DNA of 64,000 nt from Acidimicrobiales bacterium (GCA_050742435.1 JBOGIE010000001.1:1188-65187); one strand, 5' to 3'; counted from the stretch's first letter, positions 1-64,000 are shown. Numbers and translations: made by a program. The notes: generated from the letters alone by a model not told the origin.

Positions 1-5
1 GGTTC

Positions 6-1091
6 GTGGCCGCCCAGGTCGGCCTGTGGTTCCTCACCGGCATGGCGGTGGCCGGGTGGACCCCGTGGATCCGTCGACCGTGGCTGCGCCGCGCCGCCCT
101 GGCCGTCGCCGCCTTTCCCCTCGCCACCCTCCTCCTGCGGGCCCTGCCGTTCGTCGCCGACCTGGGCGGCTTCGGCCTGGCCGTCCTCGTGGTCCTCGAC
201 GCCGCGGTGGTGGCCGTCGCCTCGCGGGCCCGGAGGCATCCGCTGTCACCGCTGGCCTGGATCCTCGGGGCGACGGTGGCCCTCCTGCTGGTCGACGTGG
301 CCACGGGCGCCCGGCTCCAGTTGGCCGGCATCCTCGGGTACTCGCCCCAGACCGCGTCCCGGTTCTTCGGCCTGGGCAACACCGCCTTCGGCGTGCTGGC
401 CGGGGCCACCCTGCTCTCCGCCGCCCTCCATGTGACCCACGCCCCCCGCCGGCGTGACGCCGTCGTGGCTGCCGGCGCCCTGTTCGCCCTCGTCCTTTAC
501 GTCGACGGCGCCCCCTTCCTGGGCGCCGACGTCGGGGGGATGGTCACCCTGGCCCCGATCTTCGCCCTGGCCCTTTTCGGCTTCGCCGGCCGGCGCCTCA
601 CCTGGCGGACGCTGGCCCTGGCCGCGGCGGCCGCGGCCGCGGTACTGGCCGTCGCCACCGCGGTCGACCTGCTGCGCCCGCTCGAGTCCCGCACCCACCT
701 GGGCCGGCTGGCCTCGGAGACCCTCGACTCGGGCGGCGGCAGCCTGTTCGCCACCATCGCCCGCCGGTCAGAGGCCACATGGGGGAACGTGGGCCAGTCG
801 TTCTGGACCGCGGTCACGCCGGCCATCGCCGTGGCCGTGCTGGCCGTGCTCCTCCGCAGCCGTCGGGCCGCCGTCTTCGTGCCCGCCGGCTCTCCGGCGA
901 GGACGGGCCTGGTGGCCGCCCTGGTCGCCGGCCTGCTCGGCATGGCGGCCAACGACTCGGGCATCGTCGTGGTGGGCATGGCGATGGTGTCGGTGGGGCC
1001 GTTCCTGGCCCTGCTGGCCCTGCGGGAGCCGCCGCTCGCGCCCGCCCTGCTCGAGCCGGCCGCCGAGCCCAGCCGGGCCGGCCAGCCGTGA
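6..1091 (+). CDS. Polytopic integral membrane protein of unknown function (5' end may lie upstream of the window)
   Basis: 361-aa ORF starting at GTG 6. It has many hydrophobic segments and GC-rich third codon positions. Its TGA overlaps the next gene's GTG (GTGA, 1088-1091). I recognise no family. Confidence 0.6.
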   Translation: MAAQVGLWFLTGMAVAGWTPWIRRPWLRRAALAVAAFPLATLLLRALPFVADLGGFGLAVLVVLDAAVVAVASRARRHPLSPLAWILGATVALLLVDVATGARLQLAGILGYSPQTASRFFGLGNTAFGVLAGATLLSAALHVTHAPRRRDAVVAAGALFALVLYVDGAPFLGADVGGMVTLAPIFALALFGFAGRRLTWRTLALAAAAAAAVLAVATAVDLLRPLESRTHLGRLASETLDSGGGSLFATIARRSEATWGNVGQSFWTAVTPAIAVAVLAVLLRSRRAAVFVPAGSPARTGLVAALVAGLLGMAANDSGIVVVGMAMVSVGPFLALLALREPPLAPALLEPAAEPSRAGQP

Positions 1092-1933
1092 GGTCGCTCC
1101 TCGCCGCCACGGTCGTCGGCTACCTGGCCGCCCGGTTGACCTGGTTGGCCACCCGGCCGGTGTTCGCCCTGCCCGCCCTGGCCCGCCAGAACTACCGGGG
1201 CCGGGCCCTTCCCACCGCGGCCGGCATCGTGCTGCCCTTGGCCGCGGTGCTGGTGGAGGGGGGCCGGGCCGTGGCCGGGTCGTTCGGGGTGGGGGACGAG
1301 CCGGGGATCAGCGCGGTGCGGCTCCTGGTGCTGGTCGCCGCCCTCGGCTTCGCCCTCCTGGGCTTCGTGGACGACCTGGCCGGGGGCGGTGAGGAACGGG
1401 GCTTCCGCGGCCACCTGGGGGCACTGGCCGAGGGGCGGGTGACGACCGGCGCCCTCAAGCTGTTGGGCGGGGGTGTGCTGGCCCTCCTGGTCGTGGCCCC
1501 GGTGGTGGGCGAGTCGCCCGGCCGCCTGCTGGCCGACGCCGCCCTGGTCGGCCTGTGCGCCAACCTCGGCAACCTCCTCGACCGGGCGCCCGGTCGCACC
1601 ATCAAGCTCAGCCTGGCCGCCTTCGTGATCCTGGCCCTCGCCGCCGAGCGCCGGTCGGCACTGAGTGGCACCGCGGTGATCGTCGGCGCCGCCCTCGGCC
1701 TGCTCCTCGACGACCTGCACGAGCGCCTGATGCTGGGCGACGCCGGCGCCAACGTGCTGGGCGCCGTCCTGGGCCTGGCGGTGGTGGCCGCCTGCGGCCC
1801 GTCGACCAGGGACGTCGTCCTCGTGGCCGTGGCCGCCCTCAACGTGGCCGGCGAGCTGGTGTCGTTCAGCCGGGTGATCGACGCCGTGCCTCCCCTGCGG
1901 GCCGCCGACCGCGCCGGCCGCCGCCTTCGCTAG
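1088..1933 (+). CDS. MraY/WecA-like (glycosyltransferase family 4-like) polytopic membrane protein, divergent motifs
   Basis: GTG 1088 is in frame with track ORF 779-1933. FVDDLAGG and ANLGNLLDRAPG resemble the DD and NxxNxxDGxDG motifs of polyprenyl-phosphate sugar-phosphate transferases. The second motif is degenerate. Confidence 0.5.
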   Translation: MRSLLAATVVGYLAARLTWLATRPVFALPALARQNYRGRALPTAAGIVLPLAAVLVEGGRAVAGSFGVGDEPGISAVRLLVLVAALGFALLGFVDDLAGGGEERGFRGHLGALAEGRVTTGALKLLGGGVLALLVVAPVVGESPGRLLADAALVGLCANLGNLLDRAPGRTIKLSLAAFVILALAAERRSALSGTAVIVGAALGLLLDDLHERLMLGDAGANVLGAVLGLAVVAACGPSTRDVVLVAVAALNVAGELVSFSRVIDAVPPLRAADRAGRRLR

Positions 1934-2349
1934 CGGGCCGGCCAGAAGCGGCGGCGGCCCTTTCCCGGGTCACGTTCGACGGCCGCCGGCCCCGGCGGCT
2001 CTCCGCTGCCGTCGACGGTGGCCACCCGCATGAGGAACTCGCTGAGGTGGGCCATCAGCCCGCGTACGTCGTCGGCGCAGAGGGCCAGGTCCTGGCGCCC
2101 GGCGGTGGTCAGCTCGTACATGTGGCGGGCCGGGCCGCGGGCCTGGGACGCCTGCCAGAACGACTGCACCAGGCCCTCTTCCTCGAGCCGGCCCAGCTCC
2201 CGGTACACCGTGGAGGCCGTCACTCCCTCGAACTCCCACCCGCGCAGGCTTTCGGCCAGCTCGTAGCCGTGCCGCGGCTCCTCGGCGAGGAGCAGCAGCA
2301 GATGGGCGACGATCAGCGATCTCGGTCTGGCGATTCCGGCGTGTTGCAT
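1930..2349 (-). CDS. PadR family transcriptional regulator
   Basis: ATG at 2349 is codon 87 of track ORF 1930-2607. The 139-aa product has IVAHLLLLLAEEPRHGYELAESL...STVYRELGRLEEEGLV, a typical PadR winged helix. Confidence 0.85.
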   Translation of the reverse strand: MQHAGIARPRSLIVAHLLLLLAEEPRHGYELAESLRGWEFEGVTASTVYRELGRLEEEGLVQSFWQASQARGPARHMYELTTAGRQDLALCADDVRGLMAHLSEFLMRVATVDGSGEPPGPAAVERDPGKGRRRFWPAR

Positions 2350-2379
2350 GTCGGGCCTCCCCGCCGTCACGGCGACCCT

Positions 2380-2399
2380 GTGTATGTACACCGAGTATA
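2380..2399 (-). promoter_or_regulatory. Candidate padR promoter and operator (-10-like TATACT plus GTGTA-N2-TACAC inverted repeat)
   Basis: This is an AT-richer patch 31-50 nt upstream of the padR start. On the minus strand TATACT lies at 2399-2394, followed immediately by the palindromic arms GTGTA/TACAC (2380-2391). Confidence 0.35.
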
Positions 2400-2444
2400 G
2401 CGATCCGACACACAAAGCGGCGCACCCGGCCGTCAGCCCGCCGG

Positions 2445-4019
2445 TCAGTGGCCGAGGGTGGCGGTGGCGGCAGGGTCGGCGGTGCCGGGAGCAGATCCGG
2501 CGGCCAGCTCCCGGGCGTGGTCCACGGGTGAGGTCGACGTCCGGAGGGGCTCCTCCCGCAGGAGCCAGGTGACGGCGAACCCCACGAGGATGAGCGGCGT
2601 GGCCCACAGGAACACCGTGGTCAGGGAGTCGGCGAACCCGGCGACGTAGGTGCCGCGCACCGCCTCCGGCAGCTGCCGGATGGCCTCGGGGGTGAAGCTG
2701 CCACCGTCGCCCACGGCCACCGCCTCACCGATGCGGTGGCCGAGGAGGTTGTTGAACAGGGCGCCGAACAGGGCGACGCCCACCGACCCGCCCATGGAGC
2801 GGAAGAAGCTCACCGACGAGGTGGCCACGCCCAGCTCGCTGCGGTCGACCGCGTTCTGCACGGCCAGGACGAGGGTCTGCATGGTGAGCCCGATCCCGAT
2901 GCCGAGGACGATCATGAAGGCGGTGACGGTGGCCTGGGAGGTGTCCGTGCCCATGGTCGAGAGCAGGTACATGGCCACCGCGGCGATGCCGCAGCCGGCC
3001 ACGGGGAAGACCTTGTAGCGGCCGGTACGGGAGATGATCTGCCCGGAGGCCATCGAGGCGCCGAGCAGGCCGACCATCAGCGGCAGCAGCAGCAGGCCGG
3101 AGTTGGTGGCCGATGCGCCGTTGACGACCTGCAGGAACAGCGGCAGGAAGCTGATGGCGCCGAACATGGCCATGCCGATGATGAAGCTGACCGACGTGGC
3201 GACGTTGAACGACCGGTTGCCGAACAGGTGCATGGGCACGACCGGCTCGACGGCCCGTCCCTCCACGGCCAGAAGCAGGCCGAGGAGCACCACCGAGGCG
3301 GCGCCCAGACCGAGGATGACGGCCGAGCCCCACTGGTACTCCGTCCCGCCCCATGTGGTGAGGAGCACGAGGCAGGTGACCCCGGCGGTGAGCAGGGCGG
3401 CGCCCAGGTAGTCGACCTTGGCCTTGCGCTGCGCCTCCGACGCCGGCAGCACGACCGCGGTCACGAACAGGGCCACCGCCCCGACCGGGAGGTTGACGTA
3501 GAACACCCACCGCCACGACACCTGGTCGGTGAGGAAGCCGCCGACCAGGGGACCGGCCACCATGGCGACGCCGAACACGGCGCCGAAGTAGCCCATGTAG
3601 CGGCCCCGCTCCCGGGGCGAGACCACGTCCCCGATGATGGCCTGGGCCAGCACCATGAGGCCGCCGCCCCCCACCCCCTGGATGGCCCGGAAGACGATGA
3701 GCTGCCCCATCGACTGGGCCAGCCCGCACAGGACGCTGCCGGCCAGGAAGACCAGGATGGCGAGCTGGAACAGGCGCTTGCGGCCGTAGAGGTCGCCCAG
3801 CTTGCCGTAGAGGGGAGTCGACACCGTCGAGGCCAGCAGGTACGACGTCACCACCCACGACAGGTGGTTCAGCCCGCCCAGCTCCCCGGTGATGGTGGGC
3901 AGGGCGGTGGAGACGATGGTCTGGTCGAGGGCGGCCAGCAGCATGCCCAGCATGAGGCCGCTGAAGATGACGAGGATCTGGCGGTGGCTGAGGGCCGGGG
4001 GGGCCTCGGTCGGGATCAC
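2445..4019 (-). CDS. MFS transporter, DHA2 (EmrB/QacA-like, 14-TMS) drug:H+ antiporter family
   Basis: ALDQTIVSTALPTI, GKLGDLYGRKR and FRAIQGVGGGG are hallmark DHA2 motifs. I chose the GTG at 4019, which overlaps the TetR stop (GTGA, 4016-4019). The track ORF extends to 4094. Confidence 0.9.
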   Translation of the reverse strand: MIPTEAPPALSHRQILVIFSGLMLGMLLAALDQTIVSTALPTITGELGGLNHLSWVVTSYLLASTVSTPLYGKLGDLYGRKRLFQLAILVFLAGSVLCGLAQSMGQLIVFRAIQGVGGGGLMVLAQAIIGDVVSPRERGRYMGYFGAVFGVAMVAGPLVGGFLTDQVSWRWVFYVNLPVGAVALFVTAVVLPASEAQRKAKVDYLGAALLTAGVTCLVLLTTWGGTEYQWGSAVILGLGAASVVLLGLLLAVEGRAVEPVVPMHLFGNRSFNVATSVSFIIGMAMFGAISFLPLFLQVVNGASATNSGLLLLPLMVGLLGASMASGQIISRTGRYKVFPVAGCGIAAVAMYLLSTMGTDTSQATVTAFMIVLGIGIGLTMQTLVLAVQNAVDRSELGVATSSVSFFRSMGGSVGVALFGALFNNLLGHRIGEAVAVGDGGSFTPEAIRQLPEAVRGTYVAGFADSLTTVFLWATPLILVGFAVTWLLREEPLRTSTSPVDHARELAAGSAPGTADPAATATLGH

Positions 4020-4627
4020 GGCCCGGGCGCCAGCTGGCTCAGCGCGGCCTCGACCACGGCCGTGACCGGCGTCTGGTGGTCGGACTCCTCCCACCAGGCC
4101 AGGGCGGCCCGTACCGAGGCCAGGGCGGCGGCCACGAAGATGCGGGGGCCGGGGTCGACGGCCGGGTCGACGCCTGAACGGTCGGCGAAGGCCCGGGCCA
4201 GGGCCTCCTCCACCTGGACGGTGGTGGCCAGGTGCCGGGGCAGCAGGGAGGGGTAGCGCCGGACCAGCTCGTTGCGCAGCTGCCAGCGCCGGAGCATGGC
4301 GCCCGAGTCGAGCTCGGCCAGCAGGACGGACCGCAGGGTCTCCACCGGTCGCTCGCCCGCCGGTCGCTGCCTGACCTCCTCGGCCAGCTCGGCCAGCACC
4401 CCCGCCTCCACCCCGACCACCGCCTCCTCCTTGCAGGAGAAGTAGTTGAAGAACGTCCGCACCGACACGTCGGCGGCGGTGGCGATGTCGTCCACGGTGA
4501 CGTGCTCCAACCCGCGGGCCCGGACCAGCTCGCGCGCCGCCTGGGACAGGGCGGCATGGGTCTCGCGCTTCTTCCGCTCCCGCACCCCGGTGGCCCCCAC
4601 AACTTGCACTCTATGCAACTTCTTCAC
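4016..4627 (-). CDS. TetR/AcrR family transcriptional regulator
   Basis: The N-terminal HTH is RERKKRETHAALSQAARELVRARGLEHVTVDDIATAADVSVRTFFNYF. The gene is translationally coupled to the downstream MFS gene. Confidence 0.9.
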   Translation of the reverse strand: MKKLHRVQVVGATGVRERKKRETHAALSQAARELVRARGLEHVTVDDIATAADVSVRTFFNYFSCKEEAVVGVEAGVLAELAEEVRQRPAGERPVETLRSVLLAELDSGAMLRRWQLRNELVRRYPSLLPRHLATTVQVEEALARAFADRSGVDPAVDPGPRIFVAAALASVRAALAWWEESDHQTPVTAVVEAALSQLAPGP

Positions 4628-4676
4628 GAACCGGTGACGCCCAGCGGCGTCCGGCGCGGTTCAGCGTCACCGGTTC
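4628..4676. promoter_or_regulatory. Perfect 13-bp inverted repeat (GAACCGGTGACGC / GCGTCACCGGTTC) in the TetR-LLM divergent intergenic region; candidate operator
   Basis: The arms lie at 4628-4640 and 4664-4676, separated by a 23-nt spacer. The repeat fills most of the 72-bp gap between the divergent starts at 4627 (-) and 4700 (+). Confidence 0.45.
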
Positions 4677-4699
4677 AGGGCGGCCTACGGTGACAACCA

Positions 4700-5611
4700 A
4701 TGCTCCTCGGCTTCGCCGTCCCGGTGTCCGGATCGTGGGCCACGCCGGCCAACTGCGCCCGGGTGGCCCGGGCGGCCGAGAAGCTGGGCTATTCGTCGTT
4801 GTGGACGTTCCAGCGCCTGCTGTCGCCCCTGGACGGCGACGAGCCCCGGCTGGCCCCGCAGTACCGGAGCGTGTCCGACCCGCTGGCCACCCTGGCCTAC
4901 CTGGCCGGGCTGACGTCGACCGTGCGGCTGGGGGTGGCCGTGGTCAACATGCCGTACTACGCGCCCCTGGTCCTGGCCAAGCTGCTGACCGAGGTCGACC
5001 GGCTCTCGGGCGGGCGGCTCGACGCCGGGCTGGGGATCGGCTGGCTGCCGGAGGAGCTGGCCGCGGTGGGGGTGGGCGCCGCCCGCCGCGGGGCGCGGGC
5101 CGAGGAGTACCTGCGGTGCCTGCGGACCATCTGGACCGAGGAGGTCGTGGAGCACCGCGGCGACTTCTACACCGTGCCCCGGTGCCGGGTGGACCCCAAG
5201 CCGGTGCAGCGGCCGCATCCGCCGGTCCTCCTGGGGGGGACGGCGGAGGCCGCCCTTCGCCGGGCCGGCCGCGCCGCCGCCGGCTGGATCAGCAGCAGCC
5301 GGGCCGACCTGACGCGGATCGACGAGACCATCGCCGTGGTGCGCGAGGCGGCGATCGAGGCTGGCCGGGACCCCGGGGAGCTGCGGTTCGTCTGCCGGGG
5401 CGTGGTCAAGGTGCGCCAGGGCTCGCGGGCCCCGCTGGTCGGGTCCCTGGACCAGATCAGGGGCGACCTGGCCGAGCTGGCCGGCAAGGGGGTCACCGAG
5501 ACCTTCGTCGACCTGAACTTCGACCCCGAGATCGGCGCACCGGACGCCGATCCCGAGGTCTCGATGCGCCGGGCCGAGCAGGTGCTGGAGGCTCGCCCCC
5601 GGGCCGCCTAA
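4700..5611 (+). CDS. LLM-class (luciferase-like) F420-dependent oxidoreductase
   Basis: 303 aa. SLWTFQRL, RLGVAVVNMPYYAPLVLAK, GRLDAGLGIGW and HPPVLLGG follow the pattern of the luciferase-like monooxygenase family. Confidence 0.75.
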   Translation: MLLGFAVPVSGSWATPANCARVARAAEKLGYSSLWTFQRLLSPLDGDEPRLAPQYRSVSDPLATLAYLAGLTSTVRLGVAVVNMPYYAPLVLAKLLTEVDRLSGGRLDAGLGIGWLPEELAAVGVGAARRGARAEEYLRCLRTIWTEEVVEHRGDFYTVPRCRVDPKPVQRPHPPVLLGGTAEAALRRAGRAAAGWISSSRADLTRIDETIAVVREAAIEAGRDPGELRFVCRGVVKVRQGSRAPLVGSLDQIRGDLAELAGKGVTETFVDLNFDPEIGAPDADPEVSMRRAEQVLEARPRAA

Positions 5612-7098
5612 GTGACGGTGAAGGTGGCCACCCCGGTGACCGCCCGTGATCCGGACACCGGGTCCACCTGGGCGAAGCAGACCTGGTAGGTGCCGGGCAG
5701 GCGGTTGACGGTGCCCGTGACCCGGCCGATCAACCCGTTCGCCGCCGCGTAGACCACCACGGGGTTGACGGCGACGAGGTCGAGGGCACACGGTTGGCTG
5801 GCGCTGAGGCCGCGCCGCCCGGTGACCAGCTGGTAGGGGACGTTGGCCAGGGCGTTGGTGGCATAGGCCCGGATGGTGGTGCCCGCCGGCCCGGAACCCG
5901 AGCGGGTGCCGTTCGAGAACCACGTGCTGCCCGCCGCGGTGCTCCCGGGCGTGCCCGGGGGCGGCGCGTTGGCCAGCCAGGCGCTGTCGGCCGTGTTCCA
6001 GTGGGTGCGCAGCCAGTTGCCCGGCTGGGGACTGGTCGAGAAGTAGTCGTCGTTGCCGCAGTCGAGGAGGGTCTCGTGGCTGGCCGGGCACACGAACCGG
6101 AGCGAGGTGGGCGAGCCGTCGGGGTTGAAGACGCCGGACGGGTCGCCGTCGGCGTAGCAGAGGCGGTCCGACTCGTCGGTGCAGTGGCTGTTGCTGGTGG
6201 CGTTGGGGGGGGCCTGATCGGGGTCGCTGAAGCCCAGCACCCCGCCCATCATGTGCAGCAGCTCGTGGGCCTCCACCGGGTTGGCCTGCCCCCAGCAGCG
6301 GGTGTCGACCCTGCCGACCAGGCCGTCGTAGCCCGGGTTGCCGTTGTTGGCGTTGACACCGGGAGTGGGGTCGGAGCGGAAGTCGTCGTAGATGAGGCCG
6401 ATGCCGCAGTACTTGGTCCGGGGGGTGTCCACCCAGAGGAGGTACTTGCGGTCGGGCCGGTTCAGGCCGCGGTCGTCCAGTTCGTCGAGGGTGACCGAGA
6501 AGTCGTTCACCGCCGAGGTGGAAATGGTGATGCGGTCGATCACCGGCCGGCACTGGGCATCGGTGACGAAACGGACGTGGCGGATGCCGCCGGTCTTCGC
6601 CGCGCTGGTGTTGAAGACGTCGTCCACCCGGGCGGCCCAGTCGCGGAACGACGCCTCGAACGCCGGGTAGCGGTCGGTGGTCCCCGCCTCGCGGGCGTAG
6701 ACGAGCTGGACGCGGTACCCGTCGCTCCCCGTCCCGTAGCAACCCACCGTGCCCGGCGCCGCTGCCGCCGCGGCGATCTGGCCGGGTGCGGGCGCCGCCG
6801 CCCCCAGCCGGAAGCCGGGGTCCTCGCCCGGGCGGGTGTCGAGGTCGGCGGGGACGGGGTCGGGACCGTGGGTGCACCGGACGCCCTGGCGCCCAGGGGG
6901 CAGGGGCCGGCGGCTCATCACCTCGTAGGCCCCCCGGCATGCGCTGCCCGGACCACCCCGGCGCAGGCCGGCGTAGACGAGGCCCCGGCCGGGGTCGTCC
7001 GGCGGCACCTGGGCGCCGACCGGCGGCACGGCGGTCACGAGGGACGCCCCCGTGGCCAGCACGGCGAGGCAGAGCAGGATCGCGGCGAAACGGCGCAT
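5608..7098 (-). CDS. Secreted Cys-rich HExxH protein (putative zinc metalloprotease), paralogue A of the 57787-62724 pair
   Basis: It has a signal peptide (MRRFAAILLCLAVLATGASLVTA) and HELLH at 6253-6267. It shares the blocks RVQLVYA, NRPDRKYLLW, YCGIG, CWG, HCTDESDRLCYADG, DCGNDDYF and THWNTADSAWLA with the two large paralogues. Its C-terminal ~110 aa differ from theirs. Confidence 0.7.
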   Translation of the reverse strand: MRRFAAILLCLAVLATGASLVTAVPPVGAQVPPDDPGRGLVYAGLRRGGPGSACRGAYEVMSRRPLPPGRQGVRCTHGPDPVPADLDTRPGEDPGFRLGAAAPAPGQIAAAAAAPGTVGCYGTGSDGYRVQLVYAREAGTTDRYPAFEASFRDWAARVDDVFNTSAAKTGGIRHVRFVTDAQCRPVIDRITISTSAVNDFSVTLDELDDRGLNRPDRKYLLWVDTPRTKYCGIGLIYDDFRSDPTPGVNANNGNPGYDGLVGRVDTRCWGQANPVEAHELLHMMGGVLGFSDPDQAPPNATSNSHCTDESDRLCYADGDPSGVFNPDGSPTSLRFVCPASHETLLDCGNDDYFSTSPQPGNWLRTHWNTADSAWLANAPPPGTPGSTAAGSTWFSNGTRSGSGPAGTTIRAYATNALANVPYQLVTGRRGLSASQPCALDLVAVNPVVVYAAANGLIGRVTGTVNRLPGTYQVCFAQVDPVSGSRAVTGVATFTVT

Positions 7099-7123
7099 GT
7101 GCGAACAGGACCCCCGGACGAAC

Positions 7124-8269
7124 CTACTCGGCGGCCGCCTGCTGGTTCTCGTCCTCCTCGCCGGCGGCGTCGACCTCGGTGGGCGACCCGGCGGCGGCCG
7201 CGCTGTCGGGGTCGGGGGCGGCGAGGGGCGGGGCCGAGGGCAGGCCGTTGAGGGCGTCGATCAGGGCCCGCAGCCGGCCGTGGCTGGCCCGGTCGAAGTG
7301 CAGGGCGATGCGGGGCAGCCCGAGGTGGTCGTTCCCCGACACCTCGGCCGGCTGGGGCGGCGTGCTCTCGATGCGGCCCCGAGTGACGATGTCGGCGAAG
7401 CGCTGGTTGAGGTCGGCGAGCTCGGCGCGGGTGGGGGCGGCGCGCAGACGGATGACCAGGCGGCTGCCGACGTAGCGCATCGAGTGGTAGTTGCGGAAGA
7501 ACCCGAAGATCTCCGAGGTGGCCGTGGCCACGTCGTCGGTGGTCTTGAGCAGGAGCAGGTCCTCGGGCGACACCAGTCCCCGGGCCACCACTTCGTCGCG
7601 CACGAAGCGCTCCCAGCTCTTCCAGTACGTGCCGCCGGGGACCTCGAGAAGCACGATGGGCGACGGCGCCGCCTTCCCCGTCTGCAGGAGGGTGAGCAGC
7701 TCGAACACCTCGTCCAGGGTGCCGAACCCGCCCGGTAGCACGACGAAGCCGGCCGACTCCTTCATCAGCATGAGCTTGCGGGTGAAGAAGTACTTCATGG
7801 TGACCAGCCGGTTGTCGGAGCCGAACGTTGGATTGGGCGACTCGAACGGCAGGCGGATGTTCACGCCGATGGAGTGCTCGGGCCCCGCCCCCTCGGCGCC
7901 GGCGGCCATGATCCCGGGACCGGCTCCCGTGACGATGATCCAGCCGGCGCCGGCCAGGGCGCCGGCCAGATCACGGGTCTGGACGTAGAGGGGGTCGTCG
8001 GGCAGGGTCCGGGCCGACCCGAAGATGGTGACCTTGGGAATGTGGCGGTAGGGCGCGAACACCCTGAACGCCTCCCGCATCTCCCCGAGGGCGGCGTTGG
8101 TGATCTTCAGGTTGAGCCGGTCGGCCTCGTCGCCCGCCAGCCCGACGACCGTGGCGAGGATCTCGAAGAGCTGGTCGACGTCCCGAGTGGCCCCTGCGGT
8201 CTCGAGCAGGTCGTGGAGCCGCTGGTCGAGGGCGGGGTCGTCGGTCTGGTCGCGCGGCCGCTCGTTCAT
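7124..8269 (-). CDS. LOG family protein (TIGR00730-type Rossmann fold; cytokinin riboside 5'-monophosphate phosphoribohydrolase-like), long form
   Basis: Motifs include IFGSAR, VTGAGPGIMAA and the signature PGGFGTLDEVFE. Extra N- and C-terminal extensions bring the length to 381 aa. Confidence 0.8.
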   Translation of the reverse strand: MNERPRDQTDDPALDQRLHDLLETAGATRDVDQLFEILATVVGLAGDEADRLNLKITNAALGEMREAFRVFAPYRHIPKVTIFGSARTLPDDPLYVQTRDLAGALAGAGWIIVTGAGPGIMAAGAEGAGPEHSIGVNIRLPFESPNPTFGSDNRLVTMKYFFTRKLMLMKESAGFVVLPGGFGTLDEVFELLTLLQTGKAAPSPIVLLEVPGGTYWKSWERFVRDEVVARGLVSPEDLLLLKTTDDVATATSEIFGFFRNYHSMRYVGSRLVIRLRAAPTRAELADLNQRFADIVTRGRIESTPPQPAEVSGNDHLGLPRIALHFDRASHGRLRALIDALNGLPSAPPLAAPDPDSAAAAGSPTEVDAAGEEDENQQAAAE

Positions 8270-8337
8270 CGGCCCACCTTCTCACGGGGCCGGGGACCAT
8301 CCCGTTTCGCCCACCGCCGCTGGGGCAAGATGTAACC

Positions 8338-8580
8338 ATGCTGTCCCCGCTTCTCCTGGTGGTCGCCTCCCTGGCCGGCCTCAGCCTCCTGCTCTTCGGC
8401 ATGTCCTGGTTCGAGCAGCGAGTCCTGTCGCCCAAGGCGCTGATCGTGCACGCGGCCCGGGCCCGCCAGGCCCGGCCCGAGCACGTGGAGAAGCTGGTGG
8501 TCCGCCAGTCCGAGCGGCTGCTCCAGGGGCTCTCCCTCAGCCCGGCCGACCGGGCCGAGCGCACCGCCACCATCCCGTAG
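8338..8580 (+). CDS. Small membrane protein, hypothetical
   Basis: 80-aa ORF with ATG start, one N-terminal hydrophobic helix and a charged tail. Third-position GC is strong. Confidence 0.55.
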   Translation: MLSPLLLVVASLAGLSLLLFGMSWFEQRVLSPKALIVHAARARQARPEHVEKLVVRQSERLLQGLSLSPADRAERTATIP

Positions 8581-8589
8581 CGGGGGCGG

Positions 8590-10851
8590 CTAACAGCGGG
8601 CCGCCACCCGGCCGTAGAGCGTGGTGCGCTGCTCCAGCGGCCGGCCCAGGGGGGCCACCACGGCCCGGAAGGCCTCCTCGTCCATGCGCTGGCCGTGGGC
8701 CGCGCCCGCGGCCCGGGAGATGTTCTCGTCCATCAGGGTGCCGCCCAGGTCGTTGGCGCCGGCCTGCAGCACCTGGCGGGCCCCCTTGGCGCCCAGCTTG
8801 ACCCACGACACCTGGATGTTGGGGACGTAGCCGGTGTAGGCGATGCGGCCCACGGCGTGCATGAGCAGGGCCTCCCGGAACGTCGGGCCTCGCCGGGCCC
8901 GGCCCTGGAGGTACAGCGGGGTGGCCATGTGCACGAACGGCAGGGGCACGAACTCGGTGAACCCGCCGGTCTCGGCCTGGAGGGCCCGGGTGCGGACCAT
9001 GTGGCGGGCCCAGTGCACCGGTCGCTCCACCGCCCCGAACATGATCGTGATGTTCGACCGCAGGCCGAGGGAGTGGGCCACCCGGTGGGCCTCGAGCCAC
9101 TCCTCGGTGTCGATCTTGTCGGGACAGAGCACGGCCCGGACCTCGTCGTCGAGGATCTCGGCGGCCGTGCCCGGGAGGGTGGCCAAGCCGACGTCCATCA
9201 GCCGGCGCAGGTAGGCGCCCAGAGGCTCCTCCAGCCGGCGGGCCCCCTCGGTCACCTCGAGGGCGGTGAAGCCGTGGACGTGGATGCCGGGGGCCACGTC
9301 CTTCACCGCCCGGCAGACGTCGACGTAGTAGTCGCCGTCGAAGCTGGGGTGGATGCCGCCCTGCAGGCACACCTCGGTGGCGCCGGCGTCGACCGCCTCC
9401 ACCACCCGCCGTTGGATCTCCTCGACGCCCAGCAGGTAGGGGTCGCCCCGGAGGTTGAGCGACAGCGGGCCCTTGGAGAAGGCGCAGAACCGGCACTTGA
9501 ACGTGCAGACGTTGGTGTAGTTGATGTTGCGGTTGGCCACCCAGGTCACCACGTCGCCCACCGCCCGCCGCCGGAGGTCGTCGGCCACTTCGGCCACCGC
9601 CGCCACCTCCCGGCCCCGGGCCGAGAACAGGGTGACGATCTCCTCCACGCCCACCTCGTGGCCGGCCAGCACGCCGGTCAGCACGTCGGCCACCGCCGAG
9701 CCGGCCCGGGGCGAGCCGGGCAGCAGGCGGGGCGGGGCCATGGTGCCCCCCGCGTGCCAGTCGGGCCGGTCGCGCCCCAGGCCCTCGGCGTCGGAGCGGG
9801 CCAGCACCGCCCGGCGCAGGGCGGGATCGAGCCAGCGGCCCGGTTCGAGGGCGTAGGACGGGTAGACGGTCAGGCGGGCGGTCAGCTCGAACCCCTTTGC
9901 CTCGGTCACTTCGGCCAGGCGCTCGATCTCGGGCCACGGGCGCTCCGGGTTGACGTGGTCGGGGGTGATCGGCGACACCCCGCCCCAGTCGTCGATGCCG
10001 GCGTCGAGGAGGCGACCGAAGTCCTCGGACAGGTTGGGCGGGGCCTGCAGGGAGACCTCGGGCGGGAGCAGCAGGCGGGCCGCGGCCAGCGACCAGAGCT
10101 CCTCCTCGGGCGGGCAGGCGGGCGCGTTCCACATGGCCGTGCCCGCCTTGGGCACGAAGTTCTGGACGATCACCTCCTGGACGTGGCCGTGCCGGAGGTG
10201 GCTGGCGGCGATGGCCTCCAGCGCCTCGACCCGGTCGGCCCGGCTCTCGCCGATGCCCACGAGGATGCCGGTCGTGAACGGGATGGCCAGGGCACCGGCG
10301 GCCTCCAGCGTGTCCAGGCGGCGGGCGGGGTCCTTGTCGGGCGCCCCCCGGTGGCAGTCCAGCCCCGGGTTGAGGGACTCCAGCATCATCCCCTGGGAGG
10401 CGGAGACCTCCCGCAGCCGGGCCAGCTCGGCCGGCGGGAGGGCGCCGGCGTTGGCGTGGGGAAGGAGGCCGGTCTCGGCCACCACCAGGCCGCACATGGC
10501 GGCCAGGTAGCCGACGGTGGACTCGTACCCGTGCTCGTCCAGCCACGACCGGGCCGCCGGGTAGCGGTCCTCGGGGGCCTCGCCCAGGGTGAACAGGGCC
10601 TCGTGGCAGCCGGCGGCGGCCCCGGCCGCGGCGATGGCCAGCACCTCCTCGGGCGACAGGTAGGCCGCCGGCAGCCGGGCGGGGGCGGTGGCGAAGGTGC
10701 AGTACCCGCACCGGTCCCGGCACAGCCGGGTCAGGGGGATGAAGACCTTGGGCGAGTAGGTCACCCGGCGACCGTGGGCGGCATCACGTACGGCGGAAGC
10801 GGCGGCGAGCAGCTCCGGCAGGGGCGCGCCCAGGATGTCGGCCGGCGTCAC
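8590..10851 (-). CDS. fbiC: FO synthase FbiC (fused CofG/CofH), F420 biosynthesis
   Basis: 753 aa with two radical-SAM motifs, CRDRCGYCTF and CTFKCRFCAF. The two-domain architecture is typical of actinobacterial FbiC. Confidence 0.9.
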   Translation of the reverse strand: MTPADILGAPLPELLAAASAVRDAAHGRRVTYSPKVFIPLTRLCRDRCGYCTFATAPARLPAAYLSPEEVLAIAAAGAAAGCHEALFTLGEAPEDRYPAARSWLDEHGYESTVGYLAAMCGLVVAETGLLPHANAGALPPAELARLREVSASQGMMLESLNPGLDCHRGAPDKDPARRLDTLEAAGALAIPFTTGILVGIGESRADRVEALEAIAASHLRHGHVQEVIVQNFVPKAGTAMWNAPACPPEEELWSLAAARLLLPPEVSLQAPPNLSEDFGRLLDAGIDDWGGVSPITPDHVNPERPWPEIERLAEVTEAKGFELTARLTVYPSYALEPGRWLDPALRRAVLARSDAEGLGRDRPDWHAGGTMAPPRLLPGSPRAGSAVADVLTGVLAGHEVGVEEIVTLFSARGREVAAVAEVADDLRRRAVGDVVTWVANRNINYTNVCTFKCRFCAFSKGPLSLNLRGDPYLLGVEEIQRRVVEAVDAGATEVCLQGGIHPSFDGDYYVDVCRAVKDVAPGIHVHGFTALEVTEGARRLEEPLGAYLRRLMDVGLATLPGTAAEILDDEVRAVLCPDKIDTEEWLEAHRVAHSLGLRSNITIMFGAVERPVHWARHMVRTRALQAETGGFTEFVPLPFVHMATPLYLQGRARRGPTFREALLMHAVGRIAYTGYVPNIQVSWVKLGAKGARQVLQAGANDLGGTLMDENISRAAGAAHGQRMDEEAFRAVVAPLGRPLEQRTTLYGRVAARC

Positions 10852-10918
10852 GTTCCCACAGTAGGTGCCCGCGTCACGTCCGCCCGCCGCGGCGACGACA
10901 CGGGCGGCACGCGGGGCG

Positions 10919-11584
10919 CTAACCGGCAGCTGCGGGGTCGACCAGCCAGATGAGACGGTCGACGGTGATGCGGGTGGCGGGGACGTCGGGGTCGCCCCGG
11001 CGCACGGCGGCGAAGGCCTCCCGCTTCTCCTCGCCCTCGACGGTGACCACCGCCAGCCGGGCCCGGGCGATGCCCGAGAAGGTGAGGGTCATCCGCCGGT
11101 GGGGGTTGTTGCCCTTGGGGTCGTCGTTCATCACGACCAGTCGGCCGGGATCGGCCTCCAGGGCCGTGGAGCCGGGGAACAGCGAGGCGGTGTGGCCGTC
11201 GGGGCCGAGGCCCAGGTGGACCAGGTCGAGGCGGCCGGCCTGGGCCACCCGCTGCTGGTAGGGGTCCGGACCGTCGTCGCAGCGCATGGGGTAGACGGCG
11301 TTGGCCGCCCCCACCCGCTCCAGCAGGGCCTCCCGCCCGAGGCGCTCGTTGGAGTCGGCGTCGTCGGGCGGCACGCAGCGCTCGTCGCCCCAGTACACGT
11401 CGACCTGCCACCAGTCGATCTGGTCGGCCCCGTCCGCGGCTAGGCGCTCATAGCAGCGGCGGGCGGTGCTCCCGCCGGAGAGCACCAGTGAGAAGCCGTC
11501 GCCCGGCCGGTTCAGGAAGGCCTCGACCACCCGTTCCGAGAACTCCCCGGGCACGTCGTCGACCACGATCACTTCACCGTTCAC
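10919..11584 (-). CDS. pgl: 6-phosphogluconolactonase
   Basis: Motifs include LVLSGGST, WGDERCVPPDD and LGLGPDGHTASLFPG. The gene lies downstream of opcA. Confidence 0.9.
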   Translation of the reverse strand: MNGEVIVVDDVPGEFSERVVEAFLNRPGDGFSLVLSGGSTARRCYERLAADGADQIDWWQVDVYWGDERCVPPDDADSNERLGREALLERVGAANAVYPMRCDDGPDPYQQRVAQAGRLDLVHLGLGPDGHTASLFPGSTALEADPGRLVVMNDDPKGNNPHRRMTLTFSGIARARLAVVTVEGEEKREAFAAVRRGDPDVPATRITVDRLIWLVDPAAAG

Positions 11585-11593
11585 TCTGCAGCC

Positions 11594-12604
11594 TCATTGG
11601 CCTCCCTCTGCCAGTCGCAGTTCCCGTACGCCGGCGAGGGCTTCTTCGTAGATTTCGTCGTGGCCGACTCTCGTCAGCGCCTCGGCCAGGGCCAGCGAGG
11701 GCCACTGGTGGCGCATCATGACCGTCTGTTCGACCTGGGGCCCGTCCTCGATGGAGACGCAGGACTGGATCGACCGCTCGGCCCCGTGCCGGACCACCGT
11801 GAACGTCCCCCGCTTCCCGCCCGAGACGGCGTGGATGACGACCGAGACGTGGTCGGCGGGCTGCAGCTCGACCCGGCTGGGTGGCAGCTCCAGGCGCTTC
11901 AGCAGCCAGCCGCCCAGCAGGTACCGGGGCCCGTAGTTCCCGCACACCTCCACCCGGTCCACCGCGTGCAGGTATGGCCGGTAGACGGCCCCCTCGAACA
12001 GGCCGGCCAGCATGCTGCGCCACTGGGTCAGGCGCATCCAGGACAGGTCGGCCACCGGCAGGCGCTTGGCCAGCGTGGCGCTGCGGGCCAGGACGTCGCC
12101 GCCGGCCTCGGCTACCGCCCGGCTGTCGACCACCACCCGGTCGGCCGCCTGCATGAGGGTGTCGCCGGGCTTGGGCAGGCCGGCGGGCAGCCAGACCACC
12201 AGGGGCACGTCGGGGAGGGCGAAGGGCTCGACCACGGAGTCCAGGTGGTGGCGGGCCTTCCCCCGGACCCGCAGCACGACCTCCTCGAAGCACACCGCCT
12301 GGCCCTCGCGCTCGATGGCGTGGACCCACACCGCGGCGTCCATGGCGTTGGGGGCGTCGGGCTCTTCGAGGGCGACGATGACCAGGGCGCGTGACGGGTG
12401 GCGGACGCCCAGGTCGGCGATGATGCTGCGGGCGCCCTCGGCCTCGGCCTCGCTACGGACCACGGCGACGAGGGTGAGCACGCTGGTCCGCACCGCGGCC
12501 CGCTGCTCGTGGCGGCGCAGTTCGGTGAGGGCGCTCTCCACCTGCCCGACCGTGACGTTGTCGGACTCCCACGATCCGATGGTGGTCCGTACGGGGGTGG
12601 CCAT
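11594..12604 (-). CDS. opcA: Glucose-6-phosphate dehydrogenase assembly protein OpcA
   Basis: ATG at 12604 lies within track ORF 11594-13879, in frame. The 336-aa product sits 5 nt after the zwf stop, the typical actinobacterial zwf-opcA-pgl order. Confidence 0.85.
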   Translation of the reverse strand: MATPVRTTIGSWESDNVTVGQVESALTELRRHEQRAAVRTSVLTLVAVVRSEAEAEGARSIIADLGVRHPSRALVIVALEEPDAPNAMDAAVWVHAIEREGQAVCFEEVVLRVRGKARHHLDSVVEPFALPDVPLVVWLPAGLPKPGDTLMQAADRVVVDSRAVAEAGGDVLARSATLAKRLPVADLSWMRLTQWRSMLAGLFEGAVYRPYLHAVDRVEVCGNYGPRYLLGGWLLKRLELPPSRVELQPADHVSVVIHAVSGGKRGTFTVVRHGAERSIQSCVSIEDGPQVEQTVMMRHQWPSLALAEALTRVGHDEIYEEALAGVRELRLAEGGQ

Positions 12605-12609
12605 CGGGA

Positions 12610-14145
12610 TCAGGGCTTGCGCCAGTGCCGGCCGTCCCGTTCGAGGAGTGCGTCGGCCTCGGGTGGCCCCCAGGTGCCGGCCTCGTAGCGGGCGAGGGGG
12701 AGGTCGCCCTCCTGGAAGGCGTCGAGCACCGGCTCGACGATCCGCCACGCCTGGGCCACCTCGTCGGAGCGGATGAAGAGCGTCGGGTCGCCCAGCAGGG
12801 CGTCGAGCAGGAGGCGCTCGTAGGCCTCCGGCGTCTCCTCCAGGAAGGCGGCGCCGTAGAAGAAGTCCATCGACACCGACCGCACCCGGAAGGCCTGGCC
12901 CGGCACCTTGGCCCCGAACCGCAGGGTGATGCCCTCGTCGGGCTGGATGCGCAGGACCAGGGCGTCGGGGTCGAGCCCCTCGGCCTGGCTCGTGGCGAAC
13001 GGCAGGTGCGGCACCCGGTTGAACTCCATGGCCACCTCGGTGACCCGCTTGGGCAGGCACTTCCCGGTGCGGACGTAGAACGGCACGCCCGCCCACCGCC
13101 AGTTGTCGACCTTGAGGCGCATGGCCACGTAGGTCTCCGTCTGGCTGTGGGGGTCGACGCCCTCCTCGTCGCGGTAGCTCTGGACCTCGGCGCCCTGCAC
13201 CCACCCCGCCCGGTACTGGCCCCGGACCACGTTGCGGGTCACATCGTCGGGACCGAGGATGTCGACGGCCCGCAGGGCCTTGACCTTCTCGTCGCGGATG
13301 CCGCCGGCGTCGAAGGTGGCCGGGGGTTCCATCAGGGTCAGGGCCAGGACCTGCATGACATGGTTCTGCACGATGTCGCGGACCGCCCCTGCCCGCTCGT
13401 AGAAGCCGCCCCGGTGGCCGACGCCCAGCGACTCGGCCACGGTGATCTGCACGTGGTTGACGTAGCGGCGGTTCCAGATGGGCTCGAAGATGGCGTTGGC
13501 GAAGCGCAGGGCCAGGACGTTCTGGACCGTCTCCTTCCCCAGGTAGTGGTCGATCCGGTACACCTGGGACTCCTCGAACGCCTCGTGCACGGTGGCGTCG
13601 AGCTTCTCGGCCGACCGCTCGTCGTGGCCGTAGGGCTTCTCGATGACGATGCGCACGAAGGCGTCGTCGGTGGCCGGGCGGTTGAGGCCGCAGTGGGCCA
13701 GGCCCCGGACCACGATCGGGAAGGTGTCGGGCGGGGTGGCCAGGTAGATGAGGCGGTTCTGGGCCGTGCCCCGCTGGGCGTCCAGCTCCTCGAGGGCCTC
13801 CTTCAGCCGCTTGAACGTGTCGGGGTCGGAGTAGTCGCCGGCCACGTACCGGAACCCCCCGCCGGCGAAGGCCTCCCACACGTGCTTGGCCTCCTCGCCG
13901 CCCCCGCCGGCGCTCTCCACGGCCACCTGCATCCGTTCGAGGAACTCGCCGTCGTCCATCTCCGTGCGGGCCACGCCCACCACCGAGAAGCCGGGGGGCA
14001 GCAGCCGGCGCAGGGCCAGGCGCTCGACCGCGGGCATGAGCTTGCGGCTGGTGAGGTCTCCGGACGCGCCGAACACCACGAGCACGGCGGGCGGCGCCAC
14101 CCGCTCGACGGTGGGCTCGGCCAACGGGTTGTCGATTGAGGTCAT
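12610..14145 (-). CDS. zwf: Glucose-6-phosphate 1-dehydrogenase
   Basis: Motifs are VVFGASGDLTSRKL and RIDHYLGKETVQN. 511 aa. Confidence 0.95.
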   Translation of the reverse strand: MTSIDNPLAEPTVERVAPPAVLVVFGASGDLTSRKLMPAVERLALRRLLPPGFSVVGVARTEMDDGEFLERMQVAVESAGGGGEEAKHVWEAFAGGGFRYVAGDYSDPDTFKRLKEALEELDAQRGTAQNRLIYLATPPDTFPIVVRGLAHCGLNRPATDDAFVRIVIEKPYGHDERSAEKLDATVHEAFEESQVYRIDHYLGKETVQNVLALRFANAIFEPIWNRRYVNHVQITVAESLGVGHRGGFYERAGAVRDIVQNHVMQVLALTLMEPPATFDAGGIRDEKVKALRAVDILGPDDVTRNVVRGQYRAGWVQGAEVQSYRDEEGVDPHSQTETYVAMRLKVDNWRWAGVPFYVRTGKCLPKRVTEVAMEFNRVPHLPFATSQAEGLDPDALVLRIQPDEGITLRFGAKVPGQAFRVRSVSMDFFYGAAFLEETPEAYERLLLDALLGDPTLFIRSDEVAQAWRIVEPVLDAFQEGDLPLARYEAGTWGPPEADALLERDGRHWRKP

Positions 14146-14209
14146 CGCTCGAACACCGTCATCCGCGGCATGCTAGGGGAGCAGTGGGGTCGGGCGGAGC
14201 GGCCGCCCG

Positions 14210-15310
14210 TCAGGACGTGGCCATGAGCTCGGCGGCCTTGTCCCCCAGCGTGGTCATGAGCTCGTCGAAGGACTTGGCGAAGGACGCCACGCCCTCCTCC
14301 TCCAGCGTCCGGCTGACCTCGGCCATCTCGACGCCGACCCGGGCCAGGTCGTCCATGACCTGGTGGGCCTCGTCGAGGCCCTTGTTGATCGTGCAGGCGA
14401 CGGTGCCCCGGCGCTCGAAGGCGTCGATGGTGGCGTCGGGCATGGTGTTGATGGTGTCGGGCCCGATGAGGCTGTCGACGTAGAGGGTGTCGGGGTAGGC
14501 CGGGTTCTTGGTGGACGTCGACGCCCACAGCGGCCGCTGTACCCGTGCCCCCTGGTCGCACAGGGCGTCCCACCGCTCGCCCCGGAACCGGGTGGTGAAC
14601 AGCTCGTAGGCCAGCTTGGCCTGGGCCACGGCCGCCTTGCCCCGAAGGGCCAGGGCCTCGTCGGTGCCGATCTTCTGCAGCCGGCGGTCGACCTCGGTGT
14701 CGACCCGGCTGACGAAGAACGACGCCACGCTGTGGACCCGGGACAGGTCGCCCTCGCAGGCCTCGAGCCCCGACAGGTAGGCCTCGATGACCTCGTCGTA
14801 GCGGTCGATGGAGAAGATCAGGGTGACGTTGATGCTGCGACCCTCGGCGATCATCTGGCGGATGGCGGGGATGCCGGCCGCGGTGCCCGGGATCTTCACC
14901 AGCAGGTTGGGCTCGTCGATGCGCTCGTGCAGGTCACGGGCCGAGGCGATGGTGCCCTCGGTGTCGTTGGCCAGCCCGGGGGCGACCTCGATGGACACGA
15001 AGCCGTCGCCCCCTGCGCTCTCGTCGTAGATCGGGCGCAGGAGGCCCAGGGCGGCCTCCACGTCGTCGATCACCAGGTCCCAGTAGGCGTCGTCTACCGA
15101 CTCCTTGCGCTCGATGAGCCCCCGGAACTGGTCGTCGTACTCGGCCTGCCCGGCGATGGCCTTCTGGAAGATCGTGGGGTTCGACGTGATGCCCCGGATC
15201 CCCTCGTTGACGAAGCGCGTCAGCTCGCCGCTGGAGAGGTAGCCCCGCTTGAGGTTGTCCAGCCACGGGCTCTGTCCCTGCTCCTGAAACAGTCGCTGGA
15301 GTCGTGTCAT
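14210..15310 (-). CDS. tal: Transaldolase (actinobacterial long type)
   Basis: Motifs are QSPWLDNLKRGYL, GITSNPTIFQKAI and LLVKIPGT. 366 aa. Confidence 0.9.
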   Translation of the reverse strand: MTRLQRLFQEQGQSPWLDNLKRGYLSSGELTRFVNEGIRGITSNPTIFQKAIAGQAEYDDQFRGLIERKESVDDAYWDLVIDDVEAALGLLRPIYDESAGGDGFVSIEVAPGLANDTEGTIASARDLHERIDEPNLLVKIPGTAAGIPAIRQMIAEGRSINVTLIFSIDRYDEVIEAYLSGLEACEGDLSRVHSVASFFVSRVDTEVDRRLQKIGTDEALALRGKAAVAQAKLAYELFTTRFRGERWDALCDQGARVQRPLWASTSTKNPAYPDTLYVDSLIGPDTINTMPDATIDAFERRGTVACTINKGLDEAHQVMDDLARVGVEMAEVSRTLEEEGVASFAKSFDELMTTLGDKAAELMATS

Positions 15311-15320
15311 GGTCCCGACG

Positions 15321-16508
15321 CTATTCCCTTGGGGGACGTTCGGGAACCGTATTCTCCTTCGAGAGCAGAACGACCGAGGCGGTGAAGCCGTGCATGAAGT
15401 TGTGGCCGCCGATCGGCCCGAGCTCGCCGGCGCAGAACATCCCGGCCACCGGCGCGCCCCCCAGGCTCTCGGACACCACTGAGGCGTCGTGGTGCGGTTC
15501 GGGGAACAGGTGGGTGCCCCGGCCGTTGCAGGTGAACACCAGGGCGGCCTGAGCGGACTGGCCGTCGACCATGCGGCGCAGGTCCTGGTCGGCCGACGAG
15601 GCGTCGCGCACCTGGAACTGGGCCGTCGAGCCGACCTCCACGATGTCGGCCACCCGCAGGGCCCCGCTGCTGGGGTCGGCGCCGACCACGGTGCGGACGA
15701 GGAAGTCGCCGGGACCGAAGTCCAGCTGGTTCTCGTCGATCACCCGGCCGATCTGGACCAGCTCGGACAGGAGCTGCCGGTCCTCGTCGGTCAGCTCGGC
15801 CGCCACCTCCTGCAGCCGTTCGATGGCCGTACGGCCGGCCAGCTCGTAGACGATGTTCTGCTCCGCCCTGGTCACGACGAACGGGCTCCCCACCGGCCGG
15901 CATCCCTGGGAGACGACGGTGGTGACCTGCACGTCGGGGCCGAGGAAGGCGCCGACCGCCCCCTCGCTCACCACCTGGTCGTCGATGACCAGGCGGTTGC
16001 CCCCGGGCGCCCGGGCCGCCGAGGCCATGCCGCCGACCACGGGCATGCCGGGGCGGTCCTCCTCCAGGCGACGCAGGAGGTCGTCGGTGGGGAAGGTGAA
16101 GGGGTCGGGGATGAGCAGCAGGGCGCTGGCGTCGTCGGGGATGGTGTCTGGCCAGCCGGTGAAGGTCAGGCCGTCGGGCGAGGGGGCCACGTTCAGGTGG
16201 AACGGGGTGACGGCGCCGGTGCGGCCGGCCCACAGCGAGATGGCCGGGCCGCGCTCCACCTCGCGCTCGCCGCCGACCACCGACACCGCCGCGCACCCGA
16301 GGAGGGCGCCGGGGGCCAGCGTGGCCCGCACGGTGGCGACGATGTCGCCCAGGACGCGGGCGTGCAGCGGGGTGACGAACACCAGGGCCAGGTCGGGCGG
16401 GCGGTCACCGTCGCCGAGAGCCTCCAGCACCCGTCCCACCACGTCGCCGGTGGCCACCGCGGCGTCGGGGTGCTGGGAGAGGGCGGCGGCAAAGGGGCGC
16501 CCGCTCAC
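15321..16508 (-). CDS. FIST N/C domain-containing sensory protein
   Basis: 395 aa. The C-terminal AGMFCAGELGPIGGHNFMHGFTASVVLL matches the FIST_C pattern. The gene ends 10 nt upstream of the tal start. Confidence 0.75.
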   Translation of the reverse strand: MSGRPFAAALSQHPDAAVATGDVVGRVLEALGDGDRPPDLALVFVTPLHARVLGDIVATVRATLAPGALLGCAAVSVVGGEREVERGPAISLWAGRTGAVTPFHLNVAPSPDGLTFTGWPDTIPDDASALLLIPDPFTFPTDDLLRRLEEDRPGMPVVGGMASAARAPGGNRLVIDDQVVSEGAVGAFLGPDVQVTTVVSQGCRPVGSPFVVTRAEQNIVYELAGRTAIERLQEVAAELTDEDRQLLSELVQIGRVIDENQLDFGPGDFLVRTVVGADPSSGALRVADIVEVGSTAQFQVRDASSADQDLRRMVDGQSAQAALVFTCNGRGTHLFPEPHHDASVVSESLGGAPVAGMFCAGELGPIGGHNFMHGFTASVVLLSKENTVPERPPRE

Positions 16509-16569
16509 CGGACCACCCTCGTTCCTCGGGCGGTCCAGTGGATCTCTCTGGACCGGCCTCTCGGGCCGC

Positions 16570-16959
16570 TCATGACGCGGGAGGCAGCAGCGTGAGGGGG
16601 ACGACCACCGGGGCCCCGCCGGTGAGCCGGACGTGGGCCTCGATCGTGCCGTACTCCTCGTACTTCAGCTCACCCTTCACCAGCAGCCGGCCGAACTTCC
16701 CCGGTTGCACGGTGACGGGCTGGGCGTTGCGGGCCACCTCTGCCCCTTTGGCGTCCATGAACTCCACCTCCAGGGTGCCCGTGCCGGGATCGTCGGGTGG
16801 GCAGCGCACGAAGACGACCAGGTGCGGGGCGATCTCGACCGGCAGCTCGCCGGGCGAGGCCAGGGAGAACATGACGCCGGTCAGGTCGAACCGGGTGGAG
16901 GGGCCAGGGACCTGGCGCTGGTTGATCCCCTCCACGAAAAGGGCAGCCACAATGTCCAT
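16570..16959 (-). CDS. Hypothetical protein (129 aa), no family recognised
   Basis: Clean ATG ORF with GC-rich third positions. It is transcribed divergently from tkt and upstream of the FIST gene. Confidence 0.6.
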   Translation of the reverse strand: MDIVAALFVEGINQRQVPGPSTRFDLTGVMFSLASPGELPVEIAPHLVVFVRCPPDDPGTGTLEVEFMDAKGAEVARNAQPVTVQPGKFGRLLVKGELKYEEYGTIEAHVRLTGGAPVVVPLTLLPPAS

Positions 16960-17013
16960 GGCCTGAACCTAGGCCGTTTGGGGGGCTACCGGGGAAGAAC
17001 GTAGGATCGTCAC

Positions 17014-18879
17014 ATGGACGACGAGAAGCGCCGAATCGACGAGAAGAGTCAGTGGCAGGAGCTCGGGCAGCAGCTGCGAGTGGATGCGGTGCAGGTCAGC
17101 GGTGTCGCCGGATCAGGCCACCCGACCTCCTCGATGTCGGCGGCCGACCTCATGGCCGTCCTGATCAGCAAATACCTGCACTACGACTTCAACGACCCGG
17201 AGAACCCGGGCAATGACCACCTGATCTTCTCCAAGGGGCACGCGTCGCCCCTGCTCTACGCCATCTACAAGGCGGTCGGCGCGGTCACCGAGGAGGAGAT
17301 GGGCACCTACCGCCAGGCCGGCAGCCGGCTGGAGGGCCACCCCACGCCCGACATCCCGTGGGTCGACGTGGCCACCGGCTCGCTGGGGCAGGGCCTGCCC
17401 ATCGCGGTCGGCGTGGCCATGGCCGGCAAGAAGCTCGACCAGCTCGACTTCCGCACGTGGGTGCTGTGCGGGGACTCCGAGATGGCCGAGGGGTCCATGT
17501 GGGAGGCCTTCGAGGAGGCCAGCTTCGCCGGGCTCGACAACCTCACCGCCATCATCGACGTCAACCGCCTGGGCCAGAGCGGCCCCACCCGCCACGAGTG
17601 GGACCTCGACGCCTACCGCAACCGGGCCGAGGCCTTCGGCTGGCACGCCATCGAGGTCGACGGCCACGACGTGGAGGCCATCGACGGCGCCTTCGCCGAG
17701 GCCGTGGCCACCAAGGACAAGCCCTCGGTGATCATCGCCAAGACCAAGAAGGGCGCGGGCGTGAAGTCGGTCGAGGACCAGCTCAACGCCCACGGCAAGG
17801 CGGTGCCCGACTACGAGGACGCCATCGAGGAGCTCGGCGGCGACCGCAACATCATCGTGGACGTCCCCAAGCCGCCGTCCGGCGCCAAGCCCCGTTCGTT
17901 CGACACCGGGTCCCTCGAGCTGCCGACCTACGAGCAGGGCGAGAAGGTCGCCACCCGCAAGGCCTACGGCGAGGCGCTGGCCGCTCTCGGCAAGGCCCGG
18001 GGCGACGTGGTGGCCCTCGACGGCGAGGTCTCCAACTCCACGTACTCGGAGATCTTCCGCGAGGCCCACCCCGAGCGGTACTTCGAGTGCTACATCGCCG
18101 AGCAGCAGATGATCGCCCTGGCCGTCGGCATGCAGGTCCAGCACTGGAACCCCTTCGCCTCCACCTTCGCCGCCTTCCTCACCCGGGCCTACGACTTCAT
18201 CCGCATGGCCGCCGTCAGCCAGGCCCGCATGAACATCTGCGGGTCCCACGCCGGCGTGTCCATCGGCGAGGACGGGCCGTCGCAGATGGGGCTCGAGGAC
18301 CTGGCCGCCTTCCGGGCCGTCCACAACAGCACCGTCCTCTACCCGAGCGACGGGGTGCAGACCGCCCACCTGGTGGCCCTGATGGCCGACCTCCCCGAGG
18401 GCATCGCCTACCTGCGCACCACCCGGGGCGCCACGCCGGTCATCTACGGCCCGGACGAGACCTTCGAGATCGGCGGGTCTAAGGTCCTGCGCTCCTCCGA
18501 CGACGACAAGGTCACCATCGTCGGCGCCGGCATCACCCTCCACGAGGCGCTCAAGGCGGCCGACGCCCTGTCGGCCGACGGGATCAACGCCCGGGTGATC
18601 GACCTGTACTCGGTCAAGCCGCTCGACGCCGCCACCCTCACCGAGGCGGCCCGGGCCACCGAGGGCCGGGTACTCACCGTCGAGGACCACTGGCCCGAGG
18701 GCGGCATCGGCGACGCGGTCGCGTCGGCCCTGGGCGAGGCGCAGCTGGACACGCCGCTCCGGCTGGTCAAGCTGGCCGTCTCCCGCATGCCGGGCTCGGC
18801 CAAGCCCGACGAGTGCATCGCCGCCGCCGGCATCGACGCCGAGTCCATCGCCGGGGCGGCCCGCAAGCTGGCCGGCTAG
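17014..18879 (+). CDS. tkt: Transketolase
   Basis: 621 aa. GSGHPTSSMSAADL, DHLIFSKGHASPLLYA and GSLGQGLPIAVG are ThDP-binding motifs. Confidence 0.9.
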   Translation: MDDEKRRIDEKSQWQELGQQLRVDAVQVSGVAGSGHPTSSMSAADLMAVLISKYLHYDFNDPENPGNDHLIFSKGHASPLLYAIYKAVGAVTEEEMGTYRQAGSRLEGHPTPDIPWVDVATGSLGQGLPIAVGVAMAGKKLDQLDFRTWVLCGDSEMAEGSMWEAFEEASFAGLDNLTAIIDVNRLGQSGPTRHEWDLDAYRNRAEAFGWHAIEVDGHDVEAIDGAFAEAVATKDKPSVIIAKTKKGAGVKSVEDQLNAHGKAVPDYEDAIEELGGDRNIIVDVPKPPSGAKPRSFDTGSLELPTYEQGEKVATRKAYGEALAALGKARGDVVALDGEVSNSTYSEIFREAHPERYFECYIAEQQMIALAVGMQVQHWNPFASTFAAFLTRAYDFIRMAAVSQARMNICGSHAGVSIGEDGPSQMGLEDLAAFRAVHNSTVLYPSDGVQTAHLVALMADLPEGIAYLRTTRGATPVIYGPDETFEIGGSKVLRSSDDDKVTIVGAGITLHEALKAADALSADGINARVIDLYSVKPLDAATLTEAARATEGRVLTVEDHWPEGGIGDAVASALGEAQLDTPLRLVKLAVSRMPGSAKPDECIAAAGIDAESIAGAARKLAG

Positions 18880-18889
18880 CCCCTTTCAC

Positions 18890-18919
18890 CCTGTCCCGGC
18901 CGGACTCGGCCGGGACAGG
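18890..18919 (+). terminator. Candidate intrinsic terminator hairpin after tkt (13-bp perfect stem, 4-nt loop, no U-tract)
   Basis: CCTGTCCCGGCCG (18890-18902), loop GACT, CGGCCGGGACAGG (18907-18919). The hairpin begins 10 nt after the tkt stop. Confidence 0.55.
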
Positions 18920-18987
18920 TACCCTCGTTCCGATGAGGCGTCTTCGCGTGTCCGGCCTGCGCCCTGACTGAACGGGCACTGGGCCGG

Positions 18988-19599
18988 ATGGTCGCCACGC
19001 CGCCCGCGGTCTCCACGAGGGACGCCATCCTCGCCGAGGCGCTGCGCTGCTTCGCCGAACATGGCTACGAGGGGACGTCGCTCAACGACATCGCCGCCGG
19101 TGTCGGCATCCGCCGGCCCAGCCTCCTCCACCACTTTCCGTCCAAGGAGGCCCTCTACCGCCAGGTCTTCGAGCGGGCGCTGGCCGACTGGTACCTGGAG
19201 GTCGACGCCGCCACCGAGGTCCCCCAGGAGGGCTGGCCCCAGGTCGACAAGATCCTCACCGCCGGCTTCCGCTTCTTCATGGAGCACCCCGAGTTCGTCC
19301 GCCTGGTCCGCCGGGAGGCCCTGGAGGGCGGATCCCGGCTGGGCATGGAGCTGGGGGAGGGACTCCGGCCCTACTTCACCACCGCCGTGGCCTTTTTCGC
19401 GCGGGAGATGGCCGCCGGCCGCCTGCGCCGCCACGACCCCCAGCAGCTGTTCTTCACCATCTACGGCGCCCTGGTCAGCTACTTCAGCGACATCCCGTTG
19501 CTCGAGGGGTTGCTGGGTGGCGACCCGCTGGCCGCCGACGTGGTCGAGGCCCGGCTGGAGCACCTCCGCTCCCTGCTGCGGGCCGCCCTCGAGCCGTAG
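18988..19599 (+). CDS. TetR family transcriptional regulator
   Basis: The HTH is [47 protein letters not shown]. Confidence 0.9.
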
Positions 19600-19602
19600 G
19601 GC

Positions 19603-20262
19603 CTAGGCCAGGTCGTCGACGGCGAAGGCCCGGGGAGTGAGGGCGCCCAGGGCCAGGCAGGCCGGGCAGCACGCCTCGCCCGCCGCCTGCAGACCCCGCC
19701 GGGTGCCCCGCCGCCACAGCCAGAACGCCACCCCGCCGACGACCAGGACGGCCAGCACGGCGATGGCCGGCCCGCGGGCCTCGTCCAGCGCCTCCCGGGC
19801 TGCCGGGCCGAGCAGGTAGCCGAGGACGACGTGGAGCTGGATGAAGACGCTGCTTCCCAGGACCAGCGGGGGCAGGGCCCGGGCCGGGGCCAGGTTGGAG
19901 CTGCCGGCGGCGACGACGGTGACCGTGCGCAGGCCGGGCGTGGCCCGGCCGACCACCAGGGCGGCCGGGCCCCGGCGGTCGACCAGGGCGGTGGCCCGCT
20001 GCAGCCGCTCGGCGGTGAGCCCCAGCCGGGGCCCGAACCGCTGGAGCACGGCTCGGCCCGGCCCCCGGACCACGAAGAACAGGGTGGCCGTGCCCACCGC
20101 CGCCACCAGCTCCAGGGCGACGACCACCAGCAGGAGGGGGAAGCGCCCGGCCGAGGCCCGCTCGCCCAGGACCAGCAGGAGGATGTCGGACGGCACGGGG
20201 ACCGGCACGCCGGCCTCCATGGCGGCCAGCAGGGCGGCGAAGACGGGCAGCCCGTAGTTCAA
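19603..20262 (-). CDS. DedA family (VTT domain) membrane protein
   Basis: TTG at 20262 is preceded by AAGGAG and overlaps the upstream stop (TTGA, 20259-20262). The motifs EAGVPVPVPSDILLLVLG and ALVVGRATPGLRTV are DedA-like. Confidence 0.75.
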   Translation of the reverse strand: MNYGLPVFAALLAAMEAGVPVPVPSDILLLVLGERASAGRFPLLLVVVALELVAAVGTATLFFVVRGPGRAVLQRFGPRLGLTAERLQRATALVDRRGPAALVVGRATPGLRTVTVVAAGSSNLAPARALPPLVLGSSVFIQLHVVLGYLLGPAAREALDEARGPAIAVLAVLVVGGVAFWLWRRGTRRGLQAAGEACCPACLALGALTPRAFAVDDLA

Positions 20263-20705
20263 CGGTTCTCCTTGCGCCACACGAAGCGCAGGCCCGACCA
20301 CACGTCGGTCACCGCGCACACCTTGTTGTCGACCAGGCCCTGAGGCAGGCCGACCTCCCGCAGCACGTCCTCGGTGAGGTCGGTCGGGACCTTGGAGGAC
20401 CGCTTGGGCCAGGCCACCCAGAAGGCGCCCGCCGGCCGCACGGCGGTGGCCACGGCCGGGAACCGGCGCTCCAGCTCCCGGCGCTCGGTGACGAACAGCA
20501 CGGCCACGTCCACCTGGGGCGGGAGCCGGCGCACGATGCGCACGCCGGGCGGCAGGGGGGCGAGCTCGTCCGGGAACCCCTCGGGCGCGCCGAGCAGGGC
20601 CACCCGCGCCTCGGCCTTGATCCCCAGCTTCTGGTTCAGCGGGGTGCCGGAGTAGCCGACCACACCAAGAACAATGCCAGTTCGGTCGAGCTCGGACGGT
20701 CTCAT
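20259..20705 (-). CDS. DUF3052-like protein
   Basis: 148 aa. GYSGTPLNQKLGI ... AFWVAWPKR ... VWSGLRFVWR matches the pattern I recall for DUF3052. Confidence 0.6.
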   Translation of the reverse strand: MRPSELDRTGIVLGVVGYSGTPLNQKLGIKAEARVALLGAPEGFPDELAPLPPGVRIVRRLPPQVDVAVLFVTERRELERRFPAVATAVRPAGAFWVAWPKRSSKVPTDLTEDVLREVGLPQGLVDNKVCAVTDVWSGLRFVWRKENR

Positions 20706-20727
20706 GTGTGGAACAATATGAGAAGCT

Positions 20728-20916
20728 ATGGAAGATCATCCTGATTGGCTCAAGCCGATCGAGGCGGCCCGCCGGCTCGGCCTCCCCACCCGGGAGCTGT
20801 ACCGCCTGATCGACCGCGGGGAGGTCCCCGCCTACAAGTTCGGCCGCACCGTCCGGTTGCTGGCCGCCGACGTCGAGGAGTACCTCCGCCGCCGTTCCGG
20901 TGAGGAAGGCCGATGA
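20728..20916 (+). CDS. Excisionase-family helix-turn-helix DNA-binding protein
   Basis: 62 aa. IEAARRLGLPTRELYRLIDRGEVPAYKFGRTVRLLAADVEEYL is a MerR/Xis-type HTH. Confidence 0.7.
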   Translation: MEDHPDWLKPIEAARRLGLPTRELYRLIDRGEVPAYKFGRTVRLLAADVEEYLRRRSGEEGR

Positions 20917-20939
20917 AGCCGAGGAGGTCTCGTCGTCGC

Positions 20940-20986
20940 CTCTTTGTCCGCTGGACCACCGCCACGGTGGTCAGGCCGACAAAGAG
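20940..20986. terminator. Compound hairpin between convergent genes (candidate bidirectional terminator)
   Basis: The outer arms are CTCTTTGTC (20940-20948) and GACAAAGAG (20978-20986). The inner arms are GACCACCG (20954-20961) and CGGTGGTC (20965-20972). The structure abuts the methyltransferase stop at 20987. Confidence 0.45.
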
Positions 20987-21775
20987 CTACGGCTTCTCGG
21001 CGACGAGGAGCTTGTAGCCGGCGATCCCGGCCTCGACGGCCCGGGCGGCGGCGGCCACCTTGGCCCGGGCACCGTCGAAGTCGATGCCCTCCAGGGCGGC
21101 GACCTTGGCCATGCGGAAGGCGACCAGCCGGGCGTCGATCTGGTCGATCATTCGGGCCAGGGCGTCGTCGTGGTCCTCGGTGAGGGTGACCCGCAGCCCT
21201 TCGGCCTCGAGCAGGGAGACGTACTCGTCGAGCGACCGGGCGTCGGCCAGGCAGGCCACCCAGCCGGCCATGCTGCGGAGCTCGTCGTCGAGGCGGCTGG
21301 GATCGAGGGCGACGTCGGTGATGCCGAGGCGACCGCCCGGCCGCAGGACCCGGGCCAGCTCCCGGGCCGCGGTCGGCTTGTCGGGGAAGGTGCAGAAGGC
21401 GCACTCGCAGACCACGACGTCGACCGAGGCGTCGGCGAGAGGCAGCCGCTCGGCGTCGCCCACCGTGAAATGCACCCGGTCGCCGACCCCCTGCTCGGCC
21501 GCCCGGGCGTTGGCCTTGGCCACCGACTGCTCGCCCAGGTCGACCCCCTGCACCTCCACCCCGAACTCGGCGGCGAGCAGGAAGGCGGTGGCGCCAGGGC
21601 CGCTGGCCACGTCGAGCACCTTCTGGCCGGACCGCAGGTCGAGCGAACGAGCCAGGCGCCGGGTCAGCTCGAGGCCGCCCGGGTGGTAGCTCTCGCCCAG
21701 GATGAGGGCCACCACGTCGGACTGGTAGGAGCGGGCGCAGCAGGCCTTGGTCTCCTCGGCCGCCAGGTCCGTCAT
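20987..21775 (-). CDS. Class I SAM-dependent methyltransferase, ArsM/UbiE-like, with N-terminal CC motif
   Basis: ATG at 21775 overlaps the radical-SAM stop (ATGA, 21772-21775). The SAM-binding motif is VLDVASGPGA. Other features are ACCARSY...LGESYHPGG and VVCECAFCTFPDK. Confidence 0.8.
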   Translation of the reverse strand: MTDLAAEETKACCARSYQSDVVALILGESYHPGGLELTRRLARSLDLRSGQKVLDVASGPGATAFLLAAEFGVEVQGVDLGEQSVAKANARAAEQGVGDRVHFTVGDAERLPLADASVDVVVCECAFCTFPDKPTAARELARVLRPGGRLGITDVALDPSRLDDELRSMAGWVACLADARSLDEYVSLLEAEGLRVTLTEDHDDALARMIDQIDARLVAFRMAKVAALEGIDFDGARAKVAAAARAVEAGIAGYKLLVAEKP

Positions 21776-23331
21776 CGCAGGTTCTTGCCGATGTTGGTGG
21801 CGTCCTTCGGCTTGTGGGAGCCGCCGTTGCCTTCCCCGTTCCCCGCCGTCTTCGACCCGTAGCGGGTGGTGAGCAGCACGGGCTGCAGGCCGGTGGCGTT
21901 GGGCACGATGGTGGGGATGGGCACGCCCGAGAGCTCCTCGCGGATCTGCTCGCGGTAGCCGACGGAGTTGTAGGCGCAGAACGGGATGAGCCGCCCGTCC
22001 GGGGTGATCTCCTCGACGCAACACTTCATCAGGGCCTTGACGTTGAGGGTGTACGGGTCCTGGAAGTCCTGGATGACGATCATGAAGGACTTGTCGCCGA
22101 TCTCCTGGAGGGCCTCGGGCAGGTCGATGCCGCAGGTGGCGCACTCCAGGGGGGCGGTGGTGTTCCCGTCCGACCCGGCGGGCACGGCCGACGCCGACCA
22201 CAGCTTCTCCAGCGCCCCCCGCACGCTCATGTCGGGCATGACCCGGTTGCTGACGTAGTCGAGGTAGTCGTCGACGTTGACCAGCCGGGGGATGGGCACC
22301 ACGTTCTCCCCGTCGACCAGCAGGTAGGTGATCGACCGGCAGGTCGGGAAGCAGCAGGGGACGGGCACGAAGTCCGAGAGCTTGAACCACTCGGGGATCT
22401 GGTCGACCGCGCCGTGGATGATGTCGGCGTTGGTCAGGCGCTGCATGGGGTCGAACTCCACGTGGCGGCCGGAGTGGGTGACGGGCTGAAAGGCCACCGA
22501 CCGCACGGCGGGGTGCTTGACGCCGAACCTGATGATGTCGCCGATCTCGTGCTCGTTCAGGCCCTTCTCGATGGCGGCCACAAGCGACACGCCCAGGCCG
22601 AACTCGGCGCAGTTGTCGAGGGCCTTCTGCTTGGCTGCCCGCAGGTCGCGGCCCCGGATGGCCAGGTGGGTCGACTCCTCGAACCCGTCGAACTGCATGT
22701 AGATGACCGGCTTGAGCTCGGCCAGCTGGGACAGGAACTTGCGGTCGTGGGCCAGGCGGATGCCGTTGGTGTTGAGCGTGACCATGTGGACGCCCTTGTC
22801 CTTGGCCATCTTGATGAAGTCGAGGATCCGGGGGTGGATGGTGGGCTCGCCCCCGCTGAACATGACGACCTCGGGCTCGCCCTCGGCGCGCACGAAGGCG
22901 TCGAGGCCGGCCTCGACCTGGTCGAGGGTCAGGGAGAACCCGTCGGGCTGGTGGCCGGAGTCGGCGAAGCAGATGGGGCAGTCCAGGTTGCAGTTGCTGT
23001 TGACCTCGATGATGCCCAGGCAGGCGTGCTGCTTGTGCTCCGGGCACAGGCCGCAGTCCAGCGGGCAGCCGTCCTTGACCTCGGTCTGGGTCTCCAGGGG
23101 GATGGTGCCCGGCTTGTTGTATCGGAGGGAGTCGAAGTACATCTTGGCGTCGGAGTAGAGGAGGGCCTCGAACTTCCCGTGCTCGGTGCAGCGCTTGCGC
23201 AGGAAGACCTTGTTGTCCTTGACGTTCACCTCGGCGTCGATGACGGTCTTGCACACCGGGCAGATGCTCTTCGTGTACTCGAGGAACACCTCGTCCCGGT
23301 CGACTTTTTGCCGAGGTGGCGTAAGGGTCAC
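21772..23331 (-). CDS. Radical SAM protein, COG1964 / Tes (GDGT-MAS)-like, with multiple Fe-S cluster motifs
   Basis: 519 aa with a GTG start preceded by GGGAGG. The N-terminus has CPVC...C.EHG. Next come CPLDCGLCPEHKQHAC (C89/93/96/104) and CNLDCPIC (C114/118/121, CX3CX2C). The C-terminus has PCCFPTC and KCC...FCAYN. Confidence 0.8.
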   Translation of the reverse strand: MTLTPPRQKVDRDEVFLEYTKSICPVCKTVIDAEVNVKDNKVFLRKRCTEHGKFEALLYSDAKMYFDSLRYNKPGTIPLETQTEVKDGCPLDCGLCPEHKQHACLGIIEVNSNCNLDCPICFADSGHQPDGFSLTLDQVEAGLDAFVRAEGEPEVVMFSGGEPTIHPRILDFIKMAKDKGVHMVTLNTNGIRLAHDRKFLSQLAELKPVIYMQFDGFEESTHLAIRGRDLRAAKQKALDNCAEFGLGVSLVAAIEKGLNEHEIGDIIRFGVKHPAVRSVAFQPVTHSGRHVEFDPMQRLTNADIIHGAVDQIPEWFKLSDFVPVPCCFPTCRSITYLLVDGENVVPIPRLVNVDDYLDYVSNRVMPDMSVRGALEKLWSASAVPAGSDGNTTAPLECATCGIDLPEALQEIGDKSFMIVIQDFQDPYTLNVKALMKCCVEEITPDGRLIPFCAYNSVGYREQIREELSGVPIPTIVPNATGLQPVLLTTRYGSKTAGNGEGNGGSHKPKDATNIGKNLR

Positions 23332-23427
23332 AGTGGCCTCCCGTCATGGCGCGCCGCGATGAATCGGCCCGAAAGCTAGCACCGGGGTCTTCGGGGCCCG
23401 GACCTCAGGCGGATGCCTGCGGGCCGG

Positions 23428-23778
23428 CTACAGGGGCGGATCCGCCGCGACCGAGATGCGGGAGAGGCGCCCGTCGGCCGCCACCTCCACCTCGTCCACC
23501 CCCTCCAGGAGCGTCGCTCCCTCGGCGGTCACGATGGCCCACCGGAACGTCCCACCCTCGACCGGGCCGAGCCGGGCGACGCTGGCGCCCGCCATCCGGG
23601 TCTGCAGGGCGACGATCAGGCCCTCCACCGCGTCCCGGCCGCGGAACGTCCCGGTCGGCCCGGTGAACTCGAAATCGTCGGTGACCGAGGCGGTCAGCAG
23701 CTCGGCGCGGACCATGGGGTCGGGGTCGTTCCACGCCGCCACGTAGCCGTCGACGGACGCCTCGAGGTCAGCCGGCAT
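23428..23778 (-). CDS. SnoaL-like / NTF2-fold protein
   Basis: ATG at 23778 lies within track ORF 23428-24690. The 116-aa product has YVAAWNDPDP...GRDAVEGLI, a pattern typical of small NTF2-like proteins. Confidence 0.6.
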   Translation of the reverse strand: MPADLEASVDGYVAAWNDPDPMVRAELLTASVTDDFEFTGPTGTFRGRDAVEGLIVALQTRMAGASVARLGPVEGGTFRWAIVTAEGATLLEGVDEVEVAADGRLSRISVAADPPL

Positions 23779-23847
23779 CGGCCGCGACGGTACCCGGCAC
23801 GCGTCCCCGCTACAGTCCCGCAACAATCTCTGTTGATACGAGGTGGG

Positions 23848-24729
23848 ATGGTTGGAAAGCGGCAGGTGGGTGTGGCGGCCGCCGTCCTGGCCCTGCTGGT
23901 GGGCGCGGCGTGCGGGGACGGGGGCTCGACCGAGGCGGGTGGCGGGGGGACGCTGCGGGTCAGCGGGTCCACGACGGTGAACCCGGTCGCCGCCGACGCC
24001 GCCGAGGTGCTGCGCAAGCAGGGGCTCAAGATCACCGTCGACGCCCAGGGCGGCTCGGCCGGCGGCATCTCCCAGCTGGCCCAGGGTCAGGTGGAGATCG
24101 CCATGAGCTCCAAGCCCATCGGCGACGCCGACCGCGCCGCCTTCCCGTCCGCCGAGTTCGTCACCACCCAGATCGGCTCGGACGCGGTCGGCATCATCGT
24201 CCGCCGCGAGCTCTACGACGCCGGGGTCAGGAACCTCACCCGCGACCAGCTCAAGGCCCTCTTCGAGGGCCGCATCCGGAGCTGGCGGGAGCTGGGCGGC
24301 CCCGACGTGGAGGTTTTCGTCTACGACAAGGAGCCGGGACGGGGCACCCGTGAGGTGATCGACACGTACCTCTACGGCAGCGCCAAGGCGCCGCCGCCGC
24401 CCCAGTCGAACAACTTCGCCATCGTGGGAGGGAACGAGGAGGGCCGGGCCAAGGTGCTGTCGACCACCGGCGCGGTCACGCCGCTCTCCACGTCGTTCAT
24501 CACCGGCTACCCCAAGCTGGCCGCGGTGGCGGTCGACGGGGTCGAACCCACGCCGGCCCACATCATCGACCGGTCCTACGCCATGTCCCGGCCGCTCTAC
24601 CTGGTCTCCAACGGGCCGCCCACCGGCGCGGCAAGGACCTTCGTCGACTACCTCGTAGGCGACGGGGGGCAGAAGCTGGTCACCAGGCATGGGTACCTGA
24701 CCCTCGCCGAGCTGGGCGCCCGCCGCTGA
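23848..24729 (+). CDS. PstS-family (PBP-like 2) substrate-binding lipoprotein of a second Pst-like ABC system
   Basis: ATG at 23848 lies within track ORF 23413-24729. It has a lipobox (LLVGAAC). Other motifs are LRVSGSTTVNP, GGSAGGISQLAQGQVEIAMSS and RPLYLV. Confidence 0.8.
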   Translation: MVGKRQVGVAAAVLALLVGAACGDGGSTEAGGGGTLRVSGSTTVNPVAADAAEVLRKQGLKITVDAQGGSAGGISQLAQGQVEIAMSSKPIGDADRAAFPSAEFVTTQIGSDAVGIIVRRELYDAGVRNLTRDQLKALFEGRIRSWRELGGPDVEVFVYDKEPGRGTREVIDTYLYGSAKAPPPPQSNNFAIVGGNEEGRAKVLSTTGAVTPLSTSFITGYPKLAAVAVDGVEPTPAHIIDRSYAMSRPLYLVSNGPPTGAARTFVDYLVGDGGQKLVTRHGYLTLAELGARR

Positions 24730-24839
24730 TCAACTCGCTGGTCCCGCGGTCGAGGTCGAGGTTCCCCTGGCTGGCCGCCGGGCTGGGTACGGCCGCCGGC
24801 GCGGCCGGGCTGGCCCTCCTCCTCATCGTCGCCTTCCTC

Positions 24840-26507
24840 GTGGTCGGTGCCGGATCGGGCGCACTCGACTGGGGCCGGTTGCTCACCTCGGCCGTGTGGG
24901 ACTTCCCCCGCGGCCGGTTCGGCGCCACGGCCATGATCTGGGGGACGGCCGCGGTGGCCGCCATCGCCCTGCTCATCGCCGCGCCGGTGGGGTGGGCGGT
25001 GGCCGTGGCCATCCACGAGGTGGCGCCGGTGCGCGGGCGACGCCTGCTGCGGTCGGGCGCCGAGCTGCTGGCCGTCGTTCCGTCGATCGTGTACGGCCTG
25101 GTCGGGGTGGCCTACGTCCGGCCCTTCGTCGCCCGGGTGGCCGACGTCCCCGGGGGCGACAGCCTGCTGGCCGGCGGGCTGGTGCTGGCCGTCATGGTCC
25201 TGCCCACGATCGTGGCCGTCTCGGTCGACGCCCTGGCCGCGGTGCCCGCCTCGGCGCGGGAGGCGGCCGCGGCCTGCGGGCTCACGAGGACCGAGGTGAT
25301 CCGCTCGGCCGTCCTTCCCCAGGCCCGCAGGGGCATGCGGGCCGGGCTGCTGCTCGGACTGGCCCGGGCCCTCGGCGAGACGGTGGCGGTGTTCCTGGTC
25401 GTGGGCCGGGCCGACGGCCGGCTGCCGGAGTCCCTGGGTGCCATGTTCGACGTGCTCGTCCGCCCGGGCCAGACCCTGACCACCAAGCTGAACGGTCCCG
25501 AGAGCGTCCTGGCCGGCACGTCGGGACCGCACTGGGCCGCCCTCTGCGGCCTCGGCCTGATCCTGCTGGTGGCGGTGGCCGGGCTCACGGTCGCCGGCGC
25601 CGGCCACGGCCGCCCGGGGCCGGCCGGCCGGATGGTGCGCACCCGCCTGCACGGGGCCCACCGGGCCCGCCGCCTACGGGACCGTGCCGGGCGCGCCGTC
25701 CTGGCCGCCGTCCTGGCCCTGCCGTTCCTGGCCATGGCCGCCATCGTCCTGGTGGCGGCGACCAAGGGGTCCCGGGCCCTCGACCCCGGGTTCTGGTGGG
25801 CGGCGGCCGAGGGGGCCAGCGGTGGGGGGATCCGGGAGCAGCTGGCCGGCACCGCCGTGCTGGTGATGGTCGCCGGACTGATCGCCGCGCCGGTGGGGCT
25901 GGGCCTGGGCCTGGTGATGTCCGAGTACGCCCCACCCGCGGCCAGCCGGTGGATGCGGACCCTCACCCTGACCCTGGGCGGTGTGCCCTCGATCCTGCTC
26001 GGGCTCTGGGGCTACTGGCTCTTCTCCACCCGGATGGGGTGGGGCAAGAGCTGGCTGGCCGGGAGCATCGTGCTGGCCGTCGTCGCCATCCCCCCCGTGG
26101 TCATCGCCGTGGCCGCCGCGGCCGCCGCCCTGCCCCCGGCCCGGCGGGAGGCCGCCCTGGCCGTCGGCCTGCGGCGGAACCAGCTGGTCCGCTCCGTCCT
26201 CCTGCCCCAGGCCGTCCCCGGCCTGGTCACCGGCCTCCTGCTCGGGCTGGCCCGGGCCGCGGGGGAGACGGCCCCCCTCCTGTTCACCGCCACCGTCTTC
26301 AACGGGGCGCCCGTCCTACCCTCCGGCATCCGGGAGTCGCCCGTGGCCTCCCTCCCCACCCACATCTTCGTGCTGGCCCAGGACGCCGCCGATCCCGAGG
26401 CCCTTCGGGTGGCGTGGGGGGCGGCCCTGGCCCTCATCGTGGTCGCCGGGTTGCTGGTGGCCGGCGCCGTCCCCGCCCGCCGCTGGATGCACCGGAGCGG
26501 CGCATGA
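24840..26507 (+). CDS. Fused PstC-PstA-like ABC permease (two MetI-type domains in one polypeptide); true start probably upstream and non-canonical
   Basis: There are two EAA loops, SAREAAAACGLTRTEVIRSAVLP and PARREAALAVGLRRNQLVRSVLLP. The first canonical start (GTG 24840) falls inside a predicted TM helix. The reading frame stays open back to CTG 24726. Confidence 0.8.
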   Translation: MVGAGSGALDWGRLLTSAVWDFPRGRFGATAMIWGTAAVAAIALLIAAPVGWAVAVAIHEVAPVRGRRLLRSGAELLAVVPSIVYGLVGVAYVRPFVARVADVPGGDSLLAGGLVLAVMVLPTIVAVSVDALAAVPASAREAAAACGLTRTEVIRSAVLPQARRGMRAGLLLGLARALGETVAVFLVVGRADGRLPESLGAMFDVLVRPGQTLTTKLNGPESVLAGTSGPHWAALCGLGLILLVAVAGLTVAGAGHGRPGPAGRMVRTRLHGAHRARRLRDRAGRAVLAAVLALPFLAMAAIVLVAATKGSRALDPGFWWAAAEGASGGGIREQLAGTAVLVMVAGLIAAPVGLGLGLVMSEYAPPAASRWMRTLTLTLGGVPSILLGLWGYWLFSTRMGWGKSWLAGSIVLAVVAIPPVVIAVAAAAAALPPARREAALAVGLRRNQLVRSVLLPQAVPGLVTGLLLGLARAAGETAPLLFTATVFNGAPVLPSGIRESPVASLPTHIFVLAQDAADPEALRVAWGAALALIVVAGLLVAGAVPARRWMHRSGA

Positions 26508-27187
26508 CGGCACAGCCCGCGGTGCGCCTGGGCGACCTCGTCGTCCGCCACGGGAGGCGGTCGCTCGTCGGCCCCGTCTCCTTTGAGCTGCCCCGGGCCA
26601 GCACCCTGGGGCTGCAGGGGCCCTCCGGCTCGGGCAAGTCGACGACCCTGCGGGCCCTCGTGGGGCTGCTCCCGGCACCGCTCAAGGTCTCGGGGAAGGT
26701 CGAGGTGCTGGGCCGGGACGTGTGCGCTCCGGGTGTCGACATGGCCGAACTGCGCGCTCGCGCCGTCCTGGTGGGCCAGACGCCGGTGGTCTTCCCGGCG
26801 TCGGTCCTGGCCAACGCCGCCTTCGGGTTGCGCCACGTGGCCCGCATCCCCCGCGACGAGCTGCGCCGGCGCAGCGAGGCGGCTCTGGTGGAGGCCGGTC
26901 TGTGGGAGGAGGTCGCCGACCGCCTCGACGCCCCGGCCGACCAGCTCAGCGTGGGCCAGCGCCAGCGGCTGTGCCTGGCCCGCGCCCTGGCCCTCGACCC
27001 CGAACTGCTCCTCCTCGACGAGCCCACCAGCGCCCTCGACCCCGCGGCAACCCGCACGGTGGAGGACGCCATCACCAGCCTCCGGGGCCGCACCGTGCTC
27101 ATCGTGTCCCACGACCAGGACCAGCTGGCCCGGCTGTGCGCGGCGGTGGTCGACCTGGCCCCGGCCATCGGCTCCCCGCTCTCGTAG
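26504..27187 (+). CDS. PstB-like ABC ATPase (divergent)
   Basis: ATG at 26504 overlaps the permease stop (ATGA). Motifs are Walker A GPSGSGKST, signature LSVGQRQRL, Walker B LLLLDEPTSALD, and the PstB-like GLWEEVADRL. Confidence 0.8.
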   Translation: MTAQPAVRLGDLVVRHGRRSLVGPVSFELPRASTLGLQGPSGSGKSTTLRALVGLLPAPLKVSGKVEVLGRDVCAPGVDMAELRARAVLVGQTPVVFPASVLANAAFGLRHVARIPRDELRRRSEAALVEAGLWEEVADRLDAPADQLSVGQRQRLCLARALALDPELLLLDEPTSALDPAATRTVEDAITSLRGRTVLIVSHDQDQLARLCAAVVDLAPAIGSPLS

Positions 27188-27197
27188 CCTCGGAGGG

Positions 27198-27695
27198 ATG
27201 GACCTCCGTGAGCTCCAGCGACCCCTCAAGCAGCGGTACCGGGCGGAGCCGGCCAGCGCCCTTCTCACCCTCCGGGCGTCGGCCAGCCAGCAGGACAGCC
27301 CCATGGCCTGCTCGGTCGACATCGGCCGGGCCGTCTACCAGGCCCAGGCCCACGCTGGGGTGGGCGGGGCGGGCACGGCGGCCTGCTCGGGCGACCTCCT
27401 GCTGGGCGCCCTGGCGGCCTGTGCCCAGGTCACCTACCAGATGGTCTCCACGGCGATGGGCGTGCCCATCGCCTCAGTCGAAGTGACGGTGGAGGGCGAC
27501 CTCGACCTGCGCGGCACGCTCGGGGTCGACCCCGAAGCACCGGTGGGGTTCACCGCCATCCGGCTGGGCGTCGACGTCGACGCTCCGGACGCCACGCCGG
27601 AGCAGCTGGCGTCGGTGCTGGAGAAGACCGAGCGCTACTGCGTCGTCCTCCAGACGCTCACCGCGCCGCCCGCGGTGACTGTCGAGCCCGCCTAG
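27198..27695 (+). CDS. OsmC/Ohr family protein
   Basis: ATG at 27198 is preceded by GGAGGG. Motifs are LLLGALAACAQVTY and TERYCVV. Confidence 0.75.
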   Translation: MDLRELQRPLKQRYRAEPASALLTLRASASQQDSPMACSVDIGRAVYQAQAHAGVGGAGTAACSGDLLLGALAACAQVTYQMVSTAMGVPIASVEVTVEGDLDLRGTLGVDPEAPVGFTAIRLGVDVDAPDATPEQLASVLEKTERYCVVLQTLTAPPAVTVEPA

Positions 27696-28045
27696 CGGCA
27701 GCAGCCGTCGTTGCCGCCCGGGCGGGCCAGCGGACCGACGGCCTCGGGGTCGAGGAGCTCCATGGCCAGGGCGCGGGCCGCGGCCATGCCCTCCGGGCTG
27801 ACGGCGTAGAGGGAGAAGCCCTCCGACCGCCGGGCCTGCACCAGCCCGGCGCCGGCCAGGACGCGGAGGTGGTGACTCACGAGGGGCTGGGGGAGCCCTT
27901 CGGTCTCGACCAGGTCGCGGACACAGCGCTCCTTGTCCCGCAGCGCCTGGAACAGCCGCAGGCGGTTGGGCTCGGCGAGCGCCCGGAGCACCGCCAGCAC
28001 GTCGGCATGGGCTCCGGCTGCGGTGGTCGACTTGGCCGTGGTCAC
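27692..28045 (-). CDS. ArsR/SmtB family metalloregulator
   Basis: GTG at 28045. Motifs are LRALAEPNRLRLFQAL..ERCVRDLVE...QPLVSHHLRVLAGAGLV, with a C-terminal GGNDGCCR. Confidence 0.8.
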   Translation of the reverse strand: MTTAKSTTAAGAHADVLAVLRALAEPNRLRLFQALRDKERCVRDLVETEGLPQPLVSHHLRVLAGAGLVQARRSEGFSLYAVSPEGMAAARALAMELLDPEAVGPLARPGGNDGCCR

Positions 28046-28086
28046 GGCAAATCGTACGCCTGCGACCGGCCGGAGGGGGCGGGGCC

Positions 28087-28482
28087 TCATCGGTGGGCGT
28101 GCTCGATGAGGTGGCAGAACGACCCGTCGTGGCGGGGCATGGTCCGGGCCCGGGAGGAGAGCAGGCGCAGGTCGGCCCGCATCCGCTCGAGGGCGGCGAT
28201 GCGCTCGGAGATGTCGCGGGCCCGGCGGTCGACCAGGTCGAGGACGTGGCCGCACGGCTCCTCACCCCGGTCACGGAAGGCCAGGATCTCCCGGATCTCC
28301 CCCAGGGTGAAGCCCACGGCCTGGGCGGCCTTCACGAAGCGCAGCCGGTCGCCGGCCGACTGGTCGTAGCTCCGGTAGCCGTTGGGGCGGCGCGCCGGCG
28401 GAGGAAGCAGGCCGATCTGCTCGTAGTACCGGATGGTCTTGGCCGGCAGGGAGACCGCCTCGGCCAGCTCCCCGATCCGCAT
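28087..28482 (-). CDS. MerR family (heavy-metal/redox-responsive type) transcriptional regulator
   Basis: The HTH is MRIGELAEAVSLPAKTIRYYEQIGLL and GYRSY. There are C-terminal Cys and His residues (EEPCGH, FCHLIEHAH). Confidence 0.85.
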   Translation of the reverse strand: MRIGELAEAVSLPAKTIRYYEQIGLLPPPARRPNGYRSYDQSAGDRLRFVKAAQAVGFTLGEIREILAFRDRGEEPCGHVLDLVDRRARDISERIAALERMRADLRLLSSRARTMPRHDGSFCHLIEHAHR

Positions 28483-28500
28483 GACGCCAACAATAGCGCC

Positions 28501-28532
28501 TTGACCTTCCAGCGGGCAGGAACGTGTACGGT
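28501..28532 (+). promoter_or_regulatory. MerR-type promoter: TTGACC - 20-bp spacer - TACGGT, divergent from merR
   Basis: TTGACC lies at 28501-28506 and TACGGT at 28527-28532, with an over-long 20-nt spacer typical of MerR-activated promoters. The ATG at 28539 is 7 nt downstream, which implies a leaderless mRNA. Confidence 0.5.
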
Positions 28533-28538
28533 GCGTCC

Positions 28539-28805
28539 ATGGCTCAGCGAATCGAGATCTTCAGTGCCGGTTGCCCGGTGTGCGCCGAAGGGGAGGCCCG
28601 GGTGCGGGCCCTGGCCGGCGAGGACCAGGAGGTCGTCGTCCACGACCTGCACGGCGACAAGGCGGCCGCTGCCCGAGCGGCCGAGCAGGGCATCAAGGCC
28701 GTGCCCGCGGTGGTGGTCGACGGGCAGCTGCTGGCCTGCTGCCGGAACACCGGGCCCACGGAGGAGGAGCTGGTCGCGGCGGGGATCGGACGCCCTGGGG
28801 CGTGA
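28539..28805 (+). CDS. Thioredoxin-fold / glutaredoxin-like protein with CPVC motif
   Basis: Motifs are IEIFSAGCPVC, VPAVVVDG and ACC. The track ORF starts at GTG 28524, but I prefer ATG 28539. Confidence 0.65.
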   Translation: MAQRIEIFSAGCPVCAEGEARVRALAGEDQEVVVHDLHGDKAAAARAAEQGIKAVPAVVVDGQLLACCRNTGPTEEELVAAGIGRPGA

Positions 28806-29176
28806 GGCGCCTCGCCGTCCTCGCCCTGGCGGTGCTGTTCGTGTCCTGCGGCGGCGGCGGTGAGTCGGCCTCGACCGTCGACGACCCTGTCCTGCGTCCC
28901 GAGGACCAGGTCGAGGTGTCAAAGGCGTGCCAGGACCAGTTCGTGGCCAGCCACAACATGGAGACCGCCGGTGAGCCGACGGCCTCGGCCTTCCTGCCCT
29001 CCGTGCAGGCCTGCTCCAGCCTGGCCGAGTGGTCCTCCGCGGCCCGGGCGTCGGGCGCCCGCCTGAACGGTCAGGAGCCCCGCTTCGTTTACGGCGTGTG
29101 CACCGCGGCGCCCGATCCCGCTGTCCGGGCGACGACCATCTGCCGGCAGGCCGAGGCCGAGGCCCGCATCCGCTAG
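28802..29176 (+). CDS. Lipoprotein, Cys-containing, unknown function
   Basis: GTG at 28802 overlaps the upstream stop (GTGA). The lipobox is LAVLFVSCGG. 124 aa. Confidence 0.6.
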   Translation: MRRLAVLALAVLFVSCGGGGESASTVDDPVLRPEDQVEVSKACQDQFVASHNMETAGEPTASAFLPSVQACSSLAEWSSAARASGARLNGQEPRFVYGVCTAAPDPAVRATTICRQAEAEARIR

Positions 29177-29640
29177 CCCCGACCGCGGTTGCCCCCGGGC
29201 CCGCTCCCGCTGCTGCCCTCCCCGGCGGCGAGGGCGTCGAGGGCGGCCAGCAGCTCCTCCTTCTCGGCGTCCGACAGCCGGGCCGACGGGTGGGCCAGGA
29301 GGTAGGCCCGGGGAGGCATCGAACCGTCGGTGACCGACTCGACGAGGTCGTCGGCGTCCTGGTCGCGGTCCCATTCCGAGAAGTTCAGCTCGTCGCGACC
29401 CTCGTCCACGTCGTTCTGTACCAGCCACGACGCCGGCGCCACATTGCTGTACCACGGCCAGCGGGTCTCGTTGCTGTGGCAGTCGTAACAGGCGGCCACG
29501 GCGAGGCGGCGACCCTCGGCACGAATCCACGGCGCGTCCCGGGTCACCGGCGGGTTGTCGTGGTCGCGGCCGTAGGGGACGAACTGCACCAGGACGAACA
29601 GGCCGGCCAGCCCGAACACCAGCATGCGCACGATCCGCAT
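29173..29640 (-). CDS. Haem-binding domain (Haem_bd, CxxCH) membrane-anchored protein
   Basis: ATG at 29640, with an N-terminal TM helix. AACYDCHSNETRWPWYSNVAPASWLV is typical of PF14376-like proteins. Confidence 0.75.
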   Translation of the reverse strand: MRIVRMLVFGLAGLFVLVQFVPYGRDHDNPPVTRDAPWIRAEGRRLAVAACYDCHSNETRWPWYSNVAPASWLVQNDVDEGRDELNFSEWDRDQDADDLVESVTDGSMPPRAYLLAHPSARLSDAEKEELLAALDALAAGEGSSGSGPGGNRGRG

Positions 29641-29767
29641 GCCTGTCGACCCTACGGCGCGCTCAGCACCAGTGGGAGCTGCCAGGACCGGCGGACGTGG
29701 CCCCTCGGTACTGGGTCTGGTACCGCGTCGTCCCCGAGCGTGTCGCCGCCCTGGGGGCCTCCCTCGC

Positions 29768-31297
29768 CTAGCCCTGCACCACGTCAAGTCGGCGGTCGAA
29801 GAGCCGTTCGAACAGCTCCCGCTTGCGGCGGGCGCCCCACAGCTCGACGGCGATGTCGGCCTCGGCCTTGGCGACGAGCCGCACCCGTGAGCCGTCCAGC
29901 ACCACGTCGATCCCCTGGACCTTGTCGGCCCGGCCCCGGTCGAGCCCGTCGGCCACCCGCAGCAGGGCGGCCAGGCGGGTGAGCCGGTCGCGGGCCTCCC
30001 GGTCGAGGGAGGCGAAGGGCTCGTGGGAGGGCTTGGGCCCTCCGCCCCGGTGGGCCCGGGCCAGGGCGGCCACGAAGTCGATCTCCTGGGGGGTGAACCC
30101 GCGCAGGCGGCCGTGCTGGATCAGGTAGGCGGAGTGCTTGTGGTGCGACTCGGTGGAGACGTGCTCCCCGATGTCGTGCAGCAGGGCCGCGTGTTCCAGG
30201 AGCTCGCGGTCGTCGGCGCCCAGGCCGTGCAGAGACGACGTCCGGTCGAACAGGTCGAGGGAGAGGCGGGCGGTCTGGCGGCCGTGGCCCTCGTCCCAGT
30301 TACAGCGCCGGGCCAGGTGCAGGACGGAGGACATCCGGATGGCCCGAGGGTCCTCCGACCAGTCGACCGCCTCGTGGCGGGGGATGGCGTCGAGGACGAT
30401 GCCCTCCCGCAGGGCCCATTCGCTCACGGTCATGCGGTCGAACCCGAACAGCTCCATGGCGGTGAGGAGGAGGATGGAGCCGGTGGGGATGATGTCGGCC
30501 CGCTTGGCCTCCAGGCCGGGGAGCCCGGCCCGCTCGGAAGACCGCCGGGCCAGCAGCTCCTCGTGCAGGGGAAGGAGCTCGTCGCGGGTGAAGCTGAACT
30601 GGTTGATGGCCCGAGGGACGCTGCCGGTCCGGCGGGCGGCGACCATGCGGGCCAGGTCGCAGAACGTGCCGCTGCTGCCCACGGCCATGGCCGGCTGGAG
30701 GTGGGCCACGTCGTCGGCAAGGGGGGCCAGCACGCTGGTGACCCGCTTTTCGACCCGGCGAACGTCGTCGGCGGTGAGCGGGTCGCCGGTCACCAGCTCG
30801 GCCGACAGCCGGGCCACTCCGAGGCGGACGCTCGTCGCCCAGTGCAGGCTGGACCGGTCGCCCACCATCAGCTCGAGGCTGCCGCCGCCCAGGTCGAGGC
30901 AGAGGGCAGGGCCCGGGTCGATCACCACGCTGGCCCGCACCGCCTCGAAGATCAGGCGGGCCTCCTCCTCCCCGTTGATGACCCGCACCTTGACGCCGGC
31001 CTCGGCGGCCATGCGGTCGATCACCTCGCCGCCGTTCTCCGCCTCGCGCAGGGCCGCGGTGGCCATGGCGTGGATCTCCTCGGTGCCCGCGCCGGAGGCC
31101 AGCTTGCGGAACCGGTCGACCGTCGCCACCGCCCGGTCGGCCAGTGCCGGCGGGATGCGGCCCTCCCGCCCCACGGCGTCGCCCAGACGGAGCATCTCCT
31201 TCTCCCGGATGAGGGGGACGAACGTCCCGTCGGCGTGGGCGTCGACCACCAGGAGGTGGAAGGAGTTCGACCCCAGGTCGAAGGCGGCGATTCGCAT
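29768..31297 (-). CDS. ppx: Exopolyphosphatase / Ppx-GppA family phosphatase with HD domain
   Basis: ATG at 31297. Motifs are MRIAAFDLGSNSFHLLV, LDLGGGSLEL and the HD region LLHDIGEHVS..HHKHS. Confidence 0.85.
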   Translation of the reverse strand: MRIAAFDLGSNSFHLLVVDAHADGTFVPLIREKEMLRLGDAVGREGRIPPALADRAVATVDRFRKLASGAGTEEIHAMATAALREAENGGEVIDRMAAEAGVKVRVINGEEEARLIFEAVRASVVIDPGPALCLDLGGGSLELMVGDRSSLHWATSVRLGVARLSAELVTGDPLTADDVRRVEKRVTSVLAPLADDVAHLQPAMAVGSSGTFCDLARMVAARRTGSVPRAINQFSFTRDELLPLHEELLARRSSERAGLPGLEAKRADIIPTGSILLLTAMELFGFDRMTVSEWALREGIVLDAIPRHEAVDWSEDPRAIRMSSVLHLARRCNWDEGHGRQTARLSLDLFDRTSSLHGLGADDRELLEHAALLHDIGEHVSTESHHKHSAYLIQHGRLRGFTPQEIDFVAALARAHRGGGPKPSHEPFASLDREARDRLTRLAALLRVADGLDRGRADKVQGIDVVLDGSRVRLVAKAEADIAVELWGARRKRELFERLFDRRLDVVQG

Positions 31298-31355
31298 CGC
31301 GACCGAGGCTAGGGCTGCGGGGACCGGGTTAGGTTCACCTGACCCGCGGAGCGGG

Positions 31356-31601
31356 ATGAACGGAGCCCGCTTCGGCGTTGTGTACGTCGTGAGAGGAGAC
31401 CGTGTCGAGATCGTCATCGACGCCGGTGGGCAGGCCAGGACCTACGAGGTGACGGCCACGCGCGCCGGGCGGCGGGTCGACGTGCGCACCGGGCGCGGCG
31501 TCGTCGAGGTGACCGAGCTGACCCGGGGCGGCACGCCGGTTCGCACCGCCCGCTTCATGGCCAGCCGGGTCCTCGCCCTGGTCGAGCACCCCGCGGCCTG
31601 A
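31356..31601 (+). CDS. Small hypothetical protein (81 aa)
   Basis: The ATG is in frame within track ORF 30138-31601. Third positions are GC-rich. I recognise no family. Confidence 0.45.
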   Translation: MNGARFGVVYVVRGDRVEIVIDAGGQARTYEVTATRAGRRVDVRTGRGVVEVTELTRGGTPVRTARFMASRVLALVEHPAA

Positions 31602-31610
31602 CCGTTTCGC

Positions 31611-32048
31611 TTAGCCGGGCGGGGGCAGGTACCGGGCCGCCGCGCCCGCATCGAGTACCCACGTCGCCCCCTTCTCCGTCTCCTTCGACCGGCGGACGCG
31701 CAGGCCGTCGAGCACGTCCTCCATCACGTCCCCGTGGGTACAGAGCGCGACGTAACTGGCGCCTTCCAGCAGGCTGCGGACGAGGGTCAGCCCGGCCCGC
31801 CCGGCGCCCTCGGCCAGGTCGTTCGTGGGTTCCACGGCGAGGCCGCGGGCCGCGGCCACCGGTTCCACGGTCTGGGTGCAGCGCAGGTACGGGCTGGACA
31901 GCACCCGGGCGAGCCTGAACCCGGCCAGGACGCCGACCAGTCCCCCGGCCTGGGCCTGGCCCTGCGGCGACAGGGGCCGGTGCTCGTCGGGCCCCTCCCA
32001 GCGATTCCGGTCGCCGGCCTCGGCGTGGCGGACGAAGAGGACGGCCAC
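31611..32048 (-). CDS. Histidine phosphatase family protein (SixA-like)
   Basis: Motifs are LFVRHAEAG (RHG-type motif), LSPQG and ALCTHGDV. 145 aa. Confidence 0.75.
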   Translation of the reverse strand: MAVLFVRHAEAGDRNRWEGPDEHRPLSPQGQAQAGGLVGVLAGFRLARVLSSPYLRCTQTVEPVAAARGLAVEPTNDLAEGAGRAGLTLVRSLLEGASYVALCTHGDVMEDVLDGLRVRRSKETEKGATWVLDAGAAARYLPPPG

Positions 32049-32063
32049 GGCGCACGCCGTCCC

Positions 32064-32477
32064 TCAGACGGCCTGGACGAGCGCGTCCAGCACGGGCAGG
32101 TCGCGTTCGTAGGTCAACACGGCCCGGGCCCGGGCCAGCGGCAGCCACCGCACCTCGTCGACTTCGGCGGTGGGCGTGAACCGGCCCCCGGCGGGGGTCA
32201 TGGCCCAGTACCGGACCTGCTTGGGCCGGTCCCGGCGGTCGCGGTAGGACGTGGAGCCGAGCTCGGGGCCGAGCTGGCAGCGCAGGCCGGTCTCCTCCTC
32301 GACCTCCCGCAGGGCGGCGGCCGCGTGGTCCTCCCCGGGGTCGAGTTTCCCCTTGGGGACCGTCCAGTCGTCATAGCGCGGGCGGTGGACGAGCAGGACC
32401 TCCACGTCGCCGGACGGCGCCCGGCGCCACACGACCCCCCCGGCGGCCTGCACGACGGTGGTGTCCGGCGCGCTCAC
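32064..32477 (-). CDS. NUDIX hydrolase
   Basis: GTG at 32477 overlaps the CHAD gene stop (GTGA). The Nudix box is GKLDPGEDHAAAALREVEEETG. Confidence 0.85.
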   Translation of the reverse strand: MSAPDTTVVQAAGGVVWRRAPSGDVEVLLVHRPRYDDWTVPKGKLDPGEDHAAAALREVEEETGLRCQLGPELGSTSYRDRRDRPKQVRYWAMTPAGGRFTPTAEVDEVRWLPLARARAVLTYERDLPVLDALVQAV

Positions 32478-33919
32478 AGCCAGGACCGGAGCTTCGTCTT
32501 CGAGGCCTTTTCCCAGGCCGTGCGCCACTCCTTCCGGGCCGCCGCCGCGTCGGCCCGCTGGACGGCGATGAGCTCGCCGGCGGCCAGCGACAGCTCGGGA
32601 TCGGCGCCCTCGACCGCCGAGCGCAGCCAGGCCTCGGCCACCATGGCGTCCTGGTGGTCGCCCAGCACGGTCTGGACCCTGGCCATGGCCGCGGCGAAGG
32701 CGGCCGCCTTCTTGCCGGCCACCGGCGCCGCCGCCTCGGCGGCATAGCGGGCCCGCTTGGCCAGGATGCGGACCCGGTGCAGATCCTCGGGGGCGGGATC
32801 GTCGCCCAGCGCGTCGACGGCCCGGCGCAGCCTCCGCCACGGCTTGGCCACGAGGGGCGGGACCACGTCGGCCGCCTTGGCCCGGGCCGACCGCCGGCAC
32901 GGCGGCTGCCCGGCGGCGGCCACCAGGCGGTCGAGGAGGGTGACGTAGCGGTCGCTGTGCATGGCCTGCAGCAGCGCATCCCGGGCGTCGTCGCGCTCCT
33001 TGGCCAGGCGCCGGAACAGCGGGGCCAGGCCGGCGGTGTCCGGTTCGGGCAGCGTGGCCGCCTGGCGGCGGAGGCGCTCGAGCAGCACGTCGGCGTCCCG
33101 CACCGCGCCCAGGGCGGCGGCCAGCCACCGCAGCTCGACGCGGAGCGACGACAGCCACTCCTCGTCCAGCAGGGGGGCGAACGTGCGCAGGTCGGAGCGC
33201 AGGCGGCGGGAGCCCACGCGCGCCTGGTGCACGTCCTCGGGGTCGTCGCCGATGCGGACCCCTGGGTCGTGGCGCATGATGCGTTCGACCGCGCCGCTCA
33301 CGGCCTGGCGCACCAGGTCGGCGGCCGGTGGATTCTTCCCCAGGGCGACCGGGGTGACCTCGGGGGGCTCGAGCGCACGGGGGCCGAGGGCCCGGATGAC
33401 CTTGGGTGTCGATTCCGGCTCGCCGGCTCCGGCGGCGCGGAGGCGGGCCACCACGGCGTCGAGCAGGCCGGTTGGCGGCCGGTCGCCCAGTTCCACCTCG
33501 ACCTCCCGGAAGCGGGTGGCCACCCGCCCGCCGTGGAGCACGGACACCTCGTCGTCGACCACCTCGGCCACGACCGTGCCCTCCCGGTCGCGCAGGTCCA
33601 CGCCGGTGCGCACGGTACGGATGTGGGCCACGGGAACCAGGGGCGTGTGCCGGGCGTAGGCCCGGGTCAGCGAGCCCACCGCGTCGGGCACGGCCTCGGG
33701 CGGCCCCTCGAAGTGCAGCTCCCGCCGCACCATCGCCGGCCCCTCATCGCCCTCGGGGAGCTTGACCGTCCAGCCGCTCCCGTCGCCCGAGCGGTGCCGG
33801 ACGGTGACCCCCCACCTCGCCAACCGCAGGTCCTCGGTGTCGTAGTAGACGGCGACCAGGGTGAGCGGGGCGCGGGGCACGGGGGTGACGTCGTCGGCCA
33901 CGCCGTCGAGGGAGGGCAC
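32474..33919 (-). CDS. CYTH + CHAD domain protein (polyphosphate-associated); N-terminus probably extends upstream of the first canonical start
   Basis: The C-terminal half has the CHAD helical pattern (VHQARVGSRRLRSDLR, LHRVRILAKRARYAAE). The CYTH ExExK motif (TETEVKL) is encoded in frame at 33943-33961, upstream of GTG 33919. Confidence 0.8.
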   Translation of the reverse strand: MPSLDGVADDVTPVPRAPLTLVAVYYDTEDLRLARWGVTVRHRSGDGSGWTVKLPEGDEGPAMVRRELHFEGPPEAVPDAVGSLTRAYARHTPLVPVAHIRTVRTGVDLRDREGTVVAEVVDDEVSVLHGGRVATRFREVEVELGDRPPTGLLDAVVARLRAAGAGEPESTPKVIRALGPRALEPPEVTPVALGKNPPAADLVRQAVSGAVERIMRHDPGVRIGDDPEDVHQARVGSRRLRSDLRTFAPLLDEEWLSSLRVELRWLAAALGAVRDADVLLERLRRQAATLPEPDTAGLAPLFRRLAKERDDARDALLQAMHSDRYVTLLDRLVAAAGQPPCRRSARAKAADVVPPLVAKPWRRLRRAVDALGDDPAPEDLHRVRILAKRARYAAEAAAPVAGKKAAAFAAAMARVQTVLGDHQDAMVAEAWLRSAVEGADPELSLAAGELIAVQRADAAAARKEWRTAWEKASKTKLRSWL

Positions 33920-33983
33920 CTCGAAGCCGGGCCACGCCCCCAGCTTGACCTCGGTCTCGGTCGCCCCGATCCGGGCGGGCGTC

Positions 33984-36119
33984 TCAGTCGCCAGCGTCGG
34001 CCACCTCGCGGTCGCCGTCCTGGGACGGCCGGCGGCGGCGGGCCCGCTCGAAGGCCAGCTCCTGCAGCCGCAGGTGGGCGTTCACGCCCTTCTCGGTGTC
34101 GACCTTGTTCCAGCAGCCGTCTGCGCCCAGCTCCCAGGCCAGGGTGTCGTCGGCCCGGTTCACGTCGAGGATCTCCTGCAGACGGGCCTGGAGGTCGGGA
34201 TGTTCGACGGGGGCCATGGCCTCCACCCGGCGGTCGAGGTTGCGGGGCATGAGGTCGGCCGAGCCGATCAGGTACCGCCGGTGCTCCCGGTCGCCGAAGG
34301 CCAGGATGCGGGAGTGCTCGAGGTAGCGCCCGACGATCGAGCGCACCCGGATGGTCTCCGACAGGCCCGGCACCCCGGGGCGGAGGCAGCAGATGCCCCG
34401 CACGACGAGATCGATCTCCACCCCGGCCTGGGAGGCGTCGTAGAGGCCGTCGATGATGGCCGTGTCGACCAGGCTGTTCATCTTCATGACGATGCGCCGG
34501 GGCCGGTCGGACGCGTCCCGCTCGGCGGCGATGAGGTCGAGGACGGCCTGGCGCAGCCCGGCCGGGGCCACGAGGATCCGCCGGTAGCGGGTCTGGCGGC
34601 TGTAGCCGGTCAGGTGGTTGAACAGCTCGGCCAGGTCGGCCCCCAGCTCGGGGTCGGCCGACAGCAGCCCGATGTCCTCGTAGATGCGGGCCGTCTTGGG
34701 GTTGTAGTTGCCGGTGCCGACGTGGCAGTAGTGGCGGATGCTGTCGCCCTCCTCGCGCACCACGAGGGCCGTCTTGGCGTGGGTCTTCAGCCCCACCAGC
34801 CCGTAGACGACGTGCACGCCCGCCTCTTCCAGGGCCCGGGCCCAGGCGATGTTGGCCTGCTCGTCGAAGCGGGCCTTGAGCTCGACCAGGGCCGCCACCT
34901 GCTTGCCGGCCTCGGCCGCCTGGATCAGGGCCTTGACGATGGGACTGTCGCCGGACGTGCGGTACAGGGTCTGCTTGATGGCCAGCACGTTCGGGTCCGA
35001 CGCCGCCTGCTCGATGAAGGCCACCACCGACGTCGGGAACGAGTCGTAGGGGTGGTGGACGAGGACCTCGCCGTGGCGCAGCACCTCGAAGAGGTCGCGG
35101 GCGTCGCCGTCCTCGTCGACCAGCCGGGGCTGGGTCACGCCCACCCAGGCCGAGTCCTTCAGGTCGGGCCGGTCGAGGTCGTAGACGGCCATCAGCCCGC
35201 TGAGCTCCAGCGGACCTTCGATCTCGTAGACGTCCTGGGGCGTGAGCTCTAGCTCTCGCAGGAGGAGGTCTCTGGTCTCCTCCGACATGGTGCGGGCCAC
35301 CTCCAGCCGCACCGCCCGCCCGAACCGCCGGCGCCGCAGCTCCAGCTCGACCGCGGCCAGCAGGTCGTCGGTCTCCTCCTCGTCCTCCAGGGTGACGTCG
35401 GCGTTGCGGGTGACCCGGAAGGTGTCGTGACGCTCGACCTCCATGCCCGGGAACAGGGCGCCCAGGTGGGCCGAGATCAGCTGCTCCACGGCCACGAACC
35501 GCTCGCCGTCGGGCATGACGACGAACCGGGGGAGCAGCGGGGGGACCTTGATCCGGGCGAAGCGGCGGGCGCCCGTCCGGGGGTCGCGCACGTTCACGGC
35601 CAGGTTCAGGGACAGGTTGGAGATGTAGGGGAAGGGATGGCCGGGGTCCACGGCCAGGGGGGTGAGGACCGGGAAGATGCGGTTGTTGAACACCTCGACC
35701 AGGTGCTCGCGGTCGTCGTCGTCCAGGGTGTCCCAGTCCGACAGGACGATCCCCGCGTCGCCCAGGGCGGGGACGACGTCGTTCAGGAAGATCTCGGCCT
35801 GTCGGGCGATGAGCTCGTCGACCCGGACCCGGATGGCCCGCAGCTGCTCGGCGGGCGTCAGCCCGTCGGGGGACGGAGCCGAGAGGCCGGCCGCCTGCTT
35901 GTCGTGGAGGGCGGCCACCCGCACCTGGAAGAACTCGTCGAGGTTGCTGCTGAAGATGGCCAGGAACTTGGCCCGTTCCAGGACGGGCGTGCCGTCCACC
36001 TGGGCCAGGGTGAGGACCCGGGCGTTGAAGTCCAGCCACGACAGCTCACGGTTGATGTAGCGCGGCTGGCCGGAGGGGTCGGGCTCGGCCTCCGCGACGG
36101 CCTGGTCGAGGTCGGTCAC
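33984..36119 (-). CDS. ppk: Polyphosphate kinase 1
   Basis: 711 aa. YINRELSWLDFNARVL and FSSNLDEFFQVRV are canonical PPK1 N-terminal motifs. Confidence 0.95.
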   Translation of the reverse strand: MTDLDQAVAEAEPDPSGQPRYINRELSWLDFNARVLTLAQVDGTPVLERAKFLAIFSSNLDEFFQVRVAALHDKQAAGLSAPSPDGLTPAEQLRAIRVRVDELIARQAEIFLNDVVPALGDAGIVLSDWDTLDDDDREHLVEVFNNRIFPVLTPLAVDPGHPFPYISNLSLNLAVNVRDPRTGARRFARIKVPPLLPRFVVMPDGERFVAVEQLISAHLGALFPGMEVERHDTFRVTRNADVTLEDEEETDDLLAAVELELRRRRFGRAVRLEVARTMSEETRDLLLRELELTPQDVYEIEGPLELSGLMAVYDLDRPDLKDSAWVGVTQPRLVDEDGDARDLFEVLRHGEVLVHHPYDSFPTSVVAFIEQAASDPNVLAIKQTLYRTSGDSPIVKALIQAAEAGKQVAALVELKARFDEQANIAWARALEEAGVHVVYGLVGLKTHAKTALVVREEGDSIRHYCHVGTGNYNPKTARIYEDIGLLSADPELGADLAELFNHLTGYSRQTRYRRILVAPAGLRQAVLDLIAAERDASDRPRRIVMKMNSLVDTAIIDGLYDASQAGVEIDLVVRGICCLRPGVPGLSETIRVRSIVGRYLEHSRILAFGDREHRRYLIGSADLMPRNLDRRVEAMAPVEHPDLQARLQEILDVNRADDTLAWELGADGCWNKVDTEKGVNAHLRLQELAFERARRRRPSQDGDREVADAGD

Positions 36120-36457
36120 GCACCGTGCATGGTACCGGGGGCGGGTACCCGCCCGGCCCCGGACGCGAAGCGGCCCCGAGTAGCCCGGCGGCCGAAGCCA
36201 CTGAACTTCTCGGGACCGACCTCACGGCCTCCCACAACCTCCCTGCGCCGCCCGGAGGCGGGCACCGGCCGGCCCGATGGTCCCCGGGAGGAACACCGGC
36301 GTGTGTGTGAAGCCGGCCCGTCACCTCCCTGCGGCCGCTTGCGCGGCCACCGTTCGGTGCGGACGAGGACAGTATGGCGGGCCGGGGATGTGCATTGGAA
36401 GGGGAGCAACCTGGGGATTTCCGGCCCGTCCGCTGGGGACCGCGGCCCCCGTGCCGA

Positions 36458-37171
36458 TCAGGACCGGGCGGGCGTGTCGAACTTGTAGCCCAGGCCGCGG
36501 ATGGTGACGATGCTGCGGGGCTTGGATGGGTCGACCTCCACCTTGGCCCGCAGGCGCTTGATGTGGACGTCGAGGGTCTTGGTGTCGCCCACGTAGTCCG
36601 CGCCCCAGACCCGGTCGATGAGGACGTCGCGGGTGAGCACGCGGCCGGCGTTCTCGAGCAGGAGCTCCAGCAGCTCGAACTCCTTGAGCGGCAGGTTGAC
36701 CGGCTCACCCCGCACGAACACCTCGTGGCGCTCGGGGTCGAGGCGGACGTCGCCCGCCTCGAGCGTGGCCGGGCTGGCCCGCGCCTCGGCCGGCTGGGGC
36801 GCCCGGCGCAACGCCGCCCGCATGCGGGCCACCAGCTCCCGCAGCCGGTAGGGCTTGGACACGTAGTCGTCGGCCCCCACCTCGAGGCCGACCACGGTGT
36901 CGATCTCCGAGCTCTTGGCCGTGACCATGATGATCGGCACCCGGGACTGCGTCCGGATCTCCCGGCACACGTCGATCCCCGAGATGCGGGGCAGCATGAC
37001 GTCGAGCAGGACCAGGTCCGGCTGCACGACGTCGAACATCTCCAGTGCCTCCACGCCGTCGCGCGCCACCCGGACCCTGAACCCTTCGCGCGTGAGCCCC
37101 ACGGTGAGGGCCTCCACGTAGGACTCCTCGTCTTCGACCACGAGGATGGTGCTCGAGGACGGCTCGTTCAC
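36458..37171 (-). CDS. regX3: OmpR-family phosphate response regulator RegX3
   Basis: Motifs are ILVVEDEES, LLDVMLP and IDRVWGADYVGDTKTLDVHIKRLRAKVE..TIRGLGYK. The sequence is near-collinear with mycobacterial RegX3 as I recall it. Confidence 0.85.
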   Translation of the reverse strand: MNEPSSSTILVVEDEESYVEALTVGLTREGFRVRVARDGVEALEMFDVVQPDLVLLDVMLPRISGIDVCREIRTQSRVPIIMVTAKSSEIDTVVGLEVGADDYVSKPYRLRELVARMRAALRRAPQPAEARASPATLEAGDVRLDPERHEVFVRGEPVNLPLKEFELLELLLENAGRVLTRDVLIDRVWGADYVGDTKTLDVHIKRLRAKVEVDPSKPRSIVTIRGLGYKFDTPARS

Positions 37172-37177
37172 GGTCTG

Positions 37178-38038
37178 TCAGGCTGCCCGGGCGACGGCCC
37201 GCTCGATGAAGGACGCCACCTCGGCGTCGGTGTCGGCCCGTACGCCGAGGAGGGCGGTGACCGTCACCCAGCCCTCGCGCAGCAGGGCGCCGTCGGTGCC
37301 GGCCTCCGGGTCGGGTGCGGTGAACCGGAACTCGGCGGTGTAGGGATTGCCGTCCGGCTCGCGGACGGCGGCCTGGACGGTGCCGAACGTGGCCAGAGGA
37401 GCCTGGCACACCCCGGCCAGCCGGTCGGCGGGCAGGTCGGGGACGTTGACGTTGAGGACGGTGCCGGCCGGCGCGTCGACGATCCAGTCCAGTGCGGCGG
37501 CGGCCACAGTGGTGGCGGTGGCGAAGTGGGCGGGCCGGAAGGCGTTGATGCTCACGGCCAGACCGGACAGGCCCACGCTGGCTCCGGCCAGGGCGGCGCC
37601 CACCGTCCCCGAGAAGAGCACCGACGTGCCGGTATTGGGCCCCAGGTTGACGCCCGACGCCACGATCGTCGCCTCGGCCGCGGCCTGGCCCAGTTCACCC
37701 AGCCGTGCGCCCAAGACGGCCAGGGCGGGCGGGCCGTCGACGGAGAAGGCGAGCAGGTACTCGAAGCCCGGTTCGTCCAGCCCGGCGATCCGTACCGGCT
37801 CGATGCGCACGCCCTCGGGCGGCCGGGGGGCGATGGCGGCCGAGGTGCCGCTCTGGTCGCTGGCCGGAGCGGCCACGACCACCCGCCGCCCGGGTCCGGC
37901 GACGGCCCGGATCAGCGCGGCCAGGCCCGGCGATCCCACCCCGTCGTCGTTGGTGACCAGCACGGCCGGGCCGCTCTCCACATTGGAGCGGCCTCCCGGG
38001 CCGCTCTCCACATTGGAGCGGCCTCCCGGGCCGCTCAC
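37178..38038 (-). CDS. surE: 5'/3'-nucleotidase SurE (start ambiguous)
   Basis: Motifs are [13 protein letters not shown] and [22 protein letters not shown]. In-frame GTGs occur at 38038, 38011, 37981 and 37963. GTG 38038 overlaps the pstB stop (GTGA). GTG 37963 gives the canonical short N-terminus. Confidence 0.8.
37971..38036. repeat. Perfect 30-bp tandem duplication (2 copies plus a 6-nt partial third)
   Basis: CCGCTCTCCACATTGGAGCGGCCTCCCGGG occurs at 37971-38000 and again at 38001-38030, followed by CCGCTC. On the minus strand each unit reads GGGAGG-N10-GTG. Confidence 0.95.
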
Positions 38039-38808
38039 CCGAATCTCCCGGTGATGTAGGCCTCGGTCCGTTCGTCGTCGGGCTTGGTGAAGATCCGCGA
38101 GGTCGGCCCCACCTCCACCAGCCGTCCCGGCTCGCCCGCGACCTCGAGGTTGAAGAAGGCGGTCGAGTCGCTGACCCGGGCGGCCTGCTGCATGTTGTGG
38201 GTGACGATCACGATGGTGTACTGGTCCTTGAGCTCGGCGATGAGGTCCTCGATCCGCAGGGTGGACACGGGGTCCAGGGCCGAGCAGGGCTCGTCCATGA
38301 GTAGGACCTCGGGCTCCACGGCGATGGCCCGGGCGATGCACAGCCGCTGCTGCTGGCCCCCGGACAGGCTGGCGCCCGGCCGGTCGAGGCGGTCGCGCAC
38401 CTCCTTCCACAGCCCCGCCCCCTGCAGGGCCCGCTCCACCACGGGGTCGAGCTCGGAACGCTTGCGGGTGCCGTTGAGGCGCAGCCCGGCAGCCACGTTG
38501 TCGCGGATGGACATGGTCGGGAACGGGTTCGGGCGCTGGAACACCATGCCGATCGTGCGCCGCACCGACACCGCGTCGATGCCCGGGGCGTAGATGTCCT
38601 CGCCGTCGAGCAGGACCTCACCGTCGATGCGGGCGCCGGGGACGACCTCGTGCATCCGGTTGAGGGTGCGGATGAAGGTCGACTTCCCGCATCCCGAAGG
38701 GCCGATGAGGGCGGTGACCTGCTTGGGCTCGATGGCCAGCGTGACGTCGGCCACGGCGCGGAACGCCCCGTACCAGGCGGTGACGTGGTTGGCCTCGATG
38801 CGCTTCAC
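38035..38808 (-). CDS. pstB: Phosphate ABC transporter ATP-binding protein PstB
   Basis: GTG at 38808 overlaps the pstA stop. Motifs are [43 protein letters not shown] and [13 protein letters not shown]. Confidence 0.95.
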
Positions 38809-39845
38809 GGCCGGAGCATCCCGTTGCGCCGGGTCACCAGGCGGGCGGCCACGGTGAGGAGCAGGACCACGGCGATGAGCGTAAGCGCCCCCGCCCAGGC
38901 CCGGTCCACGGCGGTGGTGAACGCCGACGACGCCTGGGTGAAGACGAACAGGGGCAGGGAGGACTGCGGGCCGGAGAACGGGTCGTTCCGGATGGAGTCG
39001 AACCCGAAGGCGGTGAGCAGCAGGGGGGCGGTCTCGCCCGTGACCCGGGCCACGGCCAGCATCACGCCGGTCGTGATCCCCGTCGACGCGGTGGGGAGCA
39101 CGACCTTGAGGATGGCCCGCCACCGGGGGACGCCCAGGGCGTAGGCCGCCTCCCGCAGCGAGTCCGGGACCAGCTTGATCATCTCCTCGGCCGAGCGCAC
39201 CACGATCGGCAGCATGAGGATCGACAGGGCCATAGATGCTGCAAACCCCGAGAACCCGCGTCCTAGTCCCAGGACCCAGAAGGCGTAGATGAACAGGCCG
39301 GCCACGATCGACGGGATGCCGACCATGACGTCGATCACCGTGCGCACCAGCGACGCCAGCCGGCCGCGCCCGTACTCGGTCAGGTACACGGCCACCACCA
39401 GGCCGGTCGGCACCGCGATCAGGCTGGCCAGCAGCACCTGCTGCAGCGTGCCGACGATGGAGTGGTAGGCGCCACCGGCGTCGTCGCGGGGGCCCACCCC
39501 GTTCATCGAGTGGGTGAAGAAGTACCAGTCGAGCGACCTCAGCCCCCGCACCGCGGTATAGATCAGCACCGACCCCAGCGCCAGCAGGCAGACGCCCACG
39601 GTCGTCACCATCAGCACCGCGGCCAGGCGGTCGACGACCGAGCGCCGCCCTTCCACCCGGCCGGCGGCCAGGAGGTAGGCGGCGGTGCCGGCCAGGTAGG
39701 CGACGAGGAGGAAACCGGCCCGGCCCTGCAGCGGCGTCAGCCAGAAGGCGAGCAGGGTGAGGACCACGCCTCCGGCGGCGGCGGCGGCGGCCTGGGCTGG
39801 GGCCAGCCGGCCGGCGTGGATGAGAGAGGGGGCCGAGGCGCTCAC
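38805..39845 (-). CDS. pstA: Phosphate ABC transporter permease PstA
   Basis: GTG at 39845 overlaps the pstC stop. The EAA loop is [23 protein letters not shown], and GETAPLL is present. Confidence 0.9.
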
Positions 39846-40825
39846 GGGCGGCCGGTCGCCGCCCCGCCCCCGGTGCGGCGGATGACCCCCCGGGCGGCGA
39901 CGGTGGCGGTCAGGGTGATGGCGAAGAGCACCAGGCCGCTGGCGATGAGCGCCGAACGGCCGATCTCGCCCGCCTCGCCGAACTTGGTGGCGATGTTGGC
40001 GGCGATGGTGTTGCCGCCCGGCTCGAGTATCCGCAGGCTCACGTCGAACGTGGCCGCCAGCACCAGGGCGACGGCGATGGTCTCGCCCAGGGCCCGGCCC
40101 AGCCCCAGGATCACCGCGCCCACCACCCCGCTCCGGCTGGCAGGCAGCACCGAGGTGCGGATGACCTCCCACCGGGTGGCGCCCAGGGCCAGGGCCGCCT
40201 CCCGCAGTTCCTGGGGCACCTGGCGGAACACCTCCCGGGCCACGGCGGCGACGATCGGCAGGACCATGAGGGCCAGCACCACCGAGGCGGCGAACACCGA
40301 CTTGCCGTAGACGTCGTCGGGGTTGGCGAAGAGCGGGATGAAGCCGAAGTGGTCGGCGAGGAACTGCTGCATCGGCACCAGCCGGGGCACGAGGAAGAGC
40401 AGCCCCCAGAGCCCGTAGACCACGCTGGGCACGGCGGCCAGCACGTCGATCAGGTAGCCGATCCACCGCCCGACCGCCGGCCGGGCGTACTCGGTGACGT
40501 AGAGCGCCGACCCCAGGGCGACGGGGACGGCGACGACCAGGGCCTGGACGCTGGAGAGGACGGTGCCCCACACCAGGGCGGCGATGCCGAAGCGGGGGGG
40601 CGTGGCGTCGGGGAACCACTCCCGCTCGGTGACGAAGTCGAGGCCGGCGGCGCGCACGGCCGGCCACGCCCGCCCGAGCAGGAATGCGGTCATGACCAGG
40701 AGCACGACCAGGACCACGGCGGCCACCGCGGTGGTCAGGCCCTCGAAGATCCGGTCGCCGGCGTGCCCCCCGGACGTGGACCCGCCGAGCGTGCTCGCCG
40801 GCGGGCGGGTCGCGGTCTTGCTCAG
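39842..40825 (-). CDS. pstC: Phosphate ABC transporter permease PstC (start uncertain)
   Basis: Motifs are GDRIFEGL and [23 protein letters not shown]. No ATG, GTG or TTG lies between the pstS stop and TM1. The candidates are CTG 40825 (a CTGA overlap with the pstS stop) or GTG 40921 (a 100-nt overlap). Confidence 0.85.
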
Positions 40826-41907
40826 GGTCCCACCGCCCTCAGGGCGGCGGTCCGGACGGGCTCGGGCAGCGGGGCGTAGTCGAGGCCCTCGGCCAGGTCC
40901 TGCCCGTCGGTGAGCACCCACGTCACGAAGTGGCGCAGGGCGGTGTCCTTGGCCGCATCGGAGATCTGGGCGTAGAACATCAGGTAGCTGGCGGTGCTGA
41001 TCGGATATGCCGCGGGATCGGCCGGCGTGAAGTTCAGGTCGAGCGTGCCGTCCGGGTTGGTCGTGGACTCGGCCAGCGCGGCGCTGACCGCGGAGGCGGT
41101 GGGGGCGACGAACCGCCCCGACGCGTTCCGGACCGTGGCCACTCCCAGGCCCGCCTGCTTGGGGAAGCTGGGCTCGGCGTAGCCGATGGCTCCCGGCGAC
41201 TGCTTGACCGCGGCGGTCACCCCGTCGGAGCCCTTGGCACCGGTGCCCGCGGTGCCGGCCGGCCAGTCCTTGCCGCTCGGGAACGTCCAGATGTCGGGCG
41301 CCACCGCCTTCAGGTACTCGGTGAAGACCTGGGTGGTGCCCGAGCCGTCCGAGCGATGGACGACCTGGATGCCGATGGAGGGCAGCGATGCGTTGGGGTT
41401 CTGGGCCTTGATGGCGGGATCGTTCCACCTGTCGATCCGGCCGGCAAAGACGCCGGCCACCACCTCCGGCGTCAGCCGCAGGTCCCGCACGCCCGGGAGG
41501 TTGTACTCCACCGCCACCCCGCCCGCCGTCCACGGGATCTGGACGACCGCGCCCGGCCCCCCGGTGGCGGCCACCTCGCTGGGCTTGAGGGGGACGTCGG
41601 AGCCGGCGAAGTCGACCGTCCCGGCGGTGAGCTGCTGGATGCCCGCGCCCGAGCCGATGGGCTGGTAGTTGACGGTCACGCCGGGAGCCAGCACCGCGTA
41701 GTACTTGATCCACTCCTGGACGAGGGTGGCCGGGAACGTGGCGCCCGCCCCGGAGAGCGTGGCCGAGTCCTGCGAACCGGCCACCGTGCCGGGCGGTACC
41801 GGCCGGCCGCGGTCGAGCCGTTCGCTGTTGTCGTCGGACCCGCACCCCGCGGCGGCCACGGCGAGGGCCACGGCGGCGACGAGCGGCGTGACGAGACGAC
41901 TCCTCAC
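40822..41907 (-). CDS. pstS: Phosphate-binding lipoprotein PstS
   Basis: GTG at 41907. The lipobox is VAAAGCGS. Motifs are LSGAGATFPA, YQPIGSGAGI and GTVDFAGSD. Confidence 0.95.
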   Translation of the reverse strand: MRSRLVTPLVAAVALAVAAAGCGSDDNSERLDRGRPVPPGTVAGSQDSATLSGAGATFPATLVQEWIKYYAVLAPGVTVNYQPIGSGAGIQQLTAGTVDFAGSDVPLKPSEVAATGGPGAVVQIPWTAGGVAVEYNLPGVRDLRLTPEVVAGVFAGRIDRWNDPAIKAQNPNASLPSIGIQVVHRSDGSGTTQVFTEYLKAVAPDIWTFPSGKDWPAGTAGTGAKGSDGVTAAVKQSPGAIGYAEPSFPKQAGLGVATVRNASGRFVAPTASAVSAALAESTTNPDGTLDLNFTPADPAAYPISTASYLMFYAQISDAAKDTALRHFVTWVLTDGQDLAEGLDYAPLPEPVRTAALRAVGP

Positions 41908-41949
41908 GGAGGGAACCTACCGGCGGCAGTCGTCCGGCTCATGGACGAC

Positions 41950-41971
41950 AGGTGAACGGCAGGTGAACGGG
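41950..41971 (-). promoter_or_regulatory. PHO box: two 11-nt direct repeat units with GTTCACC core upstream of pstS
   Basis: The minus strand reads GTTCACCTGCC GTTCACCTGTC. On the plus strand this is AGGTGAACGGC at 41950-41960 and AGGTGAACGGG at 41961-41971. A -10-like TAGGTT lies at 41919-41914, and the GTG start follows 6 nt later at 41907. Confidence 0.7.
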
Positions 41972-42086
41972 AGACTGCGAACCCGGCATTGGGTTGCGCG
42001 GGGAAGCCCCACCGCCGGTAGGGTGACGGCGACCGTCCCGGGCGGGGAGCGCCGGACGGGCCTTGCCAGTTCTGCCCAGGAGGCCG

Positions 42087-43094
42087 ATGGCCGCACCACC
42101 TCGGAGGAGAATCGGCGGCGTCGCCTTGGTGCTCCTCGCCCTGTCGCTCGGCCAGGCGCCGGTCTCCGCCGGCCAGATCGAGGACAAGCGGGAAGAGGCG
42201 GCGTCGATCATCTCCAAGCTCCAGGCCCAGGCCCGCAGCATCGTGGCCCTGGACCGGGAGCACCGGCGGGCCCGCGACGAGCTGGCCGTCGCCGACGCCG
42301 CGGTGTCCCGGGCCGAGGCCGAGCTGGCGGTGGCCGCCCGCCGCCAGGACGAGGCCCGCCGGATGCTGGTCGCCCACGCCCAGGCCGCCTACGCGGGCGG
42401 GGGCAGCGTGACGTTCCTCGGGCGCATGGCCCGGGCCACCGTCCTCGACGCCGGCGCCCGGCGCACCTACCTGCGCATCGTCGCCGGCGAGGACCGCCAG
42501 GCCATCGGGCGCCTCCAGGCCGCCCGGGAGGATCTCCAGCTCCGGCAACGGAGTCTGGCCGACGCCCGCCAGGCCGCCGCCGCCCGGGCCGACGCCACGG
42601 TCGCCGAGCTGGCCGAGTTCGAAAAGGCGGTGGCCGCCCAGCGGGCGGTGCTGGCCCGGGTGAACGGCGAGCTGGCCCAGCTCGTCGCCGCCGAGCAGGC
42701 CCGGCGTGACGCCGAGGCGGCCCGCAACGCGGCTGCCGCCCGCCTGACCGCGGCGTCGGCCGCTGCGCCCACCCCGGTCTCCGGGCCTGCGCCCCGCGCC
42801 CCGGGAACCACCGGGCCGCCGGCGGCAGCCGCCCCGGCGGCGGCGGCGGCACCGGAGTCGTCCGACTCGATCGACGAGACGTTCGCCTGCATCCGCCAGC
42901 TGGAGTCCGGCAACAACTACAACTCCCCGAGCGGCGGCGCCTACCAGTTCCAGGACGCCACCTGGCAGTCCCTCGGGTACTCGGGCAGCGCCGAAGACCA
43001 CCCACCCCATGTGCAGGACGAGGCGGCCCGCAAGCTCCAGGCCCGCGACGGCTGGTCGCCGTGGACGGTGGCCCCGCTCTGCGGGAAGGTCTGA
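42087..43094 (+). CDS. Secreted coiled-coil protein with C-terminal Rpf/transglycosylase-like domain
   Basis: ATG at 42087 follows AGGAGG (the track ORF begins at TTG 42063). It has a signal peptide, a long Ala/Arg/Glu-rich coiled coil, and a C-terminal CIRQLESGNNY...GAYQFQDATW...WSPW. Confidence 0.65.
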   Translation: MAAPPRRRIGGVALVLLALSLGQAPVSAGQIEDKREEAASIISKLQAQARSIVALDREHRRARDELAVADAAVSRAEAELAVAARRQDEARRMLVAHAQAAYAGGGSVTFLGRMARATVLDAGARRTYLRIVAGEDRQAIGRLQAAREDLQLRQRSLADARQAAAARADATVAELAEFEKAVAAQRAVLARVNGELAQLVAAEQARRDAEAARNAAAARLTAASAAAPTPVSGPAPRAPGTTGPPAAAAPAAAAAPESSDSIDETFACIRQLESGNNYNSPSGGAYQFQDATWQSLGYSGSAEDHPPHVQDEAARKLQARDGWSPWTVAPLCGKV

Positions 43095-43103
43095 GCGCCG
43101 GCC

Positions 43104-43988
43104 TCAGCCCACCGGTTCGGAGACGGGGGCGTCGATCGAGTCGTCGCGCTCGGGCGGACGGTCGCCCCGCAGCTCGCGGCGCGCGACCTTGAGGAATACG
43201 ACCACGACCAGCCCCCAGATCACCAGCCCCTCGGCCAGCTCCATCACCAGTCCGCCCGTCTGCTGGTCCTCGAGGGTGTCCCACCCGAACAGGTGGGGGA
43301 ACGGCTCGTAGGCCGCATACAACGGCTCCGTGGCCCAGATCAGCCACGAGCCGGCCACCGACGGGGCCAGCGACAGGAAGAACAGGTAGACGATCTGGCG
43401 GCGCGGCGCCCGGATGCGGGGCAGCTCGGGCAGCGGGCTGGTGAGGGGCCACCACGCGGCCAGCGCGGCCAGGACCAGGGCGGTGTGCTGGGCGAGGTGC
43501 GACGGCCCCGACCGCACCGCGCTGTCGGCCAGCACGGGCAGGTGGGTGGCGGTCGTGACCAGGCTGTAGACCAGCACCGCCACCCAGGGCCGGACGGCGC
43601 GGCGGAAGAGCGGCATGACCGGCGAGAGCCCCCAGCGCCACAGCCAGGCCGGCGTCCCCAGGATGAGCAGCGGGGGCACGACCAGGGTGTAGACGCTGTG
43701 CTGGACCATGTGCACGGTGTAGGAGAAGCCCTCGGCCAGGTTGTGGGCCGGCCACGCCGAGAAGAGGTACAGGAGGCCCAGGGCGATCACCAGCATCCGG
43801 AGCTGGCGGCGGCTGATCCGCTCCTCGCCGGGGCGCAGCACCCGTGGCGCGACGACCCGGAAGGCGACGACGTAGAGGCCGGCGACGACCGCCATCACCG
43901 CCAGCACGTCGAGGTGGGGATCCCAGCGCCATGGCGACTGGTCGGGCCGGGTGCCGTGGGCCAGCACGAGCAGGAGGCTGCCGGTCAT
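43104..43988 (-). CDS. Cytochrome c oxidase assembly factor CtaG-like (Caa3_CtaG family) membrane protein
   Basis: ATG at 43988 overlaps the phoU stop by 1 nt (TAATG). The protein is polytopic and has YTVHMVQHSVYTLVVPPLLILGTP. Confidence 0.7.
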   Translation of the reverse strand: MTGSLLLVLAHGTRPDQSPWRWDPHLDVLAVMAVVAGLYVVAFRVVAPRVLRPGEERISRRQLRMLVIALGLLYLFSAWPAHNLAEGFSYTVHMVQHSVYTLVVPPLLILGTPAWLWRWGLSPVMPLFRRAVRPWVAVLVYSLVTTATHLPVLADSAVRSGPSHLAQHTALVLAALAAWWPLTSPLPELPRIRAPRRQIVYLFFLSLAPSVAGSWLIWATEPLYAAYEPFPHLFGWDTLEDQQTGGLVMELAEGLVIWGLVVVVFLKVARRELRGDRPPERDDSIDAPVSEPVG

Positions 43989-44647
43989 TACTCGGGGTTG
44001 AACGCTCCCGTGACCATGTAGCCGACGCGCTCGCCGATGTTCACCGCGTGGTCGGCGATCCGTTCGAAGTACCGGCCGAGGAGGGCGACCTGCACCGCCC
44101 GCTGGACCTCCGACTCGTCCTGGGCCCCGCGCCCGAAGATGGTGCGGTACAGCTCCTTCTGGAGGTCGTCCATCACGTCGTCCATGTCCTCCAAGGCCGA
44201 CGCCTTGGCCGGGTCGCGGTCGGCGAAGGTGTCGGTGGCCAGCTGCAGCTGGGCCGTCGCCTGGCGGCGCATGCGGTCGATGATGCCCCGCACCTTGGGG
44301 TCGAGCGGCCCGGGATAGAGGCGGCGGGCGCCCTTGGCCACGTTGACCATGAGGTCGCCGATGCGTTCGAGCTCGTGGATGATCCGGAGGGTGGTCACCA
44401 GCATGCGCAGGTCGACGGCCATGGGCTGCTGGCGGGCGAGGAGCAGGTAGGTGCGTTCCTCGATGGAGTGGGTGAGGTCGTCGAGCACCTTGTCGGCGGC
44501 GATGACCTCCTTGGCCGCGGCCAGGTCGAGGTCGAGCAGTGCCGACGTCCCGGCCTGGATGGCCTCCGACGCCAGCACGGCCAGCCGTACGGCGTCGGCG
44601 TGCAGCTGGTCGAGCTCCTCGTGGAAGACCTTGCGGGTTTCGGGCAT
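43988..44647 (-). CDS. phoU: Phosphate signalling complex protein PhoU
   Basis: 219 aa. It has the duplicated PhoU repeats (EERTYLLLARQQPMAVDLR, ELERIGDLMVNVA, ERIADHAVNI). Confidence 0.9.
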   Translation of the reverse strand: MPETRKVFHEELDQLHADAVRLAVLASEAIQAGTSALLDLDLAAAKEVIAADKVLDDLTHSIEERTYLLLARQQPMAVDLRMLVTTLRIIHELERIGDLMVNVAKGARRLYPGPLDPKVRGIIDRMRRQATAQLQLATDTFADRDPAKASALEDMDDVMDDLQKELYRTIFGRGAQDESEVQRAVQVALLGRYFERIADHAVNIGERVGYMVTGAFNPE

Positions 44648-44668
44648 GCGGTCCTCTGGGTGCCGGGC

Positions 44669-45748
44669 TTAGGGGGGCGCGGACGGGATGCGGAACGTGA
44701 ACGTCGACCCTAGGCCCTCCTGGGACTCTACGAGCACCTCCCCCCCGTGGTTGGTGGCCACGTGGCGGACGATGGACAGGCCGAGGCCGGTCCCGCCGGT
44801 GTCGCGGCTCCGGGCCCGGTCGACGCGGTAGAAGCGTTCGAAGATCCGTTCCAGATCCCTGGCCGGTATCCCGACCCCGTCGTCCCGCACGACGACCTCG
44901 ACCCAGCCGTCCGCAGCGGAGATGTCGACGTGGACCGACGATGCCGGCTCGGAGTACTTCACCGCGTTCTCCAGCAGGTTGGCCACGGCGGAGCACAGCT
45001 GGTTCTCGTCCCCTTCGACCGCCAGGCCGGCCGGCACCGTGCCCTGCACCACGTCCACGCCCAGCTGGGCGGCCAGAGGGGCGACGCGGTCCACGGCGGC
45101 GGCGACGACCGCACCCAACGCCACCGCCTGGCGATGGAGCTCTCCGGACTCGATCCGGGACAGGTCGAGCAGCCCGTCGATCAACCGCCCTGCTCGTTCG
45201 GCCTCGGTGGAGATGCGCCCGGCCAGGCGGCGCATCACCTCGGGATCGGGCTCGTCGGCCAGCGTCTCGGCCAGCACGCCCATGGCCCCGACCGGTGTGC
45301 GCAGCTCGTGGCTGACGTTGGCCACGAAGTCCCGCCGGACGGCCTCGAGCCGGCGCAGCTCCGAGACATCGTCGACGATCACCACCGTGCCCAGCGGCCG
45401 GTCGGACCGGACCACGGGCGTCCCGGTGATCTCCAGGGTGCGGGGCGGGGGCCCGTAGAGCTCGAGCGTCTGGGTGACCGGCCGGGTGGCGTCGCCGGCC
45501 GCCACCACCTCCTCGATGGCCCGGTCGACCAGGACCGCGGTGTGGCGCCCGCCCTCGAGGTCGCGGCTCCGGCGGTTGCGGAGGACGACCTCTCCGGCCG
45601 CGCCGCAGACCACCACGGCGTGGGGCAGGGCGTCGATGGCCTCCCGCAGGCGGGCCGCCTCCGCCGCCGCCTGGCGGGCCCGCTCCTCCAGCTCCGCGGA
45701 CCTGCGCTCGGCGGCGGCGAGGCGCTCCAGCAGTCGCTGCTTCCTCAT
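44669..45748 (-). CDS. senX3: Sensor histidine kinase, SenX3/PhoR-like, apparently cytoplasmic (no TM segment)
   Basis: ATG at 45748. It has an N-terminal coiled coil, a PAS-like region, the H-box FVANVSHELRTP, and the N/G boxes NLLENAVKY and GGTGLGLSIV. Confidence 0.75.
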   Translation of the reverse strand: MRKQRLLERLAAAERRSAELEERARQAAAEAARLREAIDALPHAVVVCGAAGEVVLRNRRSRDLEGGRHTAVLVDRAIEEVVAAGDATRPVTQTLELYGPPPRTLEITGTPVVRSDRPLGTVVIVDDVSELRRLEAVRRDFVANVSHELRTPVGAMGVLAETLADEPDPEVMRRLAGRISTEAERAGRLIDGLLDLSRIESGELHRQAVALGAVVAAAVDRVAPLAAQLGVDVVQGTVPAGLAVEGDENQLCSAVANLLENAVKYSEPASSVHVDISAADGWVEVVVRDDGVGIPARDLERIFERFYRVDRARSRDTGGTGLGLSIVRHVATNHGGEVLVESQEGLGSTFTFRIPSAPP

Positions 45749-45786
45749 CGGTGTGACCCCAGCGTAGGGGCCGGACCTCCGGTACG

Positions 45787-46290
45787 TTGCCCCACGTGTT
45801 CGCTGACTTCTACAGCACATTCGCAACCGTCTCGCTCACCGTCACCGGACTCTGGATGTACGTCGCCCAAGCACGCTTCCGCGAGTGGATCTCCGATCGC
45901 GACCATTTCCGCCGGGCATCGGCCGTCTCGGTCCAGCTGGCCTTCCCCGGGATGATGTGCCTGCTCGCCCTGATCGACTCCGAGAGCACGCTCCTGTGGC
46001 GGTGGGCCTTCGGCGTGGTCGCCGCCCTCGCCATCGCCCTGCTCGTCAGCCTGCCCCGGCGGTCACGCGCCCCCTGGGGCCGGGCCAACGCAGTCGGGAA
46101 CTGGATCGCCATCGTGCTCTACTTCCTCATCGGCGTGGTCGCGGTGTTCCCGGAGATCGCCGCCGACCTCGACATCCCCAGCCCGCGCAACATCGAGTTC
46201 TTCCTGTTCTGCCTCCTGCTCTTCAACGGCCTGGTCGTGGCCTGGATCATGCTTTTCGTCGAGGCCCAGGAGAGCAACGACCCGGGCTAA
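45787..46290 (+). CDS. Integral membrane protein, hypothetical
   Basis: 167 aa with 4-5 hydrophobic helices. The start is TTG 45787 or GTG 45796. The GC content looks lower than in flanking DNA. Confidence 0.55.
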   Translation: MPHVFADFYSTFATVSLTVTGLWMYVAQARFREWISDRDHFRRASAVSVQLAFPGMMCLLALIDSESTLLWRWAFGVVAALAIALLVSLPRRSRAPWGRANAVGNWIAIVLYFLIGVVAVFPEIAADLDIPSPRNIEFFLFCLLLFNGLVVAWIMLFVEAQESNDPG

Positions 46291-46381
46291 CGCCGGCCAT
46301 CACGAACGGTTGGGACGTTGTTCACACGGCCGCACCCGGCTGACAACCCGGCCGACACCGGCGTTTCGTAGGTTCGCGGGC

Positions 46382-47053
46382 ATGGAAGCCACCGCGCGAC
46401 TCATGCCCCACGAACCCACGCTCTGGGACGCGCAGCAGGAGACGCTGCACAGTCCCCGCCTCGAGTACGGGCTCCCCGCCCGGGTGCTCTTCGCGTCCGT
46501 CGACCTCATCTACGGCCGGGCCCGGTCGATCTCGAAGTTCAAGGTCCTCGAGGTCCTGGCCCGGGTGCCCTACCAGTCCTGGGAGCACGCCGGCTACATC
46601 GCCGTGACCAACGCCTCGGAGCGACCTCGGACCGCCCGGCGCATGTTCGAGGAGGTGGAGACGAGCCGCCACCAGCAGGACAACGAGCAGTGGCACCTGC
46701 TGATCCTCGAGGAGCTGACCCGCACCCTGGAGATCAGGGAGCGGTTCTTCCGCCACCGCGTCGTCCCCCGGATCCTGGCCATGGTCTACTACCAGCTCTC
46801 GCTGGTGCTGTACCTGCTGAAGCCGGCCTGGAGCCAGCGGCTCAACGCCGACTTCGAGGACCACGCCGAACATGAGTACGCCCTGTTCGTGGAGGAGCAC
46901 CCGGAGTTCGAGCACATGCCCTTCGTCAGCCACTTCGTGGAGGACTACGGCCGGTTCGACTCCCTGGGCGACCTGTTCCGCCAGATCGGGCGGGACGAGC
47001 GCCAGCACAAGGAGGAGAGCCTGGCCGCCATGGCCAGGCCCCGCCTCAGATAG
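46382..47053 (+). CDS. Alternative oxidase (AOX/PTOX)-like di-iron carboxylate protein
   Basis: ATG at 46382 lies within track ORF 46310-47053. Four Glu/His motifs occur in order: LEVLARVPY, DNEQWHLLILEE, DFEDHAEHEY and RDERQHKEE. They parallel the AOX LET, NERMHL, LEEEA and RADE..H motifs. Confidence 0.7.
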   Translation: MEATARLMPHEPTLWDAQQETLHSPRLEYGLPARVLFASVDLIYGRARSISKFKVLEVLARVPYQSWEHAGYIAVTNASERPRTARRMFEEVETSRHQQDNEQWHLLILEELTRTLEIRERFFRHRVVPRILAMVYYQLSLVLYLLKPAWSQRLNADFEDHAEHEYALFVEEHPEFEHMPFVSHFVEDYGRFDSLGDLFRQIGRDERQHKEESLAAMARPRLR

Positions 47054-50000
47054 CGGCCAGGGCGGGCGGGCCGCCCTCGAAGGCCCGCCACATGGCCGCG
47101 TAACGGCCGCCCCGGGCCAGGAGCTCCTCGTGGGGCCCGGCCTCGACCACCCGCCCCTCGTCGATCACCACGATGCGGTCGGCGCCCATGGCCGTCTGGA
47201 GGCGGTGGGCGATCAGCAGGGTGGTGCGGCCCTCGGCCACCGCGCCCATGGCCCTGGTCACCCGGGCCTCGCTGGCCAGGTCGAGGGTCGACGTGGCCTC
47301 GTCGAGGAGCAGGACGGCCGGGTCGACCAGCCGGGCGCGGGCCAGGGCGATGAGCTGACGCTGGCCGGACGACAGCGACCGCCCCCGCTCGGTGACGGGG
47401 TGCAGGTACCCCCCCGGCAGCCCGGCGATGAACGGGTGGGCGCCGACCGCCCGGGCCGCGGCCTCCACCTCGGCGTCGTTGGCGTCCGGCCGGCCGTAGG
47501 CGATGTTGTCGCGCACCGTCCCCGAGAAGAGGAACGCCTCCTGGGGGACGTAGCCCAGCTGGCGGCGGAAGGCGCCCAGGTCGAGCCCGGTCAGCGGGTG
47601 GCCGTCGACGAGGACCCGCCCGGCCGTCGGGTCGTAGAAGCGGGCCAGCAGCTTCAGCACGGTGGACTTCCCCGCGCCCGTCTCGCCCACGAGGGCGACC
47701 GACTCCCCGGGCGCGATGTCGAGGTCGACGCCGGTCAGGGCCTCGCCGGTCGCCCCGGGGTAGCGGAACCGGACGCCCTCGAACCGGATGGCGCCGGACA
47801 GCCGCCCGGGGTCGACCGCGCTCGCCGGCTCGGCCACCGACGGCTCGATGGCCAGCAGGCGGCCGATCTGGGCGACCGACGCCCGGGCCGCCTGGTAGGT
47901 GTCGAACACCTGGGACAGCTGCTGGATCGGGGCGAAGAGCAGGTTGAGGTAGAGCAGGAAGGCCACCAGCTCGCCCGAGGTCAGCCCCCCGTCGACGATC
48001 AGCCCCGCGCCCACGCCCAGCACAACGGCGGCGGCGATCTCCGACAGCATCTCGACGAACGGGAAGTAGGTGGCGACCAGGCGCTGGGCCCGGATGCGGG
48101 CGTCGAGGTGGTGCTGGGACACCCTGCGGAAGTCGTCGATGTTGCGGTCCTGGCGGCCGTAGGCCTGGGCCACCCGCACGCCCGAGACGCTCTCCTGCAG
48201 GTTGGCGTTGACGGTGGCGATGCGCTCCCGCGCCGTCCCGTAGGCCCGCTCGGACATGCGGCGGAACCAGATGGTGGCCAGCACGAGCGGCACCAGCACG
48301 GTGCAGGTCGCCAGAGACAGGGCGGGGTTCATGACCACCAGCACCAGGGCGACACCGACCAGGGTCAGGATGCTCACCACCGCGCCGATCAGCCCGTTCT
48401 GCAGGAGCAGGGAGAGCGACTCCACGTCGGTCGTCATGCGGGTCATGACCTGGCCGGCCATCTCCCGCTCGTAGAAGTCCATGCCCAGGCGCTGGAGGTG
48501 GGCGAAGATGCGGACCCGCAGGGCGAAGAGCAGCCGCTCGGCCGTCCGGCCGGTGTAGCGCTGCTGACCCCAGACCACCACCCAGTCGGCCAGGACGATG
48601 GCGAGAAACAGGCCGGTCGTGGCCCACAGGGCGCGGGAGGAGCCTTCGACCACGCCCCGGTCGAGCCCGGCCCGGACCAGGGCGGGGCCGGCCAGGGCGG
48701 CCAGGGCGTCGAGGACCACGAGGACCAGGCCGAGGGCGAGGGGAAGCCGGTACGGGCGCAGGAACCGACCGAGCGAGAAGTCCGGGTCTGGCCGGGACTC
48801 CCTTCCCACGTCGACCTCGGGCCGGTCGGCCGCAGGGGGCAGGGCGTCCACCTTGGCCAGCAGCGCGGGGGTGGCCGAGACCATGCCCATGCCGCCGCCA
48901 CCGCCGCCCCGCATCCCGCCGCCACCGCCGCCACCGCCGCCACCGCCGCCACCGCCGCCCCACCAGCCGCCGCTGGTGGCGACGGTGGCCCGGGCCCGGG
49001 GTGCCGGCCGGGCGCCGTCCGGGGCGTTCCAGGCCGCGGGGGTCACACCACCGGCCGGCGCCGGCTCCTCGCCGCCGGTCTCATCGGCCGCGACCTCGTC
49101 GATGCCGGCGCCCGGCCCGGCCAGCAGCAGCCGGTACAGCTTGCAGCGGGCCATCAGCTCCTCGTGGGTGCCGGCGTCGACCACCCGGCCCTGGTCGACC
49201 ACGGCGATGCGGTCGGCCAGGCGCAACGTCGACCGGCGGTGGGCCACGAGCAAGGTGGTCCGGCCCTGCATCAGCCGGTGGAGGGTGGCGTGGATCTCCT
49301 CCTCCACCCGGGCGTCGACGGCGGACGTGGCGTCGTCGAGCACGAGCACGCGCGGGTCGGTGAGCAGCGCTCGGGCCAGGGCCAGGCGCTGGCGCTGCCC
49401 GCCCGAGAGCGACAGGCCGCCCTCGCCCAGGCGCGTGTCGTAGCCCTCGGGCAGCGCGGTGACGAAGTCGTGGGCCTCGGCCGCCCGCGCCGCGGCCACC
49501 ACCTCCTCGTCGGTGGCGTCCGGCCGGCCGTAGGCGATGTTGGCCCGGACGGTGTCGGAGAACAGGAACGACTCCTCGAACACCACCCCGATCTGGCGGC
49601 GGAGCGAGTCGAGGGTGACGTCGCGCACGTCGACGCCGTCGAGGCGGACGCCGCCCGACTGCACCTCGTAGAAGCGGGGCAGGAGCAGCGAGACGGTGGA
49701 CTTGCCCGAGCCCGACGGCCCGACCAGGGCGACGGTCTCCCCAGGGGCCACGGTCAGGGAGAACCCCTTCAACACCGGCTCGGAGCGCATGTAGCCGAAC
49801 GTCACGTCGTCGAAGGTGATCTCGCCGGTGACCGCCGGGAGGGGCCGGGCGTCGGGGCGCTCGGCGACGACCGGTGTGGAGTCGAGGAGCTCGAAGATGC
49901 GCTCGGCCCCGGCCCGGGCCTGCTGGGCGATCACGGTGAGGACGGACAGCATGCGGACCGGGCCCACCATCTGGAACAGGTACGTCGAGAAGGCCAGGAA

Positions 50001-50822
50001 GGTCCCGATGCTGATCCGCCCCTCGACGGCCAGCCACCCACCGAAGGCCAGCACCGCCACCTGGCCCAGGGCGGGGACGGTCTGCAGGGCCGAGCCGTGG
50101 CGGGCCTGGATCTTCACCGCCCGCAGGCGGGACCCGAACAGGTCGTCGGCCGTGGTCGCCAGCCGCTCCAGCTCCCGCTGCTCCTGGCCGAACCCCTTGA
50201 CCACCCGCACCCCGGCCACCGCCTCCTCGACCACGCCGGCCACCTCGGCCGCCCGCTGCTGGGCGTCCCAGGCGGCCGGGAACACGGTGTCCCGCAGGCG
50301 CACGGCGATCCACAGGATGGCCGGCACCACGACCAGGCTGACCAGCGTGAGGAGGGGCGACAGCACGGCCATGATCCCGAGGGAGAGGACGACCATGACC
50401 AGGCTGCCGCTGGCCAGGGGCAGGAAGGCCAGCAGGCTCTGGATCAGCCCCACGTCGGATCCGGCGCGCGACACCAGCTGGCCGGTCTGGAAGTCGTCGT
50501 GGCGGGCGAAGTCCAGGCGCTGGAGCCGTTCGTAGATGGCGTTGCGCAGGTCGAACTGGACGCTGAACGCCACCCGCCCGCCGACGTAGCGCCGCACGTG
50601 GGCCACCGCGAACCGGAACAGGCCGGCGGCCACCAGCAGGGCCAGCCAGGGGGCCAGGGGACGGCGGCGGGCCAGGATGACGTCGTCGATGATCACCTTC
50701 TGGACCACCGGCGTGAAGGCAGACACCGCCAGGCCCACGACCGCGGCACCGAAGGCGACGACCACGTCGTTGCGGTGGGCCATGAGATAGGGCCACAGCC
50801 GGCGGATCCAGCCCTGGGACAT
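47046..50822 (-). CDS. Full-length ABC exporter: two TMD-NBD half-transporters fused in one 1258-aa ORF through a poly-Gly linker
   Basis: ATG at 50822. The two Walker A motifs are GPSGSGKST and GETGAGKST. The two signature motifs are LSGGQRQRL and LSSGQRQLI. There is no in-frame stop between the halves. The linker reads WWGGGGGGGGGGGGGGGMRGGGGGGMGM. Confidence 0.85.
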   Translation of the reverse strand: MSQGWIRRLWPYLMAHRNDVVVAFGAAVVGLAVSAFTPVVQKVIIDDVILARRRPLAPWLALLVAAGLFRFAVAHVRRYVGGRVAFSVQFDLRNAIYERLQRLDFARHDDFQTGQLVSRAGSDVGLIQSLLAFLPLASGSLVMVVLSLGIMAVLSPLLTLVSLVVVPAILWIAVRLRDTVFPAAWDAQQRAAEVAGVVEEAVAGVRVVKGFGQEQRELERLATTADDLFGSRLRAVKIQARHGSALQTVPALGQVAVLAFGGWLAVEGRISIGTFLAFSTYLFQMVGPVRMLSVLTVIAQQARAGAERIFELLDSTPVVAERPDARPLPAVTGEITFDDVTFGYMRSEPVLKGFSLTVAPGETVALVGPSGSGKSTVSLLLPRFYEVQSGGVRLDGVDVRDVTLDSLRRQIGVVFEESFLFSDTVRANIAYGRPDATDEEVVAAARAAEAHDFVTALPEGYDTRLGEGGLSLSGGQRQRLALARALLTDPRVLVLDDATSAVDARVEEEIHATLHRLMQGRTTLLVAHRRSTLRLADRIAVVDQGRVVDAGTHEELMARCKLYRLLLAGPGAGIDEVAADETGGEEPAPAGGVTPAAWNAPDGARPAPRARATVATSGGWWGGGGGGGGGGGGGGGMRGGGGGGMGMVSATPALLAKVDALPPAADRPEVDVGRESRPDPDFSLGRFLRPYRLPLALGLVLVVLDALAALAGPALVRAGLDRGVVEGSSRALWATTGLFLAIVLADWVVVWGQQRYTGRTAERLLFALRVRIFAHLQRLGMDFYEREMAGQVMTRMTTDVESLSLLLQNGLIGAVVSILTLVGVALVLVVMNPALSLATCTVLVPLVLATIWFRRMSERAYGTARERIATVNANLQESVSGVRVAQAYGRQDRNIDDFRRVSQHHLDARIRAQRLVATYFPFVEMLSEIAAAVVLGVGAGLIVDGGLTSGELVAFLLYLNLLFAPIQQLSQVFDTYQAARASVAQIGRLLAIEPSVAEPASAVDPGRLSGAIRFEGVRFRYPGATGEALTGVDLDIAPGESVALVGETGAGKSTVLKLLARFYDPTAGRVLVDGHPLTGLDLGAFRRQLGYVPQEAFLFSGTVRDNIAYGRPDANDAEVEAAARAVGAHPFIAGLPGGYLHPVTERGRSLSSGQRQLIALARARLVDPAVLLLDEATSTLDLASEARVTRAMGAVAEGRTTLLIAHRLQTAMGADRIVVIDEGRVVEAGPHEELLARGGRYAAMWRAFEGGPPALAAI
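48882..48965 (-). repeat. Gly-codon low-complexity tract with 4 perfect 9-bp units (GCCGCCACC on the plus strand)
   Basis: The perfect units span 48918-48953. The whole tract encodes the linker of the fused ABC exporter. Confidence 0.9.
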
Positions 50823-50879
50823 CCCGGCGAGCGTACGGCGACCCCGGCCCGTACGCGACAGGCAATTACAGTTCCGCCG

Positions 50880-52415
50880 ATGGCCGACGCTCCTGCCGAT
50901 CCGGTCGCGGCATGGGCCGCCCACGACCCCGACTTCGTCGCCTTGGTCGAGGGGGGGACGGTCACCACCCGCGGCCAGCTCAACGCCCGGGTCAACCGGA
51001 TGGCCGGCGGCCTCGCCTCCCTCGGCATCCGGGCCGGGGAGCGGGGCGTGTGGTGCGGCCCCAACAGCACCCAGGTCGTGGTCTTCATGCACGCCTGCCG
51101 CAAGCTGGGCCTGGTCGCCGTGCCGCTGCCCTACCGCTTCACCGCCGAGGAGTGCCACCACGTGCTCGCCGACAGCGAGGCGGCGCTGGTCATGGTGGAC
51201 GCCGACCACGCCCCGACGATCGCCAGGCTCCTGCCCCGCCTGCCCCACCTGCGGGAGGCGGTCTCCTTCCGGGGGACGTCGCCCGGCCTACGGTCGTGGG
51301 AGGAGGTCATGGCCCTGGGCTCGCCCGAGGAGCCACCCCCGCCGCCCGACTACGGCACCGCCATGATGTACACCTCGGGCACGACCGGCCGGCCCAAGGG
51401 CGCCATCCGCAGCCGCTCCGACCGGGCCCTGCTCGGGGCCATGATGGCCGAGCTGAACTTCGGCTCCTCCGAGGTGCACCTGGTGACCGGGCCGCTCTAC
51501 CACGCCGGTCCCAACGCCTTCGCCCTGCTGACCCATATCACGGGCGGGACGCTCGTGGTCATGCGCAGCTTCGACCCGGCCGAGTGGGTGCGGCTGGTGG
51601 GCGAGCACCGGGTGACGTCGGCGTTCGTCACCCCGACCCACCTCAAGCGCATCGTCGCCCTGCCCGACGACGTGCTGGCCGCCGTCGACCTGTCGTCGCT
51701 GCGGACGGTGATCGCCAACGCCGCGCCCGTCCCCTACGCCCTCAAGCAGGAGGTGGTGGCCAGGCTGGGGGAGGGGTTCCTGTACGAGGTCTACGGCTCC
51801 ACCGAGCTGGGCATCGCCACCGTGCTCCGTCCCGAAGACCAGCTCCGCAAGCCGGGCTCGTGCGGGCGGGCCTACGGGGGCATCGAGCTCAAGGTGGTGG
51901 GCGAGGACGGCGCCGAGCTGCCGCCGGGCGAGGCGGGGGAGCTGTTCGTGCGCACCGCCCTGGCCATCGACGGCTACCACCGGATGGCCGAGCAGATGCC
52001 CGAACTGCCCGGCGACGGGGGCTGGAAGTCGGTGGGGGACGTGGCCTGGCTGGACGACGAGGGCTACCTGTACATCTGCGACCGCAAGATCGACATGGTC
52101 ATCACCGGGGGCATGAACGTGTACCCGGCCGAGGTGGAGGCCGCCCTGCACGCCCACCCCGATGTGGCCGACGCCGCGGTGATCGGCGTCCCCGACGACG
52201 AGTGGGGCGAGCGGGTGCACGCGGTGGTGGCGCCCAAGCCGGGACGCGAGCTCGACCCCCCGGCGCTGGATGCGTTCGTTGGCGGCCGGCTGGCCGGTTT
52301 CAAGCGGCCGCGGTCCTGGGAGGTCCGCACCGAGTTGCCCCGCACCGAGAGCGGCAAGCTGCTCAAGCGGGTGTTGCGGTCGCAGTACCTGGACGGCCAA
52401 CCGTCTCAGGCATGA
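50880..52415 (+). CDS. Acyl-CoA synthetase / AMP-dependent ligase (FadD-like)
   Basis: ATG at 50880 lies within giant track ORF 46872-52415. Motifs are MYTSGTTGRPKG, YGSTE, GDVAWLDDEGYLYICDRK and GKLLKR. Confidence 0.9.
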   Translation: MADAPADPVAAWAAHDPDFVALVEGGTVTTRGQLNARVNRMAGGLASLGIRAGERGVWCGPNSTQVVVFMHACRKLGLVAVPLPYRFTAEECHHVLADSEAALVMVDADHAPTIARLLPRLPHLREAVSFRGTSPGLRSWEEVMALGSPEEPPPPPDYGTAMMYTSGTTGRPKGAIRSRSDRALLGAMMAELNFGSSEVHLVTGPLYHAGPNAFALLTHITGGTLVVMRSFDPAEWVRLVGEHRVTSAFVTPTHLKRIVALPDDVLAAVDLSSLRTVIANAAPVPYALKQEVVARLGEGFLYEVYGSTELGIATVLRPEDQLRKPGSCGRAYGGIELKVVGEDGAELPPGEAGELFVRTALAIDGYHRMAEQMPELPGDGGWKSVGDVAWLDDEGYLYICDRKIDMVITGGMNVYPAEVEAALHAHPDVADAAVIGVPDDEWGERVHAVVAPKPGRELDPPALDAFVGGRLAGFKRPRSWEVRTELPRTESGKLLKRVLRSQYLDGQPSQA

Positions 52416-53839
52416 GGCTCCGCGCCGCGCTCGTCGCGGGATCCCTGCTGGCCGTGAGCCTGGTGTCGGGGCCGGCGGTGGCCCAGACGCAGCCACCCGC
52501 GCCTCCGGGCACGCCCACCCTGGGCACGCCGGTGTTCAGCATGCGGCGGGCGCCGGCCCTCCTGTCACGGGTGGTCGCCGACACCCACCTCACCGCCGAC
52601 CTCGACCGCATCCTCACCGACCCCGTCTACGGGCCGGCCGGCGACCGGTCCTGCCTCGTGGTCGGCGACCCCGGGGGTGGCGCCGTCCACTACGAGCGGC
52701 ACGCCTCCCTCGCCCTCATCCCCGCGTCCACCCTGAAGCTGCTCACCTCGGCCGCCGCCCTGGCCCAGCTGGGGCCCGACCGCCGCTTCACCACCGAGGT
52801 CCGGGCCGGCGCCCCCCCGGCCGACGGTGCGGTCGGCGACCTGTACCTGGTCGGCGGCGGGGACCCGCTCCTGTCCACCGCGGCGTTCGCGGCCGAGGGC
52901 GGCTACATGGGTCAGCCCCGCCGGTCGACCTCGATCGAGTCGCTCGCCGACAAGGTGGTCGCCTCGGGAGTGCGACGGGTGGGCCGCCTGGTGGGCGACG
53001 AGAGCCGCTACGACAGCGAACGGCTGGTGCCCAGCTGGAACCCCCGGTACATCGCCAACTTCGACATCAGCCCGATCTCGGCCCTGGTCGCGGACAAGGC
53101 CTTCACCAGCGTCCAACCACCGGCCGTGGCCATCTCCCCGCCGGCCCACGCCGCCAGCGTCCTCGCCGGCCTCCTCCGGGCGCGCGGCGTCACCGTGGGC
53201 GACACGGGCACGGGGAAGGCCCCGGCCGGTGCACCGCTGGTGACGTCGATCGAGTCCGTGCCGCTGCGGGAGGTCGTCGCCGAGATCCTCCAGAACAGCG
53301 ACAACCTGGCGGCCGAGATGCTGGTCAAGGAGATGGCGACCCGGCCCGGCAGCCCGGGGAGCACGACCGCCGGGCTGGCCGCGATGGCCGAGCAGCTCCG
53401 CACGCTGGTCGGTGTCACCCCCGACGAGATGGCCGCGGTGGACGGCTCGGGGCTCGACCGGGGCGACCGGCTCAGCTGCTCGGTGCTGCAGCGGGTGCTG
53501 GCCCGGGACGGCGAGTCCGGGCCCCTGGCCGAGGGCCTGCCCGTGGCCGGTCGCAACGGCACCTTGTTCGAGCGCTTCGTGGGGACAGACGCGGCGGGGA
53601 AGGTCCGGGCCAAGACCGGGTCCCTGGCCGGCGTGATCGGGCTGAGCGGCTACGCCACCGGCCAGGGGGGGCGCAACCTGGCCTTCTCCCTGCTGGCCAA
53701 CGAGCTGCCCAGCTCCTCGGCCGGCGCCGGCCTCCAGGACCGGGTCATGAACGTCCTGGCCGGGTACCCCCGGGCACCCGCCGCCGAGGAGCTGGGGCCC
53801 CGGGCTCCGTCGCCGGCGACGTCGCCGCCCGCCGGATGA
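52412..53839 (+). CDS. dacB: D-alanyl-D-alanine carboxypeptidase/endopeptidase (PBP4, peptidase S13)
   Basis: ATG at 52412 overlaps the upstream stop (ATGA). It has a signal peptide, SxxK (PASTLKL), SDN (NSDNLAAE) and KTG (KTGSL). Confidence 0.85.
   Translation: MRLRAALVAGSLLAVSLVSGPAVAQTQPPAPPGTPTLGTPVFSMRRAPALLSRVVADTHLTADLDRILTDPVYGPAGDRSCLVVGDPGGGAVHYERHASLALIPASTLKLLTSAAALAQLGPDRRFTTEVRAGAPPADGAVGDLYLVGGGDPLLSTAAFAAEGGYMGQPRRSTSIESLADKVVASGVRRVGRLVGDESRYDSERLVPSWNPRYIANFDISPISALVADKAFTSVQPPAVAISPPAHAASVLAGLLRARGVTVGDTGTGKAPAGAPLVTSIESVPLREVVAEILQNSDNLAAEMLVKEMATRPGSPGSTTAGLAAMAEQLRTLVGVTPDEMAAVDGSGLDRGDRLSCSVLQRVLARDGESGPLAEGLPVAGRNGTLFERFVGTDAAGKVRAKTGSLAGVIGLSGYATGQGGRNLAFSLLANELPSSSAGAGLQDRVMNVLAGYPRAPAAEELGPRAPSPATSPPAG

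Positions 53840-64000: not shown

Follow-up and report, generated by a model that had tools for sequence, protein, structure and literature searches.

Comparative sequence analysis indicates that a radical SAM gene and the cysteine-rich methyltransferase gene next to it form an obligate module, which defines a separate bacterial lineage within the Tes/GDGT-MAS/TrsS superfamily of radical SAM enzymes. The pair was identified in a stretch of 64,000 nucleotides from an Acidimicrobiales bacterium, here called the window, and was found in more than 130 loci.

Gene pair, operon layout and distribution

The radical SAM gene (21772–23331, on the minus strand, as are all features below unless stated) encodes 519 amino acids from a GTG start, which is preceded by GGGAGG at 23337–23342. 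The methyltransferase gene (20987–21775) encodes a cysteine-rich, ArsM-like/DVU_1556-like class I SAM methyltransferase of 262 amino acids, recognized by its Pfam methyltransferase domains. Direct reading confirmed the ATGA overlap at 21772–21775, reported in an earlier annotation made from this DNA alone (the sequence-only reading), which joins the TGA stop of the radical SAM gene to the ATG start of the methyltransferase gene. This overlap predicts translational coupling to the ArsM-like methyltransferase, as proposed there, and the arrangement generalizes: the 4-nt overlap recurs in 81 of 128 radical SAM/methyltransferase pairs, and all gaps are shorter than 100 nt. By their layout, the two genes are predicted to form a real two-gene operon.

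A stable predicted RNA hairpin (20934–20991; −35.7 kcal/mol, z −4.66, with equal stability in 0 of 200 shuffles) spans the methyltransferase stop codon and likely marks the operon end; the consensus terminator scan made no call for this hairpin, which lacks a U-tail. A lineage-specific open reading frame of 116 amino acids lies 96 nt upstream of the radical SAM gene (23428–23778). Its homologs are found directly upstream of the radical SAM gene in five close relatives, at 44–53% identity, and we only infer that it belongs to the operon. It had no matches in NCBIfam, the sole library scanned, and may be NTF2/SnoaL-like as judged by eye from the sequence. A VTT/DedA gene, previously taken as a sign of a lipid function, is present by family match (~19603–20250; strand not given). 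The lipid argument built on it fails, since the gene lies outside the operon, beyond a 148-aa open reading frame without family match and the hairpin, and a search of 123 strict pair loci found DedA in only 2, in addition to the window.

The methyltransferase gene is adjacent to the radical SAM gene in 78 of 80 genome loci, the other two lying at contig edges, and the partner is also present in relatives that share just 51–60% identity, Acidobacteriota among them. A cysteine signature of the radical SAM protein, C327 plus C397xxC400, is found in 121 of the 123 strict pair loci. This signature tracks the methyltransferase partner, which is adjacent in ~137 of 140 signature-positive loci with downstream sequence and in at most 1 of 17 signature-negative relatives. 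The clade spans at least four phyla (Actinomycetota, Acidobacteriota, Chloroflexota and Dormibacterota), and carriers of the pair include Streptomyces, Micromonospora, Amycolatopsis, Sinomonas and Mycobacterium as well as Bryobacteraceae within Acidobacteriota. Cultured carriers are Sinomonas humi, Amycolatopsis jejuensis, Saccharopolyspora cebuensis, Micromonospora yasonensis and Specibacter cremeus. That the two enzymes are independent and only incidentally adjacent has next to no probability. This explanation is effectively refuted by the near-constant adjacency across at least four phyla, the co-variation with the cysteine signature, the 4-nt overlap, and the methyltransferase–radical SAM fusion proteins that occur in the TrsS clade.

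Radical SAM protein and its C-terminal site

The radical SAM protein matches the Pfam families Zn_ribbon_HMPTM and Radical_SAM (residues 109–269). All motifs noted in the sequence-only reading are present in the order given there: CPVC (24–27), RCTEHG (47–52), CPLDCGLCPEHKQHAC (89–104) and CNLDCPIC (114–121), followed by the C-terminal motifs PCCFPTC (325–331), ECATC (396–400), KCC (436–438) and FCAYN (451–455). The best solved structure is that of GDGT-MAS (7TOL, E 7e-80), and an AF2 model (pLDDT 82, pTM 0.84) compared with 7TOM/7TOL by Foldseek gave TM scores of 0.75–0.79 over ~490 columns at 32% identity. The model predicts the four-domain GDGT-MAS/Tes fold, which consists of a rubredoxin-like iron domain, an N-terminal [4Fe-4S] domain, the radical SAM [4Fe-4S] domain and a C-terminal cluster domain. 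The predicted rubredoxin-like site, C24-x2-C27-x20-C48-x2-H51 (23179–23262), has the spacing of C9x2C12x20C33x2H36 in GDGT-MAS (PMC9433317). The N-terminal auxiliary [4Fe-4S] motif, C89-x3-C93-x2-C96 with H99/H102 (23026–23067), aligns to C73/C77/C80 and His of GDGT-MAS, and the radical SAM motif, identified by Pfam, is C114-x3-C118-x2-C121 (22969–22992). These three sites are invariant in 79 orthologs, and all 19 cysteines of the protein are conserved among them, 18 in all orthologs and C241 in 99%.

The description of a Tes/GDGT-MAS-like multi-cluster enzyme is thus borne out by fold and aligned cluster ligands, and no other characterized family was found to be closer. The likeness to the Tes family is structural; the profile scores and the phylogeny place the protein outside it. 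The protein scored 338.4 bits against the NCBIfam Tes model (NF045702; cut-off 450) and 351.7 bits against TrsS (NF045646; cut-off 490), compared with 545.8 bits for a true Tes representative (P0253) and 661.7 bits for a TrsS representative (P0209). In a neighbour-joining tree of 98 sequences with midpoint rooting, the window clade branches outside Tes and TrsS.

In GDGT-MAS, the C-terminal [4Fe-4S] cluster is bound by three cysteines and the labile ligand Met439, and Tyr459, which is strictly conserved across archaeal homologs, lies beside the substrate terminal carbon (PMC9433317). Alignments suggest that this site has been rebuilt in the window protein, with the three cysteine ligands kept, the labile Met and Tyr459 gone, and C327, C397 and C400 added. 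The retained ligands C331, C437 and C452 correspond to C338, C455 and C470 of MJ0619. Within the remodelled region (21970–22074), the L-INS-i alignment places I420-Q421 where MJ0619 has C438-Met439, and E441 where it has Tyr459. C437, C438 and C452 are retained, and together with Q421 they are at least 97% conserved in the 79 orthologs. An equivalent of Met439 is present in 9 of 10 Tes and 14 of 14 TrsS representatives, and members of the window clade carry E, Q, H, F or V in place of Tyr459.

The element C326-C327-x3-C331 (22339–22356), defined by alignment with MJ0619 and clade representatives, is 100% cysteine at these positions in the 79 orthologs. Most archaeal Tes lack C326, which TrsS and the Lgt-linked clades often share; C327 is confined to the methyltransferase-coupled clade in the alignment of clade representatives. 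The extra pair C397-x-x-C400 (22132–22143) is invariant. It sits in an insert opposite a gap in the aligned MJ0619 and Tes-clade sequences, with nothing equivalent in archaeal Tes, and falls in a low-confidence AF2 loop (confidence below 50 at residues 375–400). The insert belongs to region 340–420, the second-lipid-pocket area of Tes, which aligns poorly. The C-terminal domain totals eight cysteines.

Assignment as a Tes equivalog was rejected on the sub-threshold NCBIfam score, the position outside the clade, the changes Met439 to Gln421 and Tyr459 to Glu441, and the extra invariant cysteines. A TrsS equivalog was rejected on score and clade position and for want of a Met439 equivalent.

One alternative is that the pair is a true bacterial synthase of tetraether or membrane-spanning lipids, in which the radical SAM enzyme couples two alkyl tails of the iso-diabolic acid or brGDGT type while the methyltransferase modifies the lipid or a head group. 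Loss of Met439 and Tyr459 alone cannot exclude Tes chemistry, because GDGT-MAS M439A and Tyr459 variants are still active (PMC9433317). The GDGT-MAS fold and most cofactor ligands are shared, CDP-alcohol phosphatidyltransferase or SRPBCC genes occur nearby now and then, and the clade has many members in soil phyla, Acidobacteriota/Bryobacteraceae among them, the group whose Tes homologs have been suggested to make brGDGTs (PMC8941075, PMC10087280). We nevertheless consider a tetraether synthase unlikely. The protein lies under the Tes cut-off and outside the Tes clade, its second-lipid-pocket region carries the CxxC insert, no ether-lipid genes recur near the pair in the 123 loci, and Tes chemistry has no use for the obligate, cysteine-rich ArsM-like partner. 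Nor would a class I enzyme with ArsM-type cysteines be expected to add the methyl branches of brGDGTs. The five actinobacterial genera named above carry the pair, and we know of no membrane-spanning lipids in them. Furthermore, of 14 Acidobacteria that produce iso-diabolic acid, only 3 had Tes homologs (PMC13159169).

Methyltransferase and genomic neighbourhood

The methyltransferase, a SAM-dependent enzyme, is predicted to be soluble and to have an ArsM-type thiolate site. It scored 149.4 bits against the NCBIfam DVU_1556 family (NF045667), narrowly below the cut-off of 155, and 113.4 bits over residues 46–202 against the ArsM model (PRK11873/NF008823), below the cut-off of 263. ArsM is its best named family after DVU_1556; UbiE/MenG models also match, and the closest solved structures by sequence are sugar O-methyltransferases, not ArsM. 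The N-terminal C12-C13 pair (21737–21742) and the CECAFC motif (C123-E-C125-A-F-C128; 21392–21409) are present as described earlier. In the alignment to Chlamydomonas ArsM (5EVJ), C125 falls on the 'SNC' As(III)-binding cysteine, likewise as claimed, and C175 (21251–21253) falls on the second As(III)-binding cysteine ('GCLAGA'/'GECLAGA'); we take these two ArsM residues to be CmArsM C174 and C224. The N-terminus with C12-C13 does not align to ArsM models. Five cysteines are at least 99% conserved among 73 orthologs, namely C125 and C175 (both 100%), C128 (99%) and the vicinal pair (at least 99%), and C123 is conserved in 85%. The CEC motif and C175 are shared with DVU_1556-family methyltransferases, whereas C128 and the N-terminal CC, which is missing from the DVU_1556-family enzymes of Desulfobacterota, are extras of the window protein.

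Within 5 kb of the pair, thiol/disulfide oxidoreductases are the commonest neighbours, with 57 of 123 loci and 38 of the 70 loci with long flanks (46–54%). A MerA-like flavoprotein disulfide reductase alone is near the pair in 36 loci; it scores under the MerA cut-off, its scanned sequence ends without a CC pair, and it also matches quinone reductase models. VKOR is operonic with the pair in Acidobacteriota, and MauE/DoxX and thioredoxin-type proteins are further neighbour types. Roughly half of the loci lack any redox partner inside 5 kb, and gene content in the wider surroundings is mixed. Structural ars genes lie within 5 kb in just 5 of 123 loci, all from a single lineage. ArsR-ArsI-aquaporin-ArsC is found directly downstream of the pair in L014, L016–L018 and L020, and ars genes are 5–8 kb away in L044 and L080. 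ArsR/SmtB regulators occur in 12 of 123 loci, and the window itself has ArsR/SmtB and MerR-type regulators ~4.4–5 kb from the pair, alongside a Pst operon. A methylated metalloid or thiol product, the alternative named in the sequence-only reading, fits this neighbourhood better than its lipid reading, given the frequent thiol/disulfide enzymes and the occasional ars genes.

SRPBCC, CDP-alcohol phosphatidyltransferase or Lgt genes are near the pair in 26 of 123 loci. These lipid-type neighbours, the Lgt-linked sister clades and the Tes lipid tunnel are hints of a hydrophobic substrate.

In an organo-metalloid system, the methyltransferase would act on arsenite (or Sb/Se/Te) and the radical SAM enzyme would form or remodel a carbon–metalloid bond, comparable to ArsS/ArsM and ArsL/ArsM. 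Such a role would accord with the rank of ArsM among the named families, with the conservation of both As(III)-binding cysteines and the N-terminal pair, and with the arsenic genes and regulators described above, and C-As bond formation is known to involve adjacent radical SAM and ArsM genes (PMC8552651, 10.1101/2024.02.01.577332). We regard it as rather improbable, given the restriction of nearby ars structural genes to one lineage, the low ArsM score, the sugar O-methyltransferases as nearest solved structures, the MerA-like neighbour without MerA-level score or terminal CC pair, and the fact that the pair is very common in soils poor in arsenic.

By analogy with TrsS, which is encoded in a molybdenum-enzyme maturation cluster, the pair might instead mature or modify a cofactor or quinone and not a membrane lipid. 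TrsS loci carry molybdenum-enzyme genes and MocA-TrsS fusions exist, the window methyltransferase is just short of the DVU_1556 cut-off and matches UbiE/MenG models, and several neighbours are quinone-linked (VKOR, MauE/DoxX, SRPBCC and the flavoprotein). However, no molybdenum-cofactor, xanthine-oxidase-family or quinone-biosynthesis gene recurs at the 123 loci, the window protein is not a TrsS by score and lacks the TrsS Met, and a lipid tail is the sole substrate known for the fold. A cofactor or quinone role accordingly has a low probability in our estimate.

Proposed reaction and known systems

The reading that we favour, tentatively, is that the pair works as a 'split methylthiotransferase', which would activate a C-H bond of a lipid-like chain by radical chemistry and then install a methylated heteroatom. 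As in Tes, a 5'-deoxyadenosyl radical would take hydrogen from an unactivated carbon in a hydrophobic acyl or polyprenyl chain. The resulting carbon radical would then react not with a second lipid tail but with a heteroatom at the cysteine-rich C-terminal site. In the simplest case this heteroatom would be sulfur supplied by a cluster or persulfide, because Tes already makes a C-S(cluster) intermediate, which is established (PMC9433317). The partner methyltransferase would methylate the captured heteroatom, and redox proteins encoded nearby (flavoprotein disulfide reductase, VKOR, MauE or thioredoxin-type) would recycle the cysteines. As(III) or Se could replace sulfur under the same scheme.

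Several points count against a split methylthiotransferase. S-methylation needs no ArsM-type cysteines, and we know of no terminal methylthio lipid from these phyla. The eight C-terminal cysteines might do no more than ligate a fourth Fe-S cluster that transfers electrons. VKOR and MauE normally work on the outward-facing side of the membrane, whereas both enzymes of the pair look cytoplasmic. It is also conceivable, as a long shot, that the Tes-like enzyme bonds the terminal carbon radical of a lipid tail to arsenic or another soft heteroatom handled by the ArsM-like partner, giving a terminally dimethylarsinoyl (or methylthio/methylseleno) lipid. Arsenic-containing fatty acids and hydrocarbons carry a terminal Me2As(O) group; to our knowledge their biosynthesis has not been elucidated, and our literature search found no radical SAM route to them.

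Surveys of genomes and metagenomes take bacterial Tes homologs as evidence for the production of brGDGTs or membrane-spanning lipids (PMC8941075, PMC10087280, PMC11868695), and according to reviews up to 2026 their function is still unconfirmed (PMC13459092). The present analysis shows that they comprise several things, namely the methyltransferase-coupled clade, Lgt-linked clades, and TrsS in its molybdenum-enzyme cluster. If this is correct, inference of brGDGT sources from genes needs clade-level resolution, heterologous work on the methyltransferase-coupled clade calls for both genes together, and the pair may make a heteroatom-bearing lipid or metabolite of a new class.

Tes/GDGT-MAS (MJ0619; 7TOL, 7TOM; NF045702), which holds lipid tails in a tunnel (PMC9433317), resembles the window protein in whole-chain fold, rubredoxin-like site, N-cluster, radical SAM motif and three C-cluster cysteines. 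The window protein differs in the loss of Met439 and Tyr459, in C326 and the clade-specific C327, C397 and C400, and in the poorly aligning second-lipid-pocket region. Its clade is always methyltransferase-partnered, whereas no such partner is described for Tes in the literature examined.

TrsS and the DVU_1556 methyltransferase of Desulfobacterota (NF045646/NF045667) belong to the same superfamily and show the same pairing of a Tes-like radical SAM protein with a CEC...C methyltransferase. Both systems have extra cysteines in the C-terminal domain, and each has its own disulfide or Fe-S redox partner. The Met439 equivalent, lost in the window protein, is present in TrsS, which in turn has neither C327 nor C397xxC400, and DVU_1556 methyltransferases lack the N-terminal CC. 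The TrsS locus order is MoeA, xanthine-oxidase-family aldehyde oxidoreductase, an HdrD-like Fer4/CCG protein, DVU_1556 methyltransferase, C_GCAxxG_C_C, TrsS, AMP-binding enzyme, XdhC and MocA/HD; aldehyde oxidoreductase, XdhC, MocA, AMP-binding enzyme and C_GCAxxG_C_C are found in L161 and L162. None of these genes accompanies the pair in the window, and none recurs near it in the 123 pair loci.

With ArsM, the window methyltransferase shares the class I fold and cysteines at both As(III)-binding positions, and its N-terminal cysteine pair may be comparable, but it lacks the long C-terminal ArsM domain. As in ArsS/ArsM and ArsL/ArsM, a radical SAM gene adjoins an ArsM-like gene; unlike ArsS and ArsL, the radical SAM partner is of Tes type, and ars genes are nearby only occasionally. 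MiaB/RimO methylthiotransferases may offer an analogy in mechanism only, combining, as is well established, radical C-H activation, cluster-held sulfur and a SAM-derived methyl group (discussed in PMC9433317); they have both activities on one polypeptide, and their homology to the window protein is limited to the radical SAM core. Finally, the Lgt-linked bacterial Tes-like clades (P0149, P0163, P0144; fusion P0176) share the superfamily, N-terminal zinc ribbon, N-cluster and radical SAM core. Most of them lack the three C-cluster cysteines, and in place of an ArsM-like partner they are adjacent to or fused with Lgt-family membrane proteins, in one case together with an ICMT/PEMT-type methyltransferase.

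Fold and active site of the radical SAM protein

The radical SAM gene of the pair (21772..23331, minus strand) has a GTG start with GGGAGG ahead of it and encodes a 519-aa protein, in which Pfam detects Zn_ribbon_HMPTM and Radical_SAM domains. All of the cysteine motifs that the sequence-only reading had listed for this protein were found, in the claimed order and with accurate coordinates. Its best solved relative is the archaeal tetraether lipid synthase of M. jannaschii (GDGT-MAS/Tes, MJ0619; 7TOL, E 7e-80). An AlphaFold model (pLDDT 82, pTM 0.84) superposes on the published GDGT-MAS structures 7TOM/7TOL with TM-scores of 0.75-0.79 over ~490 columns, with the next fold, MoaA, at only 0.39, which bears out the proposed Tes/GDGT-MAS-like architecture.

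Membership in the Tes family itself stood only in part: the fold and the cluster ligands speak for it, but the Tes profile cut-off and the placement relative to the Tes clade do not. The protein scores 338 bits with the NCBIfam Tes model (cut-off 450) and 352 bits with that of TrsS, a related radical SAM family of Desulfobacterota (cut-off 490). A search of 1.84 billion representatives returned 8161 homologs, and a neighbour-joining tree was computed for 98 full-length sequences (94 representatives, four close relatives, the window protein), with clades labelled via NCBIfam. The clade of true Tes (P0253, 546 bits) neighbours that of TrsS (P0209, 662 bits), and neither includes the window clade or its nearest outgroups, which also score below the two cut-offs; the deep branching order is provisional, since the tree is midpoint-rooted and carries no support values.

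Alignments with GDGT-MAS, in which PDB chain numbering equals native numbering plus 20, locate the differences within the protein. The rubredoxin-like site (C24x2C27x20C48x2H51), the N-cluster (C89/C93/C96 plus His) and the radical SAM motif (C114/C118/C121) align exactly and are invariant in 79 orthologs, and the three C-cluster cysteines are also retained (C331, C437 and C452, corresponding to MJ C338, C455 and C470). Met439 of Tes, the labile fourth ligand, which is present in 9 of 10 Tes and 14 of 14 TrsS representatives, is replaced by Gln421, and Tyr459, a strictly conserved residue in archaea positioned next to the substrate carbon (PMC9433317), by Glu441. The window clade has gained an invariant C327 and a C397-x-x-C400 motif, the latter within an insert missing from Tes, and keeps C326, which is found in TrsS and Lgt-linked clades and is absent in most Tes; the C-terminal domain thus holds eight cysteines. 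As judged from these alignments, the residue changes do show a catalytic corner rebuilt relative to Tes, but the loss of Met439 and Tyr459 need not mean a different reaction, because GDGT-MAS variants at both positions are still active (PMC9433317). Bacterial Tes homologs are known, with a role that is explicitly unconfirmed (PMC8941075, PMC9433317, PMC11868695, PMC13459092); in the literature searched, we found no description of the methyltransferase coupling, the cysteine signature (C327 plus C397xxC400) or the Met439/Tyr459 loss in this clade.

The protein ends in a C-terminal tail (residues about 470-519; 21772-21921) that is absent from MJ0619 and is modelled with low confidence at residues 499-519. 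P477, N478 and G492 occur in at least 97% of 79 orthologs, and S493, N513 and G515 are invariant in the 12 sequences of set A1. Speculatively, this tail might act as a peptide that docks the methyltransferase.

The methyltransferase and its coupling to the radical SAM gene

The partner gene, METHYLTRANSFERASE (20987..21775, minus strand), is a 262-aa ORF with an ATG start and class I methyltransferase domains. The proposed overlap was read directly in the sequence as ATGA (21772-21775, minus strand), which joins the TGA stop of the radical SAM gene to the methyltransferase start. In the window, whose G+C content is ~72%, a hairpin over the methyltransferase stop codon (-35.7 kcal/mol, z -4.66) is probably the operon end; consensus promoter/terminator and Rfam scans of the region gave no useful match. 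A 148-aa ORF at 20259-20705 has no Pfam or NCBIfam match and is not conserved in the compared loci. The neighbouring DedA gene, previously taken as a clue to lipids, was rejected as a functional partner because it lies outside the operon, beyond the hairpin, and is rare among pair loci (found in the window and in 2 of 123 strict pair loci searched). Its product, a DedA/VTT protein (19603-20250, minus strand), matches UptA/DedA models weakly and has a Cys-rich C-terminal tail (…GEACCPACLALG…) that is unusual for DedA.

The best named family for the methyltransferase is DVU_1556, the partner family of TrsS (149.4 bits, cut-off 155); ArsM (PRK11873) gives 113 bits against a cut-off of 263. Among solved structures, sugar O-methyltransferases are nearest in plain sequence, and ArsM matches at E about 1e-10; a single-sequence AF2 model reached a pLDDT of 53.6, too low for use. 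C12, C13, C125, C128 and C175 are conserved in 73 orthologs, and C125 and C175 align with both As(III)-binding cysteines of Chlamydomonas ArsM, in keeping with the ArsM-like cysteine region noted earlier.

In 78 of 80 genome loci, the gene directly after the radical SAM gene is the methyltransferase, and the other two loci end at a contig edge. These loci span Actinomycetota, Chloroflexota and Dormibacterota, with Streptomyces, Micromonospora, Amycolatopsis, Saccharopolyspora, Sinomonas, Specibacter and Streptacidiphilus as cultured actinomycetotal carriers, among them Sinomonas humi MUSC 117 and Amycolatopsis jejuensis NRRL B-24427; the closest relatives of the window are Acidimicrobiales/Actinomycetota MAGs with ~90% protein identity. 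Among 80 metagenome loci, pairing reaches relatives only 51-60% identical, one type of which comes from Acidobacteriota, a Bryobacteraceae MAG among them, and has an operon of overlapping radical SAM, methyltransferase and VKOR-family genes (VKOR at L103 9267-9665, L163 10312-10710 and L164 10329-10733). In L163, a MauE/DoxX-thioredoxin fusion also lies 1.3 kb downstream. Of 128 pairs, 81 share the 4-nt overlap, and all gaps are ≤100 nt.

Many loci are mutually related, and with pair and neighbour counts therefore read as non-independent events, the cysteine signature is found in 121 of 123 strict pair loci, and ~137 of 140 signature-positive loci carry the methyltransferase when overlapping and contig-truncated cases are counted (exceptions: L101, L130 and L131). 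None of 17 signature-negative relatives has an adjacent methyltransferase; the only hit, a weak one, is in L137, 2 kb off on the opposite strand. Locus L146 keeps the CxxC pair and the methyltransferase and has Pro at position 327. The methyltransferase is an obligate partner of the radical SAM enzyme in this clade, and a model in which the two genes act independently is effectively excluded. At L079 (1300-2670), a Streptomyces locus, an integrase-like ORF was identified by eye upstream of the pair. Along with the patchy occurrence of the pair within genera, this hints at its transfer on genomic islands.

Neighbouring genes and candidate reactions

ORFs lying within 5 kb of the 123 pairs were clustered without bias, which identified a MerA/Lpd-like flavoprotein disulfide reductase (36 loci), DUF427 (17), ECF sigma factor (15), DUF3179 (13), SRPBCC (11), a CC-motif membrane protein, CDP-alcohol phosphatidyltransferase and MauE (8 each), VKOR (7) and Thioredoxin (6). 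Thiol/disulfide oxidoreductases, one or more per locus, occur at 57 of 123 loci and at 38 of the 70 with at least 3 kb of flank on each side. The MerA-like neighbour was rejected as a true mercuric reductase: it scores below the MerA cut-off, and the scanned sequence ends without a CC pair. Literature on DVU_155x, COG1964 and DUF427 yielded no functional lead.

The window pair also borders a phosphate/polyphosphate block (23830-36119) that encodes PstS, a fused PstC-PstA (555 aa), PstB, Ppx/GppA, a His_Phos_1 protein, NUDIX, CYTH-CHAD and PPK1; PstS is near the pair in four related loci as well (L002, L004, L008 and L010). Two regulators at 27692-28482 (minus strand), ~4.4-5 kb from the pair, have overlapping longest ORFs: an ArsR/SmtB-type metalloregulator with a C-terminal CC, and a CadR/MerR/ZntR-like, heavy-metal-type MerR-family regulator under every cut-off. 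In L004, an ArsR 65% identical to the former directly follows the methyltransferase.

ArsR/SmtB regulators occur in 12 of 123 loci. A strong arsenic link found no statistical support: ars structural genes (ArsR-ArsI-aquaporin-ArsC) were located within 5 kb at 5 of 123 loci, all of a single lineage, and two further loci have them at a distance of 5-8 kb; an organo-metalloid pathway is improbable. In L014, L016, L017, L018 and L020 the ars cluster is directly 3′ of the pair, and its glyoxalase-fold protein with a vicinal CC is read as a putative ArsI-like C-As lyase.

The observations comprise the enzyme's architecture with its rebuilt C-terminal site, an obligate partner methyltransferase rich in Cys, the co-variation of cysteine signature and partner, and the redox neighbours. 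In the proposed mechanism, the radical SAM enzyme would act like Tes in taking H from an unactivated carbon in a hydrophobic chain, and the radical would be resolved on a heteroatom at the Cys-rich site instead of on a second lipid tail. Sulfur would be the simplest heteroatom, since a C-S(cluster) intermediate is already part of Tes chemistry (PMC9433317). The partner methyltransferase would then supply a methyl group, and disulfide oxidoreductases would recycle the thiols. Taken as a whole, this scheme is possible but tentative. That the pair makes genuine membrane-spanning lipids, as the Tes-type fold and the Acidobacteriota link might suggest, is unlikely given the failed Tes hallmarks, the methyltransferase partner, the host range and the weak correspondence of iso-diabolic acid production with Tes homologs (PMC13159169).

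Relatives with other partners

In the TrsS loci L161 and L162, the gene order is MoeA, a xanthine-oxidase-family aldehyde oxidoreductase, an HdrD-like Fer4/CCG protein, DUF7479, DVU_1556 methyltransferase, C_GCAxxG_C_C, TrsS, an AMP-binding enzyme, XdhC and MocA/HD, which suggests a tie of the radical SAM family to molybdenum-enzyme biology. By analogy with TrsS, the pair might modify a cofactor or quinone, a reading to which we assign a low probability. Desulfobacterota methyltransferases of the DVU_1556 family have the CEC motif and an equivalent of C175 in common with the window methyltransferase, but lack the N-terminal CC. Methyltransferase-radical SAM fusions occur in the TrsS clade (P0219, P0241) and MocA-TrsS fusions in the superfamily; the fusions among P0219, P0241, P0176, P0200/P0209 and P0214 comprise methyltransferase-TrsS, Lgt-radical SAM, MocA(+HD)-TrsS and TrsS-DUF5714. 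No U (selenocysteine) was present in TrsS among 120 retrieved sequences.

In several other bacterial clades, the three C-cluster cysteines are mostly absent, and Lgt-family membrane proteins adjoin, overlap or are fused with these clades, once together with an ICMT/PEMT-type methyltransferase. Two relatives without the methyltransferase have Lgt-family genes near the radical SAM gene, which is followed by an ArsP_1-family permease in one (L140 8516-9406) and by an ICMT/PEMT-family membrane methyltransferase in the other (L156 8499-9089). Based on these differing partners, the superfamily can therefore be divided into partner-defined types: archaeal Tes, TrsS, Lgt-linked proteins, and the ArsM-like-linked type.
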